From contig CAMASN010000005.1 in NCBI GenBank assembly GCA_945861025.1, forward strand, positions 7,239 through 71,238: a stretch of DNA of 64,000 bases, in the 5' to 3' direction. The notes below the pieces were generated by a model. That model saw only the letters and a program-made list of their open reading frames with translations, did no database searches and had not been told where the DNA came from. Of this stretch, positions 1-64,000 are shown in pieces; the stretch's first letter is position 1; each line of letters starts with the position of its first letter. The position numbers were made by a program, and so were the translations under genes. Source of the stretch: Ferrithrix thermotolerans DSM 19514 (GTDB lineage Bacteria > Actinomycetota > Acidimicrobiia > Acidimicrobiales > Ilumatobacteraceae).

Positions 1-997
1 ACGCAATGTCGGTTGGGCCGTGGATGCTGATGTCGTTGCCGTAGCGCTCGGTGAGCGTGCGGATGGCGTATGAACCCAACTTCATTTCGTGCTCGCGAAC
101 ATTGGCCATGCCCAGATTGCTCAGGTAATCAACCGCTGCGCCGAGACCTATGGTCTCGATGATTGCCGGAGTGCCCGCCTCGAACTTGGCGGGCAGGGGA
201 GCAGTGGTGAAACCGTCGAGACGAACGTCGGCGATCATGTTGCCGCCGCCGAGAAATGGCGGCATGGCATCGAGCAGTTGCTCGCGGCCCCACAGCACTC
301 CGATACCGCTAGGCCCGCACATTTTGTGGCTGCTGAAGGCCAAGAAATCGGCACCCCATGCCTGCACATCGGTGACGTTGTGCGGCACGTATTGGCAACC
401 ATCGACAATGGCAATGGCGCCGGCTGCATGAGCCGCGTCGCACAATTGCTGCACCGGTGTAATGGTTCCGAGCACGTTGCTCATTGCGGTGAAGCTGAAC
501 ACCTTGGCGTCGGTGAGTAATGCGGTGAGATCGGTGAGGTCGAGTTGACCATCGGCGGTAAGCGGAACCCAACGCAGCACGATGCCACGCTCGGCCTGCA
601 ACATGTGCCACGGCACGATGTTGGCGTGATGCTCGAGATGGGTGAGCACCACGACATCGCCAGCATTCAGATTGGCACGACCCCAGCTGTAGGCGAGCAG
701 GTTGAGCGACTCGGTTGTGTTCTTGGTGAAGATCACTTCGTCGGCCGAACGTGCGTTGATGAACCGAGCAACTTTGGAACGAGCAGCTTCGAACGCATCG
801 GTTGCTTCGCCGGCCAGTCGGTAGGCGCTGCGGTTGATGGGGGCGTACGAGTTCTGCATGAACGACGTCATTGCGTCGATGACTTGGCGTGGCTTCTGCG
901 ACGTGTTGGCAGAGTCGAGATACACAATCGGCGCGCCGTCGATGAAACGTTCGAAGATAGGGAAGTCCTTGCGGACAAGCGCTCCGTCGAAGCTCAT
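1..997 (-). CDS. sufS: Cysteine desulfurase SufS (PLP-dependent, class V aminotransferase); C-terminal end cut by the window edge
   Basis: Own minus-strand translation from the ATG at 995-997: MSFDGALVRKDFPIFERFIDGAPIVYLDSANTSQKP...FLAFSSHKMCGPSGIGVLWG (SSHK PLP-lysine motif). It lies directly downstream of sufC. It is not in the ORF track because it runs off the window. Confidence 0.9.
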   Translation of the reverse strand, partial: MSFDGALVRKDFPIFERFIDGAPIVYLDSANTSQKPRQVIDAMTSFMQNSYAPINRSAYRLAGEATDAFEAARSKVARFINARSADEVIFTKNTTESLNLLAYSWGRANLNAGDVVVLTHLEHHANIVPWHMLQAERGIVLRWVPLTADGQLDLTDLTALLTDAKVFSFTAMSNVLGTITPVQQLCDAAHAAGAIAIVDGCQYVPHNVTDVQAWGADFLAFSSHKMCGPSGIGVLWGREQLLDAMPPFLGGGNMIADVRLDGFTTAPLPAKFEAGTPAIIETIGLGAAVDYLSNLGMANVREHEMKLGSYAIRTLTERYGNDISIHGPTDIA

Positions 998-1000
998 GGA

Positions 1001-1750
1001 TTACGCCCGGAAGGATTCGTAGCCGTCGGCTTCGAGCTTCTCGGCCAGCTCCATGCCGCCCGAGGCCACAATGCGGCCGTCGATGAGAATGTGCACATGG
1101 TCGGGCTGCAGCTCGTTGAGCAAGCGCTGGTAATGCGTGATGAGCACGATGCCGAGCGTAGGCCGATCGACCTTGACCTCGCGAATGCCCTTGGCCACGA
1201 TGCGAAGCGCATCGATGTCGAGGCCAGAGTCGGTCTCATCGAGAATGGCCAAGTCGGGCTCGAGAATGGCCATCTGCATGATCTCGTTGCGCTTCTTTTC
1301 GCCGCCGCTGAAACCCTCGTTGAGGTACCGGTCGACGAAGCTCGAATCCATACCGAGGCGCTTCATCCAATCCATGGTCGCAAGGCGAAGTTCGAGCACC
1401 GACAGGTCGATGCCTTTACGAGCGCTGAGTGCCTGACGAAGGAACTGGATCACCGAAACGCCGGGGATTTCTTGCGGATACTGAAAGCCCAAGAACATGC
1501 CAGCCTTGGCACGCACATCGGTAGGCCAAGCGGTGACATCGTCGCCACGAAAGTTGATGCTTCCGGAGGTGACTTCGTACTCGGGACTCGCAAGCAGGGT
1601 GCTGGCCAGCGTGCTTTTACCGCTGCCGTTCGGGCCCATAATTGCGTGTACTTCGCCCTCGTTCACGGTTAACGAAACGCCGCGCAGGATCTGAGTATCG
1701 CCCTCGACGGGCTTGGCATGCAGGTCTTCTATGCGAAAGAGTTCGCTCAC
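1001..1750 (-). CDS. sufC: Fe-S cluster assembly ATPase SufC
   Basis: 249-aa ORF with Walker A GPNGSGKST, ABC signature FSGGEKKR and Walker B LAILDETDSGLD. Adjacent to sufS. Confidence 0.95.
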   Translation of the reverse strand: MSELFRIEDLHAKPVEGDTQILRGVSLTVNEGEVHAIMGPNGSGKSTLASTLLASPEYEVTSGSINFRGDDVTAWPTDVRAKAGMFLGFQYPQEIPGVSVIQFLRQALSARKGIDLSVLELRLATMDWMKRLGMDSSFVDRYLNEGFSGGEKKRNEIMQMAILEPDLAILDETDSGLDIDALRIVAKGIREVKVDRPTLGIVLITHYQRLLNELQPDHVHILIDGRIVASGGMELAEKLEADGYESFRA

Positions 1751-1837
1751 GTGGGGCAGTCTACGCAGATGGCCATTCGATTAACACTACGTACATAGGA
1801 GAAATGGAGTCATCGGTCACGATGGCTGCCATGAGGC

Positions 1838-2818
1838 CTACGAAGCGGTCTGCAGCGCCTTCCAGAGCGCCGGATAACTGGCGTACTCGAGCGTGTCATC
1901 GATGTAGCCGCTGTCGTGCAGTGCTTGGTTGAACCGAGGCAGGTTGCGCATCGGCACGCCCGAATCCACGTGGTGGGCGAGGTGCAAACCAATGTTGTAC
2001 GGAACCAGCATGAACCGCGCTAGCGGATGTTGGCGCACCGCATGAGTGGTGATGCGGCGATCTTTTGAGGCCGACATCCCGCCGTGCTCGGCGATAGACC
2101 GCAGGCGGTTGATGACCCGCCACACGGTGAGATAGGGGAGCAACCAGAACACTAGGTAGAGCCACCACGCGTCGGCCACGATGCATGCCGCGAACATCGC
2201 TAACTGCAGCACCCAGATCTTGCGTTGCGTGTTGCGCACCACTGCCTCGGGTGCGCTGAGGCTGCGCAGTTGTTGGCGCAAGAGTTTGAGGCCGGTGCGG
2301 CCGGTGGCATCGCGCATGAGCTTGCGACGAAGCGACGCGGCGGCTACGGGGTAGCTGGCGTACAGCGCGAAGTCGGGTTCGTCGGGACCGAACTCTTCGC
2401 GGTGATGTGCCATGTGCACGCGGCGGTATCCGTCGGTAGTGGTGAAGCCGGGGAAGCCGAGCAGCCAACGCCCAACGGTGTCGTTGAGTGTGCGATTCTT
2501 GAACAGCAAGCGATGCGCGGCCTCATGCATGAGTGATGCGAACTGAGCGTGAGTGCGGCCCATCAATACGAACACGATTGGCCATGTGAGTAATCGCCAC
2601 AGGCCTGGCGATGCGACGACAACTGCGACGAGCGCGGCGACCTGCACGTAGAGGAACGCAACGCTGAGGCCGTTGCGAAGCGACGGGATGCGGCGCAGTT
2701 CGTCGCGCATCGCCGATTGCGGTCGCCCATCGGCGCGGATGAGTGCGGTCTCGTGCGCAGATGGCAATGACTCCACACGTGGACTCATGCCTCCGAGACG
2801 AATGCCGCTGCTGTTCAT
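1838..2818 (-). CDS. Membrane fatty-acid desaturase family protein
   Basis: Histidine boxes HEAAHRLLF, HMAHHREEF and HLAHHVD, plus hydrophobic segments. The ATG at 2816-2818 overlaps the upstream gene's TGA by 1 nt; the track start at 2839 is an alternative. Confidence 0.85.
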   Translation of the reverse strand: MNSSGIRLGGMSPRVESLPSAHETALIRADGRPQSAMRDELRRIPSLRNGLSVAFLYVQVAALVAVVVASPGLWRLLTWPIVFVLMGRTHAQFASLMHEAAHRLLFKNRTLNDTVGRWLLGFPGFTTTDGYRRVHMAHHREEFGPDEPDFALYASYPVAAASLRRKLMRDATGRTGLKLLRQQLRSLSAPEAVVRNTQRKIWVLQLAMFAACIVADAWWLYLVFWLLPYLTVWRVINRLRSIAEHGGMSASKDRRITTHAVRQHPLARFMLVPYNIGLHLAHHVDSGVPMRNLPRFNQALHDSGYIDDTLEYASYPALWKALQTAS

Positions 2819-3432
2819 CACCAGCCTCGGTCGACCCATTCCCGCAAGTGCGGGCGCTCGTGGCCAATGGTGGTGTCGAGCCCGTGGCCGGGCAACACGA
2901 TGGTGCTCGGCGGCAAGGTGAACAGCTTGTTGTCGATGGAGTCGATGATGGTGTTGAAGTCGCCGCCTTCGAACTTGGTGCCGCCGGGGCCGCCGGGAAA
3001 CAGGGTGTCGCCGCTGAACAAGAGCGGCGCGCCTTCTATGAGAAACGAGATCGAGCCTGGCGTGTGGCCCGGATTGTGGATGGCGTGCAAGCGCAAGCGT
3101 CCAACCTCGATAACTTCGGCGTCGTCGATGAATACGTCGTAGCCAACGTCTTTGAGCATCGGCGCGTCGGCGGCGGTGACGGCAACTGAAAGTCCTGCCT
3201 CACGCAGCGCGGGCACGGCCTGAATGTGATCCCAGTGGCCGTGAGTTTCAAGCACTCGACGCACGTTGAGAGCAGTGCACAACTCGAGCAACTTCTCGTG
3301 CTCGTTGGCTGCGTCGATCAATACGGCTTCGCCGGTTTCACGGCAACGAATGACGAACACGTTGTTGTCATATGAACCAACGACAAGGCGATGCACTTCG
3401 AGTCGGCTGTCAGCCCAATGCAGAGTGGTCAT
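2818..3432 (-). CDS. MBL-fold metallo-hydrolase (glyoxalase II-like)
   Basis: 204-aa ORF with the THGHWDHIQA metal-binding motif and later HTPGS / GD...PGGPG segments. Confidence 0.85.
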   Translation of the reverse strand: MTTLHWADSRLEVHRLVVGSYDNNVFVIRCRETGEAVLIDAANEHEKLLELCTALNVRRVLETHGHWDHIQAVPALREAGLSVAVTAADAPMLKDVGYDVFIDDAEVIEVGRLRLHAIHNPGHTPGSISFLIEGAPLLFSGDTLFPGGPGGTKFEGGDFNTIIDSIDNKLFTLPPSTIVLPGHGLDTTIGHERPHLREWVDRGW

Positions 3433-3471
3433 TTCGAAAGTCTGCCATCACGGCACACTCGATGCTGACGC

Positions 3472-3876
3472 CTAACTGGACAACACATCGAAGTTCATTG
3501 ATAGCGCCACGGGAATCTGGGCGGCATCGAAGGTGACGAAACGAATGGGTCGCGGCAGGCGATCGGCGGCTGCGAGATGTAACGCATCGCTGAGGCGCAA
3601 CGGTTGATCTCGCATCAGCCGCGCCGCGCGATCGAGGCACGCTTGATCAACCGGCACGATGGCCAAACGGTCCCATGTGAGGCGCACGTAATCTTCGAGG
3701 TCTTGGCGCAGGATCGGCTCTTCGGTCACGCGGTCGATGAGCGCCAGTGCCTCGACTAACGTGAGCGCACTGGTGCACCATTCGGCATCGTCGTTCATCG
3801 CGGTGGTCACGTGCTCGCGAATGGGTGCGTCGAGATGCAGCGCCACGAGCGCACTGGCATCGAGATACAGAGTCAT
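3472..3876 (-). CDS. vapC: PIN-domain ribonuclease toxin (VapC family)
   Basis: Internal start MTLYLDASALVALH...LRLSDALHLAAADRL, with acidic PIN residues at the expected positions. The ATGA overlaps the upstream antitoxin stop. The 126-aa Arg-rich N-terminal extension in the track ORF was rejected. Confidence 0.8.
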   Translation of the reverse strand: MTLYLDASALVALHLDAPIREHVTTAMNDDAEWCTSALTLVEALALIDRVTEEPILRQDLEDYVRLTWDRLAIVPVDQACLDRAARLMRDQPLRLSDALHLAAADRLPRPIRFVTFDAAQIPVALSMNFDVLSS

Positions 3877-4157
3877 CCTCGAACCTCGCGCAGTAGTCGG
3901 TCGAGGCGAACGCTGCCCCAGACCTGAATGGTGTTCGGCTGCGACGCGGCGCTGCGTCGCTCGGTGCGCCGCGGGGCGATGAGTAAACCCTGCGCGACGA
4001 GTTCGTCGAGTGATCGTTCGGCTCCGTGACTGGTGAGTGGCGCCAACTGCGCAACGGGTCGTCCGCCCACGGTGATTACGGTGCGTTGCCCGCCCTCGGC
4101 TCGACGCACCGCCGCAGCGGCGCTGGCGCGTAGTTCGCGAATGCCTATTCGTTCCAT
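3873..4157 (-). CDS. Phd/YefM-type antitoxin
   Basis: MERIGIRELRASAAAAVRRAEGGQRTVITVGGRPVAQLAPL..., about 94 aa. Its stop overlaps the vapC start (ATGA). A palindrome lies just upstream. Confidence 0.75.
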   Translation of the reverse strand: MERIGIRELRASAAAAVRRAEGGQRTVITVGGRPVAQLAPLTSHGAERSLDELVAQGLLIAPRRTERRSAASQPNTIQVWGSVRLDRLLREVRG

Positions 4158-4165
4158 CGGGCGAG

Positions 4166-4181
4166 TGTACACATGTGTACA
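4166..4181. promoter_or_regulatory. Perfect 16-bp palindrome TGTACACATGTGTACA; candidate antitoxin operator
   Basis: Read directly. It sits 9 nt upstream of the antitoxin start, in the 61-nt divergent region shared with the acyl-CoA dehydrogenase gene. Confidence 0.55.
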
Positions 4182-4218
4182 TTCTTCGAGTTGACGACGC
4201 ACCGTTCGGCGCGACAGC

Positions 4219-5343
4219 ATGATCGCTATGAACTTTGCATTTACAGACGAACAAGAAGAACTCCGTAAGACAGTCCGCAGCTTCCTCGAGAGCAAGTCGG
4301 CCGAGACCGCGGTTCGCGAGCAGATGGAAACCGAGTCAGGTTTCGATCCCGCCATCTGGAGCCAGATGGGCGAGCAGATGGGTCTGCAGGGTCTGCACAT
4401 TCCAGAGGCATACGGGGGCAGCGGCTATGGCTATGTAGAGCTCGGCATCGTGCTCGAAGAAATGGGTCGCTCACTGTTGTGCGCACCGTTCTTCAGCACC
4501 GTGGTGCTCGCAGCCAACACCCTCATCCATAGCGGTGACGAAGCAGCCAAGCAGGCATACCTGCCAGGCATCGCCAGCGGCGAGACCATCGCCACGGTTG
4601 CCTTCACCGAGCCAAGCGGCAAGTGGGACGAAGCCGGCATCACGATGCCAGCCTCGGGTAGCGGCGACAGCTACACACTCACCGGCACCAAGATGTTCGT
4701 CATCGACGGCCACACTGCCAACCTCATCATCGTTGCGGCTCGCACCGCAGGCGGCGTGAGCTTGTTCGCAGTCGAGGGCAACGCAGCCGGCCTCACCCGC
4801 ACGGCGCTGTCCACCATGGACCAGACCCGCAAGCAGGCCAAGCTCGAGTTCGCAAACACTCCTGCCAAGCTCATCGGAGCCGAGGGCAAGGGTTGGGACA
4901 CTCTCAACACCGTGCTCGACCTTGCTGCTGTCGGCCTCGCAGCCGAGCAAGTTGGCGGCGCTCAGAAGGTGCTCGAGATGGCTGTCGAATACGCCAAGGT
5001 GCGCGTTCAGTTCGGTCGCCCAATCGGTTCGTTCCAGGCCATCAAGCACAAGTGCGCCGACATGCTGCTCGAAGTTGAGTCAGCCAAGTCAGCTGCGTAC
5101 TACGGCATGTGGTGTGCATCAGAGATGAACGACGAGCTCGCCTCGGTCGCTTCGCTCGCCAAGGCCTATTGCTCAGAGGCGTACTTCCACGCCACAGCCG
5201 AGAACATTCAGATTCACGGCGGCATCGGCTTCACCTGGGAACACCCAGCACACCTGTACTTCAAGCGTGCGAAGTCGAGCGAGTTGCTGTTCGGCGATCC
5301 TACGTATCACCGCGAGCTGCTTGCTCAGCGCATCGGCATCTGA
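4219..5343 (+). CDS. Acyl-CoA dehydrogenase family protein
   Basis: 374 aa. FTDEQEELRKTVRSFL N-terminus; C-terminal ...ENIQIHGGIGFTWEHPAHLYFKRAK typical of ACADs. Confidence 0.9.
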   Translation: MIAMNFAFTDEQEELRKTVRSFLESKSAETAVREQMETESGFDPAIWSQMGEQMGLQGLHIPEAYGGSGYGYVELGIVLEEMGRSLLCAPFFSTVVLAANTLIHSGDEAAKQAYLPGIASGETIATVAFTEPSGKWDEAGITMPASGSGDSYTLTGTKMFVIDGHTANLIIVAARTAGGVSLFAVEGNAAGLTRTALSTMDQTRKQAKLEFANTPAKLIGAEGKGWDTLNTVLDLAAVGLAAEQVGGAQKVLEMAVEYAKVRVQFGRPIGSFQAIKHKCADMLLEVESAKSAAYYGMWCASEMNDELASVASLAKAYCSEAYFHATAENIQIHGGIGFTWEHPAHLYFKRAKSSELLFGDPTYHRELLAQRIGI

Positions 5344-5416
5344 CCGACCGCAAACTAAACATAACGCAACCTCGATCAAGAGGGTGGCCGTAGGCCGGTG
5401 AGTAAGCTCACCAATA

Positions 5417-5875
5417 GTGCCTACGATCACCCTCTTTTTCATTGCCCTTGCAGCCGTATTCACCTTCGTGTTGGCTGCTGTAGTTGTTGGCCGTGAGGCC
5501 CATCGCCTCGATGCGCTTGCGCCGAGGGTGGTCTACATCGAAGAGCAGGCCATTGCCTTCGTAGCCGAGCGCTTGCCCGACGAAACGCAAGCTCGGCTCA
5601 CACTCGAAGAGCTCGCCCAGTTGCTCACCTTTCACTTGCGTTGGCTCAACGCCAAAGGCCTGCAGCCCGACGATGTGATCGACCGTCGTCAGAGCGCCGA
5701 TGCGAGTGTGGTGGTCGAAAGCGTCGATGTCGCCGCCTATTTGCTGGGCGCGGCCGAGAGCCACGGAATCGAGATCCTCGACGATGTTGATGTCGTGCAT
5801 GTGGTCGAGGCGCATCAGCAATACTTCGATGCCATTGGCGCTGTGGGTCCTCTCGCACATGAAATCGACGGCTGA
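5417..5875 (+). CDS. Hypothetical protein with an N-terminal transmembrane anchor
   Basis: 152-aa ORF. N-terminus ITLFFIALAAVFTFVLAAVVVG, followed by an acidic soluble part. No family recognised. Confidence 0.5.
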   Translation: MPTITLFFIALAAVFTFVLAAVVVGREAHRLDALAPRVVYIEEQAIAFVAERLPDETQARLTLEELAQLLTFHLRWLNAKGLQPDDVIDRRQSADASVVVESVDVAAYLLGAAESHGIEILDDVDVVHVVEAHQQYFDAIGAVGPLAHEIDG

Positions 5876-5893
5876 GCCGCACGGCGGCTAACT

Positions 5894-6127
5894 TTGGCCT
5901 CTATGGAACGGCCCACGCGGTTTGAGCACACCCAGTTTCTTGGCGACAAGCGTACGCAGCTGGTCTACGACGTAGACGCATGGACCGATGCGTCTGTTAT
6001 CGACGAGATCGTCGCCAGCGAAACGGGTCTTTGCTTTGGTCCCGACACACTGGCCGAGGCTCGCAACCGCGGTTACGCGTTGGCCGTGCCGGGTGCCCAT
6101 CGCAGGCATCGCAAACCGCGTGCCTGA
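5894..6127 (+). CDS. Small hypothetical protein
   Basis: 77-aa ORF that fills the gap ahead of the hydrolase gene. Codon third positions are moderately GC-rich. No recognisable family. Confidence 0.3.
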   Translation: MASMERPTRFEHTQFLGDKRTQLVYDVDAWTDASVIDEIVASETGLCFGPDTLAEARNRGYALAVPGAHRRHRKPRA

Positions 6128-6148
6128 TTCTCCTGTGAGCGACTCGTT

Positions 6149-6907
6149 ATGAACGGTTCGTTCCTGTCTGGCGGGCGGAAACTTGCTCGCTATTTGGCCA
6201 TGCCGGCGGGGCGTAACGAGCCGTTGCCAGGCCTCATTTTGTGCCACGGATTTCCCATTGGGCCAATCGATGCGCGTCACTCGGGCGTCACATTTCCTGA
6301 GCTCATCGATCGCGCTGCCAACGAGCTCGGTTGGGCAGCGATGACCTTCACCTTTCGCGGATGCGGCGAGAGCGAAGGCGACTTCTCGCTGCAGTCTTGG
6401 GTCGACGATCTGCGCGCAGCAATCGACCATCTCATCGAGGAGGCCGAGCCGTCGGGCATCTGGTTAGTGGGCACCAACACTGGTGGGTCCATCGCAGTGT
6501 GCGTAGCGGCCGATGATCCTCGAGTGCGCGGTGCGGCGTTGTTGGCGCCACGAGCCGACTTCGACGATTGGGCCGAGCAGCCCCGGCGATTCTTAGAGCA
6601 CGCTCGCGACACCGGTGCCGTTCGCACACCAGGGTTCCCCAAGGATTACGAAGAGTGGAGTCGCGAGTTGCGCCGCTTTCGTCCAGCCGAGGCGGCTCGC
6701 CGTTTGGCACCGCGTCCGCTGCTAGTGATGCACGGTGACGACGATGAAAGCGTGCCAGTGGCCGATGCTCGAGTGCTCGCCGAAGCGCATGGCAGCGCCG
6801 AGTTGCGTCTGGTCGCCGGAGCCGGTCACCGTCTGCGTCACGATCCTCGTGCGGTGGCGATTCTGCTCGGCTGGCTCGACCGCCAACGCCTCACCGACGC
6901 CCTGTAA
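6149..6907 (+). CDS. Alpha/beta hydrolase
   Basis: LILCHGFPIGP, nucleophile-elbow-like GTNTGGS, and HGDDDESVPV...GAGHRL. Confidence 0.8.
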   Translation: MNGSFLSGGRKLARYLAMPAGRNEPLPGLILCHGFPIGPIDARHSGVTFPELIDRAANELGWAAMTFTFRGCGESEGDFSLQSWVDDLRAAIDHLIEEAEPSGIWLVGTNTGGSIAVCVAADDPRVRGAALLAPRADFDDWAEQPRRFLEHARDTGAVRTPGFPKDYEEWSRELRRFRPAEAARRLAPRPLLVMHGDDDESVPVADARVLAEAHGSAELRLVAGAGHRLRHDPRAVAILLGWLDRQRLTDAL

Positions 6908-6942
6908 AGCGTCAGCGCACGGTTGACGTGCGCTGGTGCTTT
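6906..6942 (+). terminator. Stem-loop after the hydrolase gene (copy 1 of a duplicated 43-bp element)
   Basis: AAAGCGTCAGCGCACG-GTTGA-CGTGCGCTGGTGCTTT. Relative to copy 2, the two differences become G.U wobbles in the plus-sense RNA, so a 16-bp stem is kept. Confidence 0.5.
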
Positions 6943-6953
6943 ATGGAGGCGGT

Positions 6954-6979
6954 TGTACATCAACGTACATTGATGTACA
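6954..6979. promoter_or_regulatory. Inverted repeat TGTACATCAA-CGTACA-TTGATGTACA; candidate antitoxin operator
   Basis: Read directly. The 10-bp arms are exact reverse complements. GTACAT occurs three times. It lies immediately upstream of the antitoxin start. Confidence 0.55.
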
Positions 6980-6987
6980 TTTACGAG

Positions 6988-7281
6988 ATGTCGACGAGCG
7001 TAACCATGAGCGAGGCGCGAGCAATCTTGCCCGAGCTGCTTGATCGCGTTCTGAACGGCGACGAGATCACCCTCACTCGGCATGGGGTGCCGGTGGCCGT
7101 AATGGTGCGTCCCGACACATTGCGACTGCGTCGCGCCGATCAGGCGCTGGGCCGAGCCGCAAAGGTGCACGAGATCCTCGAACAGGGACGACGCCGCAAC
7201 CTAAACGCCACGCCCGGCGTGAGTCGTAAACGAGCTGAGACTCTTGTGAATAACGTGCAGTCGTCTCGTTCGCGGGGCTGA
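6988..7281 (+). CDS. Phd/YefM-type antitoxin
   Basis: MSTSVTMSEARAILPELLDRVLNGDEITLTRHGVPVAVMVRPD... The start is at 6988; 7006 is an alternative. The earlier track start at 6928 lies inside the terminator repeat. Confidence 0.75.
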   Translation: MSTSVTMSEARAILPELLDRVLNGDEITLTRHGVPVAVMVRPDTLRLRRADQALGRAAKVHEILEQGRRRNLNATPGVSRKRAETLVNNVQSSRSRG

Positions 7282-7291
7282 GCCCAGCCGC

Positions 7292-7720
7292 ATGGATGCC
7301 TTCGATGCCGATGTGATGATCTACGCAGCAGTGAAGGGGCACGCACTCGGGCGTCGGGTGCGAGCACTCTTCGCCGAGGTATCTGCCGCCGATGCTGATG
7401 CCGTAGCTGGTGTGGGGTCGGTGTTGTTGTTGCCTGAGTTGTTGGCGAAGCCAATGAGGGACAACGTCGGCACTGAGTTGGAAGAACTCGGCGCGCTGCT
7501 TGCTCGGCTCGATCTGCGGCCAGTAGATCAAGCCACGGCCGAACTCGCCACTGCGCTTGGCGCTTCATACGGCTTGCGAGCAGCAGATGCGACGCATCTT
7601 GCGACGGCTGTAATCGCCGGTGCTGACCGGTTCATTACCAATAACTCCAAGGACTTCCCGAAGTCGATTGTCGAGATCGACATCACCTACCCAGCCGACC
7701 TGCCCGACCCGCGCAAATAG
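7292..7720 (+). CDS. vapC: PIN-domain toxin (VapC family)
   Basis: MDAFDADVMIYAA...LLPELL...LRAADATHLATAVIAGADRFITNNSKDF. Starts 10 nt after the antitoxin stop. Confidence 0.8.
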   Translation: MDAFDADVMIYAAVKGHALGRRVRALFAEVSAADADAVAGVGSVLLLPELLAKPMRDNVGTELEELGALLARLDLRPVDQATAELATALGASYGLRAADATHLATAVIAGADRFITNNSKDFPKSIVEIDITYPADLPDPRK

Positions 7721-7761
7721 CGCGCAGTTGGCTGGCTCGTGGATCGTGGCGGGGCCTCCAG

Positions 7762-7798
7762 AAAGCGTCAGCGCACGGTTGACGTGCGCTGACGCTTT
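7762..7798. terminator. Perfect 16-bp stem / 5-nt loop hairpin between convergent genes (copy 2 of the 43-bp element)
   Basis: AAAGCGTCAGCGCACG-GTTGA-CGTGCGCTGACGCTTT. The 3' arm overlaps the stop codon (7797-7799) of the minus-strand GT2 gene. Confidence 0.6.
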
Positions 7799-8789
7799 AT
7801 GAAGCGCGGTAGGTGTCGGTGTCGAAGTTTGGTGACAGTCCGGCGGCGTAAGCGAACAGTGTTGATTCGGCGACGGTGCGTCGACGGGGGAGTTGGCGCC
7901 TAGCCAGCAGAGCCGCAGGCAACGCAACCAGTGCTCGGCCGAATGAGCGGATGCGTTGCACGCGATAGGGGCCGGTGATGCAGCCCTTGGCGTGCACGAT
8001 GAGTCGTGAGCCCCACACGCGCAACGCTGATTGCAGGGTGAAGTTCTTGGCGGCGCACAGCAGCAGATTGCGCTGCACGAGCTCGTATCGGGCAGGTTCG
8101 CCGAGCAACCGGGTAGAGGCTGCATGTTGGTGAAACACCACGGCGTTGGTGGCCGCCACAATGCGCTGGCCAGCGCGCTGGGCACGCAGCACCCAGTCGA
8201 TGTCTTCGTAGTACAACCGGTAGCGCTCGTCGAGCGGGCCGACGCTTGCGCTGTCGAAGGCGTCACAGCGGAACATTGCTGCGCTGAAACATGGTCCCAA
8301 TACATCGGCACCGTTGGATACCTGGTTGTTCCAGCGCTGACCGATGAATGCGTTGAACGCTTCGCCGTTGGGGCGGATAACAACGCCGATGCTGTCGATG
8401 AGGTCGGGCTGATTGGCGAGCATCACGCGAGGTGCTACTGCCACGATTGTCGGGTCGGCCGCAAGCGCAACGGCACACAGAGCGAGTGCGTTGGGGGCAA
8501 CCGTTGCGTCGTCGTTGAGCAACACGATTCCGTCGCCATCTCGCCGCGCAGTGAGGCCGATGTTCACACCACTGGCGAAGCCGTCGTTGCGCGGCGAGGT
8601 GATGAGTTGCACGCGTGAATGTGTGCGCCACTCGGCGCAGGCTGCGCCACGATCTGGGGAAGCGTTGTCGACAAGAACCACGCGGATATCGACGCCCTCA
8701 GAGTCGAGCAGCGACTGCACGCACGAATGAACCGTACTCGCGGTTGAACCGTGCACGACAACTACTGCCGTGACGGTGGGCGATGTCAC
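7797..8789 (-). CDS. Family 2 glycosyltransferase
   Basis: VTAVVVVHGSTAS...VVLVDNASPDRG...LLNDDA... (GT2 fold, DxD-like). The GTG at 8787-8789 forms a GTGA overlap with the galE stop; the track start at 8828 is an alternative. Confidence 0.85.
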   Translation of the reverse strand: MTSPTVTAVVVVHGSTASTVHSCVQSLLDSEGVDIRVVLVDNASPDRGAACAEWRTHSRVQLITSPRNDGFASGVNIGLTARRDGDGIVLLNDDATVAPNALALCAVALAADPTIVAVAPRVMLANQPDLIDSIGVVIRPNGEAFNAFIGQRWNNQVSNGADVLGPCFSAAMFRCDAFDSASVGPLDERYRLYYEDIDWVLRAQRAGQRIVAATNAVVFHQHAASTRLLGEPARYELVQRNLLLCAAKNFTLQSALRVWGSRLIVHAKGCITGPYRVQRIRSFGRALVALPAALLARRQLPRRRTVAESTLFAYAAGLSPNFDTDTYRAS

Positions 8790-9769
8790 GTTGCGTAACC
8801 GTTGGGGTGCGTTGAATGCCAACGCCATGCGGTTTCGATGATTGTGTCGAGGCTGTGCTCGGGAGTCCAGCCGAGTGTGCTGCGCACCAGAGTTGGATCG
8901 CTGTAGGTGCTCACCGGATCGCCGGCACGCCGAGGCGCAAGCGTGGTGGGAACGGTGACCCCGCCGATGCGTTCGGTGGCGTGCACCACATCGAACACGC
9001 TGCTACCAACGCCGGTGCCCACGTTGAGCGCAATGGTGTCGCCGCCATCAGCGAGGTAGGCAAGCGACAGCACATGTGCGTTGGCGAGATCTTCGACGTG
9101 GATGTAATCGCGAATCGCGGTGCCGTCGGGAGTGGGATAGTCGGTGCCGAAGATCTGCACGGGTGGCGCCATGCCCATCGCGGCTTTCATCACCACAGGA
9201 ATCAGGTTGGCGCTGTGGGTCCAGTCTTCGCCGATTGCGTTGTCGAGGCTGGCGCCAGCAGCGTTGAAGTAACGCAGGCTGACCGAGCGTAGGCCCGAGG
9301 TAACGCCGTACCACCGCAGCACCCGTTCGGTCATCGCCTTCGTTTCGGCATAGACGCTTTCGGGATCGATGGGGGCGGCTTCGCTGACGGGCACAACGGC
9401 CGGTGTGCCGTAGACCGAGCACGATGATGAGAACACGAATTGCTTCACGCCAGCGTGGAGCAATGCATCAACGAAGCGCGCAGAACCATCGACGTTGTTG
9501 CGCCAGTACTTCGCTGGGTTCTGCATTGATTCGCCCACGGCTTTGTGCGCAGCGAAGTGCACCACCGAGGTGACCTTGTGGTCGCCGCACACTTGGTTCA
9601 CGAGTTCGGCATCGGCGATGTTGCCGATGACGAGCGGCGTGTCGAGCGCTGCTTGAGCGTGGCCGGTGTCGAGCGAGTCGAGCACCACCACGTTGCGGCC
9701 GAGGCTGCGCAGTTGGCGCACCGTGTGCGAGCCGATGTAACCGGCCCCGCCAGAGACGAGCACTGTCAT
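8786..9769 (-). CDS. galE: UDP-glucose 4-epimerase
   Basis: MTVLVSGGAGYIGSH..., the S...YxxxK SDR pattern (YAETKAM), 327 aa. Confidence 0.9.
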   Translation of the reverse strand: MTVLVSGGAGYIGSHTVRQLRSLGRNVVVLDSLDTGHAQAALDTPLVIGNIADAELVNQVCGDHKVTSVVHFAAHKAVGESMQNPAKYWRNNVDGSARFVDALLHAGVKQFVFSSSCSVYGTPAVVPVSEAAPIDPESVYAETKAMTERVLRWYGVTSGLRSVSLRYFNAAGASLDNAIGEDWTHSANLIPVVMKAAMGMAPPVQIFGTDYPTPDGTAIRDYIHVEDLANAHVLSLAYLADGGDTIALNVGTGVGSSVFDVVHATERIGGVTVPTTLAPRRAGDPVSTYSDPTLVRSTLGWTPEHSLDTIIETAWRWHSTHPNGYAT

Positions 9770-9802
9770 GTTGGCCTCCTTGGGTAGACGTGCGTGCGGT
9801 GG

Positions 9803-10753
9803 TTATAGCGACAGTTCGTCGCGGATTGCGTCGATCATTGGGATGAGGCCATCGCGTAGCGACACGGTAGGGGTCCATCCGAGTTCTGTCGAGATCAGTG
9901 AGATGTCGGGGCAGCGCTGCATCGGGTCGCCTTCGCGTTCGGCGGGCAACGGCATCGTGATGATCTCGCTTGAGGTTCCGGTGAGTTCGACCACGAGTTC
10001 GGCGAGTTGGCGCATCGTGAATTCGCCGGGGTTACCCACGTTGATGGGTCCGGTGAGCGGGCCATCGAGCACAGCGATAAGGCCGCGCACCTCGTCGGCT
10101 ACGTAGCAAAAGCTGCGAGTCTGGCTGCCGTCGCCGAACAGGGTGATGGGCTGGCCTAGCAGTGCTTGGCAGATGAAGTTGCCGACCACTCGGCCATCGT
10201 CGGGGCGCATGCGCGGGCCGTAGGTATTGAAGATGCGCACGATGCGAACCTCGAGGTCGTGCACGCGATGGTACGCCATGGTGATTGCTTCTGAGAAGCG
10301 CTTGGCTTCGTCGTAGCAACTGCGCGGACCAATGCTGCTCACGTTGCCCCAATATGACTCGGGTTGCGGGTGCACGAGCGGATCGCCGTAGACCTCGCTG
10401 GTGCTGGCCAAAAAGAAGCGAGCGTCTTTGATGACAGCAAGGTCGAGCAGGTTGCGTGTGCCCGTACTTCCGACATCGAGGATCTCGAGCGGAATGGTGG
10501 CGAAGTCGTTCGGCGACGCGGGGCTGGCGAGATCCATCACTGCATCGATGTATCCGTCGATGAACAACTGCTCGGTCACGTCTTGCTCGAGGAACAAGAA
10601 GTTGGGATGATCGGCGAGATGTGCGATGTTCTCGGGGCGGCCGCTGATGAAGTTGTCGACAGCGATCACCTCGTCGCCGCGAGCAAGCAGAGCGTCGGCC
10701 AGATGCGAGCCGATGAACCCTGCGCCGCCAGCGATGAGCACGCGGTATGTCAT
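9803..10753 (-). CDS. UDP-glucuronate decarboxylase (UXS-type extended SDR)
   Basis: Internal start MTYRVLIAGGAGFIGSH...ASTSEVYGDPLVHPQPESYWGNVSSIGPRSCYDEAKR. The ATGA overlaps the ugd stop. Confidence 0.85.
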   Translation of the reverse strand: MTYRVLIAGGAGFIGSHLADALLARGDEVIAVDNFISGRPENIAHLADHPNFLFLEQDVTEQLFIDGYIDAVMDLASPASPNDFATIPLEILDVGSTGTRNLLDLAVIKDARFFLASTSEVYGDPLVHPQPESYWGNVSSIGPRSCYDEAKRFSEAITMAYHRVHDLEVRIVRIFNTYGPRMRPDDGRVVGNFICQALLGQPITLFGDGSQTRSFCYVADEVRGLIAVLDGPLTGPINVGNPGEFTMRQLAELVVELTGTSSEIITMPLPAEREGDPMQRCPDISLISTELGWTPTVSLRDGLIPMIDAIRDELSL

Positions 10754-12018
10754 CGGCCAACGCCTTGGTAGCTGAAGCCGAGGCGAATGGCGGCTGAACG
10801 GTCGAGCAAGTTGCGTGTGTCGACAATGCTCGAGCCGCGCAGACGCCGCTTGGCTTCGGCCAGATCGAGCCAGCGGAATTCGTCCCACTCGGTGAGCACG
10901 ACAAGCGCATCGGCGCCGTCGCACACTTCGAGGGCGTCGGTGCCGACCGTGATGCTGGGGTGCGATTTCACCTGTGGGTCATAGGCCTTGACAACGGCGC
11001 CCCTGGCGATGAGTTCGGTGATGATCGCAATCGCTGGCGACTCGCGAAGGTCGTCGGTGTTGGCCTTGAACGTGAGGCCCCATGCGGCGACCACTGCGCC
11101 GTCAAGGTTGCCGCCAACGGCGCGCTCGACCTTGGCCACCATGCGCTCGCGCTGTTCGTCGTTGACCACAACAACACCCTTGAGCAAGTTGAAGTCGTAG
11201 CCGGCGTCTTCGGCGATCTTGACCATCGCTCGCGTGTCTTTCGGGAAGCAACTGCCGCCCCAGCCCGGGCCGGGGCGAAGGAACTCGTGACCGATGCGCT
11301 TGTCGTAACCGAGCCCGAGCACGACATCGTTCACGTCGGCACCCACGGCTTCGCACACGGCGGCCACTGCGTTGACGAACGAAATCTTCGTTGCCAAGAA
11401 CGCGTTGGCTGCGTACTTGATGGTCTCGGCCGATGCTGGATCGGTGACGATGAGGTGTGTGCTGGTGGTGGAGTACAGATCGGCCACGCGGGTGGCGGCG
11501 CTGGGATCGTCGCTGCCGATGACAACTCGATCAGGTTTCAGGAAGTCGCTGACGGCCGAACCTTCGCGCAAGAACTCGGGGTTCGAGACCACCGAGACAT
11601 CGTGACGACCGAGCACACGCTCGACCACTTTGGTAGAGCCGACTGGCACGGTTGATTTGTTGACGACCACTGCGTGAGCAGGAAGCACCGATGCAATCTC
11701 GGCGGCCGCTTGTTGCAGGTAGGTGAGGTCGGCAGCGCCATCGTCGCCCTGCGGGGTCTGCACGCACAGGTAAGCGAACTCGCAATCCTTGGCGGCAACT
11801 GCAGCGCCCACGACGAAGCGAAGGTGACCGCTGGCGATGCCCGCCTCGACGATCTCTTGCAGGCCTGGCTCGTAGATCGGCAAGATGCCGTTGCTGAGCC
11901 GCTCGATGCGGGCCGGGTCGATGTCGGCGCACACCACGTGGTGTCCAAGGTGCGCAAAGCACGCACCGGTCGTGAGACCAACGTAGCCCGTGCCGATGAT
12001 TGCGATTCGTGAACCCAT
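10750..12018 (-). CDS. ugd: UDP-glucose 6-dehydrogenase
   Basis: MGSRIAIIGTGYVGLTTGACFAHLGHHVVCADID...GWGGSCFPKD (catalytic Cys motif). Confidence 0.9.
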   Translation of the reverse strand: MGSRIAIIGTGYVGLTTGACFAHLGHHVVCADIDPARIERLSNGILPIYEPGLQEIVEAGIASGHLRFVVGAAVAAKDCEFAYLCVQTPQGDDGAADLTYLQQAAAEIASVLPAHAVVVNKSTVPVGSTKVVERVLGRHDVSVVSNPEFLREGSAVSDFLKPDRVVIGSDDPSAATRVADLYSTTSTHLIVTDPASAETIKYAANAFLATKISFVNAVAAVCEAVGADVNDVVLGLGYDKRIGHEFLRPGPGWGGSCFPKDTRAMVKIAEDAGYDFNLLKGVVVVNDEQRERMVAKVERAVGGNLDGAVVAAWGLTFKANTDDLRESPAIAIITELIARGAVVKAYDPQVKSHPSITVGTDALEVCDGADALVVLTEWDEFRWLDLAEAKRRLRGSSIVDTRNLLDRSAAIRLGFSYQGVGR

Positions 12019-12121
12019 GTGCCCTTCACCCTGCTGACAAAGCCCTCCTGAGGGCTGCAACAGTCTAGAGGTGAGCGCAGACCCGAGTGGGCCACTGACG
12101 GCCTACTAGTGTGAGGTCTTC

Positions 12122-12859
12122 ATGGCCCCGAGACGACACAGAGCATCATTCGCTGAGGCCGATATCGCACTTGAGCAAACGCTTGAGGAACTCGACGAGC
12201 ATGTACCCAATTACAACGAGTGGCTGCGCTCGCTTGTTGAGCTGGCATCGCATGGCCGAGTGCTCGAGGTAGGTGCCGGCGTGGGCACGTTCACCTTGGC
12301 CCTGCTGCAGACCGCCGATCATGTGGTCGCGGTTGAGCCGTCTCTTCGGGGCAGCGCCGCAATCGCGAAGACAACTCATGGCGACCACCGCGTCACGGTG
12401 GTGCACGGATACGCCAGCGATGCCGCGGCGCTTGGTCCGTTTGATGGAGCCGTGTTGTCGAACGTGCTTGAGCACATTGAAGACGACGAAGCTACGTTGC
12501 GCGAGCTCTGCACGGTTGTGCGTCCCGGTGGTTTCGTTGCGGTGTATAGCCCGGCGTTTGAACTGTTGATGAGCGACTTCGATAGGTCGATCGGTCACGT
12601 GCGTCGCTATCGCAAGCGAGAGTTGAGCGATCGTTTTGCCGCCGCCGGCTTCGAGGTAGTTGAAGCCCGTTACGTAAACGTGCCGGGGTTCTTTGCCTGG
12701 CTGCTGGTGGCTCGATTGCTGCGCAAGAGACCAACGCATTCGGTGCTCAGCGGCATTTACGATCGGTTCGTCGTGCCGCCAACGCGCTGGCTCGAATCGC
12801 ATGTGCGGCCACCGTTTGGCCAATCGGTGTTGGTCATCGGACGCGTGCCGCAGGCCTAA
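12122..12859 (+). CDS. Class I SAM-dependent methyltransferase
   Basis: VLEVGAGVGTFTLAL motif I, then AVLSNVLEHIEDDEATL. Divergent from ugd. Confidence 0.8.
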   Translation: MAPRRHRASFAEADIALEQTLEELDEHVPNYNEWLRSLVELASHGRVLEVGAGVGTFTLALLQTADHVVAVEPSLRGSAAIAKTTHGDHRVTVVHGYASDAAALGPFDGAVLSNVLEHIEDDEATLRELCTVVRPGGFVAVYSPAFELLMSDFDRSIGHVRRYRKRELSDRFAAAGFEVVEARYVNVPGFFAWLLVARLLRKRPTHSVLSGIYDRFVVPPTRWLESHVRPPFGQSVLVIGRVPQA

Positions 12860-13256
12860 GCAGTGCATCGATCTCTCCCCTTCGGTAATCCCGCAGACAC
12901 TCACTGTTGATACATCGCCTTCGGTTCGATGGCTTGATCACTTTCGACATCGCAGATGGACAACACGGCAGCACAAGAATTGCCAGCACGATTGCGTGGT
13001 GCGGCTATGCGCGCCAGTTGGTGCTGTCTCCTACGCACTTGTCCGATATTCAAAGGCAGTTGTTCTTCTGTAGCCAGCGTTACCTGCTCGCCAACGGCGC
13101 ATTACTCCCGTTTCTCGGATGGAACTCGAAGTCGCATGCATAGGGGATCGACGTGCAGTCGATCGCGATGCGGTAGTACACAATCGACAGTTGCATCTCG
13201 AAGGTTGCGGCACGTCTGAAAGCGGCTTTACCGACAGCAGTTTTTGAGGCCTTGCT

Positions 13257-14903
13257 GTGGTCAAGCTGCGAGGATCAAACTTGGGAACACCTGCCGCGCT
13301 CGTTGGCCATAGATGCCGCCAACTTGCCGGCTCACGTGGTCGGTTTGATCACGAACAGCGCAACTGTCGTGCGTCGGAGTTCGGGAAAATTCTGCGGTAC
13401 TGTTCGACAATCAAACTGCAAGCCTTGGCCCCCAAATCTGTTGGTGGAAGAAGCCGTATCTTGTTGGCGGCGTGTGCATCAGTCGTTGCCCTGACGGGAC
13501 TCATGATTCGCCTTTTGATTCACGCGATGCCGGTGGGCAGGGTGAACTCCGATGAGGCAATCGCCGGGCTGATGGCCCGGCATTTCGCTCGGGGCGAGTG
13601 GACCACGTTCTATTGGGGTCAGAGCTACGCAGGTTCGCTTGAGATGGTCGTGACAGGCGCGATCATGAAGGTAACCGGATCCGATGTGTTCGCGTTTTAT
13701 GCAGTGCCGTTCGTCGAATCGTTGCTTGTGGCTGGTCTGACATTCCTGATCGCTCGAAACCACGTCGGGAGAGATCGAGCCATATTTGCCGGTCTCTTGG
13801 TTTGGGTTTTTCCGGCTGCATGGGTGTTGCTCAGCACAAAGGCAATGCTGTTTTACCAGCCCACGCTGATATTCGGATTGACTGCCGTTTTGGCTGCCGA
13901 TTCGTTGATCCAGCGGAATCGATCGCGTTTGATCGTGTGGTTTGGATTTGGTTTGGTACTTGGACTCGGATGGTGGTGTTCGTTCCAGATCCTTTTTTTC
14001 GCAGTGCCAGCAATCGTTTGGCTGCTTGTGCGCCGTGGCAACAGGTTCGCCGAGTGGCTCGTTGCGCTGGTTGGGGGCTTGATCGGCGCTTCGCCATGGC
14101 TTGTGTACTACATCAAATATGACGGCTTGCCGCTTAAACAGCTTGCGGGGGGCCAAGGTGGTTATGTCGACCACCTCAACTCAATTGTTACCGCCGGACT
14201 CCCAATGGCCGTTGGTGGCCGCCAGCCGTACACGGAGCGGTGGCTCACACTCGGGGCGGGTCCGTTGGTGCCGATTTTGATTCTTGGCGCGATAGCGACG
14301 GCAGTAGTGGTCTGCTGTCGAAACAGGGTGGTCTGGCACCCGTTATTTCTTGTTGCGCTCGTGTTCGTACCCTTGCATGCCCTCGCCGCAGGTGCTTTCT
14401 ATGTCGGTTCTGGTCGTTACTTTATTTTCTTGGCGCCAACTGTGGCCTTTTGTATTGTCAGTTGCACCCGAAGGTTGTCGATACTCGCTGGCTTGTCGGT
14501 CTTCGCTGCGTTGGTGAGTGGCGCGACGATTTGGGGTATTCGAGATGCTTACGTAGCGCCCCCTTCGACGGCGCCGGTGGGGCGCTTGTTAGAGAGTCGC
14601 CAGATTCGTCACGTATATGCGAGTTATTGGGTGGCGTACAAGTTGACGTGGGAATCACACGAGGCCGTGCGCGCGGCATCTGACTTTGATCGTTATCCGT
14701 TGTGGAGCGTTGAGGCTCGCAGCGCGGCCAGTGCTGCCTACGTGATGTATCTCCCAATTGCTCAAGACGAGCATCGTTACGAAGCAGTTGTTGACGGGCT
14801 CAAAGACCAATCGATTGCTTATGAGGAATTCATCCGGGGCGCGTACGTCGTGATAATCCCGGAGCGAAACGTTGCTCCTGAGGCGCTAGGGCTCGCAGGT
14901 TAA
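13257..14903 (+). CDS. Polytopic membrane protein, GT-C / ArnT-PMT (GT39)-like glycosyltransferase candidate; start uncertain
   Basis: Many hydrophobic helices. An acidic D-E motif lies in the first predicted external loop (GRVNSDEAIAGLMARHF) after TM1 (ILLAACASVVALTGLMIRLLI). There is a C-terminal soluble domain. The gene sits in a visibly AT-richer stretch. Confidence 0.6.
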   Translation: MVKLRGSNLGTPAALVGHRCRQLAGSRGRFDHEQRNCRASEFGKILRYCSTIKLQALAPKSVGGRSRILLAACASVVALTGLMIRLLIHAMPVGRVNSDEAIAGLMARHFARGEWTTFYWGQSYAGSLEMVVTGAIMKVTGSDVFAFYAVPFVESLLVAGLTFLIARNHVGRDRAIFAGLLVWVFPAAWVLLSTKAMLFYQPTLIFGLTAVLAADSLIQRNRSRLIVWFGFGLVLGLGWWCSFQILFFAVPAIVWLLVRRGNRFAEWLVALVGGLIGASPWLVYYIKYDGLPLKQLAGGQGGYVDHLNSIVTAGLPMAVGGRQPYTERWLTLGAGPLVPILILGAIATAVVVCCRNRVVWHPLFLVALVFVPLHALAAGAFYVGSGRYFIFLAPTVAFCIVSCTRRLSILAGLSVFAALVSGATIWGIRDAYVAPPSTAPVGRLLESRQIRHVYASYWVAYKLTWESHEAVRAASDFDRYPLWSVEARSAASAAYVMYLPIAQDEHRYEAVVDGLKDQSIAYEEFIRGAYVVIIPERNVAPEALGLAG

Positions 14904-15033
14904 AACGCGGCCTCTTTCCCTCATTTGTGTTCGCCCGTGTCAGCAAGGCGCCCCACTCTGCAGACAGCAGACCCGCAGAACGATTTCGATCCCGGATTAG
15001 GGTGAAGTCGCGCCGCCATCAAATCTGCTGGTG

Positions 15034-17652
15034 CTACGTGGATCGGGGCACAAGGTGAGCCCACACATCGGCCGAATAGGTTTTCCATGTTGGCCATTGC
15101 CGAGCCTTGGCCTCGAGTCGCAATCGATTGAGTTCGATTGGGTCCGTGAGCAATTTACGCATTGCGTCGGCAATCTCTGACGGCACCCTTGGATCGACCA
15201 TGACGGCGCCGCCGCCGTCTCCGACCTCGTGCATTGAGCCGTAGTTCGATGTGATCACTGGGGTTCCGGAGGCTAGGGATTCCGCAATTGGCAGTCCGAA
15301 CCCCTCGAGGAGGGATGGGAAAACGGTAAATTCTGCCAAGCGGTACAACGACCAGATTTGATTCTCGGTGGCGCTCTTGATGACTTGGATGTCGCGGTTG
15401 GACGCGATGAGTCGTCGGCTGAAGTTGTTGAACTCGTCGCCCTTCCACCCGCTGCCTCCCACAAAAACCAATTGAAATTCGAGGCCACCGCGCCACAACG
15501 ACTCGGCAGCTTCAAGTACCGAAATGTGGTTCTTGCGGGGCTCGTGACTTCCGAGCACGAGCACTAATGGGGTCCGACCGAGACCGAGCTGTGCATGAGT
15601 GTCGGCGAGATTCTGCTCGGTCAAGCCGACTACTTCTGATGGCAGCGGATGCGCTGCGATGTTGGGCCCGACGAGCCCTTGCAACGCAAAGGTGGAGCAA
15701 AAAGCCGTGTATTCGGTGGCGGTGGCTTTGCTGATGGCTGAAATGCGATCAGCGGCCTTTGTCACTGTGACGGCGTTGGCGAACATGGTGGGCATGCCGT
15801 CGGCCACGGTCTCAGGGGCGGTATACGGAATCAAATCGTAAGCGATCATTGAGAGTTGGCAGATTCCCGACGTCCGCATCGTTCGGTATCCATTGCATCT
15901 GTCGGCTTCGGCAGCGAGTTCGGGAATGACGAGCACGGAGTTCCATGGGATGACCACTCTGCCCGAAGCGTCTCCGATGTCTCGGGGCCCGGTGGTTGTG
16001 TCGCCGGCGAGATGTTCCCTCCAGCCAACGAAGCGGTTGACCTCGGCATCGGACATCCGTTTCGGCGAGTTGGTTGAGAAATCCCAATGTACGAGCACAA
16101 CATCATCGTGGGCGCCGACCCACTCCGACACGGTCTCACGTGTAACGCGTTGGATGCCGGTGTGAAGGCTGTGTGCGGCGGTGTGGCTGACATCGACCAA
16201 GACTGACTGGGAGATGATCTCAAGGGGTAGATCCGTAGCCCGGCCGTAGCGGCAACAGTTGGCGAAGAACCGGGTCGCGTGGTCGAACAAAGACTGAGGG
16301 CCGTCAAGGCGTAACGCCCGAGCAGCCTCCGCGACCTCAATGTCGTTCGGGTAAGCCGCTCCTGCGGCGACGAGTACCAGCCAAGCTGAGGTGGTTGGCT
16401 CGAGCGCTGAGGCTACGAGGCATGCCCCAATTTGGTCGAAGGTATCAAGCTGCGACATTTCGGGATCGGTATCGGGATCGATAAGCACCGCTACCTGCCG
16501 TAGGCGAGCCAGCGCTGCGGCCGACAACGGCGAACCGCGGTGGGACAACTTGTTCGTTTCTGGTTCGACAGTCTTCTGTTGGACGAGGACGGCCTTTGAC
16601 TTTCCTGCAAAACGACGTACTACCCGGATTGGCTTTGTGATTCGCCAAGAAAGAGTCTGGTGAATAGCGTGAACAAGTTGCGCATAGTGATCGCGTTCAC
16701 TGTGGTTGTGCTGGTTGGCGACCAGGATCTGATCCCGTTCTCGCTCGACCGTGCTGAGCGATTCGTTGAGGCCGAGAATTTCGTGCCTCTGCGCCCGCCG
16801 CCTTGCCTCGATGAAGTTCAGCGACTGCTCTAACACTCGGTTCTTCTCGGTCAACTCATCGACAAGCCGCTGGGCCGAGCGTTGAGCGCTGATCACGTTC
16901 TGGGTGACGGCCTCTTGAAAAGAGGGCAACTGGGATGCGACATACGGCTGGTCGTGCGCGCCTGCGGGGTAGGTAAGTAGCGGGAGCAGGTCTATGTGTT
17001 CGCCAGCAACGAAAATGCTGTTGAGCCCATCGAAGAGTGCATGGGTGTAGTTGTGCGCAACAAGCGCTGGCCGCCACTCGCCGTCTGTCTCCTGGGCTGA
17101 GAACGGCTCGGTTGACCCAATCACGATGACCCATGGGCGAACAGTGGACAAGTCGATGCCGGCCAAGACCGCTGCCTCGGCGCCTTCGACGTCAATTTTC
17201 AGAAAGTGGATTTCGTGGTTCGCTAGCGGTGTTTCCGCGATCAGGCCATCCAGTCGGCGAACGTCAACCGACACTTTCTCAATGCCGAATCCAAGGGCCC
17301 CATCGCGCTCGGCTCGGTCATCGCTGGGAGACGACGGTCCGGTGCCATGCGACAGGTTGAACGTTGCGGGACCATCCGAGGCTCCGGCCGCAACGTGAAG
17401 TGTGGTGTCGCGCGGGCGCAGAGCGCTGAGCTGGCCGGCATATTCCTCAGCAGGCACCACGTTGATGCCCGACCAACCCCGGTCGTAGAACGCTTTCGTG
17501 ACGGAGTACCTCATGGGATCGCATGCCCCTACATCAACGTAGGTGCCGTTGGTGATGTGGCGTAAAGCGCGCCACAGCACGACGTCCTCGGCGTTCTGTG
17601 CGTATGAAATGAACGTTGCGCCGTGGCCTAGGAGATCTTTTGGTTGGTTCAA
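15034..17652 (-). CDS. Three-part fusion: FkbM-family methyltransferase, coiled coil, GT4 glycosyltransferase
   Basis: N-terminus YVDVGACDPMRYSV...FLKIDVEGAEAAVL (FkbM). Heptad-rich SAQRLVDELTEKNRVLEQSLNFIEARRRAQRHEILGLNESLSTVERERDQIL, followed by SWRITKPIRV. C-terminus DVSHTAAHSLHTGIQRVTRE...FPSLLEGFGLPIAESLASGTPVITS (GT4). Confidence 0.85.
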   Translation of the reverse strand: MNQPKDLLGHGATFISYAQNAEDVVLWRALRHITNGTYVDVGACDPMRYSVTKAFYDRGWSGINVVPAEEYAGQLSALRPRDTTLHVAAGASDGPATFNLSHGTGPSSPSDDRAERDGALGFGIEKVSVDVRRLDGLIAETPLANHEIHFLKIDVEGAEAAVLAGIDLSTVRPWVIVIGSTEPFSAQETDGEWRPALVAHNYTHALFDGLNSIFVAGEHIDLLPLLTYPAGAHDQPYVASQLPSFQEAVTQNVISAQRSAQRLVDELTEKNRVLEQSLNFIEARRRAQRHEILGLNESLSTVERERDQILVANQHNHSERDHYAQLVHAIHQTLSWRITKPIRVVRRFAGKSKAVLVQQKTVEPETNKLSHRGSPLSAAALARLRQVAVLIDPDTDPEMSQLDTFDQIGACLVASALEPTTSAWLVLVAAGAAYPNDIEVAEAARALRLDGPQSLFDHATRFFANCCRYGRATDLPLEIISQSVLVDVSHTAAHSLHTGIQRVTRETVSEWVGAHDDVVLVHWDFSTNSPKRMSDAEVNRFVGWREHLAGDTTTGPRDIGDASGRVVIPWNSVLVIPELAAEADRCNGYRTMRTSGICQLSMIAYDLIPYTAPETVADGMPTMFANAVTVTKAADRISAISKATATEYTAFCSTFALQGLVGPNIAAHPLPSEVVGLTEQNLADTHAQLGLGRTPLVLVLGSHEPRKNHISVLEAAESLWRGGLEFQLVFVGGSGWKGDEFNNFSRRLIASNRDIQVIKSATENQIWSLYRLAEFTVFPSLLEGFGLPIAESLASGTPVITSNYGSMHEVGDGGGAVMVDPRVPSEIADAMRKLLTDPIELNRLRLEAKARQWPTWKTYSADVWAHLVPRST

Positions 17653-17786
17653 TGTTTCAGATCCTAGGTTCGCCGCGAGTACGAGTACAGGCGTTGTGGG
17701 TAGCGGTGTTGATCGTGAAACTGTGAACGAACGGGGTGCCGCCGACCCGCCAACAGCCGACCTGTTCGGGTCCTTGTTGACTCACG

Positions 17787-18983
17787 TCAGGACCCCATCG
17801 ACCACTGTGGGCGCATTGTCACGAGCCCGCCGGTCTCATAGGGCTTGCCCGACATGACATCGAAACGCAAGGCCAGATGCACGTTGTCGTATTCGTGTTG
17901 CCGATTGAAGTCGGTGACGGTGGTGTGAATGTCGTAGGTGCCAGGAAGCAAACCGACCGCATCCATCACGATGTCTACGTGCCCTTCGCCCGAAACCATT
18001 TCGGGAATAAGGCCAACGTCGCGAGTGCACGGCGCGGTCACGGTTGCGCCGCCGAGGCTCTCGATCTCGAACCCAAAGATGGGCTTCGGAACCGGCTTGG
18101 CGGCGGTGTAGTTCAGTCGCAAACGAATGTTGTCCGATGTGCGGAAACGCTTGACGGGTTCGGGGTTGTCGCCCACGAATAGCTCGACCGACGAGATCTG
18201 CAGTTCGCCTGACCCGCGGCGCACGCTGCCATCAACGTTGCGGTTGCGATTGCCCAGCATCATCTCGGTGTAGGCGTCGACAAGATCTGATGGGTCGCCT
18301 TCGCCTGTGATGACGCCGTGGGTCAACCAGATGGCGCGGTCACACATGTTCTTCACGCTGCCGAGGTCGTGGGTCACCAAGATGATGGTGCGCCCGTCGT
18401 TACGGAACTCAACGAACTTCTCGAGGCAGCGCTGCTGAAAGGTCACGTCGCCCACAGCAAGAATCTCGTCAACGATGAGCAAGCGCGGATCAACGTTGAT
18501 GGCGACGGCGAACGCCAAGCGCACGTACATGCCCGACGAATATGTCTTCACGGGTGCATCGATAAAGCTCTCCAAGCCGGAGAACTCGACGATCTCGTCG
18601 AACCGTGCCGCAATCTCGCGGCGTCCCATTCCGAGAATGGCGGCGTTCAAAAAGATGTTCTCGCGGCCGCTGAGTTCGGGGTGGAATCCGGCGCCCAGTT
18701 CGAGCAGCGCCGACATGCGCTTGTGCACCGTGACGGAGCCAGCATTGGGCTGCAAGATGCCGGCCATGCACTTGAGCAGCGTTGATTTGCCCGAGCCGTT
18801 TTGTCCGATGACGCCGAAGACTTCGCCTTCGTTCACGGTGAACGACACATCGCTGAGTGCGGTGAACTCTGCGAACTTGTTACGCCCACCAGTTGCGATG
18901 AGTTGCTTGATCGAATTGGTCTTTTCGCTATGCAAGCGGAAGCTCTTGGTGAGGTGCGATACCTCGAGGGCGATGTTGCTCAT
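17787..18983 (-). CDS. wzt: Polysaccharide ABC exporter ATP-binding protein Wzt/TagH type, with a ~145-aa C-terminal extension
   Basis: GQNGSGKSTLLK, SSGMYVRLAFA, LLIVDEILAVGD. After about aa 250 there is a beta-rich tail (ELQISSVELFVGD...RLRLNYTA...FGFEIE...HVDIVMD...YDIHTTV). Confidence 0.9.
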   Translation of the reverse strand: MSNIALEVSHLTKSFRLHSEKTNSIKQLIATGGRNKFAEFTALSDVSFTVNEGEVFGVIGQNGSGKSTLLKCMAGILQPNAGSVTVHKRMSALLELGAGFHPELSGRENIFLNAAILGMGRREIAARFDEIVEFSGLESFIDAPVKTYSSGMYVRLAFAVAINVDPRLLIVDEILAVGDVTFQQRCLEKFVEFRNDGRTIILVTHDLGSVKNMCDRAIWLTHGVITGEGDPSDLVDAYTEMMLGNRNRNVDGSVRRGSGELQISSVELFVGDNPEPVKRFRTSDNIRLRLNYTAAKPVPKPIFGFEIESLGGATVTAPCTRDVGLIPEMVSGEGHVDIVMDAVGLLPGTYDIHTTVTDFNRQHEYDNVHLALRFDVMSGKPYETGGLVTMRPQWSMGS

Positions 18984-18986
18984 GGT

Positions 18987-19784
18987 CTACATCTCCTCGG
19001 CGAACTTGGGGGAGAGACGGTTGAAGACCCACGCACCCAGAAAGAACATTCCAAAGCCAAGCACCATGAGTTCGACAAGGTTGATCACGCCAGGAATTCG
19101 ACCGTCGTACATGATGTCGTGCGCAGCTGTGATGAAGGCACCCGTTGGTCCGTAGCGGGCGAGATACTGAAGTGCTGGCAAGCCGACTGAGGCTGGAAAG
19201 TAGATAACCGGGGTGGCGTAGAAGAGCAGTTGAGACCCGATGGTCCACAGGTAGTTCACGTCGTGGAAGAACACGTTGGCTGCCGAGAGCGCAAGCGCTA
19301 CGCCGGTAGTGAACAGCGCAAGCATGCACATCACGGCAATCATCGCTGGAAGCCACGGCAGCACCATGTTGCCGCCGATGAGCATGGCAACAGTGAGGAC
19401 GCCCAGCTCAATCATCAGCGTCACGAACTGGGCAATGACCACAGAAAAGACGAGATGCTCGTGGGGGAACTGCACCTTCTTGATCAGCCCGGCGCCGCCT
19501 TGCACCGCACCGATGGATACGCCCACGGTGATCGCAAAGAAGTTGAAGGGCAACAGGCCCGAGAGAAAGTACAACGGAAAGTTGGCGAGCCCGCTGGGGT
19601 CGCCGGCCAAAGGTTTTGCCTTGAACACGTAGCGGAAGATCACGGTGAAGATGACCATCTGCGACAGCGGGTTGAGCAGGCTCCATGCCCAGCCCAGTAC
19701 CGATTTCTTATATCGCGTGCGCAATTCTTTGAGCGACAGCAAATACAACAGGTTGCGGTGCGCCATCGCGGACTTGAGAGACAT
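18987..19784 (-). CDS. wzm: ABC-2 type polysaccharide exporter permease Wzm
   Basis: 265 aa. N-terminus LLYLLSLKELRTRYKKSVLGWAWSLLNPL, typical of ABC-2 permeases, with about 6 TM segments. Ends 3 nt upstream of the wzt start. Confidence 0.9.
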   Translation of the reverse strand: MSLKSAMAHRNLLYLLSLKELRTRYKKSVLGWAWSLLNPLSQMVIFTVIFRYVFKAKPLAGDPSGLANFPLYFLSGLLPFNFFAITVGVSIGAVQGGAGLIKKVQFPHEHLVFSVVIAQFVTLMIELGVLTVAMLIGGNMVLPWLPAMIAVMCMLALFTTGVALALSAANVFFHDVNYLWTIGSQLLFYATPVIYFPASVGLPALQYLARYGPTGAFITAAHDIMYDGRIPGVINLVELMVLGFGMFFLGAWVFNRLSPKFAEEM

Positions 19785-19864
19785 GAAGACCTCACTCTAG
19801 TTGCGTAGGCATCTGCCACGTGCTCAATCCAAGTGACCCGCCGAGGCGGCTAGCCTGTGCGCTT

Positions 19865-20194
19865 ATGCCAGCCAAGCCCGGTAGCGACAACACCAACGAC
19901 AACGAACTCGCCCAACTGCGTGCCGAAGTCGATCGCCTGCGTGCTCTCGTGGGACCCAACGAGCAGACATATATTCAGCTCAAGACCGAGATCTGGAGCG
20001 CCCGCGATGCGGTTATCGGCGCCGAAGCCGAGAACGGGTTGCTGCGCGGCCAAGTGAAGTCAATGCATGCGGCGGTTGCCCCAACACTGATGATCCATCA
20101 GTTCCTCAAAGACGAAGTGCTCTTGCGTGTCAAGCGGTGGCGTACCTACGTGCGTCGGTTGGTCATCAAGGTCGGCAAGAAGTTGCGCCGATGA
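19865..20194 (+). CDS. Small coiled-coil protein of unknown function
   Basis: MPAKPGSDNTNDNELAQLRAEVDRLRALVGPNEQTYIQLKTEIW... Its stop overlaps the ATG of the next GT gene (ATGA at 20191-20194). Confidence 0.5.
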   Translation: MPAKPGSDNTNDNELAQLRAEVDRLRALVGPNEQTYIQLKTEIWSARDAVIGAEAENGLLRGQVKSMHAAVAPTLMIHQFLKDEVLLRVKRWRTYVRRLVIKVGKKLRR

Positions 20195-21786
20195 CCCCGT
20201 TGTTCTCGGTGCTCACGCCGGTGTACGACCCGCCGCACGACGTGCTGTTGGCGATGATCGATTCGGTCGTTGCGCAGACCTTCGACAACTGGGAACTGTG
20301 CCTTGTTAACGATTGCTCTACCGATCCAGTGATCGCTTCGTTACTCGATGCCGCTGCTCGTTCTGACAAGCGCATCAAGGTCATTCACCGAAGTGAGAAC
20401 GGTGGCATCATCGCCGCCTCGGCCGATGCACTGGCAATGGCCACTGGCGACTTCGTTGCGTTACTCGACCACGACGACCTACTCAACGAAGTAGCACTTG
20501 CCAGTTTCGTCGAGGTGCTCGGCATGCATCCCGACATCGACTACTCGTATAGCGACGAAGCGCATCTCACGCCATCGGGTCAGATTGTCACGCCGTTCTA
20601 TAAGCCCGATTGGTCGCCCGAGCGCCTTCGCAGCCAGAACTACTGCACGCACTTTTCGGTGTTGCGCCGCTCGTTGGTCAACGAGGTAGGTGGGTTCCGT
20701 CCGGGCTTCGAAGGCAGTCAGGATTACGACCTGATTCTGCGGGTCACCGAGAAGGCGCGCTACATCCATCACTTTCCGTACCTGCTCTACATCTGGCGGC
20801 AGCTACCAACTTCGGTGGCCGGCAACAAAGACGCCAAGCCCTACGCATATGAGTCGGGCAAGCGAGCTCTGCAAGATCACGCCGACCGCTTGGGCATCGC
20901 CGCCACGGTCGAGATGCAAGAGCCGCTCGGCACCTATCGCTTTCGTCGGCACCTCACGCGTACACCTCGCGTCAGCGTGATCATCCCTACTCGCGGCACG
21001 AGCTCAATCGTGTGGGGCGTCACGCGCAATCTTGTTGTTGAGACCGTCGAAAGTTTGATCGAGAAAGAGAGCTATCCAGATCTCGAGATCATCATCGTGG
21101 CCGACACGCCAACGCCACCGTCGGTTATTCATGCGTTGCAACGCATCGGCGGCGATCGAGTGAAGATCGTTTGGTACGACCGTCCGTTTAACTTCAGCGA
21201 GAAGATCAATCTGGGTGCAGCGCATGCAACCGGCGAGCTGTTGCTGATGCTCAACGACGACATGCAAGTGATCACTCCCGATTTTTTAACCGACATGGTG
21301 CCGCTTGCGCTCGAAGATGGCGTGGGCATGGTGGGTGCCAAGCTGTACTTCGCCGACGGCACCATTCAGCACGCTGGCCACGTGTACAACGGCGACCCCT
21401 ATCACGCCATGTTCCGTTGGGCAGGCAATGAGCTCGGGCCATTTGGTCTGTTGGTGGTGCAACGCGAAACCGTTGGCGTCACCGCCGCATGTGCGTTGTT
21501 GCGAATGGACGTGTTCGAGCAAGTGGGCGGGCTCACGCCGATGCTGCACTCGAGCTACAACGATGTCGACCTCAGTTTGAAGGTGCGTTCGCAAGGCCAT
21601 CGGGTCGTTTGGACACCGTACGTAGAGCTGTATCACTTCGAGAGCCAGACCCGTGAGCCTCACCCCAGCGACGAAGAGCACGCGTTCATTCGCAGCCGCT
21701 GGCGCGAGCAGTTGGTCAACGACCCGTACTACAACCACAACCTCGCGCCTCGCCGCGACGACTGGGTGAGCAAGGCGTTGCGCTGA
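20191..21786 (+). CDS. Glycosyltransferase with two GT2 domains
   Basis: Domain 1: FSVLTPVYDPPHDVLLAMIDSVVAQTFDNWELCLVNDCSTD...LLDHDD. Domain 2: VSVIIPTRGTSS...EIIIVADTPTP...LMLNDDM. Confidence 0.85.
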   Translation: MTPLFSVLTPVYDPPHDVLLAMIDSVVAQTFDNWELCLVNDCSTDPVIASLLDAAARSDKRIKVIHRSENGGIIAASADALAMATGDFVALLDHDDLLNEVALASFVEVLGMHPDIDYSYSDEAHLTPSGQIVTPFYKPDWSPERLRSQNYCTHFSVLRRSLVNEVGGFRPGFEGSQDYDLILRVTEKARYIHHFPYLLYIWRQLPTSVAGNKDAKPYAYESGKRALQDHADRLGIAATVEMQEPLGTYRFRRHLTRTPRVSVIIPTRGTSSIVWGVTRNLVVETVESLIEKESYPDLEIIIVADTPTPPSVIHALQRIGGDRVKIVWYDRPFNFSEKINLGAAHATGELLLMLNDDMQVITPDFLTDMVPLALEDGVGMVGAKLYFADGTIQHAGHVYNGDPYHAMFRWAGNELGPFGLLVVQRETVGVTAACALLRMDVFEQVGGLTPMLHSSYNDVDLSLKVRSQGHRVVWTPYVELYHFESQTREPHPSDEEHAFIRSRWREQLVNDPYYNHNLAPRRDDWVSKALR

Positions 21787-21787
21787 G

Positions 21788-24052
21788 GTGGCGGTACTCG
21801 CGGGTGAATCGTGTCGAGTGTGCCTCATCGTGCCCGCTGGTCAATGGAACCTCGTGCCCATCACGAGCGCGCTTCGTCAGCATCATCCTCGCTGGTCGAT
21901 CTCAGCGGTCTGGTGTGGCGACCCGCACCTGCGTCCAACGCTGCCAACGTCGTTGGCGATTGAATGGTGCGATGTCGACCTCGCCGAGCCAACTGGTGCG
22001 GGGTGGGGGCGGCTGATTACGGCGCTGCCCGCCCGCCTCTATGAATGGTGTCGCGCGGCGGTGGCTGTCGAGCGACTTCTCGACCGAGCCGACGAGTCGG
22101 TTGTGGTCCTGCGCGTCGGTTCGGTAGCTGTGTTGGGTGATTGCTCGTCGATGGTGAGTGCCGATGTGGCGACCTTGATTTCTCGATCCTCCTCTGTGCT
22201 TCCAAGCGATGGGTTGGCGCCCAAAGAAGGCGATCTCATCGAGCGAGGCGAGCACTGCACCGTTGCCGCTGCGTTTCGACCAGGAGCGCAAGGTGCACTT
22301 GTGTGGCTGTATCAACAACTCGGGTGCGCCGCTGGCGAGGTCGGTCCGTGGCTCGATCGTATGGGTCGGATGTTTGGTGCGGGTCACTGTGTTGACGAAC
22401 GAATCGGTGCTGGCCCGTGGCGGGCACCTACCGCAATCGCACCGACCCTCGTCGATATTGATCTCATCGATCGCGACCAGCCGTGGTTCTTCTCGTTCGA
22501 TGGCGCGCCGACCCGGATGCGTCTGTCTGATGACTCAGTATTGGCCGCAGCGGTGCAATCAGCGACAGCTCAGATTGAGGGCGCCGAGGCTCCGATCAAA
22601 TTGCCGGGAGGCATCGCGGTGGACCACGCGATGCGCACGCTGATGCGCGCAGCGATCTTGGCGTGGCGTCAGGGCGTCGCACAGTTGCCACCAGAGCCGT
22701 TTAGTACTCACAACGCTGCGTTCATGCGCTGGCTTGAGTCACCCGAACCTGGTGGCGCAGATATCGGGCGTTACTGGTTGGCCGTACGTGACCAGCGTCC
22801 CGATCTGCAGGCAGCGTTTCCGCATGCACGCAGCGTCGACGCAGCGAGATTTGCTGAGTGGGCCGATGCGAGTTGGCGGCTCGAGGGTCGTTCCGCGTTG
22901 CTTGCGTCCGGCGTTGGTGCGTGCAATGCAATTAAGTCGATCGGCTTCGATTCGGCAGGTGTCAACGTGCTCGGCTACATCGACTTCGATCAGAGTCAGG
23001 GGCATATCGCGCGCGAGTTGGTGGCGGCCTTCGGGGCGGCAGGTGTTGGCGTGTCGGCGCTGAACCACAATCGTTCGCTTGGGGCTCGCCGTAGCGACGA
23101 AGCTGCGACGCCCCGAGAAGCTCGCTTCGCCACAAACATCGTTGTCGTCAACGCTGATCAATTTGAGTTCGTTGTGTCCGATCACGGCGCCACCTTGCTC
23201 GATGGTCGCTACACAATCGGATACTGGTTCTGGGAACTCGAACACATCCCGGCGACGATGCTGCCAGCAATCGATCACGTAGACGAAATATGGACCGGCT
23301 CGCAGTTCGTTGCCGATGCATTCTCGCGGGTTACCGACAAACCAGTTCGATGCGTGCCGCTGCCGGTGGCTCAGCCGCAACCGTCGCAGCGCACGCGTGC
23401 AAGCTTCGGATTGCCTAATGACCGCTTTGTGTTTTTGGCAACGTTCGATCAGTTCAGCGTGCCCGAACGTAAGAACCCATTTGGGGTGATCGAGGCGTTC
23501 ACCCGTGCGTTCGCCGATGGCGAAGGGCCGTTGCTGTGGATCAAGACCCTCAACGGCGACAAGGGGTGGCAGCAGCACGAACGGTTACTCCTGGCTGCGT
23601 CGGGCCGTAGCGACATCATCGTGCGTGACGAGCATCTCAGCCGTCCCGATCAGATGGCGGTGTTGCAGGTTGCCGACTGTCTCGTCTCGTTGCACCGATC
23701 CGAAGGCCTTGGCCTTCATTGCGCCGAGGCAATGTGGCTGCGTAAGCCGGTTATCGCAACGCGCTATTCGGGCAATCTCGATTTCATGGACGACTCGTGC
23801 GCTGCAATGGTCGACTACGAGCTGGTGCCAGTGCGGCACGGTCAGGGCATCTATCCACCTGAGGCGATGTGGGCCGAACCCGATGTCGAACAAGCTGCGG
23901 CACACATGCGCGCGTTGGCGTCAGACTCGGCGCTGTGTTCTCGACTTGGCGCGAGCGCCCGCGAACGAATGGCGTCGCAAGCTTCTCAAGCGGAGACCGG
24001 CCGCATGATGGTCGAGTTAGCAACCAGACATTTCACGAAGGGAAGCATCTGA
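21788..24052 (+). CDS. Large glycosyltransferase: ~480-aa N-terminal region of unknown function plus a C-terminal GT4 domain
   Basis: GTG start 2 nt after the previous stop. C-terminus FLATFDQFSVPERKNP...VSLHRSEGLGLHCAEAMWLRKPVIATRYSGNLDF (GT4 EX7E-type region). Confidence 0.8.
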   Translation: MAVLAGESCRVCLIVPAGQWNLVPITSALRQHHPRWSISAVWCGDPHLRPTLPTSLAIEWCDVDLAEPTGAGWGRLITALPARLYEWCRAAVAVERLLDRADESVVVLRVGSVAVLGDCSSMVSADVATLISRSSSVLPSDGLAPKEGDLIERGEHCTVAAAFRPGAQGALVWLYQQLGCAAGEVGPWLDRMGRMFGAGHCVDERIGAGPWRAPTAIAPTLVDIDLIDRDQPWFFSFDGAPTRMRLSDDSVLAAAVQSATAQIEGAEAPIKLPGGIAVDHAMRTLMRAAILAWRQGVAQLPPEPFSTHNAAFMRWLESPEPGGADIGRYWLAVRDQRPDLQAAFPHARSVDAARFAEWADASWRLEGRSALLASGVGACNAIKSIGFDSAGVNVLGYIDFDQSQGHIARELVAAFGAAGVGVSALNHNRSLGARRSDEAATPREARFATNIVVVNADQFEFVVSDHGATLLDGRYTIGYWFWELEHIPATMLPAIDHVDEIWTGSQFVADAFSRVTDKPVRCVPLPVAQPQPSQRTRASFGLPNDRFVFLATFDQFSVPERKNPFGVIEAFTRAFADGEGPLLWIKTLNGDKGWQQHERLLLAASGRSDIIVRDEHLSRPDQMAVLQVADCLVSLHRSEGLGLHCAEAMWLRKPVIATRYSGNLDFMDDSCAAMVDYELVPVRHGQGIYPPEAMWAEPDVEQAAAHMRALASDSALCSRLGASARERMASQASQAETGRMMVELATRHFTKGSI

Positions 24053-24264
24053 TGGCACTGATGTCACGACTGAGCCGACTCGTCGGTGGCCGTTCTAACG
24101 CGCAAACCACCGCCGGTTACCGTGAGGAGTTGCGGGCGCTACACATAAAGGTTGGGCGACTTGATGAAGAGCTTCACCAACTTCGCTCACAGATGCGCGA
24201 AACGGTCAACGATCTCGGCGATCGCATCGGCTCGGTGGCGGAACGGCTTAACTCGGCCCCGTAA
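24052..24264 (+). CDS. Small coiled-coil protein of unknown function
   Basis: MALMSRLSRLVGGRSNAQTTAGYREELRALHIKVGRLDEELHQLRSQMRETVNDLGDRIGSVAERLNSAP. The ATG overlaps the TGA of the preceding GT gene by 1 nt. Confidence 0.45.
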   Translation: MALMSRLSRLVGGRSNAQTTAGYREELRALHIKVGRLDEELHQLRSQMRETVNDLGDRIGSVAERLNSAP

Positions 24265-24283
24265 CGCGCCGATAGATCAGGTG

Positions 24284-26935
24284 ATGTTTCTTCGCCGGTC
24301 TGCGCTCGTACTTGTTCTCACCGTGGGCCTGCTGCCGTTAGCTGCGCAGCCGGCCATCGCCGTTACTCCTGGCACCCAAGTAGACCTCACGGGGGCGCTC
24401 TCGCCGCCTGCAAACCTGTCGACATCGGGCGACTTCGCCACCGACACGTTCAGCGATCCGTGGGACTTCTCGAACGCCGAAGACATCATCCCCATCGTCG
24501 GCGCTGGTGTCGCAAACGCCGATGCTGTTGATCTCTCTGGCGGTGTGCTGACGGCCGCCACCAGAAACTATGCCGAGCTGCGATTGCTGATGAACTGGTC
24601 GCAAACCAGTGCGGTACTGCCATGGGGGCACGACGGATGGAAGCGCCCTATCGATGGTGGGCGCTACACGCAGGTCACCATGCGCATTCGTGCCGAAGCC
24701 GATATGAGCTTCGCGATTCGATGGTGGAACGCTGCGGGCCAAGAGGGTTTGATTGGCTTCAACCTGTTGGCTACTCCCGGATTCCAGAACGTGCATTTCG
24801 ATCTCACCGATCGCAGCAACTACAAGGCCGCTGGGGCTGCTGCGGTGTGGGGCGGGCACATTGTTCGCTTTGAACTGTTCCGCGGCATCGCTCTTGCTGG
24901 CGGTGACCCAGCAATCAACGTGCAGATCGATTGGGTGCGCCTGCATCGTGCCGGCGCATCGCAAACTCCGCCCACCGGAGTGCCGCGTCCAGTGGTGATC
25001 ACGCCTAACGAAGAAGGCGGCGCTGACTACGCCACCGTCGAGCGTGGAAACCCGTGGGACTTTGCAGGCATGGACGACGTGAACCTCACCAACGACGTCG
25101 CCTTTCTTTCCACCGCGAGCGGCGACCTCACCGGCTCCAGCGTGCGTAACGACCCGTTCATTGGATTGGCCCTCGGACCGCCGTTGAACACCGATCGCTA
25201 TCACCACCTCACTGTCGACGTTTGCTACAACGGTGGCTTCAGCCTCGGCGGCGGCTCGGGTGAAGGCATGGTTGGTCGCATGGCGTGGATGCCCGCTGGA
25301 ACATGGACAGAGACGCAGGACTTCATTGTGTTCCCCGGATGCCACCGGATGTCGATCGATATGTCCACCGCCCCGCCGGGGGCGATACATGACCAGAACA
25401 GCGGCATCGTGTCGGGTTGGCGTGGCCAGCGCCCCACGCGTCTGCGGTTCGACCTCAACGAAGACCCAGGTGTGCGAGCGTTCAACCTGCGTGAGATTCG
25501 CTTGGCCGACGACGCAGCCTTCAGCTCGAGTTACCCGATCACGTTTGCCGATGCCGCCGGCGCAGCCAACGCCAAAGCCGACATCTATGTCACCACCACC
25601 CGTGGCAGTTACAGCGGAACGCAGATTGCCAGCAACATCTCGGTGGTCGGTGGGGTCAACACGTTCAACTGGAACGGCACCGATGTTGCGGGTTCAGCAA
25701 TGGCCAACGGCACCTATTGGGTCTACATCGTGATGCGTAACACCTCGGGTTCTGGCGTGGGCTACGCGTCGGGTCCGTTGCGTCAAGAGAAGCCGGTGCC
25801 TCCAACGCCGAGTTACTTTGTGCCGCTCACACCGTCCCGCTTGCTCGACACTCGCACTGGAGAGGGCGGCAACATCGTTCCGTTGAACACGGGGGTCTTC
25901 ACCGAACTCAACGTGGCGGGTCTTGGCGGTGTGCCCGCCGTTGGCGTCACCGCGGTGGTGATGAACGTGACCGTTACCGAGCCAACATGGTTTGGCTTCA
26001 TCACGGCGTGGCCATCGGGCGAGGCGCAACCGTTGGTCTCAAACCTCAACTTCGTGCCCGGCCAAACCGTACCAAATTTGGTCACGGTGAAACTCGGGGC
26101 CAACGGCAAAGTGAACCTGTTCAACTCAATCGGCAGCACCCATCTCATCGCCGATGTGGCCGGTTATTACACCGCTTCGCCTCCGCCGTCGGGCGGCCGA
26201 TTTACCGCAGTGACTCCAGCTCGATTGCTCGACACCCGCGATGGCACCGGCACTGGTGGCAACACGGCTCCCATCGGGCGGGCCGCATCTATCAACCTCT
26301 CTGTCACGGGCGTTGGCGGAGTTCCGTCAACGGGTGTTTCGGGCGTGGCGTTGAACGTGACGGTTGATCAGCCCACTGGCCAGGGATTCGTTACGGTGTG
26401 GCCCGCCGGGGAGGCGCGGCCGAATGCGTCGACACACAACTATGTGCCCGGTCTCACGGTGGCCAACTTGGTGGTCTCAAAGGTTGGTGGCAACGGCCAG
26501 GTGAGCATCTTCAACTCGGCTGGCTCTTCGCATGTGGTTGCCGATGTCATTGGCTACTTCTCGGCGCGTGGTGGAGCATTCGTTCCTGTTGCACCGCAAC
26601 GACTCGTCGATACTCGCGATGGCACTGGTGTGCGCCCGGGTGGCATTGGCCAACGCCAGTCGTTGGGCTTACCGATGACTACAAATAGTCCGGTGCCCAG
26701 CGGAGCCACTGCAGTCATCGTCAACGTCACCTCGGTGAACAGTTCGGCGCCGTCGTTTGTCACGGTGTGGCCCACAGGTTCGACAATGCCGTTGGCATCA
26801 ACGCTGAATCCTGTGATTGGTTGGCCGGTGCCAAACCAGGCGTATCTTCGCCTCGGCCAAGACGGGTCGCTACAGGCCTACAACAACGCGGGCCGCACCG
26901 ACCTCATCGTCGACGTGTTCGGCTACGTGCTCTAA
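24284..26935 (+). CDS. Secreted multidomain protein: signal peptide, two 'PWDF' jelly-roll-like modules, an FlgD-Ig-like domain, and 3 tandem ~120-aa repeats
   Basis: Start at MFLRRSALVLVLTVGLLPLAAQPAIA (signal peptide). Internal duplication DPWDFSNAED.../NPWDFAGMDD... NTFNWNGTDVAGSAMANGTYWVYIV is FlgD-Ig-like. The C-terminal triple repeat is listed as a separate feature. Confidence 0.8.
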   Translation: MFLRRSALVLVLTVGLLPLAAQPAIAVTPGTQVDLTGALSPPANLSTSGDFATDTFSDPWDFSNAEDIIPIVGAGVANADAVDLSGGVLTAATRNYAELRLLMNWSQTSAVLPWGHDGWKRPIDGGRYTQVTMRIRAEADMSFAIRWWNAAGQEGLIGFNLLATPGFQNVHFDLTDRSNYKAAGAAAVWGGHIVRFELFRGIALAGGDPAINVQIDWVRLHRAGASQTPPTGVPRPVVITPNEEGGADYATVERGNPWDFAGMDDVNLTNDVAFLSTASGDLTGSSVRNDPFIGLALGPPLNTDRYHHLTVDVCYNGGFSLGGGSGEGMVGRMAWMPAGTWTETQDFIVFPGCHRMSIDMSTAPPGAIHDQNSGIVSGWRGQRPTRLRFDLNEDPGVRAFNLREIRLADDAAFSSSYPITFADAAGAANAKADIYVTTTRGSYSGTQIASNISVVGGVNTFNWNGTDVAGSAMANGTYWVYIVMRNTSGSGVGYASGPLRQEKPVPPTPSYFVPLTPSRLLDTRTGEGGNIVPLNTGVFTELNVAGLGGVPAVGVTAVVMNVTVTEPTWFGFITAWPSGEAQPLVSNLNFVPGQTVPNLVTVKLGANGKVNLFNSIGSTHLIADVAGYYTASPPPSGGRFTAVTPARLLDTRDGTGTGGNTAPIGRAASINLSVTGVGGVPSTGVSGVALNVTVDQPTGQGFVTVWPAGEARPNASTHNYVPGLTVANLVVSKVGGNGQVSIFNSAGSSHVVADVIGYFSARGGAFVPVAPQRLVDTRDGTGVRPGGIGQRQSLGLPMTTNSPVPSGATAVIVNVTSVNSSAPSFVTVWPTGSTMPLASTLNPVIGWPVPNQAYLRLGQDGSLQAYNNAGRTDLIVDVFGYVL
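25817..26932 (+). repeat. Three tandem protein-level repeats (25817-26200, 26201-26578, 26579-26932) of an unnamed module
   Basis: Each copy runs F-x-[PA]-[LV]-x-P-x-R-L-[LV]-D-T-R ... N-V-T-[VS] ... F-[IV]-T-[AV]-W-P-x-G ... S-x-[LH]-N ... V-[PA]-N ... [IV]-[AV]-D-V-x-G-Y. Confidence 0.75.
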
Positions 26936-28806
26936 CGAACTCGGTAGATGTAGCGCTCGCCAGCGGTGTTCGGTTCGTCGACAAGTTGCAGACACACACC
27001 ATCGGCTGCCTGCTCGGTGATCACATACGTGATGCCCAGTTTTTGTAGCGCGGCATCGCACGTTGGTGTGGTGATCACGATCTGATCGGTCACGGGTAGG
27101 GCAATGTCGATGCCCGGCAGTTCGTCGTTGATCTCCATCGACACCATTGCGAAGCGATCCCATGTGTTGCGGTTATCGGCTGCCGGATCAAGCTTTGTCC
27201 ATGCGGCTGGATCGGCGTACCAACTCACGTGCGTGGCGGTTGGTACTCCGGATGCGGCCAAGATCGATAGCGCATGCCCGGCTCCGGCGCCGAGGGCTGC
27301 CCATGCAGCCGACTCGTTGCCAACGCGCTCGCGTTGAATCTGCAGCATCAGTGGGTCGCGCGTGATGGGCTCGAGACCCACTTGAATTGGGTTGATTCGC
27401 GCTGATCCGATGAGCAAGAACGCGCATGCGCTGCCAAGCCCGAGCACGACTCGACCGTTCAATATTGCAGCGACAACCAAGCTGATCAGCGCCAGCAGAA
27501 TCAGGATTCGAGGGTTCCCTACCGGTGCGTCTTTGATGGTGGTCTGGGCGCCAACCCATCCGGTAACAAACACAAACATGAGCGTGGCGATGAGCACGCG
27601 ATCTCGAGACGGTCGAACGCTTGGGTCGCTGACAATGCGGTGCACATACAGTCCGGCGGCAAGCGCTCCGGCCACCGTGAGCGGCAACATCAAACGATCG
27701 CCGGGAACGCTGGTGAGGCCCAACAGTGATCCCACGAATGAAGGCACAGGCAGCAGTGCCCATGCGGCAAGGATCATTGAAACGGTGAGCACCGCAGCGA
27801 GAGCGCGGCTGGCTTGTTCACGAGATCTGAATCCGCTGAAACCGCCACCCACGATGAGGATGGGCAGCCACAGCATGAGGCCCGACGATGCTTCTGACTG
27901 ATTGGTGCCGTTGTGGTTCGCCATCGGTGCGGTGGTGGCGTACACGTCGTAGGGGGCACCGAACAGCAGGGATGGTCGCGCAACACCACTCGGCGAGATG
28001 CGATGACCTGGGTACACCGAGTTCGAGATGGCCTTCAACGCCACCTGGTGGTCGCGAAGGTAGATGGCCATGACGATGACGAGCACGCCGCCAAACGCTG
28101 CGGCGAACATCGCTACCTGCCGCCACCCGATGAAGGTGCCTCTCAGCTGCGTGAGCGCTATGGCTCCGAAGATCAAACTGAGCGGCAGCAGCCACGGCAG
28201 ATACAGCAGCACGGCGAAGCAACTAGCAACCCATCCAGCGGCAGCGGCAAGCGCGTAGCGTCGGCGGCCGTGGTGTCGGCATGCCATGATGAACAACGCC
28301 AGCATGGTGCCGCCGTAGAGAACCGATAGGCCTGTCGTGGGGATAGCCCACCACACGGTGGCTGGGGCAAGCGTGACCAGCAGCCCCGAGAAAATCGACA
28401 CCCACCGCGAGCGAGTGAGCGCAGCAACGACTGCGTAGATACCCAACAGCGGGCCAAGTGCAACGAGCCACCATTCGATCGCAAAGGCCCGCTCGACATC
28501 GAGCACGAAGTACGACCACGAATGCGGCTTGGCGATGGATGACAACGCCTTCACGGGCAGATCTGAGAGCACGCCGGTGTCGTGAACTCCGACGCCAAGC
28601 TGGGTGGTGGCCGGAAAACTCAGCGCCGCTTGGCGGATCACTAACGGTGTTCGCGTGAGCCATTCGTCGGTGCGGATGGGGCGAGGGGTGAGCGCGGTTT
28701 GTGCCGACGGGTCGGTCTCAGAATGCAGCGCGATGGAACTGCCGCTGACCTTGAACATCCCTAGTACGAAGATGAGGGCCAACACAACAAGGGGAGGGGC
28801 GAGCAT
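26932..28806 (-). CDS. Large polytopic membrane protein with a C-terminal soluble domain; GT-C-like candidate; start uncertain
   Basis: 685-aa track ORF. The hydrophobic core starts at MLAPPLVVLALIFVLGMF, followed by more than 10 hydrophobic segments. The stop overlaps the stop of the convergent secreted-protein gene. Confidence 0.6.
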   Translation of the reverse strand: MLAPPLVVLALIFVLGMFKVSGSSIALHSETDPSAQTALTPRPIRTDEWLTRTPLVIRQAALSFPATTQLGVGVHDTGVLSDLPVKALSSIAKPHSWSYFVLDVERAFAIEWWLVALGPLLGIYAVVAALTRSRWVSIFSGLLVTLAPATVWWAIPTTGLSVLYGGTMLALFIMACRHHGRRRYALAAAAGWVASCFAVLLYLPWLLPLSLIFGAIALTQLRGTFIGWRQVAMFAAAFGGVLVIVMAIYLRDHQVALKAISNSVYPGHRISPSGVARPSLLFGAPYDVYATTAPMANHNGTNQSEASSGLMLWLPILIVGGGFSGFRSREQASRALAAVLTVSMILAAWALLPVPSFVGSLLGLTSVPGDRLMLPLTVAGALAAGLYVHRIVSDPSVRPSRDRVLIATLMFVFVTGWVGAQTTIKDAPVGNPRILILLALISLVVAAILNGRVVLGLGSACAFLLIGSARINPIQVGLEPITRDPLMLQIQRERVGNESAAWAALGAGAGHALSILAASGVPTATHVSWYADPAAWTKLDPAADNRNTWDRFAMVSMEINDELPGIDIALPVTDQIVITTPTCDAALQKLGITYVITEQAADGVCLQLVDEPNTAGERYIYRVR

Positions 28807-28902
28807 TGATCGAGACACTCGGGTTCGGGTGTCTCTGAGCCGCACAGGATTTCCTTCGCTGATGGGTGATACCGGAGGAATCAACTGGCCAAGTCTAGCA
28901 TT

Positions 28903-29274
28903 GTGACCATGAGCGTCATTGTGAAGCAGAGCGCTGTCATCTTCGTGTGCGGGGCAGCATTGCTCGTGCTCACCGTCAGGTTGCTGCATCGCCGCCGCTT
29001 GTCATTCCACTATGCATCGGGCTGGGTGGCGGTGTCGCTGGCGGTCATTGCATCGTCGTTGCTCACCCCGTTGGTTGGCCCTGTTGCCCGGCTGTTCTCG
29101 ATGAGTGGCACAGCAGTGTTTCTTGTGGTGGCGGTTGGTTTCGTTGTGGCGATGTGTCTGCAGTTGTCGATCAGCGTCTCGTTGTTGCACGAGCGTGCGC
29201 GTGACCTTGCCGAGGCCAACGCAATGCTGCGCGCCGAGCTCGATCGTCGCATTCCAGCATCTGACACTCACTGA
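28903..29274 (+). CDS. Small 3-4 TM membrane protein, DUF2304-like
   Basis: 123 aa. Hydrophobic helices, then a C-terminal amphipathic tail LHERARDLAEANAMLRAELDRR. ATGA-coupled to the following GT2, which is the usual genomic context of DUF2304-type proteins. Confidence 0.65.
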   Translation: MTMSVIVKQSAVIFVCGAALLVLTVRLLHRRRLSFHYASGWVAVSLAVIASSLLTPLVGPVARLFSMSGTAVFLVVAVGFVVAMCLQLSISVSLLHERARDLAEANAMLRAELDRRIPASDTH

Positions 29275-30065
29275 TGAAACCTGCTCTCGTACTTATCCCC
29301 GCGTACAACGAAGAGACGTCGGTCGGTGGCATCGTGCAGCGAGTGCTCGCCGCTGGCCTCGACTGCGCCGTCGTTGTCGATGGGTCGGTAGACCTCACAG
29401 CCCGCCGCGCTCGCGAGGCCGGAGCAGTCGTCATCGAGTTGCCGGTGAACCTTGGTATCGGTGGCGCGCTGCGGTGTGGGTTCCGTTACGCGATTGAGCA
29501 TGGCTACGAACGTGTCGTGCAGTGCGACGCCGATGGCCAGCATCCGCCCGAAGACATACCCCGCCTCATCGACGAAGCCGAGCGGCTGAACGCTCACTTG
29601 CTTATTGGCTCGCGCTGGCTTGCGGGCTCTGGCGATTACGACCTGCACGGCGCGCGTCGGTTCGCGATGAAGATGCTGTCGCGGCTTGCGTACTCTCGTG
29701 GGCGCGTGCGCGTGCGCGACTCGACCTCGGGCTTCCGGGTCATCTCAGAGCCCTTGCTCACCGAGTTCGCTCGTTCGTATCCGGCGCAGTTCATGGAGTC
29801 GTTCGAAGTGCTCGTGTCATCGGGCCGCGCTGGGTATCGCGTGTGCGAGGTGCCTGCCGATTTCAGCCAACGTGTAGCGGGCGAAGCGTCAACGAGTTCG
29901 TTCAGAGCCGTCTGGCAGATTGTGCGCGTCGGCATCGGTGCGCTGATGGGCCTTGGCCCGCGATTCAGACCGTTTGCTGAGAATCGCGGCGATGGGGCAG
30001 GTCGTTCAACAGCAACGAACCCTTCTGTCGCGACGCTGCAAATCGACCCCGAACCAGGTCGCTGA
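29274..30065 (+). CDS. GT2 polyprenyl-phosphate glycosyltransferase (DPM1/GtrB-like)
   Basis: LVLIPAYNEETSVGGIV...VVVDGSVDLT...VQCDADGQHPPEDIPRLI. Confidence 0.85.
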   Translation: MKPALVLIPAYNEETSVGGIVQRVLAAGLDCAVVVDGSVDLTARRAREAGAVVIELPVNLGIGGALRCGFRYAIEHGYERVVQCDADGQHPPEDIPRLIDEAERLNAHLLIGSRWLAGSGDYDLHGARRFAMKMLSRLAYSRGRVRVRDSTSGFRVISEPLLTEFARSYPAQFMESFEVLVSSGRAGYRVCEVPADFSQRVAGEASTSSFRAVWQIVRVGIGALMGLGPRFRPFAENRGDGAGRSTATNPSVATLQIDPEPGR

Positions 30066-30888
30066 GCATCTGCACCACGAGGTGCGCACGAACGAGAATA
30101 CGGTGCCTGCACGCCCGTGCTGTGCGAGTCCAACCTTGGTTGAGCGCTCGCGCTTCAAGCGCTCGAGCGAAACCAATCTCTTCGACGAAACGTTGTGAGT
30201 CGGCGGTGAGCGTTGATGTTTGGTTCGACCCATGGCGGCGGTATTCGTAGAGCGGTTGGCGAACGGCCCGCAAGCGCGAGCCGGCGAGCAGCAACGTGGC
30301 CATGTGCTCAAGGTCGAGCATGAACTTCCAGCCGCCATCGAACGGGTCGGCGGCCAGTGAGGCAGCTCGATAACAAAGCGTTGGGCAAAACACGTAGTTG
30401 CCGGCAGCGATTCCAGCCAGTCCGTGATCGCCCACGACGTCGTGATCGGCTGCCGGTCGGCGGATGAGTCGCTTGGCGAGATCGGGAAGGGATCGGGCGG
30501 GTAAGCCGCCGGGTCCGATGATGACGGCATCGGTGAACACGCCGGCAGCATCGGGGTGTGCAGCTGCAGCAGCGAGCACAGCTTCTGCGTAGCCGGGCAA
30601 CAACCGGTCATCAGAGTGCAACAACGTGACGTAGGGCGTGGTGGCGTGGCGCAGACATTCGTTCCAGTTGCCAGCCAGTCCGAGGTTGACCTCGTTGCGC
30701 ACGTAGCTGATGCGGGGGTCATCGAGCGCTGCCACTAGATCTGCAGCGGACTCGGGTCCAGCATCGTCGACGACGATCATCTCCCAGTTCGAGGTGGTTT
30801 GCGCGAGCACGCTGTCGATTGCCTCGCGGAGGTACCCGAGGTTGCTGTAATAAGGAATTGCAAACGTGATCGCGGCTGGGAAAGTCAC
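29965..30888 (-). CDS. Family 2 glycosyltransferase
   Basis: ITFAIPYYSNLGYLREAIDSVLAQTTSNWEMIVVDDAGPE...LLHSDD. The 3' end overlaps the convergent GT2 gene by 101 nt. Confidence 0.8.
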   Translation of the reverse strand: MTFPAAITFAIPYYSNLGYLREAIDSVLAQTTSNWEMIVVDDAGPESAADLVAALDDPRISYVRNEVNLGLAGNWNECLRHATTPYVTLLHSDDRLLPGYAEAVLAAAAAHPDAAGVFTDAVIIGPGGLPARSLPDLAKRLIRRPAADHDVVGDHGLAGIAAGNYVFCPTLCYRAASLAADPFDGGWKFMLDLEHMATLLLAGSRLRAVRQPLYEYRRHGSNQTSTLTADSQRFVEEIGFARALEARALNQGWTRTARACRHRILVRAHLVVQMLSDLVRGRFAASRQKGSLLLNDLPHRRDSQQTV

Positions 30889-30955
30889 TGAGCGCCGAGG
30901 CTAATGCGCCGGTGTGAGCGTGTCGGGCTACGACCGGTTCTCCTAGGCTGGGGCG

Positions 30956-31561
30956 GTGACGTCGAAGCCGCAGCCATCAACCAGCGATGCCGCGTACGCC
31001 CGGCGGTTGCAGCGACTGTCGGCGCGTGGCGGGTGGGCGCGCCGAGTCATCGATCCGCAGATCCCATACCGATGGAATCTGAGGCGCATGCAACCGGGCT
31101 TTGTGCTCGACATCGGCTGCGGAATCGGCCGCAACTTGGCGCATCTCAACGGCCACGGCGTAGGCGTGGATCACAACCCAACCAGCGTTGCTGCGTGTGT
31201 CAGCGGCGGCCTCACGGCTTTCTCTCCGGAAGACTTCGAGCAAAGCCGCTACGCCGAAAGCAACACCTTCGACTCCGTGCTCTTGGCACATGTGGTTGAG
31301 CACATGACCGAAGTCGAAGCTTGTGACCTCATCACTGCGTATCTTGCCTACCTTCGGCCTGGCGGACGTGTGATTTTGATTACCCCGCAAGAACGGGGTC
31401 AAGCGAGCGATCACACCCATGTGCGCTTTGTTGATTACGCCGCGGTGCATGGTCTCGCACGTCAGGTCGGCCTTGGCGTGGTGGCGCTGCGTTCGTTTCC
31501 GCTGCCACGTGTGGCCGGTCGGGTGTTCACCTACAACGAGACGGTTGCGGTCCTCGCGTAG
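30956..31561 (+). CDS. Class I SAM-dependent methyltransferase
   Basis: GTG start. VLDIGCGIGRNLAHL motif I, then LLAHVVEHMTEVEA...GGRVILITP. Confidence 0.75.
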   Translation: MTSKPQPSTSDAAYARRLQRLSARGGWARRVIDPQIPYRWNLRRMQPGFVLDIGCGIGRNLAHLNGHGVGVDHNPTSVAACVSGGLTAFSPEDFEQSRYAESNTFDSVLLAHVVEHMTEVEACDLITAYLAYLRPGGRVILITPQERGQASDHTHVRFVDYAAVHGLARQVGLGVVALRSFPLPRVAGRVFTYNETVAVLA

Positions 31562-31873
31562 GGCGTTAACGCTTCGGCAACCACAGCCCGACGAAATCCT
31601 CTGCGCTTGAGCAGGGAAGTGTCTATCGCTTCACGGGTAGGGACTAATGGCCCTCACTTCGCTACCGGCGGCCTTCATAGCCTGCAAGCGCCCCAAAGTT
31701 TGCGAGATGTCGTGGTTATGCGAGACGGCTCAAAGACAACCGTTTGTTGCTCACCCTTGGTGGTAAGCGACCCTCAAGGAAGTCTCAAGATCCACACATT
31801 TGGTGTTCGTTGCTCAAGCAACGGCTCGTTTGTGTCGAAACACCTCACAGATGGTTTTCGAGAAGGAACTGCT

Positions 31874-33901
31874 ATGAGGCGACTCGCCCACATTTGGAGA
31901 ATTGTTGTCACCTTCGCAGTAGCGATGGCATTGACCGGTGGCGCCTTCGCAACCGATGCATTTGCCGACGCAACACCGCCTTTCATTCCTCGCGATGCCG
32001 ATTGGTTGGTCACGGTGAATTACTACCGCGAGATGGCTAATCTGGCGCCAGTAGCAGCCGACCCAGTGTTATCCGCGGGCGCCTACAACCACTCGTGCTA
32101 CATGCTTCAAAACGGCATCAGCCACGACGAGATTCCAGGCGTGCCCGGGTATAGCCCCAGCGGCGATCTCGCTGGCAACAACGGCAACGTTGCGGTGTCA
32201 AGCGCTTACAACGCCACAGCCCGCTCGCATGTTGAGTTGTGGATGACGGGGCCATTTCACGCAATCGGAGTGCTTCGTCCGAATCTAAAAACGGTTGGTT
32301 TTGGCAAGTGCGATGATCCATCTACACCGCTTTGGCATTCGGGTGCAACGCTCGACATCATCCGAGGCCTCGGGCCACAGGTGCCGCAAATCGTTCCGAT
32401 CACGTTCCCGGGCAACGGCACCACAACCAACCTTGATCGCTTTGTGGTCGAGACTCCAGATCCGTTGGGCTTTTGCGGATGGAGCGGCGCCGCCGGTTTG
32501 CCAGTGATTGCGCTGATGCCAGAAGCCCTGGGGTCAGCGCCATCGGCGACGATGCACAGCAGCAGCGGCAACCTTGAGGTGTGTGTGTTGTCGCAACACA
32601 ACACCACGGGTACGGCCCAAGCGATTTTGGCTGGTAACAACGCAGTTGTCGTCGTCCCTCGCATTCAGCTACCCGCCGATAGCTACACCGTGTCGGTTAC
32701 CTCGCGTGCTCGCGTTGTCGGTTGGACGTTTACAGTGGATCCCGCAGCGTCAACCGGCATGCAGCCTGTGCCGACGACGGCACCGCTCGGCAGTGGTGGT
32801 GGTTTGCACCCAGTCGTTCCAGAGCGCCTTGTTGACACACGTTTGAACCGTGGCGCCAGCCGTCTTGCCGACTTCACAACGAAGCGCATTCAGATCGCAG
32901 GCCGTGGCAGCGTTCCGGCCGATGCCCAAGCGATCAGTGCCAACTTCACGGTTGTCGGCCCCGAGATGGGCTCCTACCTCAGCATCTGGAACTGTTCGGC
33001 GAGTCGACCAACGGTGTCAACGCTGAACTTCGATGCCTTACAGACGGTTCCCAACGGAGCGAATGTGCCGCTCGACGCAACGGGCGGCTTGTGTGTGTAC
33101 TCGCCGTCAAGCACCGATTTACTCGTTGACGTAAACGGCTACTTCTCGCCGACGGCAACTGGGCATTTCGCCTCGGTGGCGCCGGCTCGATTGATGGATA
33201 CTCGAAGCGGCCTTGGCGCACCCTCACGCCTTGGCGCATTCTCGACCACGGTGCTTCGGGTGACCGGCGCTGAAGGCATTCCGGTGGGTGCCACTGCGGC
33301 GATGCTCAACGTGACCAGTGTTTTCCCTGACTACAACGGCTTTGTCTCCGTGTACCCGTGTGATGCGCCGATGCCAACAGTGTCGAGCCTGAACCCAGCG
33401 ATATGGACGATCACCCCCAATAACGTGGTGACCCCTATTGCTGCCGATGGAACCGTGTGTATCTACACCTCGACTCCGGTGGATCTCGTGGTCGACATCA
33501 CCGGCTCGGTGAATGACGTAGCGACGCACGACTACGTGCCCGCCGCACCATTCAGGCTCACCGACACCCGCGACCGTCTTCGGATTGAGATGCAAGGCGG
33601 AGTGAACGGCCTCCTAGTGGCACAGGGTCAGACCCTGGTTATCCAAGTGGCTGGCACCCGCGGCATCGCTGCTGGAGCGAAGGGCATCTCTGCCAACTTC
33701 ACTGCCGTGGGCGCGTCCACATGGGGGTATCTCACTGTGTGGCCGTGCGGCGAGCGACCCACCACCTCGGTGGTGAACTTTGTGCCTCTGAACGCGATTG
33801 CCAACGGGGCGCAAGTGCCGCTATCGGAATCGGGCCAACTGTGCGTCTATGCATCGAACCCCACCCACGTGATCATCGACGTCAACGGTTGGTGGAAGTA
33901 G
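31874..33901 (+). CDS. Secreted protein: signal peptide, CAP/SCP (PR-1-like) domain, middle region, and 3 tandem copies of the same ~120-aa repeat
   Basis: The ATG at 31874 is preceded by GAAGGAA. Signal peptide MRRLAHIWRIVVTFAVAMALTGGAFATDAFA. CAP-like VNYYREMANLAPV...SHVELWMTGPFHAIGVLRPNLKTVGFG. The 89-aa upstream extension in the track ORF was rejected. Confidence 0.8.
   Translation: MRRLAHIWRIVVTFAVAMALTGGAFATDAFADATPPFIPRDADWLVTVNYYREMANLAPVAADPVLSAGAYNHSCYMLQNGISHDEIPGVPGYSPSGDLAGNNGNVAVSSAYNATARSHVELWMTGPFHAIGVLRPNLKTVGFGKCDDPSTPLWHSGATLDIIRGLGPQVPQIVPITFPGNGTTTNLDRFVVETPDPLGFCGWSGAAGLPVIALMPEALGSAPSATMHSSSGNLEVCVLSQHNTTGTAQAILAGNNAVVVVPRIQLPADSYTVSVTSRARVVGWTFTVDPAASTGMQPVPTTAPLGSGGGLHPVVPERLVDTRLNRGASRLADFTTKRIQIAGRGSVPADAQAISANFTVVGPEMGSYLSIWNCSASRPTVSTLNFDALQTVPNGANVPLDATGGLCVYSPSSTDLLVDVNGYFSPTATGHFASVAPARLMDTRSGLGAPSRLGAFSTTVLRVTGAEGIPVGATAAMLNVTSVFPDYNGFVSVYPCDAPMPTVSSLNPAIWTITPNNVVTPIAADGTVCIYTSTPVDLVVDITGSVNDVATHDYVPAAPFRLTDTRDRLRIEMQGGVNGLLVAQGQTLVIQVAGTRGIAAGAKGISANFTAVGASTWGYLTVWPCGERPTTSVVNFVPLNAIANGAQVPLSESGQLCVYASNPTHVIIDVNGWWK
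32804..33898 (+). repeat. Three tandem protein-level repeats (32804-33166, 33167-33532, 33533-33898) of the module also found at 25817-26932
   Basis: PERLVDTR / PARLMDTR / PFRLTDTR openings, N-[FV]-T, [WY]-[NP]-C, S-x-[LV]-N, C-[VI]-Y, D-[VI]-[NT]-G closings. Confidence 0.75.
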
Positions 33902-33914
33902 CCACCAACCGTGG

Positions 33915-36626
33915 CTACATATGGGTCGGGTCTGGTGCGTCGGGGTTGATGTTGTAACGACGGATCGCATCGGCAACCACGGCAGGCTGCAACGAACCAG
34001 TTGCGGCAAGCGCAGACAACGTGGCAACCACGATGTGCCCTGCGTCGACCTCGAAGTGATGACGCAACGCCTCTCGTGTGTCGGAACGTCCCATACCATC
34101 CGTGCCGAGCGAGATGAACTGTCGACCCGACACGAACCGGGCGATCTGATCGGGCACCGCTTTCATGAAATCGGTGGTGGCGATGATTGGCCCCGGCGAC
34201 TGATGCAGCAGGCTGGTGACCAACGAAACCTGCGGCGCTGACTCGGGGTGCAGGCGGTTCCGGCGTTCGGTAGCGAGCGCCTCTTCGCGCAGAGCTTTGT
34301 ATGAGGTTGCTGACCACAACTCGGCACCAACGCCGTAGAGCCTGAGCAGGTCGGCTGCTGCAGCACGCACCGCGCCTTGGGCCGAACCCGAGAACAACAA
34401 CGTGGCGCCCAGGTCGGCAGCGGGAGCTTCGGCGAATCGATACAAGCCACGGACGATCTCTTCATCGATGCCCTCGCGTTGGGGAATCGCAGGCATTGCG
34501 TAGGTCTCGTTGTACAGCGTGAGGTAGTAGAAGATGTCTTCGCTCTGCGGGCCGTACATGCGATGCAGGCCAGCGCGCACGATGGCGGCCACCTCGTACG
34601 CGAACGCAGGGTCGTATGCCTGACACGCTGGCACGGTGCTCGCGAGCACCAAGCTGTGGCCGTCTTGATGCTGCAAGCCCTCGCCCATCAAGGTGGTTCG
34701 CCCGGCAGTTGCGCCGAGCAAGAAACCCTTGGTGCGCGCGTCGGCTGCTTGCCAGATGAGGTCGCCCACACGTTGGAAACCAAACATTGAGTAGAACGTG
34801 TAGAACGGCACCATCGGCACACCGCGTGTTGCGTATGCCGTGCCTGCGGCAATGAAGCTGGCGAGTGAGCCGGCTTCGGTGATGCCTTCCTCGAGAATCT
34901 GTCCGTCGCTGGATTCGGCGTATGACTGAAGCAAATCGTGGTCTACGGGCTCGTACTTTTGGCCTTGCGACGCATAGATCTTGAGTTCGCGGAACAAGCC
35001 GTCCATGCCGAACGTGCGCGCTTCGTCGGGCACGATTGGAACGATGCGCTGACCAATGTGTGGATCGCGGCACAGGCTGCGAAGGAGCCGCGTGAATCCC
35101 ATGGTGGTGCTCACGGCCGCGTCGGCCGAGCCAGCGCGCAGTTCGCCGAAGGCGGCATCGTCGGGAAGGTCGAGGGCGCGACGAGTCTTGATGACACGAC
35201 GCGGGACACTCCCGCCAAGGGCGCGTCGCCGCTCGATCATGTATTGGTATTCGACGCTGTCTTGTGGCGGGCGATAGTAGGGGAGTGCGCCGTTATCGAA
35301 GGCGGTGTCGGGGATCTCGTCGCGAAGGAATAACCGATCGCGCAGCGCCATCAATTGATCGGCGGTGAGCTTTTTGATCTGGTGGGTGGCGTTGCGACCT
35401 TCGACATCGGGGCCAAGCGTCCAGCCCTTGATGGTCTTGCACAAAATGACGGTGGGCGCACCGCTGCCGAGGTTGTCGACTGCGGCCTTATACGCGGCGT
35501 AGAGCTTGTGATAATCGTGCCCGCCGCGCGGCAGGTTGAGCAGATCATGGTCGGACAGGTGGGTCACCATTTGGCGTAGCCGCGGGTCGGGGCCAAAGAA
35601 GTTCTCGCGAATGAAGTTGCCGTCTTCGACCGAGTAACGCTGAAACTCGCCGTCGACGGTGTTGTTCATCTGATTGAGCAAGACGCCGTCGGTGTCGGCG
35701 GCCAGCAGGTCGTCCCATTTGGATCCCCAAATGACCTTGATCACGTTCCAGCCGGCACCGCGGAAGGTGGCCTCGAGTTCTTGGATGACCTTGCCGTTGC
35801 CGCGCACGGGTCCATCGAGTCGCTGCAGGTTGCAGTTCACCACGAAGATCAGGTTGTCGAGCTTCTCTCGGCTGGCCAACGAAATAGAGCCGAGCGTTTC
35901 GGGTTCGTCGCACTCGCCGTCGCCCACGAAGGCCCACACGCGGCTTTGGCTGGTGTCGTCAAGGCGGCGGTTGTGAAGGTAGCGATTGAACCGGGCTTGA
36001 TACAGCGCGGAGAGCGGGCCGAGGCCCATGCTGACCGTGGGGAACTCCCAGAAATCGGGCATCAGGCGGGGGTGCGGATAGCTACTGAGGCCGCGTCCGT
36101 CGCGTCCGATTTCACGGCGGAAGTGGTCGAGATCGTTTTCGCTGAGGCGGCCTTCGAGAAACGCTCGGGCGTATATGCCGGGAGCAGCGTGACCTTGAAA
36201 GTACACATGATCGCCGGCCATGCCGTCGTCTTTGCCGCGGAAAAAATGGTTGAAGCCAATCTCGTAGAGGCTGGCGCTGCTGGCAAACGTAGAGAGGTGA
36301 CCACCCACGCCCTCAGCGAGGGTGTTGGCGCGCACGACCATCATCGCTGCGTTCCAGCGGACGTAGGCGCGTACCCGTTGTTCGAGGTAGCTGTCTCCGG
36401 GGAACCAGGGCTCGCTCTCGCGAGGGATGGTGTTCACATACGGCGTGCTCACGGTGGGCGGGAAGCTCACTTGGCTGGACTGAGCGTGCTCGAGCAGCTT
36501 GCTCAACAAGTAGCGGGCTCGGGATTTGCCGTGCACATCGATGACGGCGTCGAGGCTGTCGAGCCATTCTTGCGTTTCGCCGGGATCGGTATCGGGGAGT
36601 TGGTTGACGAATCCGTCAAAAGTCAT
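33915..36626 (-). CDS. aceE: Pyruvate dehydrogenase E1 component, homodimeric type
   Basis: 903 aa. DPGETQEWLDSLDAVI N-terminus; GDGECDEPETLGS (ThDP-binding region). Confidence 0.95.
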   Translation of the reverse strand: MTFDGFVNQLPDTDPGETQEWLDSLDAVIDVHGKSRARYLLSKLLEHAQSSQVSFPPTVSTPYVNTIPRESEPWFPGDSYLEQRVRAYVRWNAAMMVVRANTLAEGVGGHLSTFASSASLYEIGFNHFFRGKDDGMAGDHVYFQGHAAPGIYARAFLEGRLSENDLDHFRREIGRDGRGLSSYPHPRLMPDFWEFPTVSMGLGPLSALYQARFNRYLHNRRLDDTSQSRVWAFVGDGECDEPETLGSISLASREKLDNLIFVVNCNLQRLDGPVRGNGKVIQELEATFRGAGWNVIKVIWGSKWDDLLAADTDGVLLNQMNNTVDGEFQRYSVEDGNFIRENFFGPDPRLRQMVTHLSDHDLLNLPRGGHDYHKLYAAYKAAVDNLGSGAPTVILCKTIKGWTLGPDVEGRNATHQIKKLTADQLMALRDRLFLRDEIPDTAFDNGALPYYRPPQDSVEYQYMIERRRALGGSVPRRVIKTRRALDLPDDAAFGELRAGSADAAVSTTMGFTRLLRSLCRDPHIGQRIVPIVPDEARTFGMDGLFRELKIYASQGQKYEPVDHDLLQSYAESSDGQILEEGITEAGSLASFIAAGTAYATRGVPMVPFYTFYSMFGFQRVGDLIWQAADARTKGFLLGATAGRTTLMGEGLQHQDGHSLVLASTVPACQAYDPAFAYEVAAIVRAGLHRMYGPQSEDIFYYLTLYNETYAMPAIPQREGIDEEIVRGLYRFAEAPAADLGATLLFSGSAQGAVRAAAADLLRLYGVGAELWSATSYKALREEALATERRNRLHPESAPQVSLVTSLLHQSPGPIIATTDFMKAVPDQIARFVSGRQFISLGTDGMGRSDTREALRHHFEVDAGHIVVATLSALAATGSLQPAVVADAIRRYNINPDAPDPTHM

Positions 36627-36701
36627 GGGACGTAGTCTGTCAGGGTTACCACTCGGTACCGGTTACCTGCGCGCGACTCGAGTGGTGGCAAGATCTACCC
36701 C

Positions 36702-37175
36702 GTGATTGAGGTCTTTACTGATGGAGCGTGCCAAGGCAACCCCGGCCCGGGTGGATGGGCGTGGGCGGTTGCTCCCGATGGCTCGCCGTCGGGTTCGGGC
36801 GGTGCAGCGCACACCACGAACCAACGCATGGAGGTGCAAGCTGTGCTCGAGGCGCTGCGCGAACTCACCGGCGAGATCACCATTGTGTCTGACTCCACCT
36901 ATGTGGTGAACTGCTTTCGCGATCGTTGGTGGGCTAAGTGGGAACGCAACGGTTGGCGTAACTCGCAAAAGCAGCCGGTAGCCAACACCGATCTGTGGAT
37001 CCCGCTCATCGAACTGGTCAAGGTTCGTCAGCCCGCCTTTCGTTGGGTAAAGGGCCACAGCGGCAACCGGATGAACGATCTCGTCGACCAGCTTGCTGTC
37101 GCCGCAGCGAAAGGTCCGTTTGACGTCGATTCGGTCGAGAGCACCGATGCCGGTGGGCCGCTCACATTGTTCTAA
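36702..37175 (+). CDS. rnhA: Ribonuclease HI
   Basis: IEVFTDGACQGNPGPGGWAWAV...TNQRMEVQAVLEAL...VSDSTYVVN...WVKGHSGNRMNDLVDQLA. Confidence 0.9.
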   Translation: MIEVFTDGACQGNPGPGGWAWAVAPDGSPSGSGGAAHTTNQRMEVQAVLEALRELTGEITIVSDSTYVVNCFRDRWWAKWERNGWRNSQKQPVANTDLWIPLIELVKVRQPAFRWVKGHSGNRMNDLVDQLAVAAAKGPFDVDSVESTDAGGPLTLF

Positions 37176-37205
37176 TTCGCCGCCGGAAGCTGTTGTTGCC
37201 TAGCC

Positions 37206-37991
37206 TTGCGAACTATGGATCTCAACGGCGTTAGCGCAATTGTCACTGGTGGAGCTTCGGGTATCGGAGCCGCCACCGCTCGTCTTCTCGCCAGCAAGGG
37301 CGCAAAAGTGGTCGTGGCCGACCTGCAAGAAGATCGCGGTACGGCGCTCGCCACCGAAATCGGCGGCGCCTTCTGTCGTGTCGACGTCACCAAGACCGAC
37401 GAAATTGTGAACGCGATCGAGATGGCCAAGAGCATGGGCCCACTTCGCGTGCTGGTGAACTCGGCCGGTATCGGCTGGGCGCAGCGCACCATCGGCAAAG
37501 ACGGCAGCTACGACTCGGCCGCCAACCTCGAGGCCTTCAAGAAGGTCATCGCGATCAACCTCGTCGGCACCTTCGATTGCATCCGCCTTGCAGCGACTGC
37601 AATGAGCACAACCGAGCCACTCGAATACGGCGAGCGTGGCGCCATCGTGAACATTGCGTCGGTCGCAGCGTTCGATGGTCAGATCGGCCAAGCCAGCTAT
37701 TCGGCCTCGAAGGGCGGCGTTGTGGGCATGACCTTGCCAATCGCTCGTGACCTGTCGGCGTCGGGTATCCGCGTCAACACTGTTGCGCCGGGCCTCATCG
37801 ACACACCCATCTACGGCCAGGGCGAGGGCAGCGAAGCGTTTAAGGCGAACCTCGAAAAGGGTGTGCTCTTCCCTCATCGTTTGGGCGAAGGCACCGAGTT
37901 GGCCAGCATGGTGGTCGAGTGCATCACCAACAGCTACATGAATGCCGAGACCATCCGGGTCGACGGTGGCATTCGTATGCCACCAAAGTGA
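37206..37991 (+). CDS. Short-chain dehydrogenase/reductase (3-hydroxyacyl-CoA dehydrogenase type 2-like)
   Basis: AIVTGGASGIGAATA...SYSASKGGVVGMTLPIARDL...IRVNTVAPGLIDTP. Confidence 0.9.
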   Translation: MRTMDLNGVSAIVTGGASGIGAATARLLASKGAKVVVADLQEDRGTALATEIGGAFCRVDVTKTDEIVNAIEMAKSMGPLRVLVNSAGIGWAQRTIGKDGSYDSAANLEAFKKVIAINLVGTFDCIRLAATAMSTTEPLEYGERGAIVNIASVAAFDGQIGQASYSASKGGVVGMTLPIARDLSASGIRVNTVAPGLIDTPIYGQGEGSEAFKANLEKGVLFPHRLGEGTELASMVVECITNSYMNAETIRVDGGIRMPPK

Positions 37992-38181
37992 CCTGAGTCG
38001 TCAATAACTCTCACGTCTCGCATTGCGCCCGTCTGCATGGGCGCGATGTGAGACAGCAGTTGATTCCGCCTCCCAAATCGCGCCCATGCAAGCGGGATGG
38101 CGGATGGGGTGCTGGCGGATTTGAGGGTGGCGGATGGGGCTGCCGATGTCGCACTGCCGACGTTGCGCCAGCTGGCGGGTG

Positions 38182-39363
38182 TCAGGTGGTGTAGTCGGCG
38201 TTGATGCGCACGTATCCGTCGGTGAGATCGCATCCCCACACGGTGGCGGTGCCGTCGGCAATGCCGAGGCTCACATGAATGAGTACTTCGTCGCCGCCAA
38301 GGTACGCGCTGAGTTGGGCGAGGCCGGCAGCATCGACCTGATTCGGGAAGCACTCTTGCGAGCCGAACCTAATGACCACGTTGTCTTCGATGATGTCGGT
38401 TTCGTCGCCGCACTTGCCGACGGCCATCGCTACTCGGCCCCAGTTGGGATCGGCGCCATGAACGGCAGTCTTCACGAGCGGTGAGTTCACGATTGCTTTG
38501 GCCACGCGCTTGGCCTGGGCGTTGTCGCGAGCACCATCGACCACAACCTCAATGAGCGTTTCGGCGCCTTCGCCATCGCGCGCAACTTGCTTGGTAAGCG
38601 ACAGGGCTACGTGGAACAGCGCAGCCTCGAACGCAACGATGTCTACCGAGCCGGCCACACCGCTGGCAAGCACGATGGCAGTGTCGCTGGTGGATGTGTC
38701 GGTGTCTACCGAGACGCAGTTGAACGTGCCGTCGATGACTCGGCGAAAGATGGTGTCGAGCGACGCGGGGTCGATGTCGGCATCGGTGAACATGAGCGTG
38801 ATGAGCGTGGCCATGTTTGGCTCGATCATGCCAACGCCCTTGGCGACGCCGACAACCACTGCGGTGGAACCGGCGATAGTTGCAGATGCAACTTTCTCGA
38901 CCGTGTCGGTGGTCATGATGCCCGTGGCCACAGCGTGAGCGTCGTTGCTAGCGAATGGCAGCGACAACTCAGACAGCGCAGACAGGCCAGAGCGAATGCG
39001 GTCCATTGGATACTGGCGGCCGATAACGCCAGTAGAAGCGATCTGTACTTCGTGTGCGGGGCAACCAAGCGCGCTGGCGACGCCAGCGACGATCTCGTGA
39101 GCATTTGCCAGACCCTGCTCGCCCGTAGCCACGTTGGCGTTCTTTGAGATAACAACCACGCCCCGGGCACGATGCTGGGCGATGTTGGCCCGACTCACCA
39201 CCACGCTTGGCCCGCTAAAACGGCTTTGGGTGAACACCGCCGCTGCAGCACATGTGTGATCGGCGGCAACAACAACAAAATCGGTGCTGGTGTTTTTGAC
39301 GCCAACGTTGGCGACGTGGCAACTGAAACCGCGGGGGAGCGAAAGCGACATAGTGCTGCTCAT
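38182..39363 (-). CDS. argJ: ArgJ-family glutamate N-acetyltransferase / ornithine acetyltransferase
   Basis: GFSCHVANVGVK...GIMTTDT...GVGMIEPNMATLITLMFTDA (self-cleavage Thr region)...RINADYTT C-terminus. Confidence 0.8.
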   Translation of the reverse strand: MSSTMSLSLPRGFSCHVANVGVKNTSTDFVVVAADHTCAAAAVFTQSRFSGPSVVVSRANIAQHRARGVVVISKNANVATGEQGLANAHEIVAGVASALGCPAHEVQIASTGVIGRQYPMDRIRSGLSALSELSLPFASNDAHAVATGIMTTDTVEKVASATIAGSTAVVVGVAKGVGMIEPNMATLITLMFTDADIDPASLDTIFRRVIDGTFNCVSVDTDTSTSDTAIVLASGVAGSVDIVAFEAALFHVALSLTKQVARDGEGAETLIEVVVDGARDNAQAKRVAKAIVNSPLVKTAVHGADPNWGRVAMAVGKCGDETDIIEDNVVIRFGSQECFPNQVDAAGLAQLSAYLGGDEVLIHVSLGIADGTATVWGCDLTDGYVRINADYTT

Positions 39364-39384
39364 GTTAGATGCCTGTGGGGCTTG

Positions 39385-39852
39385 TTAGCGGGTGCGTTTT
39401 GGGGTCTCGGCGAGGCCTGCTCCGACGGCGGCAAAGATGTCACCAAGCACTTCGATCTGAGCCGGGGTGAGCCGATCGATGAGGTGTGTGCGCACGCTGC
39501 GCACGTGGTCGGCGACAGCCGCCTTGAACGCTGCGAGTCCCGGGGGCGTGATGTAGGCGAAGGTGACGCGTCGATCGTTGGTGCATTGGGCCCGGCTGAC
39601 ATAGCCGGCCTTCACGAGACCATCGAGTCGACGAGTGAGGCCGCTGGGCGAGAGGTTGAGGCGTTCGGACAGGTCGCACATACGCACCTGCCCTTCGGAT
39701 GCCTCACTGAGCAACATCAACACCTCGTAGTCGCCGAGCGAGAGCTGATGGGGCGAGAGCCCGTGCTCAAGCGCAGCCTGCAGTTGATAAGTGGTTTCGA
39801 TGTACGCGCGCCACGCTCGCATCTCTGCGGGGGAGAGCCACTTCGTTGCCAT
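39385..39852 (-). CDS. MarR-family transcriptional regulator
   Basis: 155 aa. LSLGDYEVLMLLSEA...MCDLSERLNLSPSGLTRRLDGLVKAGYVSRAQCTNDRR (winged helix-turn-helix). Confidence 0.85.
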   Translation of the reverse strand: MATKWLSPAEMRAWRAYIETTYQLQAALEHGLSPHQLSLGDYEVLMLLSEASEGQVRMCDLSERLNLSPSGLTRRLDGLVKAGYVSRAQCTNDRRVTFAYITPPGLAAFKAAVADHVRSVRTHLIDRLTPAQIEVLGDIFAAVGAGLAETPKRTR

Positions 39853-39877
39853 GGCGAAGACACTAACAATTTTCCTG

Positions 39878-39929
39878 ACAATAGTTGCGACCGCAAATGA
39901 TTGCGCTTACAATAGTTCGCATCGCAACT
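39878..39929. promoter_or_regulatory. Candidate MarR operator(s) in the marR / yceI divergent region
   Basis: Direct repeat ACAATAGTT at 39878 and 39909. Palindrome TTGCG-AC-CGCAA at 39885-39896. AGTTGCGA (39883) is the reverse complement of TCGCAACT (39922). Confidence 0.4.
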
Positions 39930-39946
39930 AAATAGGAGAACGGCTC

Positions 39947-40507
39947 ATGTCCATCACAGCTCACACCGACAACAACCCAGGGATCGCCTCGGGCGTCTGG
40001 ACCATTGATCCAGCGCACTCAACTGTTGGCTTCGCAGTACGTCACTTGATGGTGGCGAAAGTGCGTGGCCGCTTCGGTGCGTTCACCGGAACGATCACCA
40101 TCGCCGACAACGTGCTCGAGTCACGCCTCGACGCATCGGTTGAGATGACGTCGGTCGACACCGGCGATGCTGGCCGCGACGGCCACCTGCGTGGCGCCGA
40201 CTTTCTCGATGTCGAGACGTTCCCGACGATGACATTCGCCAGCACGTCGTTGAAGGCCGTTGACGGGCACTATGCGCTCAATGGCATTTTGACGATCAAG
40301 GGTGTCGCCAAGCCAGTTACGTTTGCGCTTGAGTTCGATGGTGTCGCTATCGATCCTTGGGGCAACACCAAGGCTGGATTCTCGGCCACTGCCGAGATCA
40401 ACCGCAAGGACTGGGGCATCGAATGGAACGCTGTCCTCGAAGCGGGTGGCGTGCTGGTTGGCGAGAAAGTAAAGATTCAACTCGACATCGAAGCCGCCAA
40501 GGCCTAA
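39947..40507 (+). CDS. YceI-family polyisoprenoid-binding protein
   Basis: WTIDPAHSTVGFAVRHLMVAKVRGRF...LTIKGVAKPVTF...INRKDWGIEWN. Confidence 0.85.
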   Translation: MSITAHTDNNPGIASGVWTIDPAHSTVGFAVRHLMVAKVRGRFGAFTGTITIADNVLESRLDASVEMTSVDTGDAGRDGHLRGADFLDVETFPTMTFASTSLKAVDGHYALNGILTIKGVAKPVTFALEFDGVAIDPWGNTKAGFSATAEINRKDWGIEWNAVLEAGGVLVGEKVKIQLDIEAAKA

Positions 40508-40538
40508 CGAGTCGGATAGAGACAAAGGGAACATCGCT

Positions 40539-41030
40539 ATGGCCAGTGTCCAACGTCTGAACCATGCAGTGCTGTGGGTGCGCGATGCGCGCATCTCGGC
40601 AGAGTTCTACTGCAACGTGCTCGGGTTCGAAGTGGTCACCGACCTTGGGCCTGGTCAAGCGATGTTTCTGCGGGCCAGTGGCTCGGGCAACCACCACGAT
40701 CTCGGCATATTCAGCCGTGGAGCAACTGCGACCGTGCCTGCTCGTGGTTCGCTCGGTTTGTATCACCTGGCTTGGCAAGTAGACACCATCGACGAGCTTG
40801 TTGAGATCCAAGAAGTGTTGCGGGCGCACAACGCCATCGTCGGCGCATCCGATCACGGCATGTCGAAGAGCCTCTATGCGGTGGACCCAGATGGCATCGA
40901 GTTTGAAGTGGCGTGGATGGTTCCCCGGGCGAACTGGGAGGGCGACCGCACCGTGGCGCTCGATCTCGGTGCCGAAGTGCGTCGTTGGAGTGGCGTTGCA
41001 ACCGCAGCAGAGGCCACCCAGCGCCTCTGA
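40539..41030 (+). CDS. VOC (glyoxalase / extradiol dioxygenase) family protein
   Basis: LNHAVLWVRDARISAEFYCNVLGFEV...HHDLGIF...LYHLAWQV...SLYAVDPDGIEFEV. Confidence 0.8.
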   Translation: MASVQRLNHAVLWVRDARISAEFYCNVLGFEVVTDLGPGQAMFLRASGSGNHHDLGIFSRGATATVPARGSLGLYHLAWQVDTIDELVEIQEVLRAHNAIVGASDHGMSKSLYAVDPDGIEFEVAWMVPRANWEGDRTVALDLGAEVRRWSGVATAAEATQRL

Positions 41031-41057
41031 TCACAGCGGGCGTCGTAGGTTGCTGCC

Positions 41058-42290
41058 TCAGCCAGCGGCGTTGAGATAGTGCAGCACGGCCTCGCCGCAT
41101 CGGCGACCCGAGAACAACGCTCCCTGAATCGAGGCAGTGTCGCGATGATCGCCGCACACGAACAATCCGCTGTCGAGCGACACCGCCTTTTCCGGATTGA
41201 ACGGCGGGTTCTGATTGGGCTGGCCGTGGGCAATGCGATAGGTGCGCAGGTGTCGCCACGAATCAACTTGGGTGCCCCACCAACCGCGTAGCTGTTGGCG
41301 GGCGAGTGCCTCGAGATCGCCTCCGATGACTCCGGGCATTGCTACCGCGATGAGGTGTTGTCCTGCTGGTGCATACGTGGGCGCAATATTGCTCATCACC
41401 GCAACATTGAGCGCTGGACCAGTGTTGTCTGCGTCGAGCACGATGAGCCGTTTGTCGGTTGGCGCGACATCGGCCGCGAAGTACACGCAGCCGGCCGACT
41501 GCGAGGCCACCGGTGGCAACGACAGCAGCGCACTTGCAGATGGACCTTCGGTTGCGACGACAACCGCTCGCGCATCCACGGTGCTGCCGTCGGCAAGTGT
41601 GACGCAGCGTGCGTTCACGGCCGAGACGGGCGAGTTGAGCCGAACAGTTCCGGGAGTAAGACCAGCAGCCATCTGCGTGCCGATTGCGCCCATACCTTGC
41701 GCAGGCACCGCTGAGTCGCCCTCGGACAACCAACGGAAGATCACCTCGAAGGCGCGGTTTGACGTGTTCATTGAGGGGTCGAGTTGGATGCCTCCAATGA
41801 GCGGTCGCAAGAAACGATTGATCATCTTCGGTGAGAAACCTTGCGATTGCAGCGAAGCAAGTGTTGAGGTGTCGGGTCCGCCGAGCAACGCCCGAATCGG
41901 GCGGCGGCGAACACGCGAACGCAACAGCGCAATACGCAACTTGTCGGCTGGCGACCCAATGGGGGCAAGGGCGGTGGCGAGTGCTTGAGTGGGACGCCGA
42001 AATGGATCGCTGACAACATGGCCGCGACCCTTGGTCCACACCAGAGCACCAGGCTCGAAGTTCTGCAGATCGAGTGCGGCAAGGTCGAGTTGCTGGGGCA
42101 GCTCGGGATACGCGGTGAGCAGCACTTGGAACCCGCGGTCGAGCAAGAAGCCATCGACATGGTCGGTGCGCACGCGCCCGCCGACACCGTCTGATGCCTC
42201 GAGAACTGTCACTGTCTTGCCGACAGCGGTGAGCGTGCGCGCCGCTGCGAGGCCGGCAAGGCCGGCGCCAACAATGACGACGTCGGTCAT
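41058..42290 (-). CDS. FAD-dependent amine-oxidase-like oxidoreductase
   Basis: Internal start MTDVVIVGAGLAGLAAARTLTAVGKTVTVLEASDGVGGRVRT. The ATGA overlaps the upstream gene's stop. The 163-aa upstream extension was rejected. Confidence 0.8.
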   Translation of the reverse strand: MTDVVIVGAGLAGLAAARTLTAVGKTVTVLEASDGVGGRVRTDHVDGFLLDRGFQVLLTAYPELPQQLDLAALDLQNFEPGALVWTKGRGHVVSDPFRRPTQALATALAPIGSPADKLRIALLRSRVRRRPIRALLGGPDTSTLASLQSQGFSPKMINRFLRPLIGGIQLDPSMNTSNRAFEVIFRWLSEGDSAVPAQGMGAIGTQMAAGLTPGTVRLNSPVSAVNARCVTLADGSTVDARAVVVATEGPSASALLSLPPVASQSAGCVYFAADVAPTDKRLIVLDADNTGPALNVAVMSNIAPTYAPAGQHLIAVAMPGVIGGDLEALARQQLRGWWGTQVDSWRHLRTYRIAHGQPNQNPPFNPEKAVSLDSGLFVCGDHRDTASIQGALFSGRRCGEAVLHYLNAAG

Positions 42291-43189
42291 GCCGCGGCTC
42301 GACCAAGAATGCTGCGCAGGGCGTGTTCGAGGGTGGCGTGCTGGAACGCAAAGCCGTCGTCGAGCAACACCTTGGGTAACACCTTTTGGCCAGTGAACAA
42401 CAACGCATTGGCGAGTTCGCCACCGAGCAAGAGCTTGGGCCCGAACTTGGGGATGGGAAGCAGGGTGGGCCGATGGAGCACCTTGCCGAGGGTCTTCGTG
42501 AACGTGGCCTGGGTGACGGGTGCCGGTGCAGTGAGGTTGACGGCGCCGTGCACGGGGGCGGTAATGAGGTGGAGAATGGCGCGCACTTCGTCGTCGAGCG
42601 AGATCCAACTCTGCCATTGGCTCCCGTTGCCGAACTTGCCGCCGAGACCCAACTTGAACAACGGCAGTTGCTTCGCCAATGCACCGGCCGACTCGGCCAG
42701 AACAATGCCGGTGCGCAGGTGAGCCACGCGCACCCCGGCGTCGCTGGCTGCAGCGGTGGCTGCTTCCCACTTCACGCACAGGTCGGCCAAGAAGCCGCTG
42801 CCGACGCTGCTGTGCTCGTCGAGGTTTTCGTCGTCGCGCGCGCCGTATACGCCGATGGCTGAACCCGACAGAAACACGGCGGGCTTGTGATCGAGCGAGG
42901 CAATCGCCGATGCCAACAGTTCGGTGCCGAGCACACGACTGTCGACGAGCTCTCGCTTGTACTCGGTGGTCCAGCGGCGATCACCGATGCCAGCGCCCGC
43001 AAGGTGCACAACAGCGTCGGCACCTTCGAGCGCAGCGGCTTCGATGGTTCCGTCAGTGGGATTCCAGTGCGCCTCGCCGGGTCGCGGCGTTCGTCGAACG
43101 AGTCGCGTGACATCGTTTCCGTCGGCGCTGAGCTTCTTGACCAGTGCGGTTCCGATGAGACCTGAGGATCCGGTGACGACTACATGCAT
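42287..43189 (-). CDS. TIGR01777/YfcH-type NAD-dependent epimerase-like SDR
   Basis: MHVVVTGSSGLIGTALVKKL...VVHLAGAGIGDRRWT...FLSGSAIGVYG. Confidence 0.8.
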   Translation of the reverse strand: MHVVVTGSSGLIGTALVKKLSADGNDVTRLVRRTPRPGEAHWNPTDGTIEAAALEGADAVVHLAGAGIGDRRWTTEYKRELVDSRVLGTELLASAIASLDHKPAVFLSGSAIGVYGARDDENLDEHSSVGSGFLADLCVKWEAATAAASDAGVRVAHLRTGIVLAESAGALAKQLPLFKLGLGGKFGNGSQWQSWISLDDEVRAILHLITAPVHGAVNLTAPAPVTQATFTKTLGKVLHRPTLLPIPKFGPKLLLGGELANALLFTGQKVLPKVLLDDGFAFQHATLEHALRSILGRAAA

Positions 43190-43251
43190 ACCGCGACGAT
43201 AGACCTACGGCGACACCTATTTGCGACGCATTGGGGGGATTGTGTGTGACG

Positions 43252-45087
43252 TCAGTCGACGATGACGGGCACCGACGTGACCACGGTGTTAGGTCGATAC
43301 AACAACTTGGCCTTGATGGCCAGTGCCGATTGGTTGTGCAGCCATTGGCTGGAGAACTTTGTGACGAATTCGGGGATGACCACGGTGATCATTTCGTCGG
43401 CCGACTGCTCGTCGAGTTCATCGATATATCTCAAGATCGGGCCAGTGAGATCGCGGTACGGCGAACTGACCGTGTGCAGTTCGATCGAGATGTCGAACGT
43501 GTCCCATTGCTCACGGAAGTGACGTTCTTCTTCAGGGTCAGACACGACTGACAGAGCGATGAGGCGATCGGGAGCAAGGCTGGCTGCGTATTGCAGGGCA
43601 TGGAGCACACCCTTGTTGATGCTGCCGACGAGCACCACCACGAGGTGCTGCTGGCGTTGCACTTTGTAGCCGGGCTCAACATGGGTTGCCTTATTGACAC
43701 GAGAGTAGTGGCGACTGATGCCCTTGAAGGTGCTCGACATCGCGACAATGACCACCACGCTGATCCATGCGCCCGACATGAACTTGGTGACGATGACGAT
43801 GAGCGCCACGAGACCGGTAGTGACTGCGCCGAATGCGTTGATGGCAAGGTTGCGCCTCCAGCCGGGCTCTTTGAGCTTTACGTGGTGCACGCACATGCCG
43901 GTCTGGCTGAGGGTGAAGCCAGTGAACACGCCAACGGCGTACAGCGGGATCAACAGTTCGATCTTGCCTTTGAACACCACAACAAGCGCAATGGCTGCGA
44001 TGGACAAAAACAAAATTCCGTTCGAGAACACCAAGCGGTCGCCACGGTTGGAGAACTGTCGTGGCAGGAATCCGTCCTTGGCGATGATTGATGACAGACG
44101 CGGATAGTCGGCGTAGGCAGTGTTGGCGGCCAAGATGAGCACGGCGAAGGTGGCGAACTGGGTAATGAAGAACGGCACGTTTCGTCCGCCGTAAATGTGC
44201 TCGGCAAGCTGTGCGAGCACCGTGCCGCCGAAGCCGGGAACTGGCTGCAGGCGGTTGGCCACGATAGAGATTCCGAAGAAGCACACGCCGAGAATGACCG
44301 CCATCCAGACGAGCGTGATCGATGCGTTTTTTGACTCGGGCTTCTTGAACGCAGGGACACCATTAGAAACGGCTTCAACGCCGCTCAAGGCCACAGCGCC
44401 TGATGAAAATCCCTTCAGGAATAGCAGCAGCGAAATGCCTCCGAGATGTCCGAGCTCCTCGGCGGCCAAACCAGTGTGCTGAATGGGACCGAGATCCTGC
44501 ACGAACACCCGGTATAGACCAACCACGATGAGCGCCACGAGGCTGAGAACGTAGATGTATGTGGGCGGAGCAAACAACGCGCCGGATTCTTTGAGCCCGC
44601 GCAGGTTGGCGATGGTCATGACGACGATGAAGCCAACGCAGAGTTCGACTCGGTATTGCACGAGGCTTGGGAAGGCCGCCACGATGGCCGCACTACCGCC
44701 GGCAACAGATACACAAACCGTCAAGATGTAGTCGGTGAGCAGAGAACTACCTGCGACCAACGAGGGAATCTCGCCGAGGTTTTCGCGGCTGACCACGTAT
44801 GAGCCGCCACCGCTTGGGTAAGCGAAGATGGTTTGTCGATAGCTGACCACCACGACCGCGAGCAGCACCACGACCATGATCGAGATGGGCACCAGCTTGG
44901 CGTAGGCGGCGGCGCCCACTCCGGCGATGATGAACACGTGCAGGATCTCTTCGGTCGCGTATGCGGTGGACGAGATGGCGTCGCTGGAAAAGACCGGAAG
45001 TGCGATCTTCTTAGAGAGGCGTTGATGTTGTTCTTCGGCAGACGCGAGTGGTTTGCCGATAAGGAGTCTCTTCAAAGAAGTGGCCAT
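43252..45087 (-). CDS. APC-family permease with a C-terminal cytoplasmic domain
   Basis: 611 aa. LPVFSSDAISSTAYATEEIL N-terminal motif, about 12 TM segments, then a soluble tail. Divergent from the trkA pair, as in other actinobacteria. Confidence 0.85.
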   Translation of the reverse strand: MATSLKRLLIGKPLASAEEQHQRLSKKIALPVFSSDAISSTAYATEEILHVFIIAGVGAAAYAKLVPISIMVVVLLAVVVVSYRQTIFAYPSGGGSYVVSRENLGEIPSLVAGSSLLTDYILTVCVSVAGGSAAIVAAFPSLVQYRVELCVGFIVVMTIANLRGLKESGALFAPPTYIYVLSLVALIVVGLYRVFVQDLGPIQHTGLAAEELGHLGGISLLLFLKGFSSGAVALSGVEAVSNGVPAFKKPESKNASITLVWMAVILGVCFFGISIVANRLQPVPGFGGTVLAQLAEHIYGGRNVPFFITQFATFAVLILAANTAYADYPRLSSIIAKDGFLPRQFSNRGDRLVFSNGILFLSIAAIALVVVFKGKIELLIPLYAVGVFTGFTLSQTGMCVHHVKLKEPGWRRNLAINAFGAVTTGLVALIVIVTKFMSGAWISVVVIVAMSSTFKGISRHYSRVNKATHVEPGYKVQRQQHLVVVLVGSINKGVLHALQYAASLAPDRLIALSVVSDPEEERHFREQWDTFDISIELHTVSSPYRDLTGPILRYIDELDEQSADEMITVVIPEFVTKFSSQWLHNQSALAIKAKLLYRPNTVVTSVPVIVD

Positions 45088-45211
45088 GCAATCGGGAAGC
45101 TTCGTCGGTTGTGGAGACCTTGTGCAACATAGGAAATGAATTGTTCAGAAAACTTGGTGGTTCTCGTGGGGTAATGCCTACGATTCGGGCGACTTCTTTG
45201 GAGGACGTGCG

Positions 45212-45877
45212 ATGCATGTTGTGATTGTTGGTTGTGGACGTGTTGGGTCGGCGCTTGCACGCGACCTCATTGAGGGTGGGCATTCGGTGGCCATCATCGA
45301 CCGCAAAGCCGAGGCGTTCACCCGTCTAGGTGCAGACTTCGCTGGGCAGACCATCATTGGTATTGGGTTCGACCGAGAGGTGCTCATCGCCGCCGGCATC
45401 GAACGCGCCGAAGCAGTGGCTGCGGTAACCAGCGGCGACAACTCAAACATCCTCGTAGCGCGAGTCGCTCGTGAGAACTTCGGCATCGAGCGCGTTGTCG
45501 CTCGCATCTACGACCCGCAGCGCGCCGCCGTGTATCAGCGTCTCGGCATCTCCACCGTTGCCACCGTGTCGTGGACCACCGAGCGCGTGTTGCGTCGAGT
45601 GCTTCCCGCCGAGACCGCTGTCGAGTGGGTCGACGCAAGTGCGCAGGTGTCGCTCGTTGAGCGCCCTATTGTGGGCGCACTCGCCGGCCGCAACTACTCA
45701 GATATTGAAGAAGCAGCAACTGTGCGCATTGTGGCCGTCAGCCGTTTGGGTTCGGCGATGTTGCTCACCCCAGGCCTTGTGGCGCAAGAAGGCGACCTTG
45801 CCTATTTTGCGATTGCGTCCAAAGACGTCGATGGCCTGCACGACTTACTCGCCGCCCCGGCCTCACACGGTCACTAG
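45212..45877 (+). CDS. trkA: TrkA-type K+ transport regulatory protein (RCK N+C)
   Basis: MHVVIVGCGRVGSALARDL (Rossmann) plus a C-terminal TrkA-C-like part. Confidence 0.9.
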   Translation: MHVVIVGCGRVGSALARDLIEGGHSVAIIDRKAEAFTRLGADFAGQTIIGIGFDREVLIAAGIERAEAVAAVTSGDNSNILVARVARENFGIERVVARIYDPQRAAVYQRLGISTVATVSWTTERVLRRVLPAETAVEWVDASAQVSLVERPIVGALAGRNYSDIEEAATVRIVAVSRLGSAMLLTPGLVAQEGDLAYFAIASKDVDGLHDLLAAPASHGH

Positions 45878-45892
45878 GAACAGGAACTCGTC

Positions 45893-46564
45893 ATGAAAGC
45901 AGTGATCGTTGGCGGCGGAAGCGTCGGTCGGTTCATCGCCGAGCAACTCGGTAGCTCGGGCCACACCGTGGTGATTTTGGACAATGACCCTCGAGTGTTC
46001 AAGCAGTATCAAAAGGCCGAAAAGCTTGCCGGAGTTTCATGGGTTCAGGGCGACGGTTGCGACCTTGGCGCGCTCAAGGCTGTTGGCCTGTCTGACTGCG
46101 ATGTTGTCGCAGCCGTAACTGGCGACGACGAAGACAACTTGGTTGTGTCGTTGTTGTCGAAGCAAGAGTTCGGCGTGCCCCGTGTTGTAGCTCGTGTGAA
46201 CAACCCCAACAACGAGTGGATGTTCAACGAGATGTGGGGTGTCGACGTTTCGGTGTCCACGCCGCATCTCATCACGGGCTTGGTGCAAGAGGCTGTAGCT
46301 GTTGGCTCGTTCGTTCGACTGCTGTCGTTCGAGGGCGGCAAGGCCAAGTTGGCCGAGGTTACCTTGGCCACCGACTCGCCAGCCATCGACAAAGAGATCA
46401 CCGCACTTGGCTTTCCTCGCGATGCCACCGTGGCGGCCATTTTGCGTCACGACCACATGGTGCATCCTCGTGGTGACACCGTGCTGCGCGCCGGCGACGA
46501 AGTGATCGTGTTGGTTACTGGCGATAGCGAGAACGACGTTCGCCGCATTCTCATCGCCGAATAG
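45893..46564 (+). CDS. trkA: TrkA-type K+ transport regulatory protein, second paralog
   Basis: MKAVIVGGGSVGRFIAEQL...GDGCDLGALKAVG...VLRAGDEVIVLV. Confidence 0.9.
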   Translation: MKAVIVGGGSVGRFIAEQLGSSGHTVVILDNDPRVFKQYQKAEKLAGVSWVQGDGCDLGALKAVGLSDCDVVAAVTGDDEDNLVVSLLSKQEFGVPRVVARVNNPNNEWMFNEMWGVDVSVSTPHLITGLVQEAVAVGSFVRLLSFEGGKAKLAEVTLATDSPAIDKEITALGFPRDATVAAILRHDHMVHPRGDTVLRAGDEVIVLVTGDSENDVRRILIAE

Positions 46565-46615
46565 GCACCGCACCGCCGACCCGAGTTGGCGTGGCAAGCA
46601 AGCGGCCGTTGTGGC

Positions 46616-46972
46616 TTAGCCCGAGATCAGCGTGTACGACGGATTCAGCATCACGCGCCGGCCGCGCTCGTCGTGCGCAACGCCTTCGATGACCATTGCT
46701 CGACCGTGCTCGATGCCACGAATGGCGCGTCGGCCGGTAAAGACTGCAACCGCATCGCCGGTGCCATCGGATACCACGATCTCGAGTGCCGGAATGCCCT
46801 TGCGCGGAGCGACCCGAATGCGCCTCACTTCTCCACCAACTCGCGAAGATATGCGGCACTGCAGTTCAGAGATGGGCATGAGCTTGAGATCGGTGAAGCG
46901 TTCCTGCAGTCGCTCGGCATCAAGATTCTCGGGCTTCGACTTCAGACGGTGGGCGAGGTCGCGAAGTCCCAT
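46616..46972 (-). CDS. OB-fold nucleic-acid-binding domain protein
   Basis: 118 aa. ...VGGEVRRIRVAPRKGIPALEIVVSDGTGDAVAVFTGRR... Its position after the trkA pair is conserved in actinobacteria. Confidence 0.7.
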   Translation of the reverse strand: MGLRDLAHRLKSKPENLDAERLQERFTDLKLMPISELQCRISSRVGGEVRRIRVAPRKGIPALEIVVSDGTGDAVAVFTGRRAIRGIEHGRAMVIEGVAHDERGRRVMLNPSYTLISG

Positions 46973-47574
46973 CAGTTGCCTGCAATCGTGTTTGCGAGGG
47001 CGTCATCGAGGGCCTTCTCGTTGATCGTGCCAAGAGAGGTGGTGGTTGTTCCATTTGGCGAAACAAAGGCCCATGCGGGTTGCGCCGGCACACCGAAGCG
47101 GGCGAAGAGATCGCCGGTTTGATCGTTCATGTTCGCAAAGGTGATGCCGTGACGGTCGATGAACGCCTGCATTGAGTCTTCGTCGCCGTTCCATGCCACA
47201 CCGACGACCGTGATCTTGTCGGCCCACTTCTTGCTTGCCGCCTCGACCGAGGCAGCTTCTGCGTTGCACGCACTTCAACCAGGTGCCCAGAACCAAAAGG
47301 CGACGGGTCTACCGATGAACGAGGCAGCATCGATCTGGCCGCCGCCGACAGTTGCTGAGGTGAATGCCAAGAGGCCCGACGGCGAGCTTGATCCGGTTGT
47401 TGGCTCGGCGGTTGGTGAGGTGGGCGTCGAGAGAATCGATGCGGAGCTTTCGGCCACGGTTGTTGGCTCGGCGGTCGTGATCTTCGCAGAGCTTCCGCAA
47501 GCCGTAAGTGCGGCGGCAGCGGTGATCAAAGCGACTGTGCGTATCGCGCGCCGGTGAAGTAGAGCGGGGTCCAT
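46972..47574 (-). CDS. TlpA/ResA-like thioredoxin-fold lipoprotein interrupted by one in-frame TGA (47275-47277) at the first CXXC position; candidate selenoprotein or pseudogene
   Basis: Track ORFs 47275..47961 and 46972..47199 are in the same frame. The joined product is MDPALLHRRAIRTVALITAAAALTAC(lipobox)...GRPVAFWFWAPG-TGA-SACNAEAASVEAASKKWADKITVVGVAWNGDED...FGVPAQPAWAFV. Confidence 0.6.
47237..47256 (-). other. mRNA hairpin downstream of the in-frame UGA (candidate bacterial SECIS apical stem-loop)
   Basis: Minus-strand RNA GCUGCCUC-GGUC-GAGGCGGC: an 8-bp stem with one U.G pair and a GGUC tetraloop. The stem starts 18 nt after the UGA. Confidence 0.35.
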
Positions 47575-47635
47575 TTGCGCAACCCTATCGAGATTCGAGT
47601 AGGTGTGGGCCGCACTGGTTCGTAGTCTGTGGGGG

Positions 47636-48067
47636 ATGAAGACCCGAACGTTGCTCTTGCTTGCAGTTACGTGCGGGCTCGTGATCTTGTTGGCCGGCAG
47701 CATCAAGTTGTTCGGTATCGGTGAGGAGCGACAGGCGAAGCATCTCACGGTTGGCCAAAGCGACACCATTGGCGATATGAAGGTCACGGTTGTGTCGGTC
47801 AAGCGTGAACTCGGTCTCATCCTGGTTTCGGTCACGCTGGTCGGCGCCGACGACGCCAACGGAGCCACTACGTGGAAACTCGGATTGGGCACCGATGCAA
47901 ACCTTGCTCCGGTGGCTACACCGCCAGAGGCTGGCGCGCAGTGCGCCGCCACGAAGGCCACTCAGCCCACCTCGTGCGTGTTGGCGTTCGTCACCTCAAA
48001 GACTCTCGGCGTGTTGCTCTACGAACGCGCCGGAGAGACTCGCCGCTGGGATATTGATCTGCCATAA
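47636..48067 (+). CDS. Hypothetical exported or membrane-anchored protein
   Basis: MKTRTLLLLAVTCGLVILLAGS N-terminus, preceded by a G-rich RBS-like tract. No family recognised. Confidence 0.55.
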   Translation: MKTRTLLLLAVTCGLVILLAGSIKLFGIGEERQAKHLTVGQSDTIGDMKVTVVSVKRELGLILVSVTLVGADDANGATTWKLGLGTDANLAPVATPPEAGAQCAATKATQPTSCVLAFVTSKTLGVLLYERAGETRRWDIDLP

Positions 48068-48180
48068 GTGGTGGTGTCAGCAACCCCTTCGCGCCCCTTT
48101 TAGACCCTTCATGTGGTGGCTCGCGAGGGCCGAACAGCTACGGTGACATCCGAAGATCTCGCCCTGCGCGAGCGCAATGT

Positions 48181-49608
48181 GTGGAGGTGGTTGGTCTGGC
48201 CGAGCAGTTCGATCTCGTGATTATTGGGGGAGGCCCCGGAGGCTACGGCGCAGCGCTATATGCGGCCTCGGCTGGTCTCAATGTGGCGCTCGTCGAGAAA
48301 GACGTCGTCGGCGGCACCTGCCTCAACAGGGGCTGCATCCCAGCGAAGGCGTTTCTCGAAACGGCCGCGGTGAATCGCCACGTTGTGCACGCTGCCGACT
48401 TCGGCATTGAGTCCAGCGCTCCGCATGTGAACTTTGCCGTGGCCCAGGCTCGCAAGCAAAAGATCGTCGACGGTTTAGTCAAGGGCATCGGCGGGCTCAT
48501 CAAAAGCCGCAAGATCACGTACTACCTCGGCTCTGGTTCGCTTGGCGCCGACCGCACGGTCACCGTTGCCTTGGCCGATGGTGGCACTGCGCAGGCACAA
48601 GGTCGCGCAGTCGTGCTGGCTGCCGGTTCGGTCCCACGAACTATCCCAGGGTTCGATCGTGGTGGTCCAATCATGACCAGCGACGAAGTGCTCATGCTCG
48701 ATTACGTGCCGGCGCGTTTGGCGGTCATTGGTGGCGGTGCCATCGGGTGCGAGTTCGCTTCTACCTTTGCCGACCTCGGTTCGCAGGTCACCATCCTCGA
48801 GGGTTTGCCGAAGATCTTGCCGGGCCTCGACGCCGACCTTGCCAATGTTGTGGTGCGCAGCTTCAAGAAGAAGAACATCGACATTCGCACCGGCGTTTCT
48901 GTCAACGGGCATACGCCACAAGCCGGAGCCGACGGGCGTGGTTACACCACGGTTCACTTTGGTGAAGGTGAGAGCCTTGAGGTCGATGCCGTTGTGGTGT
49001 CGGTTGGCCGCCGCCCCTACGCCGACGAACTCGGGTTGGTTTCCACCCGCGTCAGCGTCACCGAGCGAGGCTTTGTCGAGGTCGACGAGTTTTGTCGCAC
49101 CGGCGAACCTGGCGTCTACGCAATCGGCGACCTCATCAACACGCCGCAACTCGCGCACGTCGCATATGCCGAGGCGATCTTGGTGGTCAAAGATCTGCTC
49201 GGCGAGAAGCCAATGCCCATTCGTTACGACCGAGTTCCGTGGGCCATTTACTGTCACCCCGAAGTTGCGTGGTCTGGTCTCGGCGAAGAGGCAGCGAATG
49301 CCCTCGGCTTTGAAATCGTTGTGAGCAAGCACCAGTTCAGGGCCAACAGCCGCGCCCAGATCATCGGCGAGATTGATGGCCTCGTGAAGGTCGTAGCCAA
49401 GAAGAATGCCGACGGCAGCGCCGGCCAGGTGCTCGGTGTGCACATGGTTGGCCCATGGGTGACCGAGCAGCTCAGCGGCGGATACCTCGCCGTGAACTGG
49501 GAGGCCACCGTCGCCGAGGTTGCTGAATTCATTCAGCCGCATCCCAGCCTGAGCGAGCTGTTCGGTGAGACGATGTTGTCCCTCACTGGGCGTAGTCTCA
49601 ACAGCTGA
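48181..49608 (+). CDS. lpd: Dihydrolipoyl dehydrogenase (E3)
   Basis: FDLVIIGGGPGGYGAALYAA...GGTCLNRGCIPAK (redox disulfide)...HPSLSE C-terminal motif. Confidence 0.92.
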   Translation: MEVVGLAEQFDLVIIGGGPGGYGAALYAASAGLNVALVEKDVVGGTCLNRGCIPAKAFLETAAVNRHVVHAADFGIESSAPHVNFAVAQARKQKIVDGLVKGIGGLIKSRKITYYLGSGSLGADRTVTVALADGGTAQAQGRAVVLAAGSVPRTIPGFDRGGPIMTSDEVLMLDYVPARLAVIGGGAIGCEFASTFADLGSQVTILEGLPKILPGLDADLANVVVRSFKKKNIDIRTGVSVNGHTPQAGADGRGYTTVHFGEGESLEVDAVVVSVGRRPYADELGLVSTRVSVTERGFVEVDEFCRTGEPGVYAIGDLINTPQLAHVAYAEAILVVKDLLGEKPMPIRYDRVPWAIYCHPEVAWSGLGEEAANALGFEIVVSKHQFRANSRAQIIGEIDGLVKVVAKKNADGSAGQVLGVHMVGPWVTEQLSGGYLAVNWEATVAEVAEFIQPHPSLSELFGETMLSLTGRSLNS

Positions 49609-49644
49609 TTCGCACGTACGCAATGCAAGATTTGGAAGGATTTC

Positions 49645-51051
49645 ATGGCTGACATCACGTTGCCACAACTCGGCGAGACAGTGACCGAGGGAACGATCAC
49701 GCGCTGGTTCAAAAAGGTCGGTGACGCGGTCACGGCCGATGAGCCATTGTTCGAAGTGTCTACCGACAAGGTCGACACCGAAGTGCCAGCGCCGAGCAGC
49801 GGAGTGTTGCTTGAGATTCGCGCCCAAGAAGGCGACACGGTTCCCGTTGGAGCAATCATCGCCGTGGTGGGCGCAGCCGATGGTGCAGCACCATCCCCGG
49901 CTCCCACGCCACCACCCGCACCCGCAGTTGTTGCCGCTCCAGCGCCGCCACCGCCACCCCCCACCGCGGTGGTGCCACCCCCGGCCCCAGCTCCAGCTCC
50001 AGCCGTTGCGCCCGTGCCGATGAGCCCGATTGCCGCAGCTGTTGCAGCCGCGGCCGACGTGGCCGCAGGTGTCGACGACAACCGCTTGTTGTCGCCAGTA
50101 GTGCGCCGTTTAGTGGCCGAACACAACATCGATACTGCGTCGCTCGTGGGCACCGGTCCCGGCGGAAGAATCACTCGTGAAGATGTGCTTGATCGCATCG
50201 ATTCGATGGCGGCCAATGCAGCTCCTGCGCCTGCGCCTGCGGTGGCGCCAACCCCAGCGCCTGCTCCGGCGCCAGCGCCAGTCGCAGCCGCTCCTGTGGC
50301 CGCCCCAGCACCGGCACCGGCATCGGCGGCAAGCGACGAGCGCGACGATGTTGTGAAGCTCAGCAAGATCCGCAAACTCACCGGTGCGCACATGGTGATG
50401 AGCAAAGGTGTGAGCCCCCATGCGTTCAGCGTTGTCGAGGTCGACTTCGCGAATGTCGATTCCGCACGCAACAAGATCAAGGACTCGTGGAAAGCCGACG
50501 AAGGCTTCGGCATCACGTATCTGAGCTTCATTACCCGTGCCGTTGTCGACGCATTGCGCGAGTTTCCACATCTCAACGCCACCGTCGATGGCGACAACCT
50601 CATCGTGCACAACTTTGTCGATCTCGGCATCGCTGTAGACCTCGACTACAGCGGTCTGCTGGTGCCGGTTATCCGCGGCGCAGAGACCAAGCGCTTGCGC
50701 GCTATCGCTCGCGAGATCAACGATCTCGGCACGCGGGCTCGTGGTCGCAAGCTCGGTCCCGATGAGATCTCTGGCGGCACCTTCACCATCAGCAACAATG
50801 GCTCCGCCGGCAGCGTGCTCACGATGGCCATCATCAACCAGCCTCAGGTGGCGATTTTGTCTACCGATGCAATCGTTCGCAAGCCGGTTGTTGTGCGGTC
50901 GGCAGATGGTGGCGAAAGCATCGCAATTCACCCAATGGGCAACCTTGCGATGAGCTGGGACCATCGGGCATTCGATGGCGCGTATGCCGCCGGTTTCTTG
51001 GTCAAGGTGAAGTCACTGCTCGAGACCCGCGATTGGGGTGCCGAGCTCTGA
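49645..51051 (+). CDS. 2-oxoacid dehydrogenase E2 dihydrolipoamide acyltransferase
   Basis: One lipoyl domain (EVSTDKVDTEVPAP), Pro/Ala linkers, the PSBD (LSPVVRRLVAEHNIDTASLVGTGPGGRITREDV) and the catalytic domain (SWDHRAFDGA). Confidence 0.92.
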   Translation: MADITLPQLGETVTEGTITRWFKKVGDAVTADEPLFEVSTDKVDTEVPAPSSGVLLEIRAQEGDTVPVGAIIAVVGAADGAAPSPAPTPPPAPAVVAAPAPPPPPPTAVVPPPAPAPAPAVAPVPMSPIAAAVAAAADVAAGVDDNRLLSPVVRRLVAEHNIDTASLVGTGPGGRITREDVLDRIDSMAANAAPAPAPAVAPTPAPAPAPAPVAAAPVAAPAPAPASAASDERDDVVKLSKIRKLTGAHMVMSKGVSPHAFSVVEVDFANVDSARNKIKDSWKADEGFGITYLSFITRAVVDALREFPHLNATVDGDNLIVHNFVDLGIAVDLDYSGLLVPVIRGAETKRLRAIAREINDLGTRARGRKLGPDEISGGTFTISNNGSAGSVLTMAIINQPQVAILSTDAIVRKPVVVRSADGGESIAIHPMGNLAMSWDHRAFDGAYAAGFLVKVKSLLETRDWGAEL

Positions 51052-52781
51052 TGAGCTCTTCCGTCGGGCCACTGCATGTGCGTTGGCTCGGCCGCGTTCC
51101 ATACGGCGAAGCGTTGGCGGTGCAGAACGCGTTGTTCGAACACGGATCACGCAACCACTTGTTGCTGCTCGAGCATCGTCATGTGTTTACCCATGGTTCG
51201 CGCGCCGATGTATCGGCCAACGTGTTGGTAGATCCGGCCTCGGTTGGCGCCGAACTGCTGGCGGTGAACCGCGGTGGCGATGTCACGTATCACGGCCCTG
51301 GCCAACTGGTGGGTTACCCGGTGTTGTCGCTGAATCCCAAATACGGCGGCGCCGCTGGCCCTGCCGACACGGTGGCGCATGTGCGCAATGTCGAGCAACT
51401 CATTATCGATGCGCTCGGCGAACTTGGTGTGCCCAATGCCGGACGCCTCGCCGAGTATCCAGGCGTGTGGGTCGAGCCCGACGGGCCGAATCCACGCAAG
51501 ATTTGTGCCATTGGAGTTCGCGTGTCGCGAGGTCGAAGCATGCACGGATTCGGGATCAACGTGAGCACCGATATGCGCTACTTGCGCGAGTACATCGTTG
51601 CGTGCGGCATCACCGATCGCCCAGTTACGTCGCTGCTCGAAGAAGGCATCGATGCGTCGATGGCCGATGTCGTCGATGTCGTCGCTCGTCTCGCTGCAGT
51701 GCGTTGGGGAAACGGTGCCGCCGAGCGTCAAGACGTGGCGTGGCGTGAGCGCCCCGACGACCTGTCTGCGTTTTCGCGCGGCGAAGGTCCGGGCGCGCCA
51801 GTGCGTTCTGCCAGCGACCATGGCGTGACGCAACCTCAGCGCGACGACCCGGCTCGGCCAGAGCCGGTGCGCATGCGGGCGCGTTTGGCGCAAGCTGGGG
51901 TTACCGAGTCGGTTGCGCTGAGCGACCGCAAACCCGAGTGGCTGCGGCCTAAGGTGCAGCTTGGCGCCGAGGTGCTGGCGCTGAAACGAACCGTGCGCGA
52001 CCTCAATCTCGTCACCGTGTGCGAAGAAGCTGGGTGCCCCAATCTCAGCGAATGTTGGGCCGATGGCACAGCAACGTTCATGGTGCTTGGCGAACGCTGC
52101 ACGCGTGCGTGTGGGTTTTGTCTTGTCGACACGAACAAGCCGCTGCCCCCGTCGAGCGACGAACCCCAACGCGTGGCTGAAGCCATCGAGCGAATGGGTG
52201 TGTCGCATGCAGTGCTCACGATGGTGGCCCGCGACGACCTCGACGACGGCGGCATGGCTCACGTTGCAGCATGCGTTGAGGCGATTCATCTTCGTTGCCC
52301 CACCACGCGCGTCGAGACGCTCATCTCCGACTGCAAGGGCGACGCAGACGCATTGTCGTTGCTGTTTGCTGCCCGTCCAGATGTGCTCAACCACAACGTC
52401 GAGACCGTGCCTCGATTGCAGCGTGCGGTTCGGCCGTCTGCCGGGTATGCGCGCAGCCTCAGCGTGTTGGCGCGGGCCAAGGCGGCTGGCCTTGTGACGA
52501 AGTCTGGCTTTGTCTTGGGTATGGGCGAAACGGTCGACGAGGTCGATGGCGTGTTGCTCGACCTTGCTTCGATCGGCGTCGACGTCGTGACCATTGGACA
52601 GTACCTGCGGCCAACATCGAACCACTTGCCGGTGCAACGGTGGATCGATCCAGCCGAGTTTCAACGCTGGAAGGCGCTTGGCGAATCGGTGGGCATTGGT
52701 CACGTCGAATCCAGCCCGCTCACGCGTAGCAGCTATCACGCTCGTCAATCTGCCGAAGCTGTTGAGGCACGCATCGGCTGA
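51051..52781 (+). CDS. lipB-lipA: Single continuous ORF encoding octanoyltransferase LipB (N-terminal) and lipoyl synthase LipA (C-terminal)
   Basis: LipB: HLLLLEHRHVFTHG...VNRGGDVTYHGPGQLVGYP...KICAIGVRV. A roughly 60-aa linker follows. LipA: RKPEWLRPKV...VCEEAGCPNLSECW...GERCTRACGFC. No stop codon lies between the two. A possible internal LipA start is the ATG at 51873. Confidence 0.8.
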   Translation: MSSSVGPLHVRWLGRVPYGEALAVQNALFEHGSRNHLLLLEHRHVFTHGSRADVSANVLVDPASVGAELLAVNRGGDVTYHGPGQLVGYPVLSLNPKYGGAAGPADTVAHVRNVEQLIIDALGELGVPNAGRLAEYPGVWVEPDGPNPRKICAIGVRVSRGRSMHGFGINVSTDMRYLREYIVACGITDRPVTSLLEEGIDASMADVVDVVARLAAVRWGNGAAERQDVAWRERPDDLSAFSRGEGPGAPVRSASDHGVTQPQRDDPARPEPVRMRARLAQAGVTESVALSDRKPEWLRPKVQLGAEVLALKRTVRDLNLVTVCEEAGCPNLSECWADGTATFMVLGERCTRACGFCLVDTNKPLPPSSDEPQRVAEAIERMGVSHAVLTMVARDDLDDGGMAHVAACVEAIHLRCPTTRVETLISDCKGDADALSLLFAARPDVLNHNVETVPRLQRAVRPSAGYARSLSVLARAKAAGLVTKSGFVLGMGETVDEVDGVLLDLASIGVDVVTIGQYLRPTSNHLPVQRWIDPAEFQRWKALGESVGIGHVESSPLTRSSYHARQSAEAVEARIG

Positions 52782-52810
52782 CGGCCGTTGGTTTCGGGCA
52801 GAATGGTGCC

Positions 52811-53947
52811 ATGCAAACTCCAGGCGCCGCAGCTCCTTTGTCTACTGCCGTATACGCCGATCGTCTCGATCGTGCACGCGCCCAGATGCGTGACAAGAAC
52901 ATCGATGTGCTGTTGCTCTCGCTGGGCCTCGACCTGCCCTACATCACCGGCTATCACGCGATGCCGCTCGAGCGTCTCACAATGTTGGTGGTGCCCCGCG
53001 AAGGTGAAGCGCGCATGGTGATCCCGCGCATGGAAGCGCCACGTGTAGCGCCCCAGCCCGGCGTGTTCGAGATCTATCCGTGGGGAGAAACCGAGAACCC
53101 GGTTGAGATCGTTGCTCGTCTCGCCCGCGAAGCTGGGGCCACGCACAACGTGGCGGTAGGCGATCAGATGTGGGCGCGTTTTTTAGTTGAGCTGTTGCCG
53201 TTGTTGCCTGGCGCTCACTATCAGCGAGCCGATGTGGTCACCTCGATGCGCATGGCCAAGGACGCCGACGAGATCGCAGCATTGTTCGCCGCTGGCGCTG
53301 CAGTCGATCGAATTGCTGGCGAACTCCAGGCTGGAAACATCGGCTTGGTTGGACGCACCGAAGCAGCCGTGTCGGCCGATCTGGGCGAACGCATTTTGGC
53401 CGAAGGTCATCAGGTGGTGAACTTCGCGATTGTTGCCGCAGGCGAAAATGCAGCGTCGCCGCACCACAGCCCCGGCGATCGCGTGATCCGCAAGAACGAG
53501 ATTTTGCTGTGCGATTTCGGTGGCACGATGAACGGCTACTGCAGCGATATCACCCGCTGCGTGTATTTGGGTACGCCCCCCGCAGAGGTAGTTGATGCCT
53601 ACGCGGTGCTGCAAGAAGCTCAGGCCGCAGCCGTTGCTGCTGGCGTTGTCGGTGCCCCGTGCGAAGAGGTCGACCGCGCGGCGCGGCGCATCATCACAGC
53701 GGCCGGTTACGGCGACTATTTCTTTCATCGCACTGGGCACGGCATCGGCATGGAGGCCCACGAAGATCCATACATGGTCGAGGGCAACTCGCTGCCGCTC
53801 GCTGCCGGACACGCCTTCAGCGTTGAGCCCGGCATCTATGTCGAGGGCAAGTGGGGCATGCGTCTCGAAGACATTGTGGTGGCATCCGCCGATGGCCCAG
53901 TGCCGATGAACTCGGCCCGGCACGAACTGGCCTGCCTCGACGTGTAG
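52811..53947 (+). CDS. M24-family Xaa-Pro aminopeptidase/dipeptidase
   Basis: Creatinase-like N-terminal domain plus ...CDFGGTMNGYCSDITR...FHRTGHGIGMEAHE...GHAFSVEPGIY...MRLED. Confidence 0.85.
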   Translation: MQTPGAAAPLSTAVYADRLDRARAQMRDKNIDVLLLSLGLDLPYITGYHAMPLERLTMLVVPREGEARMVIPRMEAPRVAPQPGVFEIYPWGETENPVEIVARLAREAGATHNVAVGDQMWARFLVELLPLLPGAHYQRADVVTSMRMAKDADEIAALFAAGAAVDRIAGELQAGNIGLVGRTEAAVSADLGERILAEGHQVVNFAIVAAGENAASPHHSPGDRVIRKNEILLCDFGGTMNGYCSDITRCVYLGTPPAEVVDAYAVLQEAQAAAVAAGVVGAPCEEVDRAARRIITAAGYGDYFFHRTGHGIGMEAHEDPYMVEGNSLPLAAGHAFSVEPGIYVEGKWGMRLEDIVVASADGPVPMNSARHELACLDV

Positions 53948-54013
53948 CCCGCCGCGTGAGTCGAGATCGGTCTGAACACGTTTTTCAGCTGCTCAAGATG
54001 TAATAATTCGCCC

Positions 54014-55381
54014 ATGACAGCGCTCGACGATCAGCCCGGCATCGATACCCGACTCCCATGGCACATGCGTGGCAACTATGCCCCGGTGATGGATGAGGTC
54101 GAAGCATTCGATCTGCCCGTCATTGGCAAACTGCCAGCCGATCTCAACGGTCGCTATTTCCGTAACGGTGCCAACCCGATGAACGCCCCCACGCTGCATT
54201 GGTTTGCGGGCGACGGAATGATTCATGGCATCCGCATTCGCGACGGCAAGGCCGAGTGGTATCGCAACCGTCTCGTGCGCACCAAGGCGCTCGCCGGTGT
54301 CGATCGTTTCGACATGACAAACGGCGCGATGGACCTCACTGTTGGTCTGGCCAACACGCACATCGTGAGCCACGCCAACCGCATCTTGGCGCTCGAAGAG
54401 GGCAGCTTGCCCAACGAGTTGTCGAACGAACTCGACACGCTTGGGCCATACAACTTCGAGGGCCGTCTCGATACGCCGATGACCGCGCACCCGCACACGT
54501 GCGCCGAGACCGGCGAGATGCATTTCTTCGGGTACGGATTTATGCCGCCGTTCGTCACGTATCACGTGGCCGATGCTGGCGGACAGTTGGTGCACACTCA
54601 GGCCATCGATGTGCCTGGTCCAACGATGATCCACGACTTTGCGATCAGCCGCAACTACGCGATCTTCCTCGACCTTCCCGTCACCTTCAATATCGAAGAC
54701 GCAATGTCGGGTGGCATGCCGTTCGGTTGGGAAGAGGGCTACGGAGCTCGCATTGGTTTGTTGAACCGAGAGGCAGCGCGGCGTGGCGAGCAGCCACGCT
54801 GGTTCGACATCGACCTGTGCTACATCTTCCACATCATGAACGCATGGGACGATGGTCCCGATGGTCACACGGTGTGGCTCGACGCTGGTCGTCACGCAAG
54901 CATGTGGCAGGGCGGCGCCGACAAGTTTGAGCCGTGCTACCTGTGGCGCTGGCGCTTCGATCTCAACACGGGCACTGTGCACGAAGAGCAACTCGACGAC
55001 CGCGAGCACGCTTTTCCGCGCATCGACGATCGTCGCTGCGGGTTGCAGAACAAGGTCGGCTGGGCATTGAGCTCGCGTGATCAAGGTTCAAGCGAGATGG
55101 ACGGCTCGAGCGTGTTTCTCAAGTACGACCTTGCCAAGGGAACAAGCGAAGTGCACGACTTCGGCCCAACCACCGTGTCGGGCGAGCCAGTGTTTGTGCC
55201 CGCCGCAAACGGCACTGCCGAGGACGATGGCTACGTGATTACATACCTCTACGACAAGGCCACTCAGAGTTCATCGTTCGTGGTGCTCGATGCGCGCGAC
55301 ATGGGTGCAGAGCCACTGGCGATTGTGCCGCTACCGCAGCGAGTGCCGTTTGGCTTTCACGGCAGCTGGATCGCCGACTGA
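54014..55381 (+). CDS. Carotenoid oxygenase (RPE65/CCD) family dioxygenase
   Basis: NYAPV...GRYFRNGANP...HWFAGDGMIHGIRI...NTHIVSHANRILAL...MIHDFAISRNYAIF...FHGSW. Confidence 0.85.
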   Translation: MTALDDQPGIDTRLPWHMRGNYAPVMDEVEAFDLPVIGKLPADLNGRYFRNGANPMNAPTLHWFAGDGMIHGIRIRDGKAEWYRNRLVRTKALAGVDRFDMTNGAMDLTVGLANTHIVSHANRILALEEGSLPNELSNELDTLGPYNFEGRLDTPMTAHPHTCAETGEMHFFGYGFMPPFVTYHVADAGGQLVHTQAIDVPGPTMIHDFAISRNYAIFLDLPVTFNIEDAMSGGMPFGWEEGYGARIGLLNREAARRGEQPRWFDIDLCYIFHIMNAWDDGPDGHTVWLDAGRHASMWQGGADKFEPCYLWRWRFDLNTGTVHEEQLDDREHAFPRIDDRRCGLQNKVGWALSSRDQGSSEMDGSSVFLKYDLAKGTSEVHDFGPTTVSGEPVFVPAANGTAEDDGYVITYLYDKATQSSSFVVLDARDMGAEPLAIVPLPQRVPFGFHGSWIAD

Positions 55382-55457
55382 AACGTTGTTCGTTGAGAAC
55401 GAGTTGATGGAGCCAAGCTGGGGTTGCCCCCAGCCGGCTCGGTCACAACTGTTGGGC

Positions 55458-56660
55458 TCAGAGGCCTGACTTCTCGAGGATGTGGATGCCACATGCCGAG
55501 CCGAGGCCGATGACATGGGCCAAGCCAACCTTGGCGCCTTGGATCTGACGATCGCCAGCCTCGCCGCGCAGGTGATGACACACTTCCCAGACGTTGGCAA
55601 TGCCGGTGGCTGCGATGGGGTGACCCTTTGACTCGAGGCCGCCCGACACGTTGACCGGGGTTGAGCCATCGCGCCATGTGGCGCCGCTCTTGAAGAAGTC
55701 GGCAGCTTCGCCTGGCTTGCACAGACCGAGGTTGTCGTAATGCACGAGCTCGGCTGTGGCGAAGCAGTCGTGCAGCTCAACGAGGTCGAGGTCTTCGGGG
55801 CCGATGCCAGCCTTGGCGTACGCCTGAGCGGCGGCACTTCGGGTGAGCGTGTTCACATCGGGGAGCACCTGGCAGGCCTCTTCGTATGGATCAGAGGTGA
55901 GCACCGACGCCGAGATCTTGACCGCACGGCGCTGCTGCTCGAGCGACAAGGTCTTGAGCTTGGCATCGCTCACCAGCACCGCTGCGGCGCCGCCGTCGCA
56001 GTTGGCTGAGCACATGGCGCGGGTGTTTGGATACGCGATCATCATGTCGTTCATGATCTCGTCGAGGGTGAAGCGCTTCTGGTAGGCAGCCAACGGGTTG
56101 AGCGTTGAGTGAGCGTGGTTCTTCTCGCTGATCTGAGCGAACAATTTGAAGTCGGCGCCGCCGTACTTGTGGGCGTATTCCATGCCGACCTGAGCGAACA
56201 CGCCAGGCATGGTGTCGGTGCCAATGCGGCCATCGGTTGAGGCCACTGCGCCGTAACGGCCAGCGCGGTTCCAGGTCTTGCCGTCGTCTTTGCGGTTGCC
56301 GCCCGACAACAGGCCAACGCCGCTGAGCTTCTCGACGCCTACAGCGAGACCGAAGTCGCACTCGCCGCTCTTGATCGACATGTAGGCAACGCGCAACGCC
56401 GTGGCGCCGGTGGCGCAAGCGTTCGACACGTTGTAGGCCGGGATGCCGGTCTGGCCGATCTGCTTTTGGATCATCTGGGCAATACCGCCGCCGCCCATCA
56501 GGCAACCTGCGGCCAACACGCCCATGTCGGCCATGGTGACACCGCCGTCGGCAAGCGCGGCCATCGCTGCTTGCGCAGCGAGGTCGACGGTGTCTTTGTC
56601 GGTGTGCTTACCGAACTTGGTCATGTTGATCCCGAGGATCCAAACGTCGCCGCTAGACAT
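55458..56660 (-). CDS. Thiolase-like protein (SCP-x / lipid-transfer type)
   Basis: 400 aa. VSNACATGATALRVA (active-site Cys)...ELHDCFATAE...NVSGGLESKGHPIAATG. Confidence 0.85.
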   Translation of the reverse strand: MSSGDVWILGINMTKFGKHTDKDTVDLAAQAAMAALADGGVTMADMGVLAAGCLMGGGGIAQMIQKQIGQTGIPAYNVSNACATGATALRVAYMSIKSGECDFGLAVGVEKLSGVGLLSGGNRKDDGKTWNRAGRYGAVASTDGRIGTDTMPGVFAQVGMEYAHKYGGADFKLFAQISEKNHAHSTLNPLAAYQKRFTLDEIMNDMMIAYPNTRAMCSANCDGGAAAVLVSDAKLKTLSLEQQRRAVKISASVLTSDPYEEACQVLPDVNTLTRSAAAQAYAKAGIGPEDLDLVELHDCFATAELVHYDNLGLCKPGEAADFFKSGATWRDGSTPVNVSGGLESKGHPIAATGIANVWEVCHHLRGEAGDRQIQGAKVGLAHVIGLGSACGIHILEKSGL

Positions 56661-56733
56661 GGCTACTCCTTACAAGTGAGTTCTGAGAGTTCTTATTAGT
56701 TGATGAAGAAAGGGTCCTGACCTGTGATGCAGA

Positions 56734-57177
56734 TCAGGAGATAGGTTCGAAGGCGAAGTTGACGGCTTCGGTGCCGGCCTCGTCGCTGCCGACGACATAG
56801 GTGGTGAGGCGCACCTTCATGCCGAGCGACACGTGCTCTGGGTCGGCAGTGACGTTGGTGAGGTTGCCGCGAACGCTGGTGCCGTCGCACTCGATGATGG
56901 CCGACACGAACGGCACAGGGATGCCTGGCGCAGCGAACGCCACGATGGTGAACGAGCGCACGAAGCCTTCGGTGGCGATGTCAGCGTCGGCGAACGACGT
57001 ACCAAAGCACGATGCGCAGGCGTTGCGGCGATCGAAGAACCGGGCGCCACACGAGGTGCACTGGTGGGCGACAAGGTGAGGGGTGGGGGCGAGATGGAGA
57101 TACTCGACGAAGGGAATCTGTTCGGACACGAAGTCATTCTTCAGGACTCGGTGGACAAAAGGCAAAGCGGAGGACAC
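56734..57177 (-). CDS. DUF35 Zn-ribbon / OB-fold protein (thiolase partner)
   Basis: CTSCGARFFDRRNACASC zinc ribbon, then an OB-like region. Lies directly upstream of the thiolase gene. Confidence 0.8.
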   Translation of the reverse strand: MSSALPFVHRVLKNDFVSEQIPFVEYLHLAPTPHLVAHQCTSCGARFFDRRNACASCFGTSFADADIATEGFVRSFTIVAFAAPGIPVPFVSAIIECDGTSVRGNLTNVTADPEHVSLGMKVRLTTYVVGSDEAGTEAVNFAFEPIS

Positions 57178-57235
57178 GCCCGATCACCCACTCGTGCAAT
57201 AACGTCACGTTGAGATTCGCTGAGAGGGGTCCGCA

Positions 57236-58948
57236 ATGTTGGATGTAGTGATCACTGGAGGCAAGGTCATCGACGGCACCGGCCGTGCCGCCGTTGCTGC
57301 CGATATCGGAATTCGCGATGGTGTCATCGTCGAGATTGGTGATGTAACCGAGGCCGCGCGCCAACGTATTGATGCCACCGATCAGGTGGTGGCCCCTGGG
57401 TTCATCGACATTCACACCCACTACGACGCGCAGGCTTTTTGGGACACCACGCTGAGTCCGTCGCCGTTACACGGAGTCACCACCGTGATGGGCGGCAACT
57501 GCGGTTTCACGATTGCGCCGCTTGCCCCAGAAGACGGCGATTACCTGATGCGTATGTTGGCCCGAGTCGAGGGCATGCCACTCGAGTCGCTGCAGCAAGG
57601 TGTGCCGTGGGACTGGCGTACAACTGGCGAATACCTCGACCGCCTCGACGGCACCTTGATGCCCAACGCTGGTTTCTTGGTTGGGCACTCGGCCATTCGT
57701 CGCAGCGTGCTCAAAGACCAAGCCACCGAGCGAGCGGCCACTCCCGAAGAGATCGTGAAGATGCAGAACCTGTTGCGCGAAGGCCTCGCTGCCGGCGGCA
57801 TGGGTTTTTCTTCCACATGGTCCACCTCGCACAACGACCACACCGGCTCGCCAGTTCCGTCTCGCCATGGCACCCGTGAAGAACTCGTAGCTCTGTGCAG
57901 CGTCGTACGCGAGTTCCCTGGAACCACGCTTGAGTTCATCCCGCAGGTGGGTCGCTTTACCGACGAGTCGTTCGATCTCATGGCCGCGATGAGCGTTGCG
58001 GCCAACCGTCCGCTCAACTGGAACTTGTTGCAGGTCCAGACTCAAAACTGGGAGCAGGTTCAGCATCAGCTCACGGGCGGAGACATCGCCGAGGCCAAGG
58101 GAGGGCGCGTCTTGGCGCTCACGTTGCCCGACACGTTCCGTCTGCGCTTGAACCTGCGCAGCGGTTTCGTACTCGATATCTTGCCGGGATGGGACAAGCT
58201 CATGGCGCTCGCTCCTGCGACCAAGCTGGCGATGCTGCGCGATCCTGCGGGCCGCGTCGAGATGAATCGCCTTGCGCAATCGGCGCCAGAACCGATGCGC
58301 TCGTTGGCCAACTGGGGCACCTACACGTTGCTCGAAACCTTCAGCGAAAACTGGAAGCGGTTTGAGGGTCTCACCATCGGGGCGATTGCCACCGAACTCA
58401 ACAAAGACTCGTGGGACGCGCTGGTCGACATCGCGATCGACGACGATCTCAAAACCGTCATCGCCAGTATGGATACCGGCCAAACCGATGCCAGTTGGGA
58501 AAAGCGCGTCGAGGTGTGGCGCGACCCTCGAGCCATCGTTGGTGCATCCGACGCCGGAGCCCACCTCGACATGATCGACAGCTTCAGCTACGCCACCACG
58601 TTGATTGCTCGCACCACCGTCGATCGCGAGCTACTGCCACTCGAAGAAGCCGTGCACTACCTCACCGGCGCGCCGGCGGCGTTGTATGGCCTGAAGGGCC
58701 GTGGCACGTTGGCAGTGGGTAACGCTGCCGACATCGTTGTATTCGATCGCCACAACATTGGTCCGGGCGAGGTGTTCACCAAGTTCGACCTACCTGGCGG
58801 CGCTGGTCGTGTCTACGGCGAGGCCAACGGCATTAGTCATGTGCTCGTGAACGGTGTGCCGTGCGTGCAGCATGGCGAGATGCTCGATGCTCGACCCGGC
58901 ACGTTGCTGCGTAGCGGCCGCGACACAAACACCGTGCGGGTGCAATAG
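57236..58948 (+). CDS. Amidohydrolase, N-acyl-D-amino-acid deacylase (D-aminoacylase) family
   Basis: DVVITGGKVIDGTG...IRDGVIVEIGD...APGFIDIHTHYD...GASDAGAHLD. Confidence 0.85.
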   Translation: MLDVVITGGKVIDGTGRAAVAADIGIRDGVIVEIGDVTEAARQRIDATDQVVAPGFIDIHTHYDAQAFWDTTLSPSPLHGVTTVMGGNCGFTIAPLAPEDGDYLMRMLARVEGMPLESLQQGVPWDWRTTGEYLDRLDGTLMPNAGFLVGHSAIRRSVLKDQATERAATPEEIVKMQNLLREGLAAGGMGFSSTWSTSHNDHTGSPVPSRHGTREELVALCSVVREFPGTTLEFIPQVGRFTDESFDLMAAMSVAANRPLNWNLLQVQTQNWEQVQHQLTGGDIAEAKGGRVLALTLPDTFRLRLNLRSGFVLDILPGWDKLMALAPATKLAMLRDPAGRVEMNRLAQSAPEPMRSLANWGTYTLLETFSENWKRFEGLTIGAIATELNKDSWDALVDIAIDDDLKTVIASMDTGQTDASWEKRVEVWRDPRAIVGASDAGAHLDMIDSFSYATTLIARTTVDRELLPLEEAVHYLTGAPAALYGLKGRGTLAVGNAADIVVFDRHNIGPGEVFTKFDLPGGAGRVYGEANGISHVLVNGVPCVQHGEMLDARPGTLLRSGRDTNTVRVQ

Positions 58949-58957
58949 CCCTTTGGC

Positions 58958-59578
58958 CTACTGGCCGGTGAGCGAAGTGTTGAACAACTTGATATCCACC
59001 GTGTCGGTCAGCCCGGTGAGCGTGATGAGCAGGTCGGGTGTGTTTTGATAGGCGAGCATGCCGTTTTCGAGCACGCAGTACTTCTTGGTGCCACTGGTGA
59101 AGCTGAGTTGCGCACACGTGGCGTTCTGATCGACAAATTGCTCAACCGATGCGATTGCCGGGCCAACCATCGCGGTGACATCTTGGCGAATGCGTGATGC
59201 CGGCGCCGAGCCATAGAACTCGTGCGTCACCGAGAGATTGCTGATGGTGGCGTCGTTGGCGCCGATTGAGCACTGCCCGGTAGACAACGTGCACGTGCGG
59301 AAGCCGCCCTGCGACTGCAGGAAGCGAATGTCGCCAAAGGTGATCGAACGTTCGCTTTCGTTCTGGATCGCAACGGTCACGGGCGTGACGAAATTGCCGA
59401 ATCGGGTGAGCAGCGAATAGTTCGCGGTGAACGGGCCGATGGATGTATCGAGCCTGCTGAGGACTGCCTCGATAGCTGGGTCTGACTGCGAGCCGAACGA
59501 CGGGCGCTCGCCGGTGATGCACCCGCTGAAGAGCAGAGGGGCAACTGCGGCGACGGCGAAAGAGCGGAAGAAACGCAT
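58958..59578 (-). CDS. Hypothetical lipoprotein
   Basis: MRFFRSFAVAAVAPLLFSGC (lipobox LFSGC). No family recognised. Confidence 0.6.
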   Translation of the reverse strand: MRFFRSFAVAAVAPLLFSGCITGERPSFGSQSDPAIEAVLSRLDTSIGPFTANYSLLTRFGNFVTPVTVAIQNESERSITFGDIRFLQSQGGFRTCTLSTGQCSIGANDATISNLSVTHEFYGSAPASRIRQDVTAMVGPAIASVEQFVDQNATCAQLSFTSGTKKYCVLENGMLAYQNTPDLLITLTGLTDTVDIKLFNTSLTGQ

Positions 59579-59646
59579 ACGAGTTGCGATCGTAGGGGAT
59601 GAACTGAGCGAAACGGTGTCTGTCGCCCCTTGCGCGCCTATCGTCG

Positions 59647-60408
59647 GTGATCGTGATCCGTATCGACGCCGCCACCGTATTGCTGCAGTGGTCCACTGGT
59701 GGAATGTTTTTCTTGTGGTTCACCACCCGGCGCCGAGTCGTTGGCGCTGGCTACGGGTGGCTGCTACGTGGCGTCTATTTGCTGATGGCCTTTGGCGCGC
59801 TGGGGTGCGGTTTGCGCTTTGGCTCCGAAGTTGTGCGCGAGATTGCATCGTTCGGTGTGGGCATCGCTGCGTTGGTCACGCTTGTGGTGTCAATCGTGCG
59901 ACGCCGCGACGATCGCTTTGCTCCGTGGCTCGATCTGGTGGCTCCAGCGATTGGTCTGGTAGGTCTTGTTGCCGCTGGCATTGGCGCAGGCGGAAACGAT
60001 CTGGTTGCAGTGATCCGCACGGTGGTGGGCGCAGCCTTTCTTGGTGCGGTCACCGACGCCATGTTGCTTGGCCACTGGTATCTGGTGCAGCCAGGTCTGC
60101 CTCGCAGCCTGCTGAACGAATTGGTGCAGGTCACGCAGTATGCGTTGCCTGTTGAGGTGGCCGCCTTATTGTTGCCCACCGGCATGCTCAGCGTGCTCAG
60201 CGGCACCGTTTCCGACGGCTGGAATGGCACGCTCGGGTACTTCTGGGTGGCGTGTTCAATCACCACGGCCGTGTTGTGCTGGGTCACCAAGCGAGCGCTT
60301 CGCGAGCGGTATTACTCGGCAGTGATGGCCGCTACCGGCCTGCTGTATCTCGCAATTCTTACTGCCTTCGGCACCGACCTGGTCGCCCGAGCGGTGCTTG
60401 CTGGCTAG
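59647..60408 (+). CDS. Hypothetical polytopic membrane protein
   Basis: 253-aa ORF with about 7 hydrophobic segments. GTG start is uncertain. Confidence 0.55.
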   Translation: MIVIRIDAATVLLQWSTGGMFFLWFTTRRRVVGAGYGWLLRGVYLLMAFGALGCGLRFGSEVVREIASFGVGIAALVTLVVSIVRRRDDRFAPWLDLVAPAIGLVGLVAAGIGAGGNDLVAVIRTVVGAAFLGAVTDAMLLGHWYLVQPGLPRSLLNELVQVTQYALPVEVAALLLPTGMLSVLSGTVSDGWNGTLGYFWVACSITTAVLCWVTKRALRERYYSAVMAATGLLYLAILTAFGTDLVARAVLAG

Positions 60409-60430
60409 TCCCGCTTTAGCATCGGCGGTC

Positions 60431-61591
60431 ATGCAGCAGATTCCGCGCACCCTGTTCAACGACGATCACGATCAGTTCCGCAGCGCCTTTCGAGCGTGGC
60501 TCGACAACGAGGTCGTTCCGAACCATGAGCAGTGGGAGCGCGATGGCCTCGTGTCTCGCGAGATTTGGCTCGAAGCCGGACGACACGGATTCCTTGGTCT
60601 CACGGTTCCCGAGAAGTTCGGTGGCGGCGGAACCGACGACTACCGCTTTGCGGCCGTCATGGCCGAAGAGATCGGCATGACCGGTGTCATTGGTAGCGCC
60701 AACGGCATGACCCTGCACAACGACATCGTGCTGCCCTACTTCGTGAGCCTGTGCAACGAAGAGCAGCAACAGCGGTGGTTGCCCGGCATGGTCACCGGCG
60801 AACGCATCGGTGCAATCGCGATGACCGAGCCGCACACCGGCAGCGATCTCGTAGGCATCAAGACCACAGCGGTGCGTCATGGCGACTCATTTGTGGTGAA
60901 CGGCGCCAAGACGTTTATCTCGAACGGCATCCTCAGCGACGCCGTCATCACCGTGGTGAAGACCGATCCATCAAAGGCGCATCGCGGGATGAGTCTGCTT
61001 GTGCTCGAGCGGGGCATGCCCGGCTTCGAGCGTGGCCGCAACCTCGACAAGATGGGAATGCACGCTCAAGACACCGCCGAGTTGTTCTTCACCGATGTCG
61101 AGGTGCCCGCCGCCAACATGCTTGGTGACGAAGGCATGGGCTTCATGTACTTGATGACCAACCTCGCTCAAGAGCGCCTCGGCATTGCGATTGGCGCAGT
61201 GGCGGTTGCCCAAGCAGCGTTGAACTGGACCGTTGACTACACCACCGAGCGCAAGGCGTTCGGTCAGTCGATTGCGCACTTTCAGCACAGCAAGTTCTTG
61301 CTCGCCGAACTCGCGACCGAAGTGCAGATTGCGCAGGTGTACGCCGACCGCTGTATCGAGTTGCATCTCAATCAGGCGCTGACTGTCGAGCAGGCTGCGG
61401 CCGCCAAGTTCTGGTGCACCGAACTGCAGAACAAGGTGGTCGATCGTTGCGTGCAACTGCATGGCGGTTACGGCTACATGCGTGAGTACCCCATCGCTCG
61501 GGCGTGGGCCGACAGCCGTATTCAGACCATTTACGGCGGCACCAGCGAGATCATGAAAGAGATCGTGGGCCGCAGCGTGGTGGGCGGCTAG
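60431..61591 (+). CDS. Acyl-CoA dehydrogenase
   Basis: Start MQQIPRTLFNDDHDQFR...AMTEPHTGSDL...QLHGGYGYMREYPIARAWADSRIQTIYGGTSEIMKEI. Confidence 0.9.
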   Translation: MQQIPRTLFNDDHDQFRSAFRAWLDNEVVPNHEQWERDGLVSREIWLEAGRHGFLGLTVPEKFGGGGTDDYRFAAVMAEEIGMTGVIGSANGMTLHNDIVLPYFVSLCNEEQQQRWLPGMVTGERIGAIAMTEPHTGSDLVGIKTTAVRHGDSFVVNGAKTFISNGILSDAVITVVKTDPSKAHRGMSLLVLERGMPGFERGRNLDKMGMHAQDTAELFFTDVEVPAANMLGDEGMGFMYLMTNLAQERLGIAIGAVAVAQAALNWTVDYTTERKAFGQSIAHFQHSKFLLAELATEVQIAQVYADRCIELHLNQALTVEQAAAAKFWCTELQNKVVDRCVQLHGGYGYMREYPIARAWADSRIQTIYGGTSEIMKEIVGRSVVGG

Positions 61592-61594
61592 CGC

Positions 61595-62941
61595 TTAGGC
61601 GCGAGCACGAACGCCGCGACTGGCAGCGAGGCCAAGCACAGCGCACAGGGCGGCCAGTGCGAAGTTCACGCCGACGGCGCTCTGCAAGGTGGCCGAGGTG
61701 CGATCAGCGAATGCAACCGTCGAGCCGCCGAGAACACCCATCATTCCAAAGCCGAGCGAATCAGCGAGATGGATCTGGCTGCTGATCTCTCCTTCGCGCC
61801 CGTCGTCGGCGTAGCTCATTGAGGCGACGGTGGTGGGGTTAAACAATATGCCCATACCGAAGCCGCCGATTGCCCAAGTGGCGAACACTAGTGGCAACGG
61901 CCACGACGGCGATAGCACCGGCGCAACCGTGGCGATGCCAATCAGCAAGAAGCCAAAGCCCATAGCCGACACTCGACCAGGGTTGATGCGGTCGACGCGG
62001 CGTGCTGTCACTGCTTGGCCGATGGTCCACGTGATGGCTGCGCCGGAGATGACGAAGCCCTGCACGATGGGTCGAGCGCCGTGGAGTCGGTCGGCTGCAA
62101 GGGGCACGAAACTGTCGACGCCTAAGAATGTGGCGGTAGCGAGAAATCGAACGGCGACGATGGCGGGCAGGCCCCGTCGAGCTCGAAACACTCCGGCGGG
62201 GAGCATGAACCGCAACGCGGGAAGGGCGATGGCGATGCCGGCAATGCACAGTGGCGCGGCCAACAGCAGATGCTTGTTCTGGAGGCCGGCGGCCAAAATG
62301 CCCACTCCGGCGGAGGCCTGAAAGGCGCGGTGCAAGCGCGTTGGCCGGCGATCGATGATTACCTCGGATGGCGCGAGGTGAGCCATGGCGCGAGCCGTGA
62401 GCAATGCAACTGCAGCGGCAAGTGGAGCGATGCCAATGAAGACCCAGCGCCATCCGGCGCGGTCGACAACGACGCCTGCAATCACCGGCCCGAGCAAACT
62501 GGGCAACACCCAGCCAGCGCTGAGGTATGCGTACATCGAGGCTTGGCGCTCAACTGGAAAGGCGCGGCGAACAGCGATGTACGACAGCGGAGCGAAGCCG
62601 CCGCTTCCGGCTCCCTGCAATAGGCGACCGATGAGCACCATCGTCATCGACTGCGCCGTGGCGGCAACGACGAGTCCGATCACAAAGATTCCGATACACG
62701 CGAGGAATGGTCGACGCACACCGTGGAGGTCGGCCTGCTCGCCAGCCCACACTAAGGCCACGAGGTCGGCCAGCATGTAGGCCGCAAGGGTGGCGCCATA
62801 CAACGAGTCGCCGCTCAGTGCCTCGGCGATGGTGGGTAGCGCCGTAATGACGGCGGTTGATTCGAATGCAACAAGCGTGACACTGAGTACGAGTCCAACG
62901 GCGAGAGCGCGCTGGCTCGCATCGAGGGGGACGCGTGTCAT
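61595..62941 (-). CDS. MFS transporter
   Basis: 448 aa, about 14 TM segments, with the GRLLQGAGSGG motif. Confidence 0.85.
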   Translation of the reverse strand: MTRVPLDASQRALAVGLVLSVTLVAFESTAVITALPTIAEALSGDSLYGATLAAYMLADLVALVWAGEQADLHGVRRPFLACIGIFVIGLVVAATAQSMTMVLIGRLLQGAGSGGFAPLSYIAVRRAFPVERQASMYAYLSAGWVLPSLLGPVIAGVVVDRAGWRWVFIGIAPLAAAVALLTARAMAHLAPSEVIIDRRPTRLHRAFQASAGVGILAAGLQNKHLLLAAPLCIAGIAIALPALRFMLPAGVFRARRGLPAIVAVRFLATATFLGVDSFVPLAADRLHGARPIVQGFVISGAAITWTIGQAVTARRVDRINPGRVSAMGFGFLLIGIATVAPVLSPSWPLPLVFATWAIGGFGMGILFNPTTVASMSYADDGREGEISSQIHLADSLGFGMMGVLGGSTVAFADRTSATLQSAVGVNFALAALCAVLGLAASRGVRARA

Positions 62942-62971
62942 CGTGGCCAGTCTAAAGACGGGTCGTTGTGT

Positions 62972-64000
62972 TTAGCCCCGGGCGACAGATGGGGCCACGA
63001 GTGGCCACGGCTGCGTGCGCTCAATCATCAGCGAGGCGTCGAGCAGCAACTGCTCAGAGTAGTGGCGACCAACGATCTGCAGACCAACGGGTAAACCGTC
63101 GATGGTGCCAGCCGGAACGCTGACCGCTGGGTTGCCGTGCAGGTTTGCGGGGAACGTAAGGCGACCGTTGTTGGCGGCGCCAGCAGTGAGGCCGCCGAAC
63201 TCGCTTGGCAACGGACCCTCGGCGCCGAACGCGATGTCGGGGTTGCTGGCCGTGATGACAAAGTCGACTTCGGAGAAAATCTGAGCCATGCGCTCGTTGA
63301 GTTCCATACGACGGTCTTCGATCTTGGCGCGTGCCTCGACGCCGTAGCGGCCCAAGGTCTGCTCAATGCCCATGCGAATTTCGGGGGTGAGTACGTCTTT
63401 GCATTCGGGCCAATAGGCGGCGAGTTGCGCGTGAATCTCGATCATGCCGCTGATGGACCACGCCGCGCCCATGCTGGGCAGGCTGATGTCGACTCCGTCG
63501 ATGCGGCGCATGCCAGCATTGGCGATGAGATCGTCGGCAACGTTTTCGAGCACGACCCACATCGCGGGCGATATAACGGCGCCGCCCCAGTCGGGGACCA
63601 CCGCAACGCGCATGCCGCGCAGTGTCTCGGTGTGAGCGCCGAGTTCGCTTTCCCAACCGCTGGTGCGGGGCAGGCTGAACTGGTCGCGGGCGTCGTAGCC
63701 GTTGCACACGTCGAACCAGCGCGCTGTGTCGCGCACCGACCGGCTGAGACAACCGGTGGTGACGGTCATGTTGCCGATGGTGGTGCGTGGGGCGCGTGGA
63801 ATGCGGCCGAAGGTTGCCTTGAGGCCGAACAGGCCGGTGAAGCCAGCGGGGATGCGGATCGAGCCGCCCCCGTCGCCGCCCGTTGCGATCGTGACAAGAC
63901 CGCCAGCAACCGCAGCGCCCGTGCCGCCGCTTGAGCCGCCGGGCGTGTGCGCCGTGTTCCACGGGTTCAGGGTGGCGCCGTGCAACACGGTGCGGGTGAG
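62972..64000 (-). CDS. Amidase-signature family amidase; N-terminus beyond the window edge
   Basis: The frame stays open to position 64000. GGSSGGTGAAVAGG...GGDGGGSIRIPA (amidase signature Ser-cisSer-Lys region). Confidence 0.85.
   Translation of the reverse strand, partial: LTRTVLHGATLNPWNTAHTPGGSSGGTGAAVAGGLVTIATGGDGGGSIRIPAGFTGLFGLKATFGRIPRAPRTTIGNMTVTTGCLSRSVRDTARWFDVCNGYDARDQFSLPRTSGWESELGAHTETLRGMRVAVVPDWGGAVISPAMWVVLENVADDLIANAGMRRIDGVDISLPSMGAAWSISGMIEIHAQLAAYWPECKDVLTPEIRMGIEQTLGRYGVEARAKIEDRRMELNERMAQIFSEVDFVITASNPDIAFGAEGPLPSEFGGLTAGAANNGRLTFPANLHGNPAVSVPAGTIDGLPVGLQIVGRHYSEQLLLDASLMIERTQPWPLVAPSVARG

What the first reader, a model, noticed from the sequence alone, without database searches (positions are those of the whole stretch)
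6906..7804. VapBC-type cassette bracketed by a 43-bp direct duplication of a terminator hairpin
**Seen in the sequence**
- The first copy is AAAGCGTCAGCGCACGGTTGACGTGCGCTGGTGCTTTATGGAG at 6906-6948.
- The second copy is AAAGCGTCAGCGCACGGTTGACGTGCGCTGACGCTTTATGAAG at 7762-7804.
- The two match at 40 of 43 positions and lie 856 bp apart.
- The 813 bp between them contain exactly the antitoxin operator, the Phd/YefM-type antitoxin and the PIN toxin.
- Copy 2 is a perfect 16-bp-stem hairpin and overlaps the stop codon of the convergent GT2 gene.
- Copy 1 starts at the stop codon of the alpha/beta hydrolase gene.
- The two stem differences in copy 1 (A->G, C->T) convert a U-A and a G-C pair into G.U wobbles in the plus-sense RNA. 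The hairpin is therefore preserved where it would terminate the hydrolase transcript.

**Inference**
- The ancestral state was probably hydrolase, a single bidirectional terminator, then GT2.
- The TA module would then have been inserted with duplication of the hairpin.
- This gives a footprint of how a TA cassette moves without any visible integrase or transposase.
Basis: partly seen in the sequence, partly recalled or inferred. Interest (0 to 1): 0.6.

Follow-up and report, generated by a model that had tools for sequence, protein, structure and literature searches.

The report
REP-like hairpin repeats bracketing a VapBC module
The two 43-base hairpins around this toxin-antitoxin pair are real, but they belong to a family of about 22 palindromic elements that sit at gene ends in a few sister species of lake Acidimicrobiia. 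Comparison with relatives suggests the hairpins were added around an older toxin-antitoxin module and later allowed its clean deletion in one species, so they are probably not a footprint of its arrival.

Summary
**Observation.** It is confirmed in every detail.

**The repeat.** The 43-mer is the core of a ~51-nt palindromic element, here called H. H has about 22 copies in this 2.9 Mb genome and 18-24 copies in four sister species. It is essentially absent from the rest of the genus.
- Nearly all copies lie just 3' of genes, and several supply the TAA stop codon.
- No RAYT transposase, no parent IS and no Rfam family was found.

**The predicted empty site.** One sister genome (G022) has hydrolase, a single hairpin, then GT2. 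Two results argue against reading this as the ancestral state.
- G022 is nested among four module-bearing species in one flank tree, so its empty site is best read as a pop-out deletion between the two direct repeats.
- Two hairpin-free outgroup species carry the orthologous VapBC between the same two genes. The module is therefore probably older at this site than the hairpins.

**Origin and history of the copies.**
- Copy 1 carries the last codons of GT2, so it was copied from copy 2 plus its flank.
- The two copies exchange sequence with each other.
- The whole hairpin-module-hairpin unit has been swapped between species by homologous recombination.

**Open question.** At two other loci, hairpin pairs bracket accessory genes where the basal species has a single hairpin. 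A hairpin-linked gene-gain mechanism therefore remains possible but unproven.

The parts
6149..6907 (+). Alpha/beta-hydrolase gene. Its TAA stop (6905-6907) lies inside the outer stem of hairpin copy 1.
   Evidence: ORF. Pfam Hydrolase_4, Abhydrolase_6 and Abhydrolase_1. Orthologs in 33 of 41 relatives.
6899..6949 (.). H element copy 1 (c1), a 51-nt palindromic element. It is followed by CGGT (6950-6953), a remnant of the copied GT2 3' end.
6954..6979 (.). TGTACA-based palindrome upstream of the antitoxin, presumed to be the VapB operator.
   Evidence: Inverted repeat I13. TGTACA-type repeats occupy the same position in G018, G015, G021 and G017.
6988..7281 (+). Phd/YefM-type antitoxin (VapB).
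   Evidence: PF02604, E 3.3e-11. dN/dS 0.13 against G018.
7292..7720 (+). PIN-domain toxin (VapC).
   Evidence: PF01850, E 9.8e-9. dN/dS 0.09 against G018. Orthologs in 8 of 23 genus genomes.
7755..7805 (.). H element copy 2 (c2), a perfect 16-bp stem with a 5-nt loop.
7797..8828 (-). Family-2 glycosyltransferase (GT2), convergent with vapC. Its TAA stop (7797-7799) lies in the 3' arm of copy 2.
   Evidence: ORF. PF00535.

Best explanation
**What the element is**
- The two 43-mers are copies of a lineage-specific, REP-like palindromic element, here called H.
- Its consensus is about CCTCCR-TAAAGCGTSAGCGCACG-N5-CGTGCGCTSACGCTTTA-YGGAGG.
- It lies at the 3' ends of genes and most likely acts as a two-way transcript-end hairpin, either a terminator or a 3'-end stabiliser. 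This function is inferred, not shown.

**History at this locus**
- VapBC was already resident between the hydrolase and GT2.
- In the ancestor of five sister species an H copy sat at the GT2 stop (c2). A second copy (c1), made from c2 plus about 11 nt of GT2's 3' end, came to lie at the hydrolase stop. This insulated the module on both sides. The copying step is shown by sequence, but its enzymology is unknown.
- The two ~50-nt direct repeats have since exchanged sequence by gene conversion.
- The whole H-VapBC-H unit was swapped between species by homologous recombination.
- In one species (G022) the module was lost by recombination between the repeats, leaving one hairpin that supplies both stop codons.
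For: **The family**
- About 22 copies on 15 contigs of this genome.
- 18-24 copies in G004, G015, G018 and G022, a variant form in G016 (11) and G003 (5), and 0-2 elsewhere in the genus.
- At least 19 of 22 copies face a gene 3' end. Several gene ends use the hairpin's TAA as stop codon.
- A 22-bp stem is paired in 85% of cells, with 31 double-sided changes; 0 of 500 shuffles reached that.
- 14 of 18 G004 sites are orthologous to G000 sites, so the family is old and positionally stable.
- H pairs also bracket a resident, genus-wide gene: the luciferase-like monooxygenase (LLM) between C15:4425 and C15:6525.

**The module predates the hairpins**
- Hairpin-free G021 and G017 have the orthologous module at the same site.
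- The module/flank divergence ratio is about 2 both within the clade and against G021 (my arithmetic).

**c1 was copied from c2**
- The tail GAAGCG(C/T)GGT is present in all lineages, including a contig closest to the basal species G004.

**The arrangement is old**
- Synonymous divergence between G000 and G018 is 0.28-0.30 for the flanks and 0.44-0.45 for vapB and vapC.

**Gene conversion between the copies**
- The copies within a genome share lineage-specific variants: the loop G and CTCGCGC.
- The G/C variant at stem position 6 sits in c2 in G018 but in c1 in contig SESD01001596.

**Deletion in G022**
- The right-flank tree is (G004,(G000,(G018,(G015,G022)))).
- The computed pop-out product of G015 aligns to G022 over 900 nt without a gap.
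- No vapC is found anywhere in G022.

**Exchange between species**
- G015 and G018 differ by about 1% from window position ~6839 to ~7815 (my count), inside flanks that differ by 6-10%.
Against: - The order 'module first, hairpins later' rests on parsimony over one genome per species (all MAGs) and on trees from 1.4-2.2 kb of flanking DNA.
- vapBC synonymous divergence between G000 and G018 is about 1.5 times that of the flanks, roughly 2 standard errors by my estimate. That could instead mean separate acquisitions.
- At two other loci the basal species G004 has a single H where the crown species have H-cargo-H. One of those cargos, a GST-like gene, is absent from 20 of 23 genus genomes. There the polarity favours cargo gain next to a pre-existing H.
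- No mechanism is known that copies a hairpin plus 11 nt of flank to a site 850 bp away.
- Terminator activity is untested. The element lacks the U-tract the scanning tool requires.
Confidence: 0.6

Rival explanations
1. The ancestral site was hydrolase-single hairpin-GT2. The VapBC module was then inserted by staggered breaks on either side of the hairpin, for example by cruciform cleavage with end-joining capture. Fill-in duplicated the hairpin plus about 11 nt of GT2.
For: - The duplicated unit includes locus-specific GT2 codons, and both flanking genes keep intact 3' ends. A long target duplication predicts exactly this.
- A single-hairpin site exists in G022.
- Loci 2 and 3 show single H in basal G004 against H-cargo-H in the crown species.
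Against: - The nearest outgroups already carry the module at this site without hairpins. The model therefore needs loss, hairpin arrival, and then non-homologous re-insertion at the same spot.
- G022 is nested among filled genomes.
- Orthologous modules at other loci have no flanking duplication.
- In the G003 pairs, identity stops exactly at the element ends, with no flank duplication.
- H pairs also bracket the resident LLM gene.
Confidence: 0.15
2. H elements act as attachment sites for cassette-like exchange. A circle or fragment carrying cargo plus one H recombines with a chromosomal H to give H-cargo-H, and the reverse reaction excises it. The VapBC, AbiEi-like and GST-like genes would be such cassettes. 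The enzyme would be RecA or an unlinked recombinase.
For: - Three loci show H-cargo-H in some species and single H without cargo in a sister species.
- H copies cluster. Four pairs lie within 1.3 kb where about 0.2 are expected (my arithmetic on the coordinates).
- At locus 2 the left H has a complete consensus outer arm that the single H of G004 lacks, as if the incoming DNA brought its own H.
- The H-VapBC-H unit moved between G015 and G018 as one tract.
Against: - No cargo was found at two different H sites.
- All close VapBC copies are at one locus.
- The G015/G018 exchange tract ends in the flanking genes, not in the hairpins.
- The GST-like cargo must have come from outside the H-bearing clade, so it could not have brought an H with it.
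- The cobT/cobS-like presence/absence lies next to a single H only.
- 14 of 18 H sites are positionally stable.
Confidence: 0.12
3. The two hairpins are independent insertions of a mobile palindromic element at two neighbouring gene ends. Their similarity, including the short tail, comes from later gene conversion and chance.
For: - The element is a discrete unit whose copies share nothing beyond their ends in G003 and at locus 2.
- Copy 2 is as close to C15:7565 (42/43) as to copy 1 (40/43) in this genome.
- Gene conversion between the two copies is evident.
Against: - The tail CGCGGT matches conserved GT2 coding sequence in every lineage.
- The G015:C311 pair also shares about 33 nt beyond the hairpin.
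- With 22 copies among roughly 2,800 genes, neighbouring hits by chance are rare.
Confidence: 0.08

Closest known systems
REP / BIME / REPIN elements of Proteobacteria
   Same: Short G+C-rich palindromes dispersed in extragenic DNA, mostly just 3' of genes. The stem is maintained by paired changes. They are associated with genome plasticity and with recombination between copies. (REP and Y1-transposase biology: PMC3333891, listed but not read here; review PMC3184786.)
   Different: - No RAYT (Y1 transposase) in the genome.
- No GTAG-type head.
- Mostly single units rather than doublets.
- Only about 20 copies.
- Longer stem (about 22 bp).
- The outer stem, TAAAGCG...CGCTTTA, supplies stop codons on both strands.
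- The host is an uncultured freshwater actinobacterial lineage.
E. coli folA-apaH intergenic region with the ccdO157 toxin-antitoxin system
   Same: A chromosomal toxin-antitoxin module that is present, decayed or absent between the same two housekeeping genes in different strains. REP sequences are present in that region in about half of isolates and have been proposed to contribute to its plasticity (review PMC3184786).
   Different: Here the repeats bracket the module as direct repeats and the deletion product can be reconstructed exactly. The primary paper (Mine et al. 2009) was not held in the library, so finer comparison was not possible.
[quoted passage not shown]
   Same: A dispersed repeat family whose predicted RNA structure resembles a terminator (PMC3184786).
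   Different: SPRITE is about 105 nt and, per that review, carries a Rho-independent termination motif. H is a bare symmetric hairpin without the U-tract the scanning tool requires and reads the same in both directions.
Integron attC sites and gene cassettes
   Same: Hairpin-forming sites that bound promoter-containing toxin-antitoxin cassettes. Excision and integration at hairpins would give H-cargo-H against single H. (The attC features are from my own knowledge.)
   Different: - No intI or any recombinase nearby.
- No cassette array.
- No RYYYAAC/GTTRRRY core sites.
- H sites are scattered at the ends of ordinary genes.
Minimal mobile elements of Neisseria (accessory genes exchanged between conserved flanking genes by homologous recombination)
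   Same: An accessory gene occupies the same intergenic slot in a patchy set of species and is exchanged through flanking homology, as in the G015/G018 tract. (The concept is from my own knowledge.)
   Different: Here the slot is additionally bounded by a direct repeat that permits precise loss.

Membership tests
REP/REPIN-RAYT system | Many copies of a short palindrome in extragenic DNA | tested here: met
   About 22 copies, nearly all intergenic at gene 3' ends.
REP/REPIN-RAYT system | A RAYT (Y1/HUH transposase, PF01797) gene in the genome, flanked by REPs | tested here: not met
   No PF01797 match in the 95.6%-complete genome, while the same search hit 6 of 14 control genomes.
REP/REPIN-RAYT system | Conserved 5' tetranucleotide (GTAG-like) head and doublet (REPIN/BIME) organisation | tested here: not met
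   The consensus begins CCTCCRTAAAGCG. Copies are single units apart from one 104-bp direct doublet on C33.
Intrinsic (Rho-independent) terminator | Stable G+C-rich stem-loop directly after a gene | tested here: met
   -31 to -41 kcal/mol on both strands, z-scores -4.9 to -7.5. Position relative to gene ends.
Intrinsic (Rho-independent) terminator | U-rich tract following the stem | tested here: not met
   Not called by the scan, which requires at least 5 T in 8 bases. Only UUUA is present, and it is part of the outer stem.
Intrinsic (Rho-independent) terminator | Transcripts end at the element | not testable with these tools
Integron attC / gene cassette | Integron integrase and attI nearby; cassettes in an array | tested here: not met
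   The neighbours are acyl-CoA dehydrogenase, hydrolase, GT2 and sugar-nucleotide enzymes, with no recombinase within about 7 kb. H sites lie on 15 contigs.
Integron attC / gene cassette | R''/R' core sites RYYYAAC ... GTTRRRY and extrahelical bases | tested here: not met
   The consensus has neither. Stems are perfect or nearly perfect.
MITE (miniature inverted-repeat transposable element) | Terminal inverted repeats plus a direct target-site duplication, and a parent IS with the same ends | tested here: not met
   The flanks covary as inverted complements (CATA..TATG, CAGC..GCTG), not as direct repeats. No isolated half-sites occur in the genome.
Transposon-type target-site duplication | A short direct repeat of target DNA (typically 2-14 bp) flanking an element with defined ends | tested here: inconclusive
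   The repeat is 50-53 bp and includes 6-11 nt of locus-specific GT2 sequence. However, the insert has no terminal repeats, and orthologs at other loci carry no duplication.
Type II toxin-antitoxin, VapBC type with Phd/YefM antitoxin | Antitoxin gene followed closely by a PIN toxin gene, with a palindrome upstream | tested here: met
   PF02604 then PF01850 with a 10-nt gap, and the palindrome at 6954-6979.
Type II toxin-antitoxin, VapBC type with Phd/YefM antitoxin | Genes maintained by selection | tested here: met
   dN/dS 0.09-0.13 against G018.
Type II toxin-antitoxin, VapBC type with Phd/YefM antitoxin | Toxicity that is neutralised by the antitoxin | not testable with these tools
   This needs expression in a laboratory strain.

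The most novel reading that the evidence does not exclude
H elements are entry and exit points for accessory genes. A gene lands at a single hairpin and ends up with a hairpin on each side, as seen for the GST-like gene next to tRNA-Pro, the AbiEi-like gene and possibly VapBC. It can leave again by recombination between the two hairpins. No recombinase is linked to the sites. This would be a hairpin-based cassette system scattered over a chromosome.
Probability: 0.15. Interest if true: 0.75.

Novelty: new member of a known kind. Interest (0 to 1): 0.35.

Why it matters
**What the case shows**
- A tempting 'insertion footprint' (a direct repeat around a toxin-antitoxin module plus an empty site in a relative) can mislead. 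Here the repeat is more likely younger than the module, and the empty site is more likely a loss.
- This is a clean natural example of a chromosomal toxin-antitoxin module being removed precisely through short flanking repeats.
- It also shows a ~1 kb module being passed between species by homologous recombination.

**What the element adds**
- The H family is an undescribed REP-like element in abundant, uncultured lake Acidimicrobiia.
- It rewrites the C-termini and stop codons of neighbouring genes.
- It clusters around accessory genes.

If the hairpins turn out to promote gene gain as well as loss, that would be a new, recombinase-free route of gene-cassette turnover.

Tried and rejected
- **RAYT transposase as mobiliser.** PF01797 is absent from the genome.
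- **Parent IS or uptake-sequence explanation.** No half-sites occur outside full hairpins.
- **Known RNA family.** Only two sub-threshold chance hits in Rfam.
- **Canonical U-tract terminator.** Not called by the scan.
- **Flanking duplications around VapBC orthologs at other loci** (G008, G007) or at the hairpin-free orthologous site (G017, G021). None found.
- **The same module at other hairpin sites** in 23 genus genomes, the GTDB species set and JGI metagenomes. All copies above 90% identity are at the hydrolase-GT2 locus, and more distant homologs have no H.
- **Flank duplication in the G003 pairs.** Identity stops at the element ends.
- **The G.U wobble argument for copy 1.** It is true, but the chance probability is about 0.25, so I dropped it as evidence.
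- **Loop identity as a marker of sister copies.** Orthologous loops differ between species at locus 3, so loops are unreliable.
- **Primary paper on ccdO157 decay.** Not held in the library.
- **Literature on palindromic repeats in Acidimicrobiia.** The search found none.
Full report
**1. The observation**

They match at 40 of 43 positions and start 856 bp apart. A search for the 37-nt core with up to three mismatches finds only these two sites in the window and none in 100 shuffles.

Between them lie three features:
- a TGTACA-based palindrome (6954-6979);
- a Phd/YefM antitoxin (6988-7281, PF02604);
- a PIN toxin (7292-7720, PF01850).

The hydrolase stop codon (TAA, 6905-6907) and the GT2 stop codon (TAA, 7797-7799, minus strand) both lie inside the outer stems of the hairpins.

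Both copies fold very stably on either strand, at -31.7 to -40.6 kcal/mol. Copy 1 is better in the plus sense because its two changes are G.U wobbles there. Two transitions falling that way has a chance probability of about one in four, so I give that point no weight.

**2. The hairpin is a dispersed element**

A search of the window's own genome (2.89 Mb, 104 contigs, 61% G+C, 95.6% complete) finds the sequence on many contigs. A pattern search gives about 22 true members. I call the element H.

Aligned, the copies give a 51-nt consensus, nCnCCATAAAGCGTCAGCGCACG-N5-CGTGCGCTGACGCTTTACGGnGn.
- A 22-pair stem is paired in 85% of cells.
- There are 31 cells with changes on both sides, for example C-G in 11 copies and G-C in 8 at one position. 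None of 500 shuffles reached that number.
- Such paired changes can come from selection on the hairpin. They can also come from template switching within a palindrome, so they do not by themselves prove an RNA function.

With a simple codon-usage gene caller I placed each copy relative to its neighbours.
- At least 19 of 22 copies face the 3' end of a gene, often of two convergent genes.
- Several gene ends use the hairpin's own TAA as their stop codon.

The scan for U-tract terminators does not call these hairpins. No Rfam family matches. The genome has no Y1/RAYT transposase. No isolated half-sites exist that could mark a parent insertion sequence or an uptake sequence.

A second Phd/YefM-PIN pair in the same window (3472-4157, minus strand) has no H next to it, and no recombinase lies within about 7 kb of the finding.

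**3. Distribution of the family**

Record titles of close relatives are lake MAGs labelled Actinomycetota or Acidimicrobiia.

Among 40 relatives the family is confined to G000, G004, G015, G018 and G022, with 18-24 copies each. A variant form occurs in G016 (11 copies) and G003 (5 copies). Other genus members have 0-2 matches.

Fourteen of 18 H sites in G004 are orthologous to H sites in G000. The family is therefore old within this five-species clade and mostly stays put.

**4. The hydrolase-GT2 junction in relatives**

| Genomes | State of the junction |
|---|---|
| G000, G018, G015 | H-VapBC-H |
| G004, and a metagenome contig closest to G004 | c1, the module, and a c2 whose inner arm has been deleted |
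| G022 | Hydrolase-TAA, single H, GT2; no vapC anywhere in the genome |
| G021, G017 (more distant) | Orthologous module between the same two genes, no hairpin on either side |
| Eight others | Neither module nor, with one exception (G016), a hairpin |
| G008, G007 | Orthologous module at a different locus, no flanking repeats |

**5. Polarity**

Trees from the flanks agree on the following.
- The five species form one clade.
- G004 is basal in the clade in the hyd2 flank (97/99 support) and in the GT2/galE flank (96/97).
- G021 lies outside the clade.

In the right flank, G022 is sister to G015 (98/98), inside G018, G000 and G004. All four other members carry the module, so one loss in G022 is far more parsimonious than several gains.

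I joined the two flanks of G015 across its 50-nt exact repeat. The product aligns with G022 over 900 nt without a gap at 94.4% identity, which is the background divergence. At the junction it differs by one base.

The module itself is under purifying selection, with dN/dS 0.09-0.13. By my arithmetic, it diverges about twice as fast as its flanks:
- within the clade, about 12% against 5-7% between G000 and G018;
- against G021, about 34% against 17-25%.

That constant ratio fits vertical descent. Together with the hairpin-free modules in G021 and G017, it makes the module probably older at this site than the hairpins.

**6. Origin and behaviour of the pair**

In every lineage, including the contig closest to G004, copy 1 is followed by GAAGCG(C/T)GGT before the operator begins. 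In copy 2 this sequence is the complement of GT2's last codons, Y-R-A-S-stop. The Y-R-A part is conserved across the genus, hairpin-free species included. Copy 1 was therefore made from copy 2 plus about 11 nt of its flank. How this happened is unknown.

The pair predates the split of the five species. Synonymous divergence between G000 and G018 is 0.28-0.30 in the flanks. Yet copies within a genome resemble each other more than their orthologs do.
- G018, G015 and G022 share a loop G and the arm CTCGCGC in all copies, whereas G000 has neither.
- The G/C variant at stem position 6 lies in c2 in G018 but in c1 in contig SESD01001596.

This is the signature of gene conversion between the two copies.

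Separately, G015 and G018 differ at only about 1% from window position ~6839 to ~7815 (my count), which spans c1, the module, c2 and 20-70 nt of each flank. The adjoining genes differ at 6-10%. The whole unit was therefore recently exchanged between species by homologous recombination.

**7. Other hairpin pairs**

H copies cluster. Four pairs lie within 1.3 kb of each other in G000, where about 0.2 are expected from 22 copies in 2.9 Mb (my arithmetic on the coordinates).

*Locus 2 (G000 C15).* Here the order is a luciferase-like monooxygenase (LLM), H, an AbiEi_4/REase-like gene, H, and a second hydrolase.
- The cargo with both hairpins is present in G000, G018 and G022, and partly visible in G015.
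- G004 has one H and no cargo.
- G021 and G017 have neither.
- G016 and G003 have a decayed cargo.

*Locus 3 (G000 C1).* Here the order is a methyltransferase, H, a GST-like gene, H, and tRNA-Pro.
- The GST-like gene is found in only 3 of 23 genus genomes.
- G004 has methyltransferase, single H, then tRNA-Pro.

Several results argue against a general rule.
- H pairs also bracket the resident LLM gene.
- A 2.3-kb cobT/cobS-like presence/absence lies next to a single H only.
- In the G003 pairs, identity stops at the element ends.
- The junction at locus 2 can be read either way.

I therefore keep hairpin-linked gain as a minority possibility.

**8. Verdict**

The duplication and the single-hairpin site are real. 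However, the hairpin is a REP-like family member, the module is most likely the older resident, and the 'empty site' is most likely its deletion scar.

Caveats:
- All genomes are MAGs, with one per species.
- The trees rest on short flanks.
- Terminator function is inferred from position and stability only.

The closest documented parallel that I could read about is the variable folA-apaH region of E. coli, which holds ccdO157 and REP sequences (PMC3184786).

Noticed in passing
G000 C15:6400-6560 and 7560-7620; loci L054-L058: H elements rewrite the C-termini of neighbouring proteins. The monooxygenase (LLM) ends PLQR* in G022 and G018, PLQREPSSVKHQRTSTVR* in G000 (it reads through the hairpin), and PLQRTPTVR* in G004. 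The adjacent hydrolase ends ALGL* or ALGLSRPARPAFGP*.
   Followed up: partly
   Followed up: partly
G000 C33:10140-10290: Two H copies lie 104 bp apart in direct orientation, separated and followed by G-rich tandem repeats (GGCGAGGGGGCGGTGA).
   Followed up: no
L047 (G015) versus L048 (G018), window-equivalent ~6839-7815: A sharply bounded ~1 kb tract of about 1% divergence covers c1, the module and c2, inside flanks at 6-10% divergence. The module allele of basal G004 is also closer to G015/G018 (96%) than its flank is (90%).
   Followed up: yes
G000 C14:18590-20900: The cobT- and cobS-like genes (2.3 kb) lie next to a single H in G000 and are absent from the orthologous site in G004, which keeps the H.
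   Followed up: partly
L041 (G015 C311:6336-7790): A pair of H copies brackets a multicopper-oxidase-like gene. The direct repeat runs about 33 nt beyond the hairpin and covers the last four codons and the stop of two unrelated genes (TPTH* and TPNG*).
   Followed up: partly
L039 and L040 (G003 C49 and C75): Four of the five variant H copies in G003 form two pairs. One brackets an ECF sigma/anti-sigma pair (1.8 kb). The other brackets a 1157-aa surface protein (3.6 kb), with the two copies 100% identical over 47 nt.
   Followed up: partly
L014/L051 (G021), start of vapB: The VapB ortholog of G021 carries four tandem 12-nt repeats (GTCACTGAGCAC-like) near its 5' end.
   Followed up: no
L013 (G016) 2860-2960: The GT2 ortholog of G016 contains a triple tandem duplication of about 33 nt inside the coding region.
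   Followed up: no
L053 (G007 C404:5893-6306): The VapC ortholog of G007, which lies at a different locus, has an in-frame TGA.
   Followed up: no
L085, L086 (genome contigs): VapC homologs at 66-76% identity occur in MAGs labelled Chloroflexia and Jatrophihabitans, so the module family crosses phylum-level labels.
   Followed up: no

Follow-up and report, generated by a model that had tools for sequence, protein, structure and literature searches.

The minus-strand gene at positions 15034..17652 of the window analyzed here, a 64,000-nucleotide stretch from a monoderm, Acidimicrobiia-like actinobacterium, codes for an 872-aa protein that, judging from its sequence and surroundings, probably ends the chains and sets their length in a surface-glycan pathway that depends on an ABC transporter, with the terminator fused in cis to one glycosyltransferase (GT) module. 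A methyl cap, a coiled-coil ruler, and a glycosyltransferase working together in such a pathway is the best-supported explanation of this architecture. Comparative support for this terminator/ruler reading comes from the carbohydrate-binding module of the adjacent Wzt protein, a hypervariable coil whose length changes in heptad steps, and the occurrence of split and fused forms of the protein among its relatives.

Architecture of the fused protein

The open reading frame comprises 872 codons on the minus strand (15034-17652) and begins with a TTG start codon preceded at 9 nt by an AGGA sequence; translation of the same interval on the plus strand yields many stop codons. A sequence-only reading had described the product as an FkbM-type methyltransferase, a heptad-rich segment, and a GT4 domain joined in one polypeptide, and the reading frame, Pfam matches, and an AlphaFold2 (AF2) model built with 77 homologues (mean pLDDT 89) bear this out. 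The motifs it quoted are all present, namely YVDVGACDP (residues 38-46), FLKIDVEGAEAAVL (150-163), SWRITKPIRV (335-344), TGIQRVTRE (498-506), and EGFGLPIAESLASGTPV (783-799), as well as the heptad segment. The full order of parts is FkbM (11-239), helix (241-331), a conserved SWR motif (334-348), a disordered linker, a helical bundle (375-468), and GT4 (477-867), of which the conserved five-helix domain (375-468) and the linker (349-372), both situated between the coil and GT4, had gone unmentioned. In the AF2 model, the FkbM domain sits at the N-terminal tip of the helix and the cationic amphipathic motif and GT at the other end.

The FkbM-family SAM methyltransferase domain (residues 11-239; 16936..17622, minus strand) is identified by Pfam Methyltransf_21/FkbM PF05050 over residues 40-202 (E 9.6e-24, 84.9 bits vs a cut-off of 22.7), by TIGR01444 (E 1.5e-12, 48.2 bits vs a cut-off of 37.7), and by a SAM loop, VDVGA, whose D40 and G42 are invariant in the 77 homologues. 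Its AF2 domain model (pLDDT 86) adopts a class-I methyltransferase fold, and all of its Foldseek matches are SAM methyltransferases. A fold search with the separately modeled domain returned generic class-I methyltransferases only (TM ~0.45), among them the nucleotide-sugar C-methyltransferase MtmC and the polysaccharide methyltransferase MeT1, and because the matches are this generic and include MtmC, the substrate cannot be deduced from them. Sequence and profile searches of the domain against the PDB gave no matches. On the strength of sequence features, the domain is proposed as the chain terminator, depositing an O-methyl cap, and methylation would then be terminal rather than internal.

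The FkbM domain is followed by a single 91-residue heptad helix (residues 241-331; 16660..16932, minus strand), which is continuous in the AF2 model and is further defined by its heptad register and its length variation among homologues. A coiled-coil character had been suggested for this segment, and its best a/d heptad register indeed scored 12.5, where shuffled sequence gave 6.85 ± 1.31 (p = 0.0008); a weak Pfam Tropomyosin match also covers residues 245-332. As a coiled coil, the helix would measure ~13.5 nm in length. It is proposed from these features as the ruler, presumably in an oligomeric coiled-coil state, with a single stable alpha-helix as a less likely alternative.

Just beyond the helix lies a cationic amphipathic motif of the form SWRxTxPxRxxRR (SWRITKPIRVVRRF, residues 334-348; 16609..16653, minus strand), in which S335, W336, T339, P341, R343, and R346 are each at least 90% conserved in the 77 homologues. 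With a net charge of +5 and a hydrophobic moment that no other 15-residue window exceeds, the SWR helix is both the most amphipathic and the most cationic stretch of the protein. These sequence properties lead us to propose the motif as a membrane-proximal 'foot' of the rod, and it would be expected to bind the membrane. The disordered linker that follows (residues 349-372; 16537..16608, minus strand; pLDDT <50) ranges from 23 to 101 aa across the family and represents the fusion joint between a terminator unit and a GT unit, the point at which split genes break.

The GT unit opens with a conserved five-helix bundle (residues 375-468; 16249..16530, minus strand) that corresponds to no Pfam family and is defined by the AF2 model (pLDDT >90), by a sequence profile, and by residues R383, W424, and P435, which are invariant in the 77 homologues. 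The bundle is always N-terminal to a GT4 of the type found here. A profile of the SWR/helical-bundle region recovered 536 representative proteins, most of them ~500 aa in size and composed only of the bundle and GT4, without a coil. The C-terminal domain is a retaining GT-B/GT4 glycosyltransferase (residues 477-867; 15052..16224, minus strand), as evidenced by Pfam Glycos_transf_1 PF00534 over residues 690-849 (E 1.4e-25, 90.3 bits vs a cut-off of 26.4) and by a two-Rossmann GT-B fold in the AF2 model whose best Foldseek matches are PimB', MshA, SPS, and ManT (E down to 2e-13). Its best PDB sequence match is also ManT, an enzyme of the polymethylated mannose polysaccharide pathway. The EX7E motif (E783-E791) is intact, and E783 and E791 as well as the basic R706 and K707, which are associated with the donor phosphate, are invariant across the 77 homologues. 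This GT4 domain may serve as a polymerase module, or else as a cap-sugar transferase or adaptor.

Genomic context

The gene is the last of a wzm-wzt-target operon, and the earlier placement directly downstream of wzm (18987-19784) and wzt (17787-18983) on the same strand is correct. A promoter/terminator scan gave no signal above chance. Wzm (18987..19784, minus strand) is an ABC-2 permease (Pfam ABC2_membrane, E 1.1e-12), and Wzt (17787..18983, minus strand) is an ABC-transporter ATPase with Pfam ABC_tran and Wzt_C domains whose best PDB match is the full-length Wzt of Aquifex aeolicus (8dku, E 9.7e-66). The Wzt_C match (E 3.6e-17, 63 bits vs a cut-off of 30.4) marks a C-terminal carbohydrate-binding module at residues 255-390 (nt 17814-18221, minus strand), and the binding domain of the Aquifex WzmWzt transporter recognizes a 3-O-methyl cap (PMC9445017). 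Among 14 related loci that carry FkbM and have a Wzt gene nearby, 10 code for a Wzt with a C-terminal extension of at least 150 aa, the size of such a module, and the other four for a Wzt without one.

Divergently transcribed from this operon is a gene for a 549-aa dual-GT2 protein (20137..21786, plus strand), which has two Glycos_transf_2 stretches, is syntenic in a related locus (L086), and is a candidate polymerase partner. Next to it lies the gene for a 754-aa protein with a C-terminal GT4 identified by Pfam (21788..24052, plus strand). This protein accompanies the target in related loci as a conserved partner; an Ilumatobacteraceae locus encodes a version with 43% identity, and tblastn of the related loci detected it in L002, L004, L005, and L008. 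Each of these genes is coupled to a small ORF at a position conserved in L002 and L086: a 109-aa helical ORF, a possible adaptor, is start/stop-coupled to the dual-GT2 gene (19865..20194, plus strand), and a 70-aa coiled-coil ORF to the 754-aa GT4 gene (24052..24264, plus strand). Besides these two proteins, the GT modules at the locus include three further GT2 genes. The locus also carries a second, class-I methyltransferase of 245 aa (12122..12859, plus strand; Pfam Methyltransf_23/11/25), which could act as the terminator instead of the FkbM domain. Two secreted triple-beta-sandwich proteins are also encoded there.

A family with fixed catalytic parts and a variable rod

Comparison of architectures across homologous loci, with clusters counted at 90% identity and residue conservation scored over 77 homologues, identified more than 90 homologues that retain fixed-length catalytic parts around a variable coil, as well as split and fused forms. 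The lengths of the catalytic segments are constant across the family (117 ± 3 and 375 ± 5 aa), whereas the coil, the only hypervariable segment, ranges from 39 to 144 aa (SD 34 aa). In near-identical pairs, the coil often differs by exactly 7, 14, or 21 residues; pairs that are 84-94% identical in their catalytic parts show differences of exactly 7, 7, and 21 residues, and multiples of 7 account for the coil difference in 63 of 111 pairs at 60% identity or above. When only non-overlapping pairs are counted, which removes non-independence, a multiple of 7 occurs in 7 of the 19 cases with a non-zero difference (P = 0.013), and the heptad-step statistic is then only moderate. Nature provides rods of 97, 104, 111, 118, 125, and 132 residues in relatives whose catalytic parts are 61-94% identical.

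Split and fused forms tie the FkbM-coil-SWR unit to the helical-GT4 unit. Subtercola carries a 318-aa FkbM-coil-SWR protein that ends just past the motif, adjoined by a separate helical-GT4 gene and wzm-wzt, and a plasmid locus of A. brasilense codes for Wzm, Wzt, a 460-aa FkbM-coil-SWR protein, and a 1257-aa GT and also contains a GDP-mannose 4,6-dehydratase gene. Other forms include coil-SWR-helical-GT4 proteins without FkbM and 1517-aa multi-GT proteins, and the syntenic locus of the closest relative has separate methyltransferase genes in place of FkbM. An apparent third split point, between FkbM and coil on contig L087, was rejected as probably a long-read frameshift, because the FkbM ORF finishes with a tail that is out of frame and the coil is read on in a different frame. 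Similarly discarded was a 414-aa methyltransferase of L086 considered as a WbdD-like coil protein, which consists of a zinc ribbon and a class-I methyltransferase without a coil. Searches of the related loci by tblastn (1e-5) with the coil/SWR region, the helical bundle, and the small coiled-coil ORF returned almost no matches because these parts diverge fast, and motif anchors and a profile were used in their place. At present, the family's proteins are named only 'FkbM family methyltransferase'.

Comparison with characterized systems

The sequence-only reading held that this combination of domains differs from the characterized examples. That statement stands only in the narrow sense of an FkbM-type terminator with a single GT4, since methyltransferase-coil-glycosyltransferase fusions have already been characterized (WsaE, ORF6 of Klebsiella pneumoniae O7) and GT-methyltransferase fusions have been described in P. 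syringae. The protein, found in a monoderm genome of Acidimicrobiia-like character, couples an FkbM-type terminator to a single GT4 and is a variant rather than a new principle. Among the papers listed by a full-text literature search, none combined 'FkbM' with O-antigen or chain termination.

The WsaE protein of Geobacillus stearothermophilus NRS 2004/3a, in which an N-terminal methyltransferase that forms a 2-O-methyl cap is joined to two rhamnosyltransferase modules, acts in S-layer glycan synthesis (PMC2943079, PMC3898925). It resembles the target in its Gram-positive host, in the position of its gene right after wzm-wzt, in the fusion of an N-terminal methyltransferase to GT modules, and in that the methyltransferase makes a terminal O-methyl cap thought to be recognized by the Wzt transporter (PMC2943079, PMC3898925). 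It differs in having two rhamnosyltransferase modules instead of one GT4 behind a helical bundle, and neither a long coiled-coil ruler nor an SWR motif is described for it in these papers (PMC2943079, PMC3898925). K. pneumoniae O7 ORF6, for which terminator activity was demonstrated biochemically, is likewise a single polypeptide from a wzm-wzt locus; its N-terminal terminator contains a methyltransferase, a coiled coil occupies the middle, and GT modules make up the C-terminal part (PMC11231755). Yet, ORF6 pairs its methyltransferase, which is CgnL-like and not FkbM, with a kinase to form a methyl-phosphate cap, has an extra CBM-like domain and two GT2 modules vs the target's one GT4, and functions in a Gram-negative host in production of an LPS O antigen.

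In WbdD of E. coli O8/O9a (equivalent to K. pneumoniae O5/O3), the terminator catalytic domain likewise lies at the distal tip of a coiled coil, whose length sets chain length and whose proximal end carries a membrane-binding amphipathic helix and a polymerase-recruitment site; the Wzt binding module in these systems reads the cap, which in O8/O5 is a methyl group alone (PMC11231755). The FkbM-coil-SWR proteins that stand alone in Subtercola and Azospirillum follow the same arrangement. WbdD belongs to another methyltransferase family, and its partner polymerase WbdA, a GT4 enzyme, is a multi-module protein of its own, in contrast to the GT fused in cis here. No WbdD chain was among the PDB matches listed, whether the query was the whole protein (by sequence) or the FkbM domain (by sequence and by profile), and with no sequence similarity detected in these searches, the target is regarded as an analogue of the methyltransferase/kinase WbdD and not a homologue. 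WbbB of K. pneumoniae O12/Raoultella terrigena also packs a terminator, a coiled-coil ruler, and polymerase modules into a single chain, but its terminator is a Kdo transferase (GT99) in place of a methyltransferase, and its two polymerase GT modules belong to other families (PMC11231755). The functional class of coiled-coil terminator/rulers to which WbdD, WbbB, and K. pneumoniae O7 ORF6 belong also includes KpO4 ORF7. Finally, a terminal O-methyl group in E. coli O101/Onovel32 requires an enzyme with a methyltransferase at its N terminus and a coiled coil at its C terminus (PMC13168486); both this enzyme and the methyltransferase/GT protein of the P. syringae TET operon, compared here by description, differ in belonging to Gram-negative LPS systems.

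Proposed mechanism and alternatives

In the proposed mechanism, the C-terminal GT4 and two neighboring proteins, the dual GT2 and the 754-aa GT4, would jointly extend the chain. The membrane end of the machine would consist of the GT unit and the cationic amphipathic SWRxTxPxRxxRR helix. The 91-residue helix, oligomerized as a coiled coil, would hold the N-terminal FkbM domain ~13 nm away, and only chains long enough to reach this tip would be O-methylated at their non-reducing ends. The methyl cap would halt elongation and, once read by the Wzt carbohydrate-binding module, license export through Wzm-Wzt. The coil would in this way act as a ruler, even though a fused methyltransferase need not do so.

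An alternative to which we assign a real but clearly minor likelihood is that FkbM decorates internal repeat residues or a nucleotide-sugar precursor, the helix only oligomerizes or scaffolds a GT complex, and length is set otherwise, e.g. by transporter kinetics or the 245-aa methyltransferase. This would accord with the generic FkbM fold matches to the sugar-nucleotide enzyme MtmC and to MeT1, with ManT of the polymethylated mannose polysaccharide pathway as the best PDB sequence match of the GT4, with the second methyltransferase at the locus, and with the finding that WsaE methylates in vitro independently of length. A rigid rod of ~13 nm between methyltransferase and GT is nonetheless hard to square with methylation of each added residue, and the coil, at 39-144 aa with heptad steps, is far longer and more variable than oligomerization needs. 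The Wzt binding module, moreover, implies recognition of a terminal mark, and the stand-alone FkbM-coil-SWR protein encoded directly after wzm-wzt in the Gram-negative locus with the GDP-mannose 4,6-dehydratase gene has the layout of WbdD.

Somewhat less probable still is a two-step terminator in which GT4 adds one capping or adaptor sugar per chain, FkbM methylates that sugar, and the dual-GT2 and 754-aa GT4 proteins, recruited by the coil, polymerize. The locus has GT modules enough for such a division of labor (the dual GT2, the 754-aa GT4, and the three further GT2 genes), the 754-aa GT4 protein is a conserved partner, and the helical-GT4 unit is widespread on its own as a ~500-aa single-module enzyme. 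Two active sites working in succession on one sugar should be near neighbors, yet in the AF2 model they occupy opposite ends of the rod with a disordered linker between, and every characterized system uses the GT modules at the coil's base for polymerization (PMC11231755).

The further possibility that an error of assembly or annotation joined separate genes into a chimeric three-part ORF is extremely improbable and is effectively refuted by the more than 90 clusters (90% identity) from independent samples that show the full-length architecture at 97-100% coverage: errors of this kind do occur, as the apparent frameshift on L087 illustrates, but an identical protein is present on two contigs, the AF2 model is confident everywhere except the linker, and the frame stays open for 915 codons in the genome assembly.

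Broader significance

To our knowledge, experiments have established control of chain length by a coiled-coil ruler for just a few O-antigen systems, all of them enterobacterial. The uncharacterized family described here, with more than 90 full-length clusters, would take this ruler logic to environmental Actinomycetota with different parts: a methyltransferase of the FkbM type, a conserved SWR motif as the foot, and a GT4 with a preceding helical bundle. More tentatively, and with the balance of our judgment against it, FkbM-coil-SWR proteins may constitute a distinct, phylum-spanning class of methyl-cap terminators, extending from Actinomycetota to Alphaproteobacteria, in which the SWRxTxPxR foot is a docking site for membrane or polymerase and the rod is retuned in whole heptads between near-identical proteins. 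If so, the family would amount to a natural experiment on the setting of glycan length by coiled-coil rulers beyond Gram-negative LPS, with monoderm actinobacteria among the hosts, and the product in this monoderm may glycosylate the two secreted triple-beta-sandwich proteins of the locus. The natural series of rod lengths, from 97 to 132 residues, could be used for tests of the ruler model and for the engineering of glycans of defined length.

Domain organization and operon context

The gene extends from 17652 down to 15034 on the minus strand, comprising 872 codons with a TTG start and an AGGA nine bases upstream; the plus-strand frame over 15034–17652 is closed on translation. The sequence-only reading had described one ORF with three parts, an FkbM methyltransferase, a heptad-rich segment, and a GT4 glycosyltransferase, located directly 3' of wzm-wzt on the same strand. 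The ORF exists as described, every peptide string quoted from it is present in the translation, and gene coordinates together with Pfam searches bear out the placement. Wzm (18987–19784, minus strand) matches ABC2_membrane, and Wzt (17787–18983, minus strand) carries an ABC_tran domain and, at residues 255–390, a Wzt_C carbohydrate-binding module (Pfam E 3.6e-17, 63 bits against a cut-off of 30.4). As a gene for a PMT_2-like membrane glycosyltransferase (13257–14903) is convergent with it, the fusion gene is the last of a wzm-wzt-X unit. Its product almost certainly belongs to an ABC-transporter glycan pathway. An imperfect inverted repeat, CCTAGGATCT ... AGATCTCCTAGG (window 17627–17668, minus strand), flanks the TTG start at 17652 and could form a hairpin that hides this codon.

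Two Pfam matches lie far over their curated cut-offs, the FkbM methyltransferase (Methyltransf_21, residues 40–202, E 9.6e-24) and Glycos_transf_1 (residues 690–849, E 1.4e-25), with only a weak 'Tropomyosin' match at residues 245–332. An AlphaFold2 model that took 77 homologues as input (mean pLDDT 89) predicts a methyltransferase fold (residues 11–239), one unbroken 91-residue helix (241–331; ~13.5 nm at 0.148 nm per residue), a short helix bearing SWRITKPIRVVRRF (334–347), a disordered stretch (349–372), a well-ordered five-helix bundle without a Pfam family (375–468), and a two-Rossmann GT-B enzyme (477–867). By Foldseek, the GT-B part resembles the retaining GT4 enzymes PimB', MshA, sucrose-phosphate synthase, and the methylmannose-polysaccharide mannosyltransferase ManT. 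Across 77 aligned full-length homologues, D40 and G42 of the SAM loop, E783 and E791 of the EX7E motif, R706 and K707, and the cationic SWR motif S335-W336-x-x-T339-x-P341-x-R343-x-x-R346 are invariant or nearly so, and on this conservation both enzymes look active.

Variation in coil length

The heptad-rich segment proposed earlier has the heptad pattern of a coiled coil in addition to being modelled as a single helix. Its a positions (V264, N271, L278, R285, I292, L299, R306, N313, R320, V327, L334) and d positions (L267, L274, I281, Q288, L295, V302, I309, N316, Y323, I330) form a continuous pattern whose best register scores 12.5 against 6.85 ± 1.31 for shuffled sequences (p = 0.0008), which makes a coiled coil more likely than a single stable helix. 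Leu or Ile at d combined with Asn or Arg at a generally points to a parallel dimer, and these rules suggest that the coil may adopt this form.

When 77 proteins were divided at conserved anchors and their segment lengths compared, the helical bundle (117 ± 3 aa) and GT4 domain (375 ± 5 aa) proved constant and the FkbM part varied little; the interval from the FkbM end to the SWR motif ranged from 39 to 144 aa (SD 34). Coil length is quantised, with one clade forming the series 97, 104, 111, 118, 125, 132. The homologues P0036 and P0037 differ by 7 coil residues with catalytic parts 94% identical, P0013 and P0016 by 7 at 91% identity, and P0043 and P0052 by 21 at 84% identity. Among pairs with at least 60% identity and unequal coils, the difference is a multiple of 7 in 63 of 111; with each protein used once, multiples of 7 account for 7 of 19 non-zero differences (2.7 expected, binomial P = 0.013), and 5 further differences are 3 or 4 modulo 7. 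Variation this large and quantised in sevens points to the rod as the fast-evolving part of the family, in which indels tend to keep the heptad phase. Such phasing would be expected if selection acts on length while tip and base have to stay in the same orientation to each other, and is indirect evidence of this; that the rod acts as a chain-length ruler is modestly favoured.

Transporter, SWR helix, and split or swapped forms

The best solved relative of the window's Wzt is the full-length Aquifex aeolicus protein (8dku, E 9.7e-66, residues 8–351 aligned), and the binding domain of that transporter is specific for a 3-O-methyl sugar cap (PMC9445017). Of 14 related loci in which an FkbM module is accompanied by a Wzt close by, 10 encode a Wzt with a C-terminal extension of at least 150 aa.

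Comparison of architectures across homologous proteins and loci revealed full-length, split, swapped, and multi-GT forms. In Subtercola sp. Z020, a 318-aa protein consists of FkbM, coil, and '...TVSWRITKPLRGVRSLRNGGS-stop', and its gene adjoins wzm-wzt and a separate helical-bundle-GT4 gene. A locus on Azospirillum brasilense MTCC4039 plasmid p5 (L085, 5987–13146) encodes, in this order, Wzm, Wzt (407 aa), a 460-aa FkbM-coil-SWR protein, and a 1257-aa glycosyltransferase, with a GDP-mannose 4,6-dehydratase gene ~2.5 kb downstream; the coil of the 460-aa protein is internally repetitive (AELDHFR... three times), and a long basic amphipathic tail follows the SWR motif. These stand-alone proteins share the WbdD layout of catalytic head, coil, and putative membrane- or polymerase-binding foot, and in the Azospirillum locus, which is Gram-negative, the same candidate terminator module occurs in split form, as with WbdD and WbdA. 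In the fusion protein, the joint between terminator and GT units is the disordered linker, exactly where the split forms divide. The SWR helix holds the protein's highest hydrophobic-moment window (0.71) and a net charge of +5, features compatible with an interfacial membrane anchor, and a sequence conserved this strictly hints at a further, specific contact as well.

The closest relative of the GT part, P0049 (51% identity), retains a short coil, SWR, helical bundle, and GT4 and is devoid of FkbM. Its locus (L086, GCA_038227995.1 contig, 1–14406) is syntenic with the window, sharing the secreted protein, small ORF, large GT4, dual GT2, small ORF, wzm, and wzt with Wzt_C, and has two separate class-I methyltransferase genes just upstream of P0049 (414 aa with a zinc ribbon; 280 aa). 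This arrangement looks like a capping-enzyme swap on a constant chassis, paralleling the exchange described among Klebsiella serotypes (PMC11231755). An apparent FkbM/coil split in a further locus (L087, 7208–8100) was rejected: the 256-aa FkbM gene stops in an out-of-frame tail just ahead of the coil-GT4 gene and the coil resumes in another frame, probably because the long-read metagenome contig contains a frameshift.

Relationship to characterised systems

Several systems establish the principle: WbdD/WbdA, WbbB, and the K. pneumoniae O4 and O7 proteins (PMC11231755); the E. coli O101 methyltransferase with a coil (PMC13168486); fused GT-methyltransferase genes in P. syringae; and, in the Gram-positive Geobacillus stearothermophilus, WsaE, which is encoded directly after wzm-wzt, joins an N-terminal methyltransferase to two rhamnosyltransferase modules, and produces a 2-O-methyl cap (PMC2943079, PMC3898925). 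The proposal that the domain set departs from characterised examples thus stands for its components and not for the principle: in comparison with the known systems, the methyltransferase is of FkbM type, the GT is a single GT4 behind an unannotated helical bundle, and SWR is present. As PDB searches with the whole protein by sequence, and with the FkbM domain by sequence and profile, returned no WbdD chain, the protein would work like these systems as a functional counterpart, not a homologue. Among the papers listed by a full-text literature search, none connects FkbM with termination of O-antigen chains, and we know of no earlier description of the SWR foot motif. What is new is a natural series of rod lengths in heptad steps, a conserved SWR foot common to this family and to stand-alone proteobacterial candidate terminators, and the occurrence of the module in split, fused, and swapped form.

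A predicted mechanism and its alternatives

The suggestion that terminator, ruler, and glycosyltransferase are combined in one polypeptide seems correct in outline, as judged from the domains, the operon, Wzt_C, and the variation of the coil, and a terminator and ruler fused to a GT and coupled to ABC-transporter export is the reading we favour on balance. The fused GT4, the dual-GT2 protein, and the 754-aa GT4 protein would together grow the polymer, with assignment of the fused GT4 as a polymerase module an even call. The SWR foot would anchor the rod and hold FkbM about 13 nm off the membrane; chains reaching FkbM would be O-methylated, blocking further extension, and the Wzt module would bind the methylated chains for export. 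Addition of a terminal methyl cap by FkbM is probable. It is unlikely, on the other hand, that FkbM methylates residues within the chain or a nucleotide sugar, with the helix only oligomerising the complex, an alternative to which three observations lend weight. The FkbM domain modelled alone (pLDDT 86) has no PDB matches beyond generic class-I methyltransferases (TM about 0.45), and PDB sequence and profile searches gave it no solved relative; the predicted fold cannot indicate the methyl acceptor. The locus has a second methyltransferase gene (12122–12859), and WsaE is reported to methylate regardless of chain length in vitro. More doubtful still is a two-step terminator in which GT4 adds one cap sugar that FkbM then methylates, since the modelled sites lie at opposite rod ends. 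An artefactual fusion is excluded by the >90 clusters that share the full-length architecture: the protein is a real feature, and the functions assigned to it are predictions.

Distribution, host, and neighbouring genes

A whole-protein search recovered 338 relatives, and the FkbM-to-GT4 architecture occurs in >90 clusters (90% identity) at 36–82% identity and 97–100% coverage. These come almost entirely from metagenomes; the named sources are Ilumatobacteraceae and Gaiella, and named relatives are annotated only as 'FkbM family methyltransferase'. Among GTDB representative genomes, the full-length form is found in Gaiella, Acidimicrobiaceae, Jiangellaceae, Microbacterium, and Nakamurella, and several Proteobacteria carry longer multi-GT versions. 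The homologue P0108 (1517 aa) comprises FkbM, a short coil, SWR, two GT4 modules, and one GT2. A profile of SWR, linker, and helical bundle matched 536 representative proteins among 1.84 billion; the majority (about 500 aa) are bundle-GT4 only, and the others are coil-SWR-bundle-GT4 proteins (about 570–660 aa) or FkbM-containing forms (about 800–940 aa).

In an Ilumatobacteraceae MAG, the Wzt ATPase domain is 81% and Wzm 74% identical to those of the window, so the host very probably belongs to the Acidimicrobiia and is a monoderm actinobacterium, in which case the product would be a cell-wall or surface glycan rather than an LPS O antigen. GC content is 55–59% in the glycan-locus core (window 13000–21000) versus 62–63% in the flanks, and of 22 other genomes from the host genus just one has the SWR/helical-bundle module, in two copies; this compositional difference and patchiness suggest a variable, horizontally exchanged surface-glycan locus.

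Among the ORFs scanned between window positions 7800 and 33900, neither an initiating phosphoglycosyl transferase (WecA/WbaP type) nor an LCP-family ligase was found; present instead are two GT-C-like membrane proteins, the PMT_2-like protein (13257–14903) and a DUF7657/DUF7654 protein (26932–28989). A class-I SAM methyltransferase of 245 aa (window 12122–12859, plus strand), the second of the locus, might cap or decorate the glycan instead of FkbM or alongside it. With GalE, UDP-glucose dehydrogenase, and a UDP-xylose-synthase-like enzyme encoded nearby, the donors could plausibly be UDP-Gal, UDP-GlcA, or UDP-Xyl. The dual-GT2 gene (20137–21786) is divergent from the fusion gene, and the 754-aa GT4 protein (21788–24052) is 43% identical to its Ilumatobacteraceae-locus counterpart and recurs in four related loci. 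Each is start/stop-coupled to a small plus-strand helical ORF, of 109 aa (19865–20194) for the dual GT2 and 70 aa (24052–24264) for the GT4. Similar-sized ORFs of marginal sequence similarity (E 1e-4 and 8e-4) occupy the same positions in the Ilumatobacteraceae locus L002 (97 and 87 aa) and in L086 (109 and 94 aa), and the 109-aa and 70-aa products may serve the GT complex as coiled-coil adaptors.

Follow-up and report, generated by a model that had tools for sequence, protein, structure and literature searches.

A repeated module at the C-termini of two secreted proteins

The 64,000-nucleotide stretch of DNA analysed here (the window) contains two forward-strand genes, 24284..26935 and 31874..33901, whose products we call proteins A and B. 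Translation of the first gives a protein of 883 aa with a putative Sec-type signal peptide, the final 372 residues of which are three tandem modules (aa 512-639, 640-765 and 766-883); the initial annotation had described three C-terminal copies of 128, 126 and 118 aa, and translation together with an HMM confirmed this count. Protein B, according to its translation and a Pfam scan, has 675 aa and comprises a putative signal peptide, a CAP domain (PF00188, aa 47-150) and, as its final 365 residues, three module copies of 121, 122 and 122 aa. The same annotation held that the triple closes this otherwise unrelated protein, and the claim was upheld by a non-circular BLASTP check, in which copy 1 of protein A gave three separate matches to protein B with E-values of 5e-18, 3e-17 and 4e-15 and identities of 35-38%. 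Sixteen columns were invariant in an alignment of all six copies; when the window was translated in six frames and searched with an HMM built from these copies, no further ORF was hit. The head of protein A, for which 46 homologues were found, was without a named-family match in Pfam, FlgD_ig at aa 457-482 being sub-threshold only. The features are as follows.

24284..24361, + strand: putative signal peptide of protein A (aa 1-26, MFLRRSALVLVLTVGLLPLAAQPAIA), a hydrophobic core and then an AxA site, from the translation
24362..25816, + strand: head of protein A (aa 27-511), with two 'DPWDF'-type segments and a FlgD_ig-like Ig domain
25817..26200, + strand: module copy A1, 128 aa (translation, six-copy HMM, BLASTP, AlphaFold2 model of the triple)
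26201..26578, + strand: module copy A2, 126 aa (HMM, alignment, single-module model, Foldseek)
26579..26932, + strand: module copy A3, 118 aa, at the C-terminus (HMM, alignment, AlphaFold2 triple)
31874..31966, + strand: putative signal peptide of protein B (aa 1-31), from the translation
31967..32803, + strand: head of protein B, with the CAP/SCP domain at aa 47-150 (PF00188, E 3.2e-09)
32804..33166, + strand: module copy B1, 121 aa, two Cys (translation, HMM, alignment, BLASTP)
33167..33532, + strand: module copy B2, 122 aa, two Cys (translation, HMM, alignment, BLASTP)
33533..33898, + strand: module copy B3, 122 aa, two Cys, at the C-terminus (translation, HMM, alignment, BLASTP)
7797..31561, no strand assigned: ABC-transporter-type glycan locus, the context of A and B, from domain scans of window ORFs; GT2, two NDP-sugar epimerase/dehydratase genes, UDP-glucose dehydrogenase, methyltransferase, PMT_2 and FkbM-methyltransferase/coiled-coil/GT4, together with Wzt with Wzt_C, Wzm, two GT2, GT4, DUF7657/DUF7654, DUF2304, two more GT2 and a second methyltransferase

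A large actinobacterial family used in threes

The module had initially been left without a named family, and profile searches agreed: Pfam-A and NCBIfam returned only noise at E<=1, the PDB gave no match by sequence or profile at E<=10, and literature searches yielded no published description. The family nonetheless matched at least 39,165 clusters at 50% identity, a large annotation gap of tens of thousands of sequence clusters without a name, structure or function, and the named matches came nearly all from monoderm Actinomycetota. Exactly three copies were present in all of the 120 best matches to the triple. The 150 best matches to a single-repeat profile included 146 newly retrieved proteins; of these, 116 had three copies and the others six or nine, or three plus a degraded three. 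Intact module ORFs in 50 genome loci had three copies every time. The triple was C-terminal in 90 of the 146 representatives, N-terminal in 40 and internal in 16. One six-copy protein (P0121) gave a 35-bit match to S_layer_C (PF05124) that was absent from eight other members, and we discarded it as a motif artefact.

Extracellular domains of dozens of unrelated kinds serve as heads for the triple, including proteases (S8, M4, M6 and M10), propellers (NHL, RCC1, PQQ and FG-GAP), adhesin-like repeats (cadherin, PKD, Big and TIG) and CAP, DUF1501, cutinase, GH18, GH43, nuclease-like and sulfatase-like domains. CAP followed by the triple is a recurrent architecture, and some proteins consist of a signal peptide and the triple alone. 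None of 266 members carried an LPXTG motif or a C-terminal membrane anchor (hydrophobic tail), and at least two module ORFs lay within about 21 kb of each other in 23 of 51 loci. The module family is a portable unit that moves between secreted proteins of Actinomycetota. A tblastn search of 50,697 phage genomes found no module copy; actinophage endolysins therefore apparently do not use the module as a wall-binding domain, and phage-endolysin use was rejected as support for wall binding.

Equivalent copies with an invariant polar set

Copies within one protein were 61-63% identical, as against 48-52% for same-position copies of different proteins, and the same-position copy was the best match in only 36% of comparisons. 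Because within-protein identity exceeds same-position identity, the modules are equivalent, as expected of a symmetric trimer-like unit, and the repeat identity analysis rules out an ancient position-specific triplication such as that of CWB2. Across 648 repeats, R8, R13 and D115 were conserved at 100%, D11 at 99%, and N52, N80 and N89 at 98%; judged by sequence, such an invariant polar set is typical of a binding site rather than of a spacer. An enzymatic role is unlikely, given that a small jelly roll here keeps the same polar set in each of its three copies and that no catalytic fold was matched. Every module also has an N-x-T motif (N52, T54), with a conservation of 94-98%. Among the triples, pI was widely scattered around a median of 6.4, with 8.2 for A and 5.5 for B, and this survey revealed no uniform basic charge signature for anionic-polymer binding. 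Triples were 45-50% identical even between actinobacterial classes, and this cross-class similarity points to a ligand that many lineages have in common and not to a polymer peculiar to one locus.

Predicted fold and structural neighbours

Structure prediction and Foldseek, proposed as checks in the initial annotation, returned an all-beta jelly roll with only weak matches, to trimer tips and CBMs. The AlphaFold2 model of the A triple was rigid and all-beta (pLDDT 96.5, pTM 0.93), that of a single module (A2) reached a pLDDT of 95.4, and each module is predicted to form an eight-strand jelly roll. The top PDB match of the single module was the Bd2133 tip (8ok3/8ond; TM 0.58-0.60, rmsd 4.3-5.0 A), a weak match with 8% identity and an E-value of 8e-4 to 2e-3. 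Similarly weak were the matches to the BclA C-terminal domain (TM 0.44-0.46, E about 1e-2), to the BC2L-C N-terminal lectin (TM 0.37-0.40), to a phage cement trimer, and to CBM4, CBM6, CBM22 and CBM29 (TM about 0.39-0.48 for these CBMs), so that TM overall was at most 0.60 and E about 1e-3 or worse. Sequence identity was at most 12% for the closest folds and up to about 13% for BclA variants and CBMs. The whole triple aligned to a giant-virus protein with multiple BclA-C domains (TMq 0.54), and A, B and the triple had no C1q, TNF or BclA match in Pfam at E<=1. Since identities are 8-13% and Foldseek E-values about 1e-3 to 1e-2, homology of the predicted module to the homotrimeric Bd2133, BclA and BC2L-C tips is not established. 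Membership in CBM4, CBM6, CBM22 or CBM29 was rejected on the lack of a Pfam CBM match, the low TM values and the predominance of non-CAZyme heads.

Genomic context

The glycan locus in the window is real. Besides Wzm (18987..19784) and Wzt with Wzt_C (17787..18983), it encodes NDP-sugar enzymes, a PMT_2-like protein, a membrane protein with DUF7657/DUF7654 and six glycosyltransferases of the GT2/GT4 types. One of the six carries a fused FkbM methyltransferase, and there are two other methyltransferase genes. Scans of ~45 window ORFs gave no match to a pyruvyl-transferase family, the expected partner (CsaB) of SLH domains. Orthologues of A are syntenic with two GT2 genes, GT4b, B and AceE, and A and B orthologues adjoin glycosyltransferases across Acidimicrobiales, but many of their loci keep the glycosyltransferases and AceE without Wzm/Wzt within 10 kb.

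This glycosyltransferase neighbourhood was kept only by A and B orthologues. Queried with the A triple, the locus survey returned mostly orthologues, which makes it a biased guide to the context of the family as a whole. On long contigs, module genes with another head or no head lay in four of four cases among unrelated genes without wzm/wzt, and most distant paralogues (L044-L054) were also surrounded by unrelated genes, several of these contigs being short. A family-wide link of the module to wzm/wzt was rejected on the four-of-four result. The initial annotation had further proposed that the repeats recognise the product of the adjacent polymer genes and that a survey of co-occurrence with wzm/wzt could check this; with only A and B orthologues near glycosyltransferases, many of them lacking wzm/wzt, the proposal is unsupported across the family.

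Proposed retention at the cell surface and alternative explanations

A homologue of the protein A head (P0297; 32% identity, aa 37-499 against 33-476, E 6e-49) continues into three CWB2 copies at exactly the junction where the module triple begins in A. As positive controls, the CWB2 profile matched this protein at E 8e-42 over three stretches, and the gene upstream of it (locus L059) ends in three SLH copies, matched at E 1e-29 over three stretches; A, B and the triple had no match to PF04122 (CWB2) or PF00395 (SLH) in Pfam at E<=1. In its usage the module resembles CWB2, with three adjacent copies, N- or C-terminal, on diverse secreted proteins. The cargo-plus-anchor arrangement suggested at the outset fits because the unit is used in discrete threes, is carried by many different secreted heads, is exchanged for CWB2 and is accompanied by no sortase or membrane anchor; the part of that suggestion left unsupported is the ligand, the neighbouring polymer.

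Taken together, this analysis gives about an even chance to the reading that proteins are kept on the cell envelope by the triple, acting as a portable binding unit, single-chain and pseudo-trimeric, that is an analogue of SLH and CWB2 with an unrelated fold. Three equivalent jelly-roll modules in one chain would pack into a rigid pseudo-trimer, similar to the tips that C1q/TNF-like and Bd2133-type proteins form as homotrimers. The ligand, bound non-covalently, would be a glycan of the envelope: peptidoglycan, or else an epitope common to many wall polymers; the invariant Arg, Asp and Asn of each module would make the contact, probably at or near the module interfaces, and otherwise unanchored exoproteins would so stay on the producing cell.

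Several observations count against an anchor. Since stand-alone triples exist, the unit can function by itself, an ability that a pure anchor would not require; no copy was found in the phage genomes, the other-head genes checked lie away from glycan loci, pI varies widely and the Foldseek similarities are weak; and the three copies, unlike those of CWB2, are undifferentiated by position.

Alternatively, the triple could be a targeting module, similar to a lectin or CBM, with ligands outside the cell, namely environmental polysaccharides, the surfaces of prey or neighbour cells, or substrates; it would then deliver the head to its target instead of keeping it on the producing cell. The jelly roll with its weak Foldseek neighbours among CBM4/6/22/29 and TNF-like lectins, the existence of CAZyme heads (GH18, GH43, GHL15 and NPCBM), the secreted stand-alone triples and a weak partial match in an RHS-annotated protein all point this way, as do the Bd fibre tips of similar fold, which recognise other cells (PMC10769870). 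However, the majority of heads are non-CAZyme, and proteases, nucleases, sulfatase-like domains, propellers and adhesin-like repeats fit localisation better; adhesin-like heads, moreover, require a cell anchor and no other one is present, and the same head elsewhere carries CWB2. We therefore regard external targeting as improbable, although it retains an appreciable share of the likelihood.

We consider it distinctly unlikely that the genomic context is a sign of glycosylation instead of anchoring, with A and B being surface glycoproteins modified by the adjacent locus and the triple serving as a structural or self-assembling body. The synteny of A and B orthologues with glycosyltransferases across Acidimicrobiales is consistent with such a role, a PMT_2-type protein and the large DUF7657 membrane protein could transfer glycans extracellularly, and the N-x-T motif is conserved in every module. 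The slg clusters of Geobacillus, which combine wzm/wzt with methyltransferase-glycosyltransferase fusions, likewise sit beside S-layer genes. Yet most family members checked lie away from glycan genes, no oligosaccharyltransferase family was identified, and an N and a T spaced by two positions within a beta-strand point in one direction and can be structural; the CWB2 swap and the diversity of heads would also be left unexplained.

Least probable is a triple without a ligand, acting as a stability or spacer scaffold or as a C-terminal sorting or secretion domain. About 60-90% of members end with the unit, which is a compact beta-sandwich, like T9SS C-terminal domains. However, 56 of 146 representatives carry it at the N-terminus or internally, and the 266 members examined lack a C-terminal LPXTG motif, so that neither the T9SS nor the LPXTG type of sorting domain was accepted; its invariant charged and polar constellation goes beyond Gly, Pro and hydrophobic residues, and a sorting tag would not need a strict rule of three.

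Returning to surface retention, we tentatively propose, at somewhat less than an even chance, that Actinomycetota may have a phylum-wide system of surface display that has so far escaped recognition, with the module as its hallmark. In each genome a single-chain, pseudo-trimeric jelly-roll lectin would fix dozens of different exoproteins, non-covalently, to one conserved epitope of the wall glycan; independently invented on a C1q/TNF-like scaffold, it would be the counterpart of SLH and CWB2 in this phylum. Little is known about surface retention in high-GC Gram-positives beyond sortase users, particularly in uncultured freshwater Acidimicrobiia. If the triple is a wall anchor, this would explain the destination of many proteins that are secreted by Streptomyces, Micrococcales and Acidimicrobiia and annotated as 'hypothetical', actinobacterial biotechnology would gain a new surface-display tag, and a third independent three-in-one wall-binding unit would offer a general lesson on anchor evolution.

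Comparison with known systems

The CWB2 domains of Clostridioides difficile Cwp proteins likewise occur in threes, at either terminus and on many unrelated heads (PMC4973711). In both systems paralogous genes are clustered and can adjoin a wall-glycopolymer locus, the C. difficile cwp cluster abutting the locus for the CWB2 ligand (PMC4973711). CWB2 triples are characterised by attachment to a wall polymer linked to peptidoglycan, for which none of the three repeats is dispensable. CWB2 modules, however, are roughly 90 aa long and differentiated by position, whereas the unnamed module has about 120 aa, an all-beta jelly-roll model, no sequence match to CWB2 and undifferentiated copies. In SLH proteins, the wall polymer is bound by a single pseudo-trimeric unit, to which three tandem copies contribute and in which Arg residues are conserved (PMC5817068), and SLH shares with the module both the three-copy unit and its portability on diverse exoproteins; SLH domains are about 55 aa long and helical, have a TRAE motif, bind pyruvylated secondary cell-wall polymer and have no sequence or fold relation to the module.

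CBM4, CBM6, CBM22 and CBM29 resemble the modelled module in size, in beta-sandwich topology and in being portable on secreted proteins, but their copy number is variable and they occur mostly on glycoside hydrolases, whereas the module follows a rule of three on mostly non-CAZyme heads. The Bd2133, BclA and BC2L-C tips are, like the modelled module, beta-sandwiches; they work solely in trimeric form, and their pockets lie where protomers meet (PMC10769870); in the Bd2133 tip the pocket is located at the trimer interface, and related TNF-like tips hold GlcNAc between protomers (PMC10769870). In those tips three separate chains meet on a trimeric stalk, whereas in the module the three are fused in one chain on monomeric heads, a predicted fused-trimer design that would be of interest to protein engineering.

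A triplicated module of no named family in two secreted proteins

Translation bore out the initial annotation's description of three tandem C-terminal copies of a module of about 120 residues in one secreted protein (A), with the same module closing a second (B).

24284..26935, forward strand: protein A, 883 aa, with a Sec-type signal peptide and three C-terminal module copies
31874..33901, forward strand: protein B, 675 aa, with a signal peptide and a CAP domain (PF00188, aa 47-150)

The copies make up the final 372 residues of A (aa 512-639, 640-765 and 766-883), and those closing B measure 121, 122 and 122 aa. Searched against B by BLASTP, the first copy of A returned three independent matches (E 5e-18 to 4e-15, 35-38% identity), 16 columns are invariant across the six copies, and within the window the module is confined to these two ORFs. 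Each module of B has two cysteines, which those of A lack. As also anticipated, the module falls in no named family: it had no match in Pfam-A, NCBIfam or PDB sequences, and its plasmid-borne relatives are labelled 'hypothetical' by PGAP or take their names from other domains.

The module family is genuine, sizeable and without a name. A search with the triple (three tandem modules) matched at least 4,207 proteins, and a single-repeat profile at least 39,165 clusters defined at 50% identity (E<=1e-3), 13,756 of them at <=1e-30. The named sources are Actinomycetota almost throughout, two MAG records carrying other labels; they comprise Ilumatobacteraceae, Acidimicrobiales and Microthrixaceae, together with Streptomyces, Kitasatospora, Nakamurella, Phycicoccus, Curtobacterium, Arthrobacter and Frankiales. 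Copy number obeys a rule of three. Three copies were present in all 120 of the 120 best matches to the triple and, for an unbiased single-repeat profile, in 116 of the 146 proteins that were new within its best 150, the remainder having six or nine copies, or three plus a degraded three. A weak match to S_layer_C (PF05124) in a six-copy member (P0121, aa 640-672; 35 bits summed over repeats) did not recur in eight other members and is probably a short-motif artefact.

Equivalent repeats and a predicted pseudo-trimer

We compared 648 repeats: those of A and B and those of 214 family proteins whose three copies are clean. Identity was 61-63% between copies within one protein and 48-52% between same-position copies of different proteins, and the best match was the same-position copy in 36% of cases (chance, 33%). 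Because within-protein identity is the higher and the same-position preference is near chance, the three modules are kept equivalent, which fits a symmetric unit. R8, R13 and D115 are conserved in 100% of the repeats, D11 in 99%, and N52, N80 and N89 in 98%; also among the invariant positions are T12, T54, T65 and S77, with a number of Pro and Gly. These fixed charged and polar residues in each copy point to a binding site or interface network, not a passive spacer. Every module contains an N-x-T motif that matches the N-glycosylation sequon in form (N52 98%, T54 94% of the 648 repeats). The pI varies among triples, with a median of 6.4.

AlphaFold2 predicted an eight-strand jelly roll for the single module (pLDDT 95.4) and, from a 103-sequence alignment, a compact all-beta body for the triple (pLDDT 96.5, pTM 0.93). 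Foldseek found no close solved relative. The top match, a weak one (TM 0.58-0.60, E about 1e-3), was the beta-sandwich tip, itself trimeric, of the Bd2133 fibre from Bdellovibrio. In related TNF-like tips, GlcNAc is bound between the protomers (PMC10769870). Behind the Bd2133 tip, at TM about 0.39-0.48, came the C-terminal domain of BclA, the TNF-like lectin domain of BC2L-C, a phage cement protein that forms trimers, and CBM4/6/22/29. The whole triple matched only multi-jelly-roll proteins at low TM, the exception being a giant-virus 'BclA C-terminal domain-containing' protein (TMq 0.54). The structural matches and the 3/6/9 rule would be explained most simply if the triple were a single-chain pseudo-trimer, its modules presumably packed threefold.

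The glycan neighbourhood probably follows the heads

A and B belong to a glycan locus that extends from about 7.8 to 31.6 kb of the window. The window stems from metagenome contigs of Acidimicrobiia, with Ilumatobacteraceae MAGs as close relatives. The locus encodes NDP-sugar epimerases/dehydratases and UDP-glucose dehydrogenase, a double GT2, a GT4 and two more GT2 glycosyltransferases, Wzm and Wzt, as well as methyltransferases, a PMT_2-like protein and DUF2304.

15034..17652, reverse strand: FkbM-methyltransferase/coiled-coil/GT4 fusion, 872 aa, the coiled-coil-like stretch being a Tropomyosin match (aa 245-332)
17787..18983, reverse strand: Wzt with a Wzt_C carbohydrate-binding domain, adjoining the fusion
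26932..28989, reverse strand: DUF7657/DUF7654 membrane protein, converging on A and overlapping its stop codon by four bases

The fusion and the Wzt resemble the WbdD/Wzt pair of E. coli O9a, in which the chain is capped, its length is set by a ruler and the exporter recognises the cap. The DUF7657/DUF7654 gene also adjoins A in the closest relatives (L006-L008, L012). The remainder of the window is housekeeping; there, a single 582-aa ORF (51033..52781, forward strand) adjoining the PDH E3 and E2 genes appears to fuse LipB to LipA: its LipB-type lipoyl(octanoyl) transferase domain covers aa 24-218, and its radical-SAM lipoyl synthase domain covers aa 298-508.

Synteny of the orthologues of A (57-95% identity) and of B with the double GT2, the GT4 and AceE extends over about 35 loci of Acidimicrobiales, one Microthrixaceae MAG included; several of these loci have neither Wzm nor Wzt within 10 kb. 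Module genes with other heads, or headless, sat among unrelated genes in all four cases on long contigs, as did most of the distant paralogues (L044-L054), although some of those contigs are short. One of these, Nakamurella sp. UYEF19 (L045 5595..19535), has three adjacent ORFs with one triple each, one frame being ~2,670 aa, and the flanking 10 kb yielded no glycan genes. Since other-head module genes lie elsewhere, the glycan neighbourhood goes with A and B, not with the module, and their tie to it probably runs through their heads. Moreover, triples of Acidimicrobiia and Kitasatospora are 45-50% identical, so that the ligand, if any, would more likely be peptidoglycan or a widely shared epitope. 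The proposal that the repeats bind the polymer made by the neighbouring genes found no support across the family.

A domain swap supports a proposed anchor role

The head of A (24362..25816) belongs to no named family; it contains an Ig-like domain of the FlgD_ig type and two segments that open with 'DPWDF'. It stays next to glycosyltransferase genes across the Acidimicrobiales; other lineages join it to three CWB2 repeats or to other unnamed C-terminal regions. Among its 46 homologues, P0297 aligns to A aa 37-499 (32% identity, E 6e-49), and its three CWB2 repeats (PF04122, E 8e-42) begin at the head/triple junction of A.

L059 2..919: gene closing with three SLH domains (PF00395, E 1e-29)
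L059 981..3341: P0297, A-head homologue with three CWB2 repeats

The SLH gene lies directly upstream of the CWB2 gene, and two classical triple anchors therefore stand side by side on an actinobacterium-like contig (Logan SRR21412971, 77% G+C). Both CWB2 and SLH are established anchors that come in three copies and attach non-covalently to wall polymers (PMC4973711; PMC5817068). The swap is the key functional evidence for the module.

Across the 146 proteins, the unit is C-terminal in 90 and internal in 16, while in 40 it is N-terminal and follows the signal peptide. Its partners include peptidases (S8, M4, M6, M10), CAP, DUF1501, cutinase, propellers (NHL, RCC1, PQQ, FG-GAP), GH18, GH43, GHL15, SpoIID, arylsulfotransferase, a GmrSD_C nuclease-like domain, cupredoxin, and cadherin-like, PKD, TIG, Big and fn3 repeats. 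A 1,069-aa protein of Curtobacterium plasmid pW21 (L060 5863..9072), in which the triple lies close to the N-terminus and a cutinase domain at the C-terminus, sits in a conjugation-type cluster (SCO6880 family, TraM-recognition coupling protein, relaxase). No known wall-binding module occurs among the 50 partner families listed, neither LPXTG nor a membrane anchor turned up at the C-terminus of 266 module proteins, and 23 of 51 loci hold at least two module genes within about 21 kb. Collectively, the swap, head diversity, placement at either end, lack of other anchors and gene clustering support a putative localisation or anchor role, and the initial cargo-plus-anchor idea is supported in outline, its proposed ligand excepted.

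Stand-alone proteins (signal peptide plus triple only), non-uniform charge, weak structural matches and the absence of module copies from 50,697 phage genomes searched by tblastn are against or neutral for an anchor role. The main rival, that the unit is a lectin aimed at external targets, we consider possible though unlikely; glycosylation of A and B by the neighbouring locus is more improbable still. For the anchor itself, we give roughly even chances to a portable single-chain pseudo-trimeric jelly-roll unit that would bind wall glycan and so retain secreted proteins on the actinobacterial envelope. Such a unit would work like SLH and CWB2 while belonging to neither family, and its modules are equivalent, in contrast to the position-specific repeats of CWB2 (PMC4973711).
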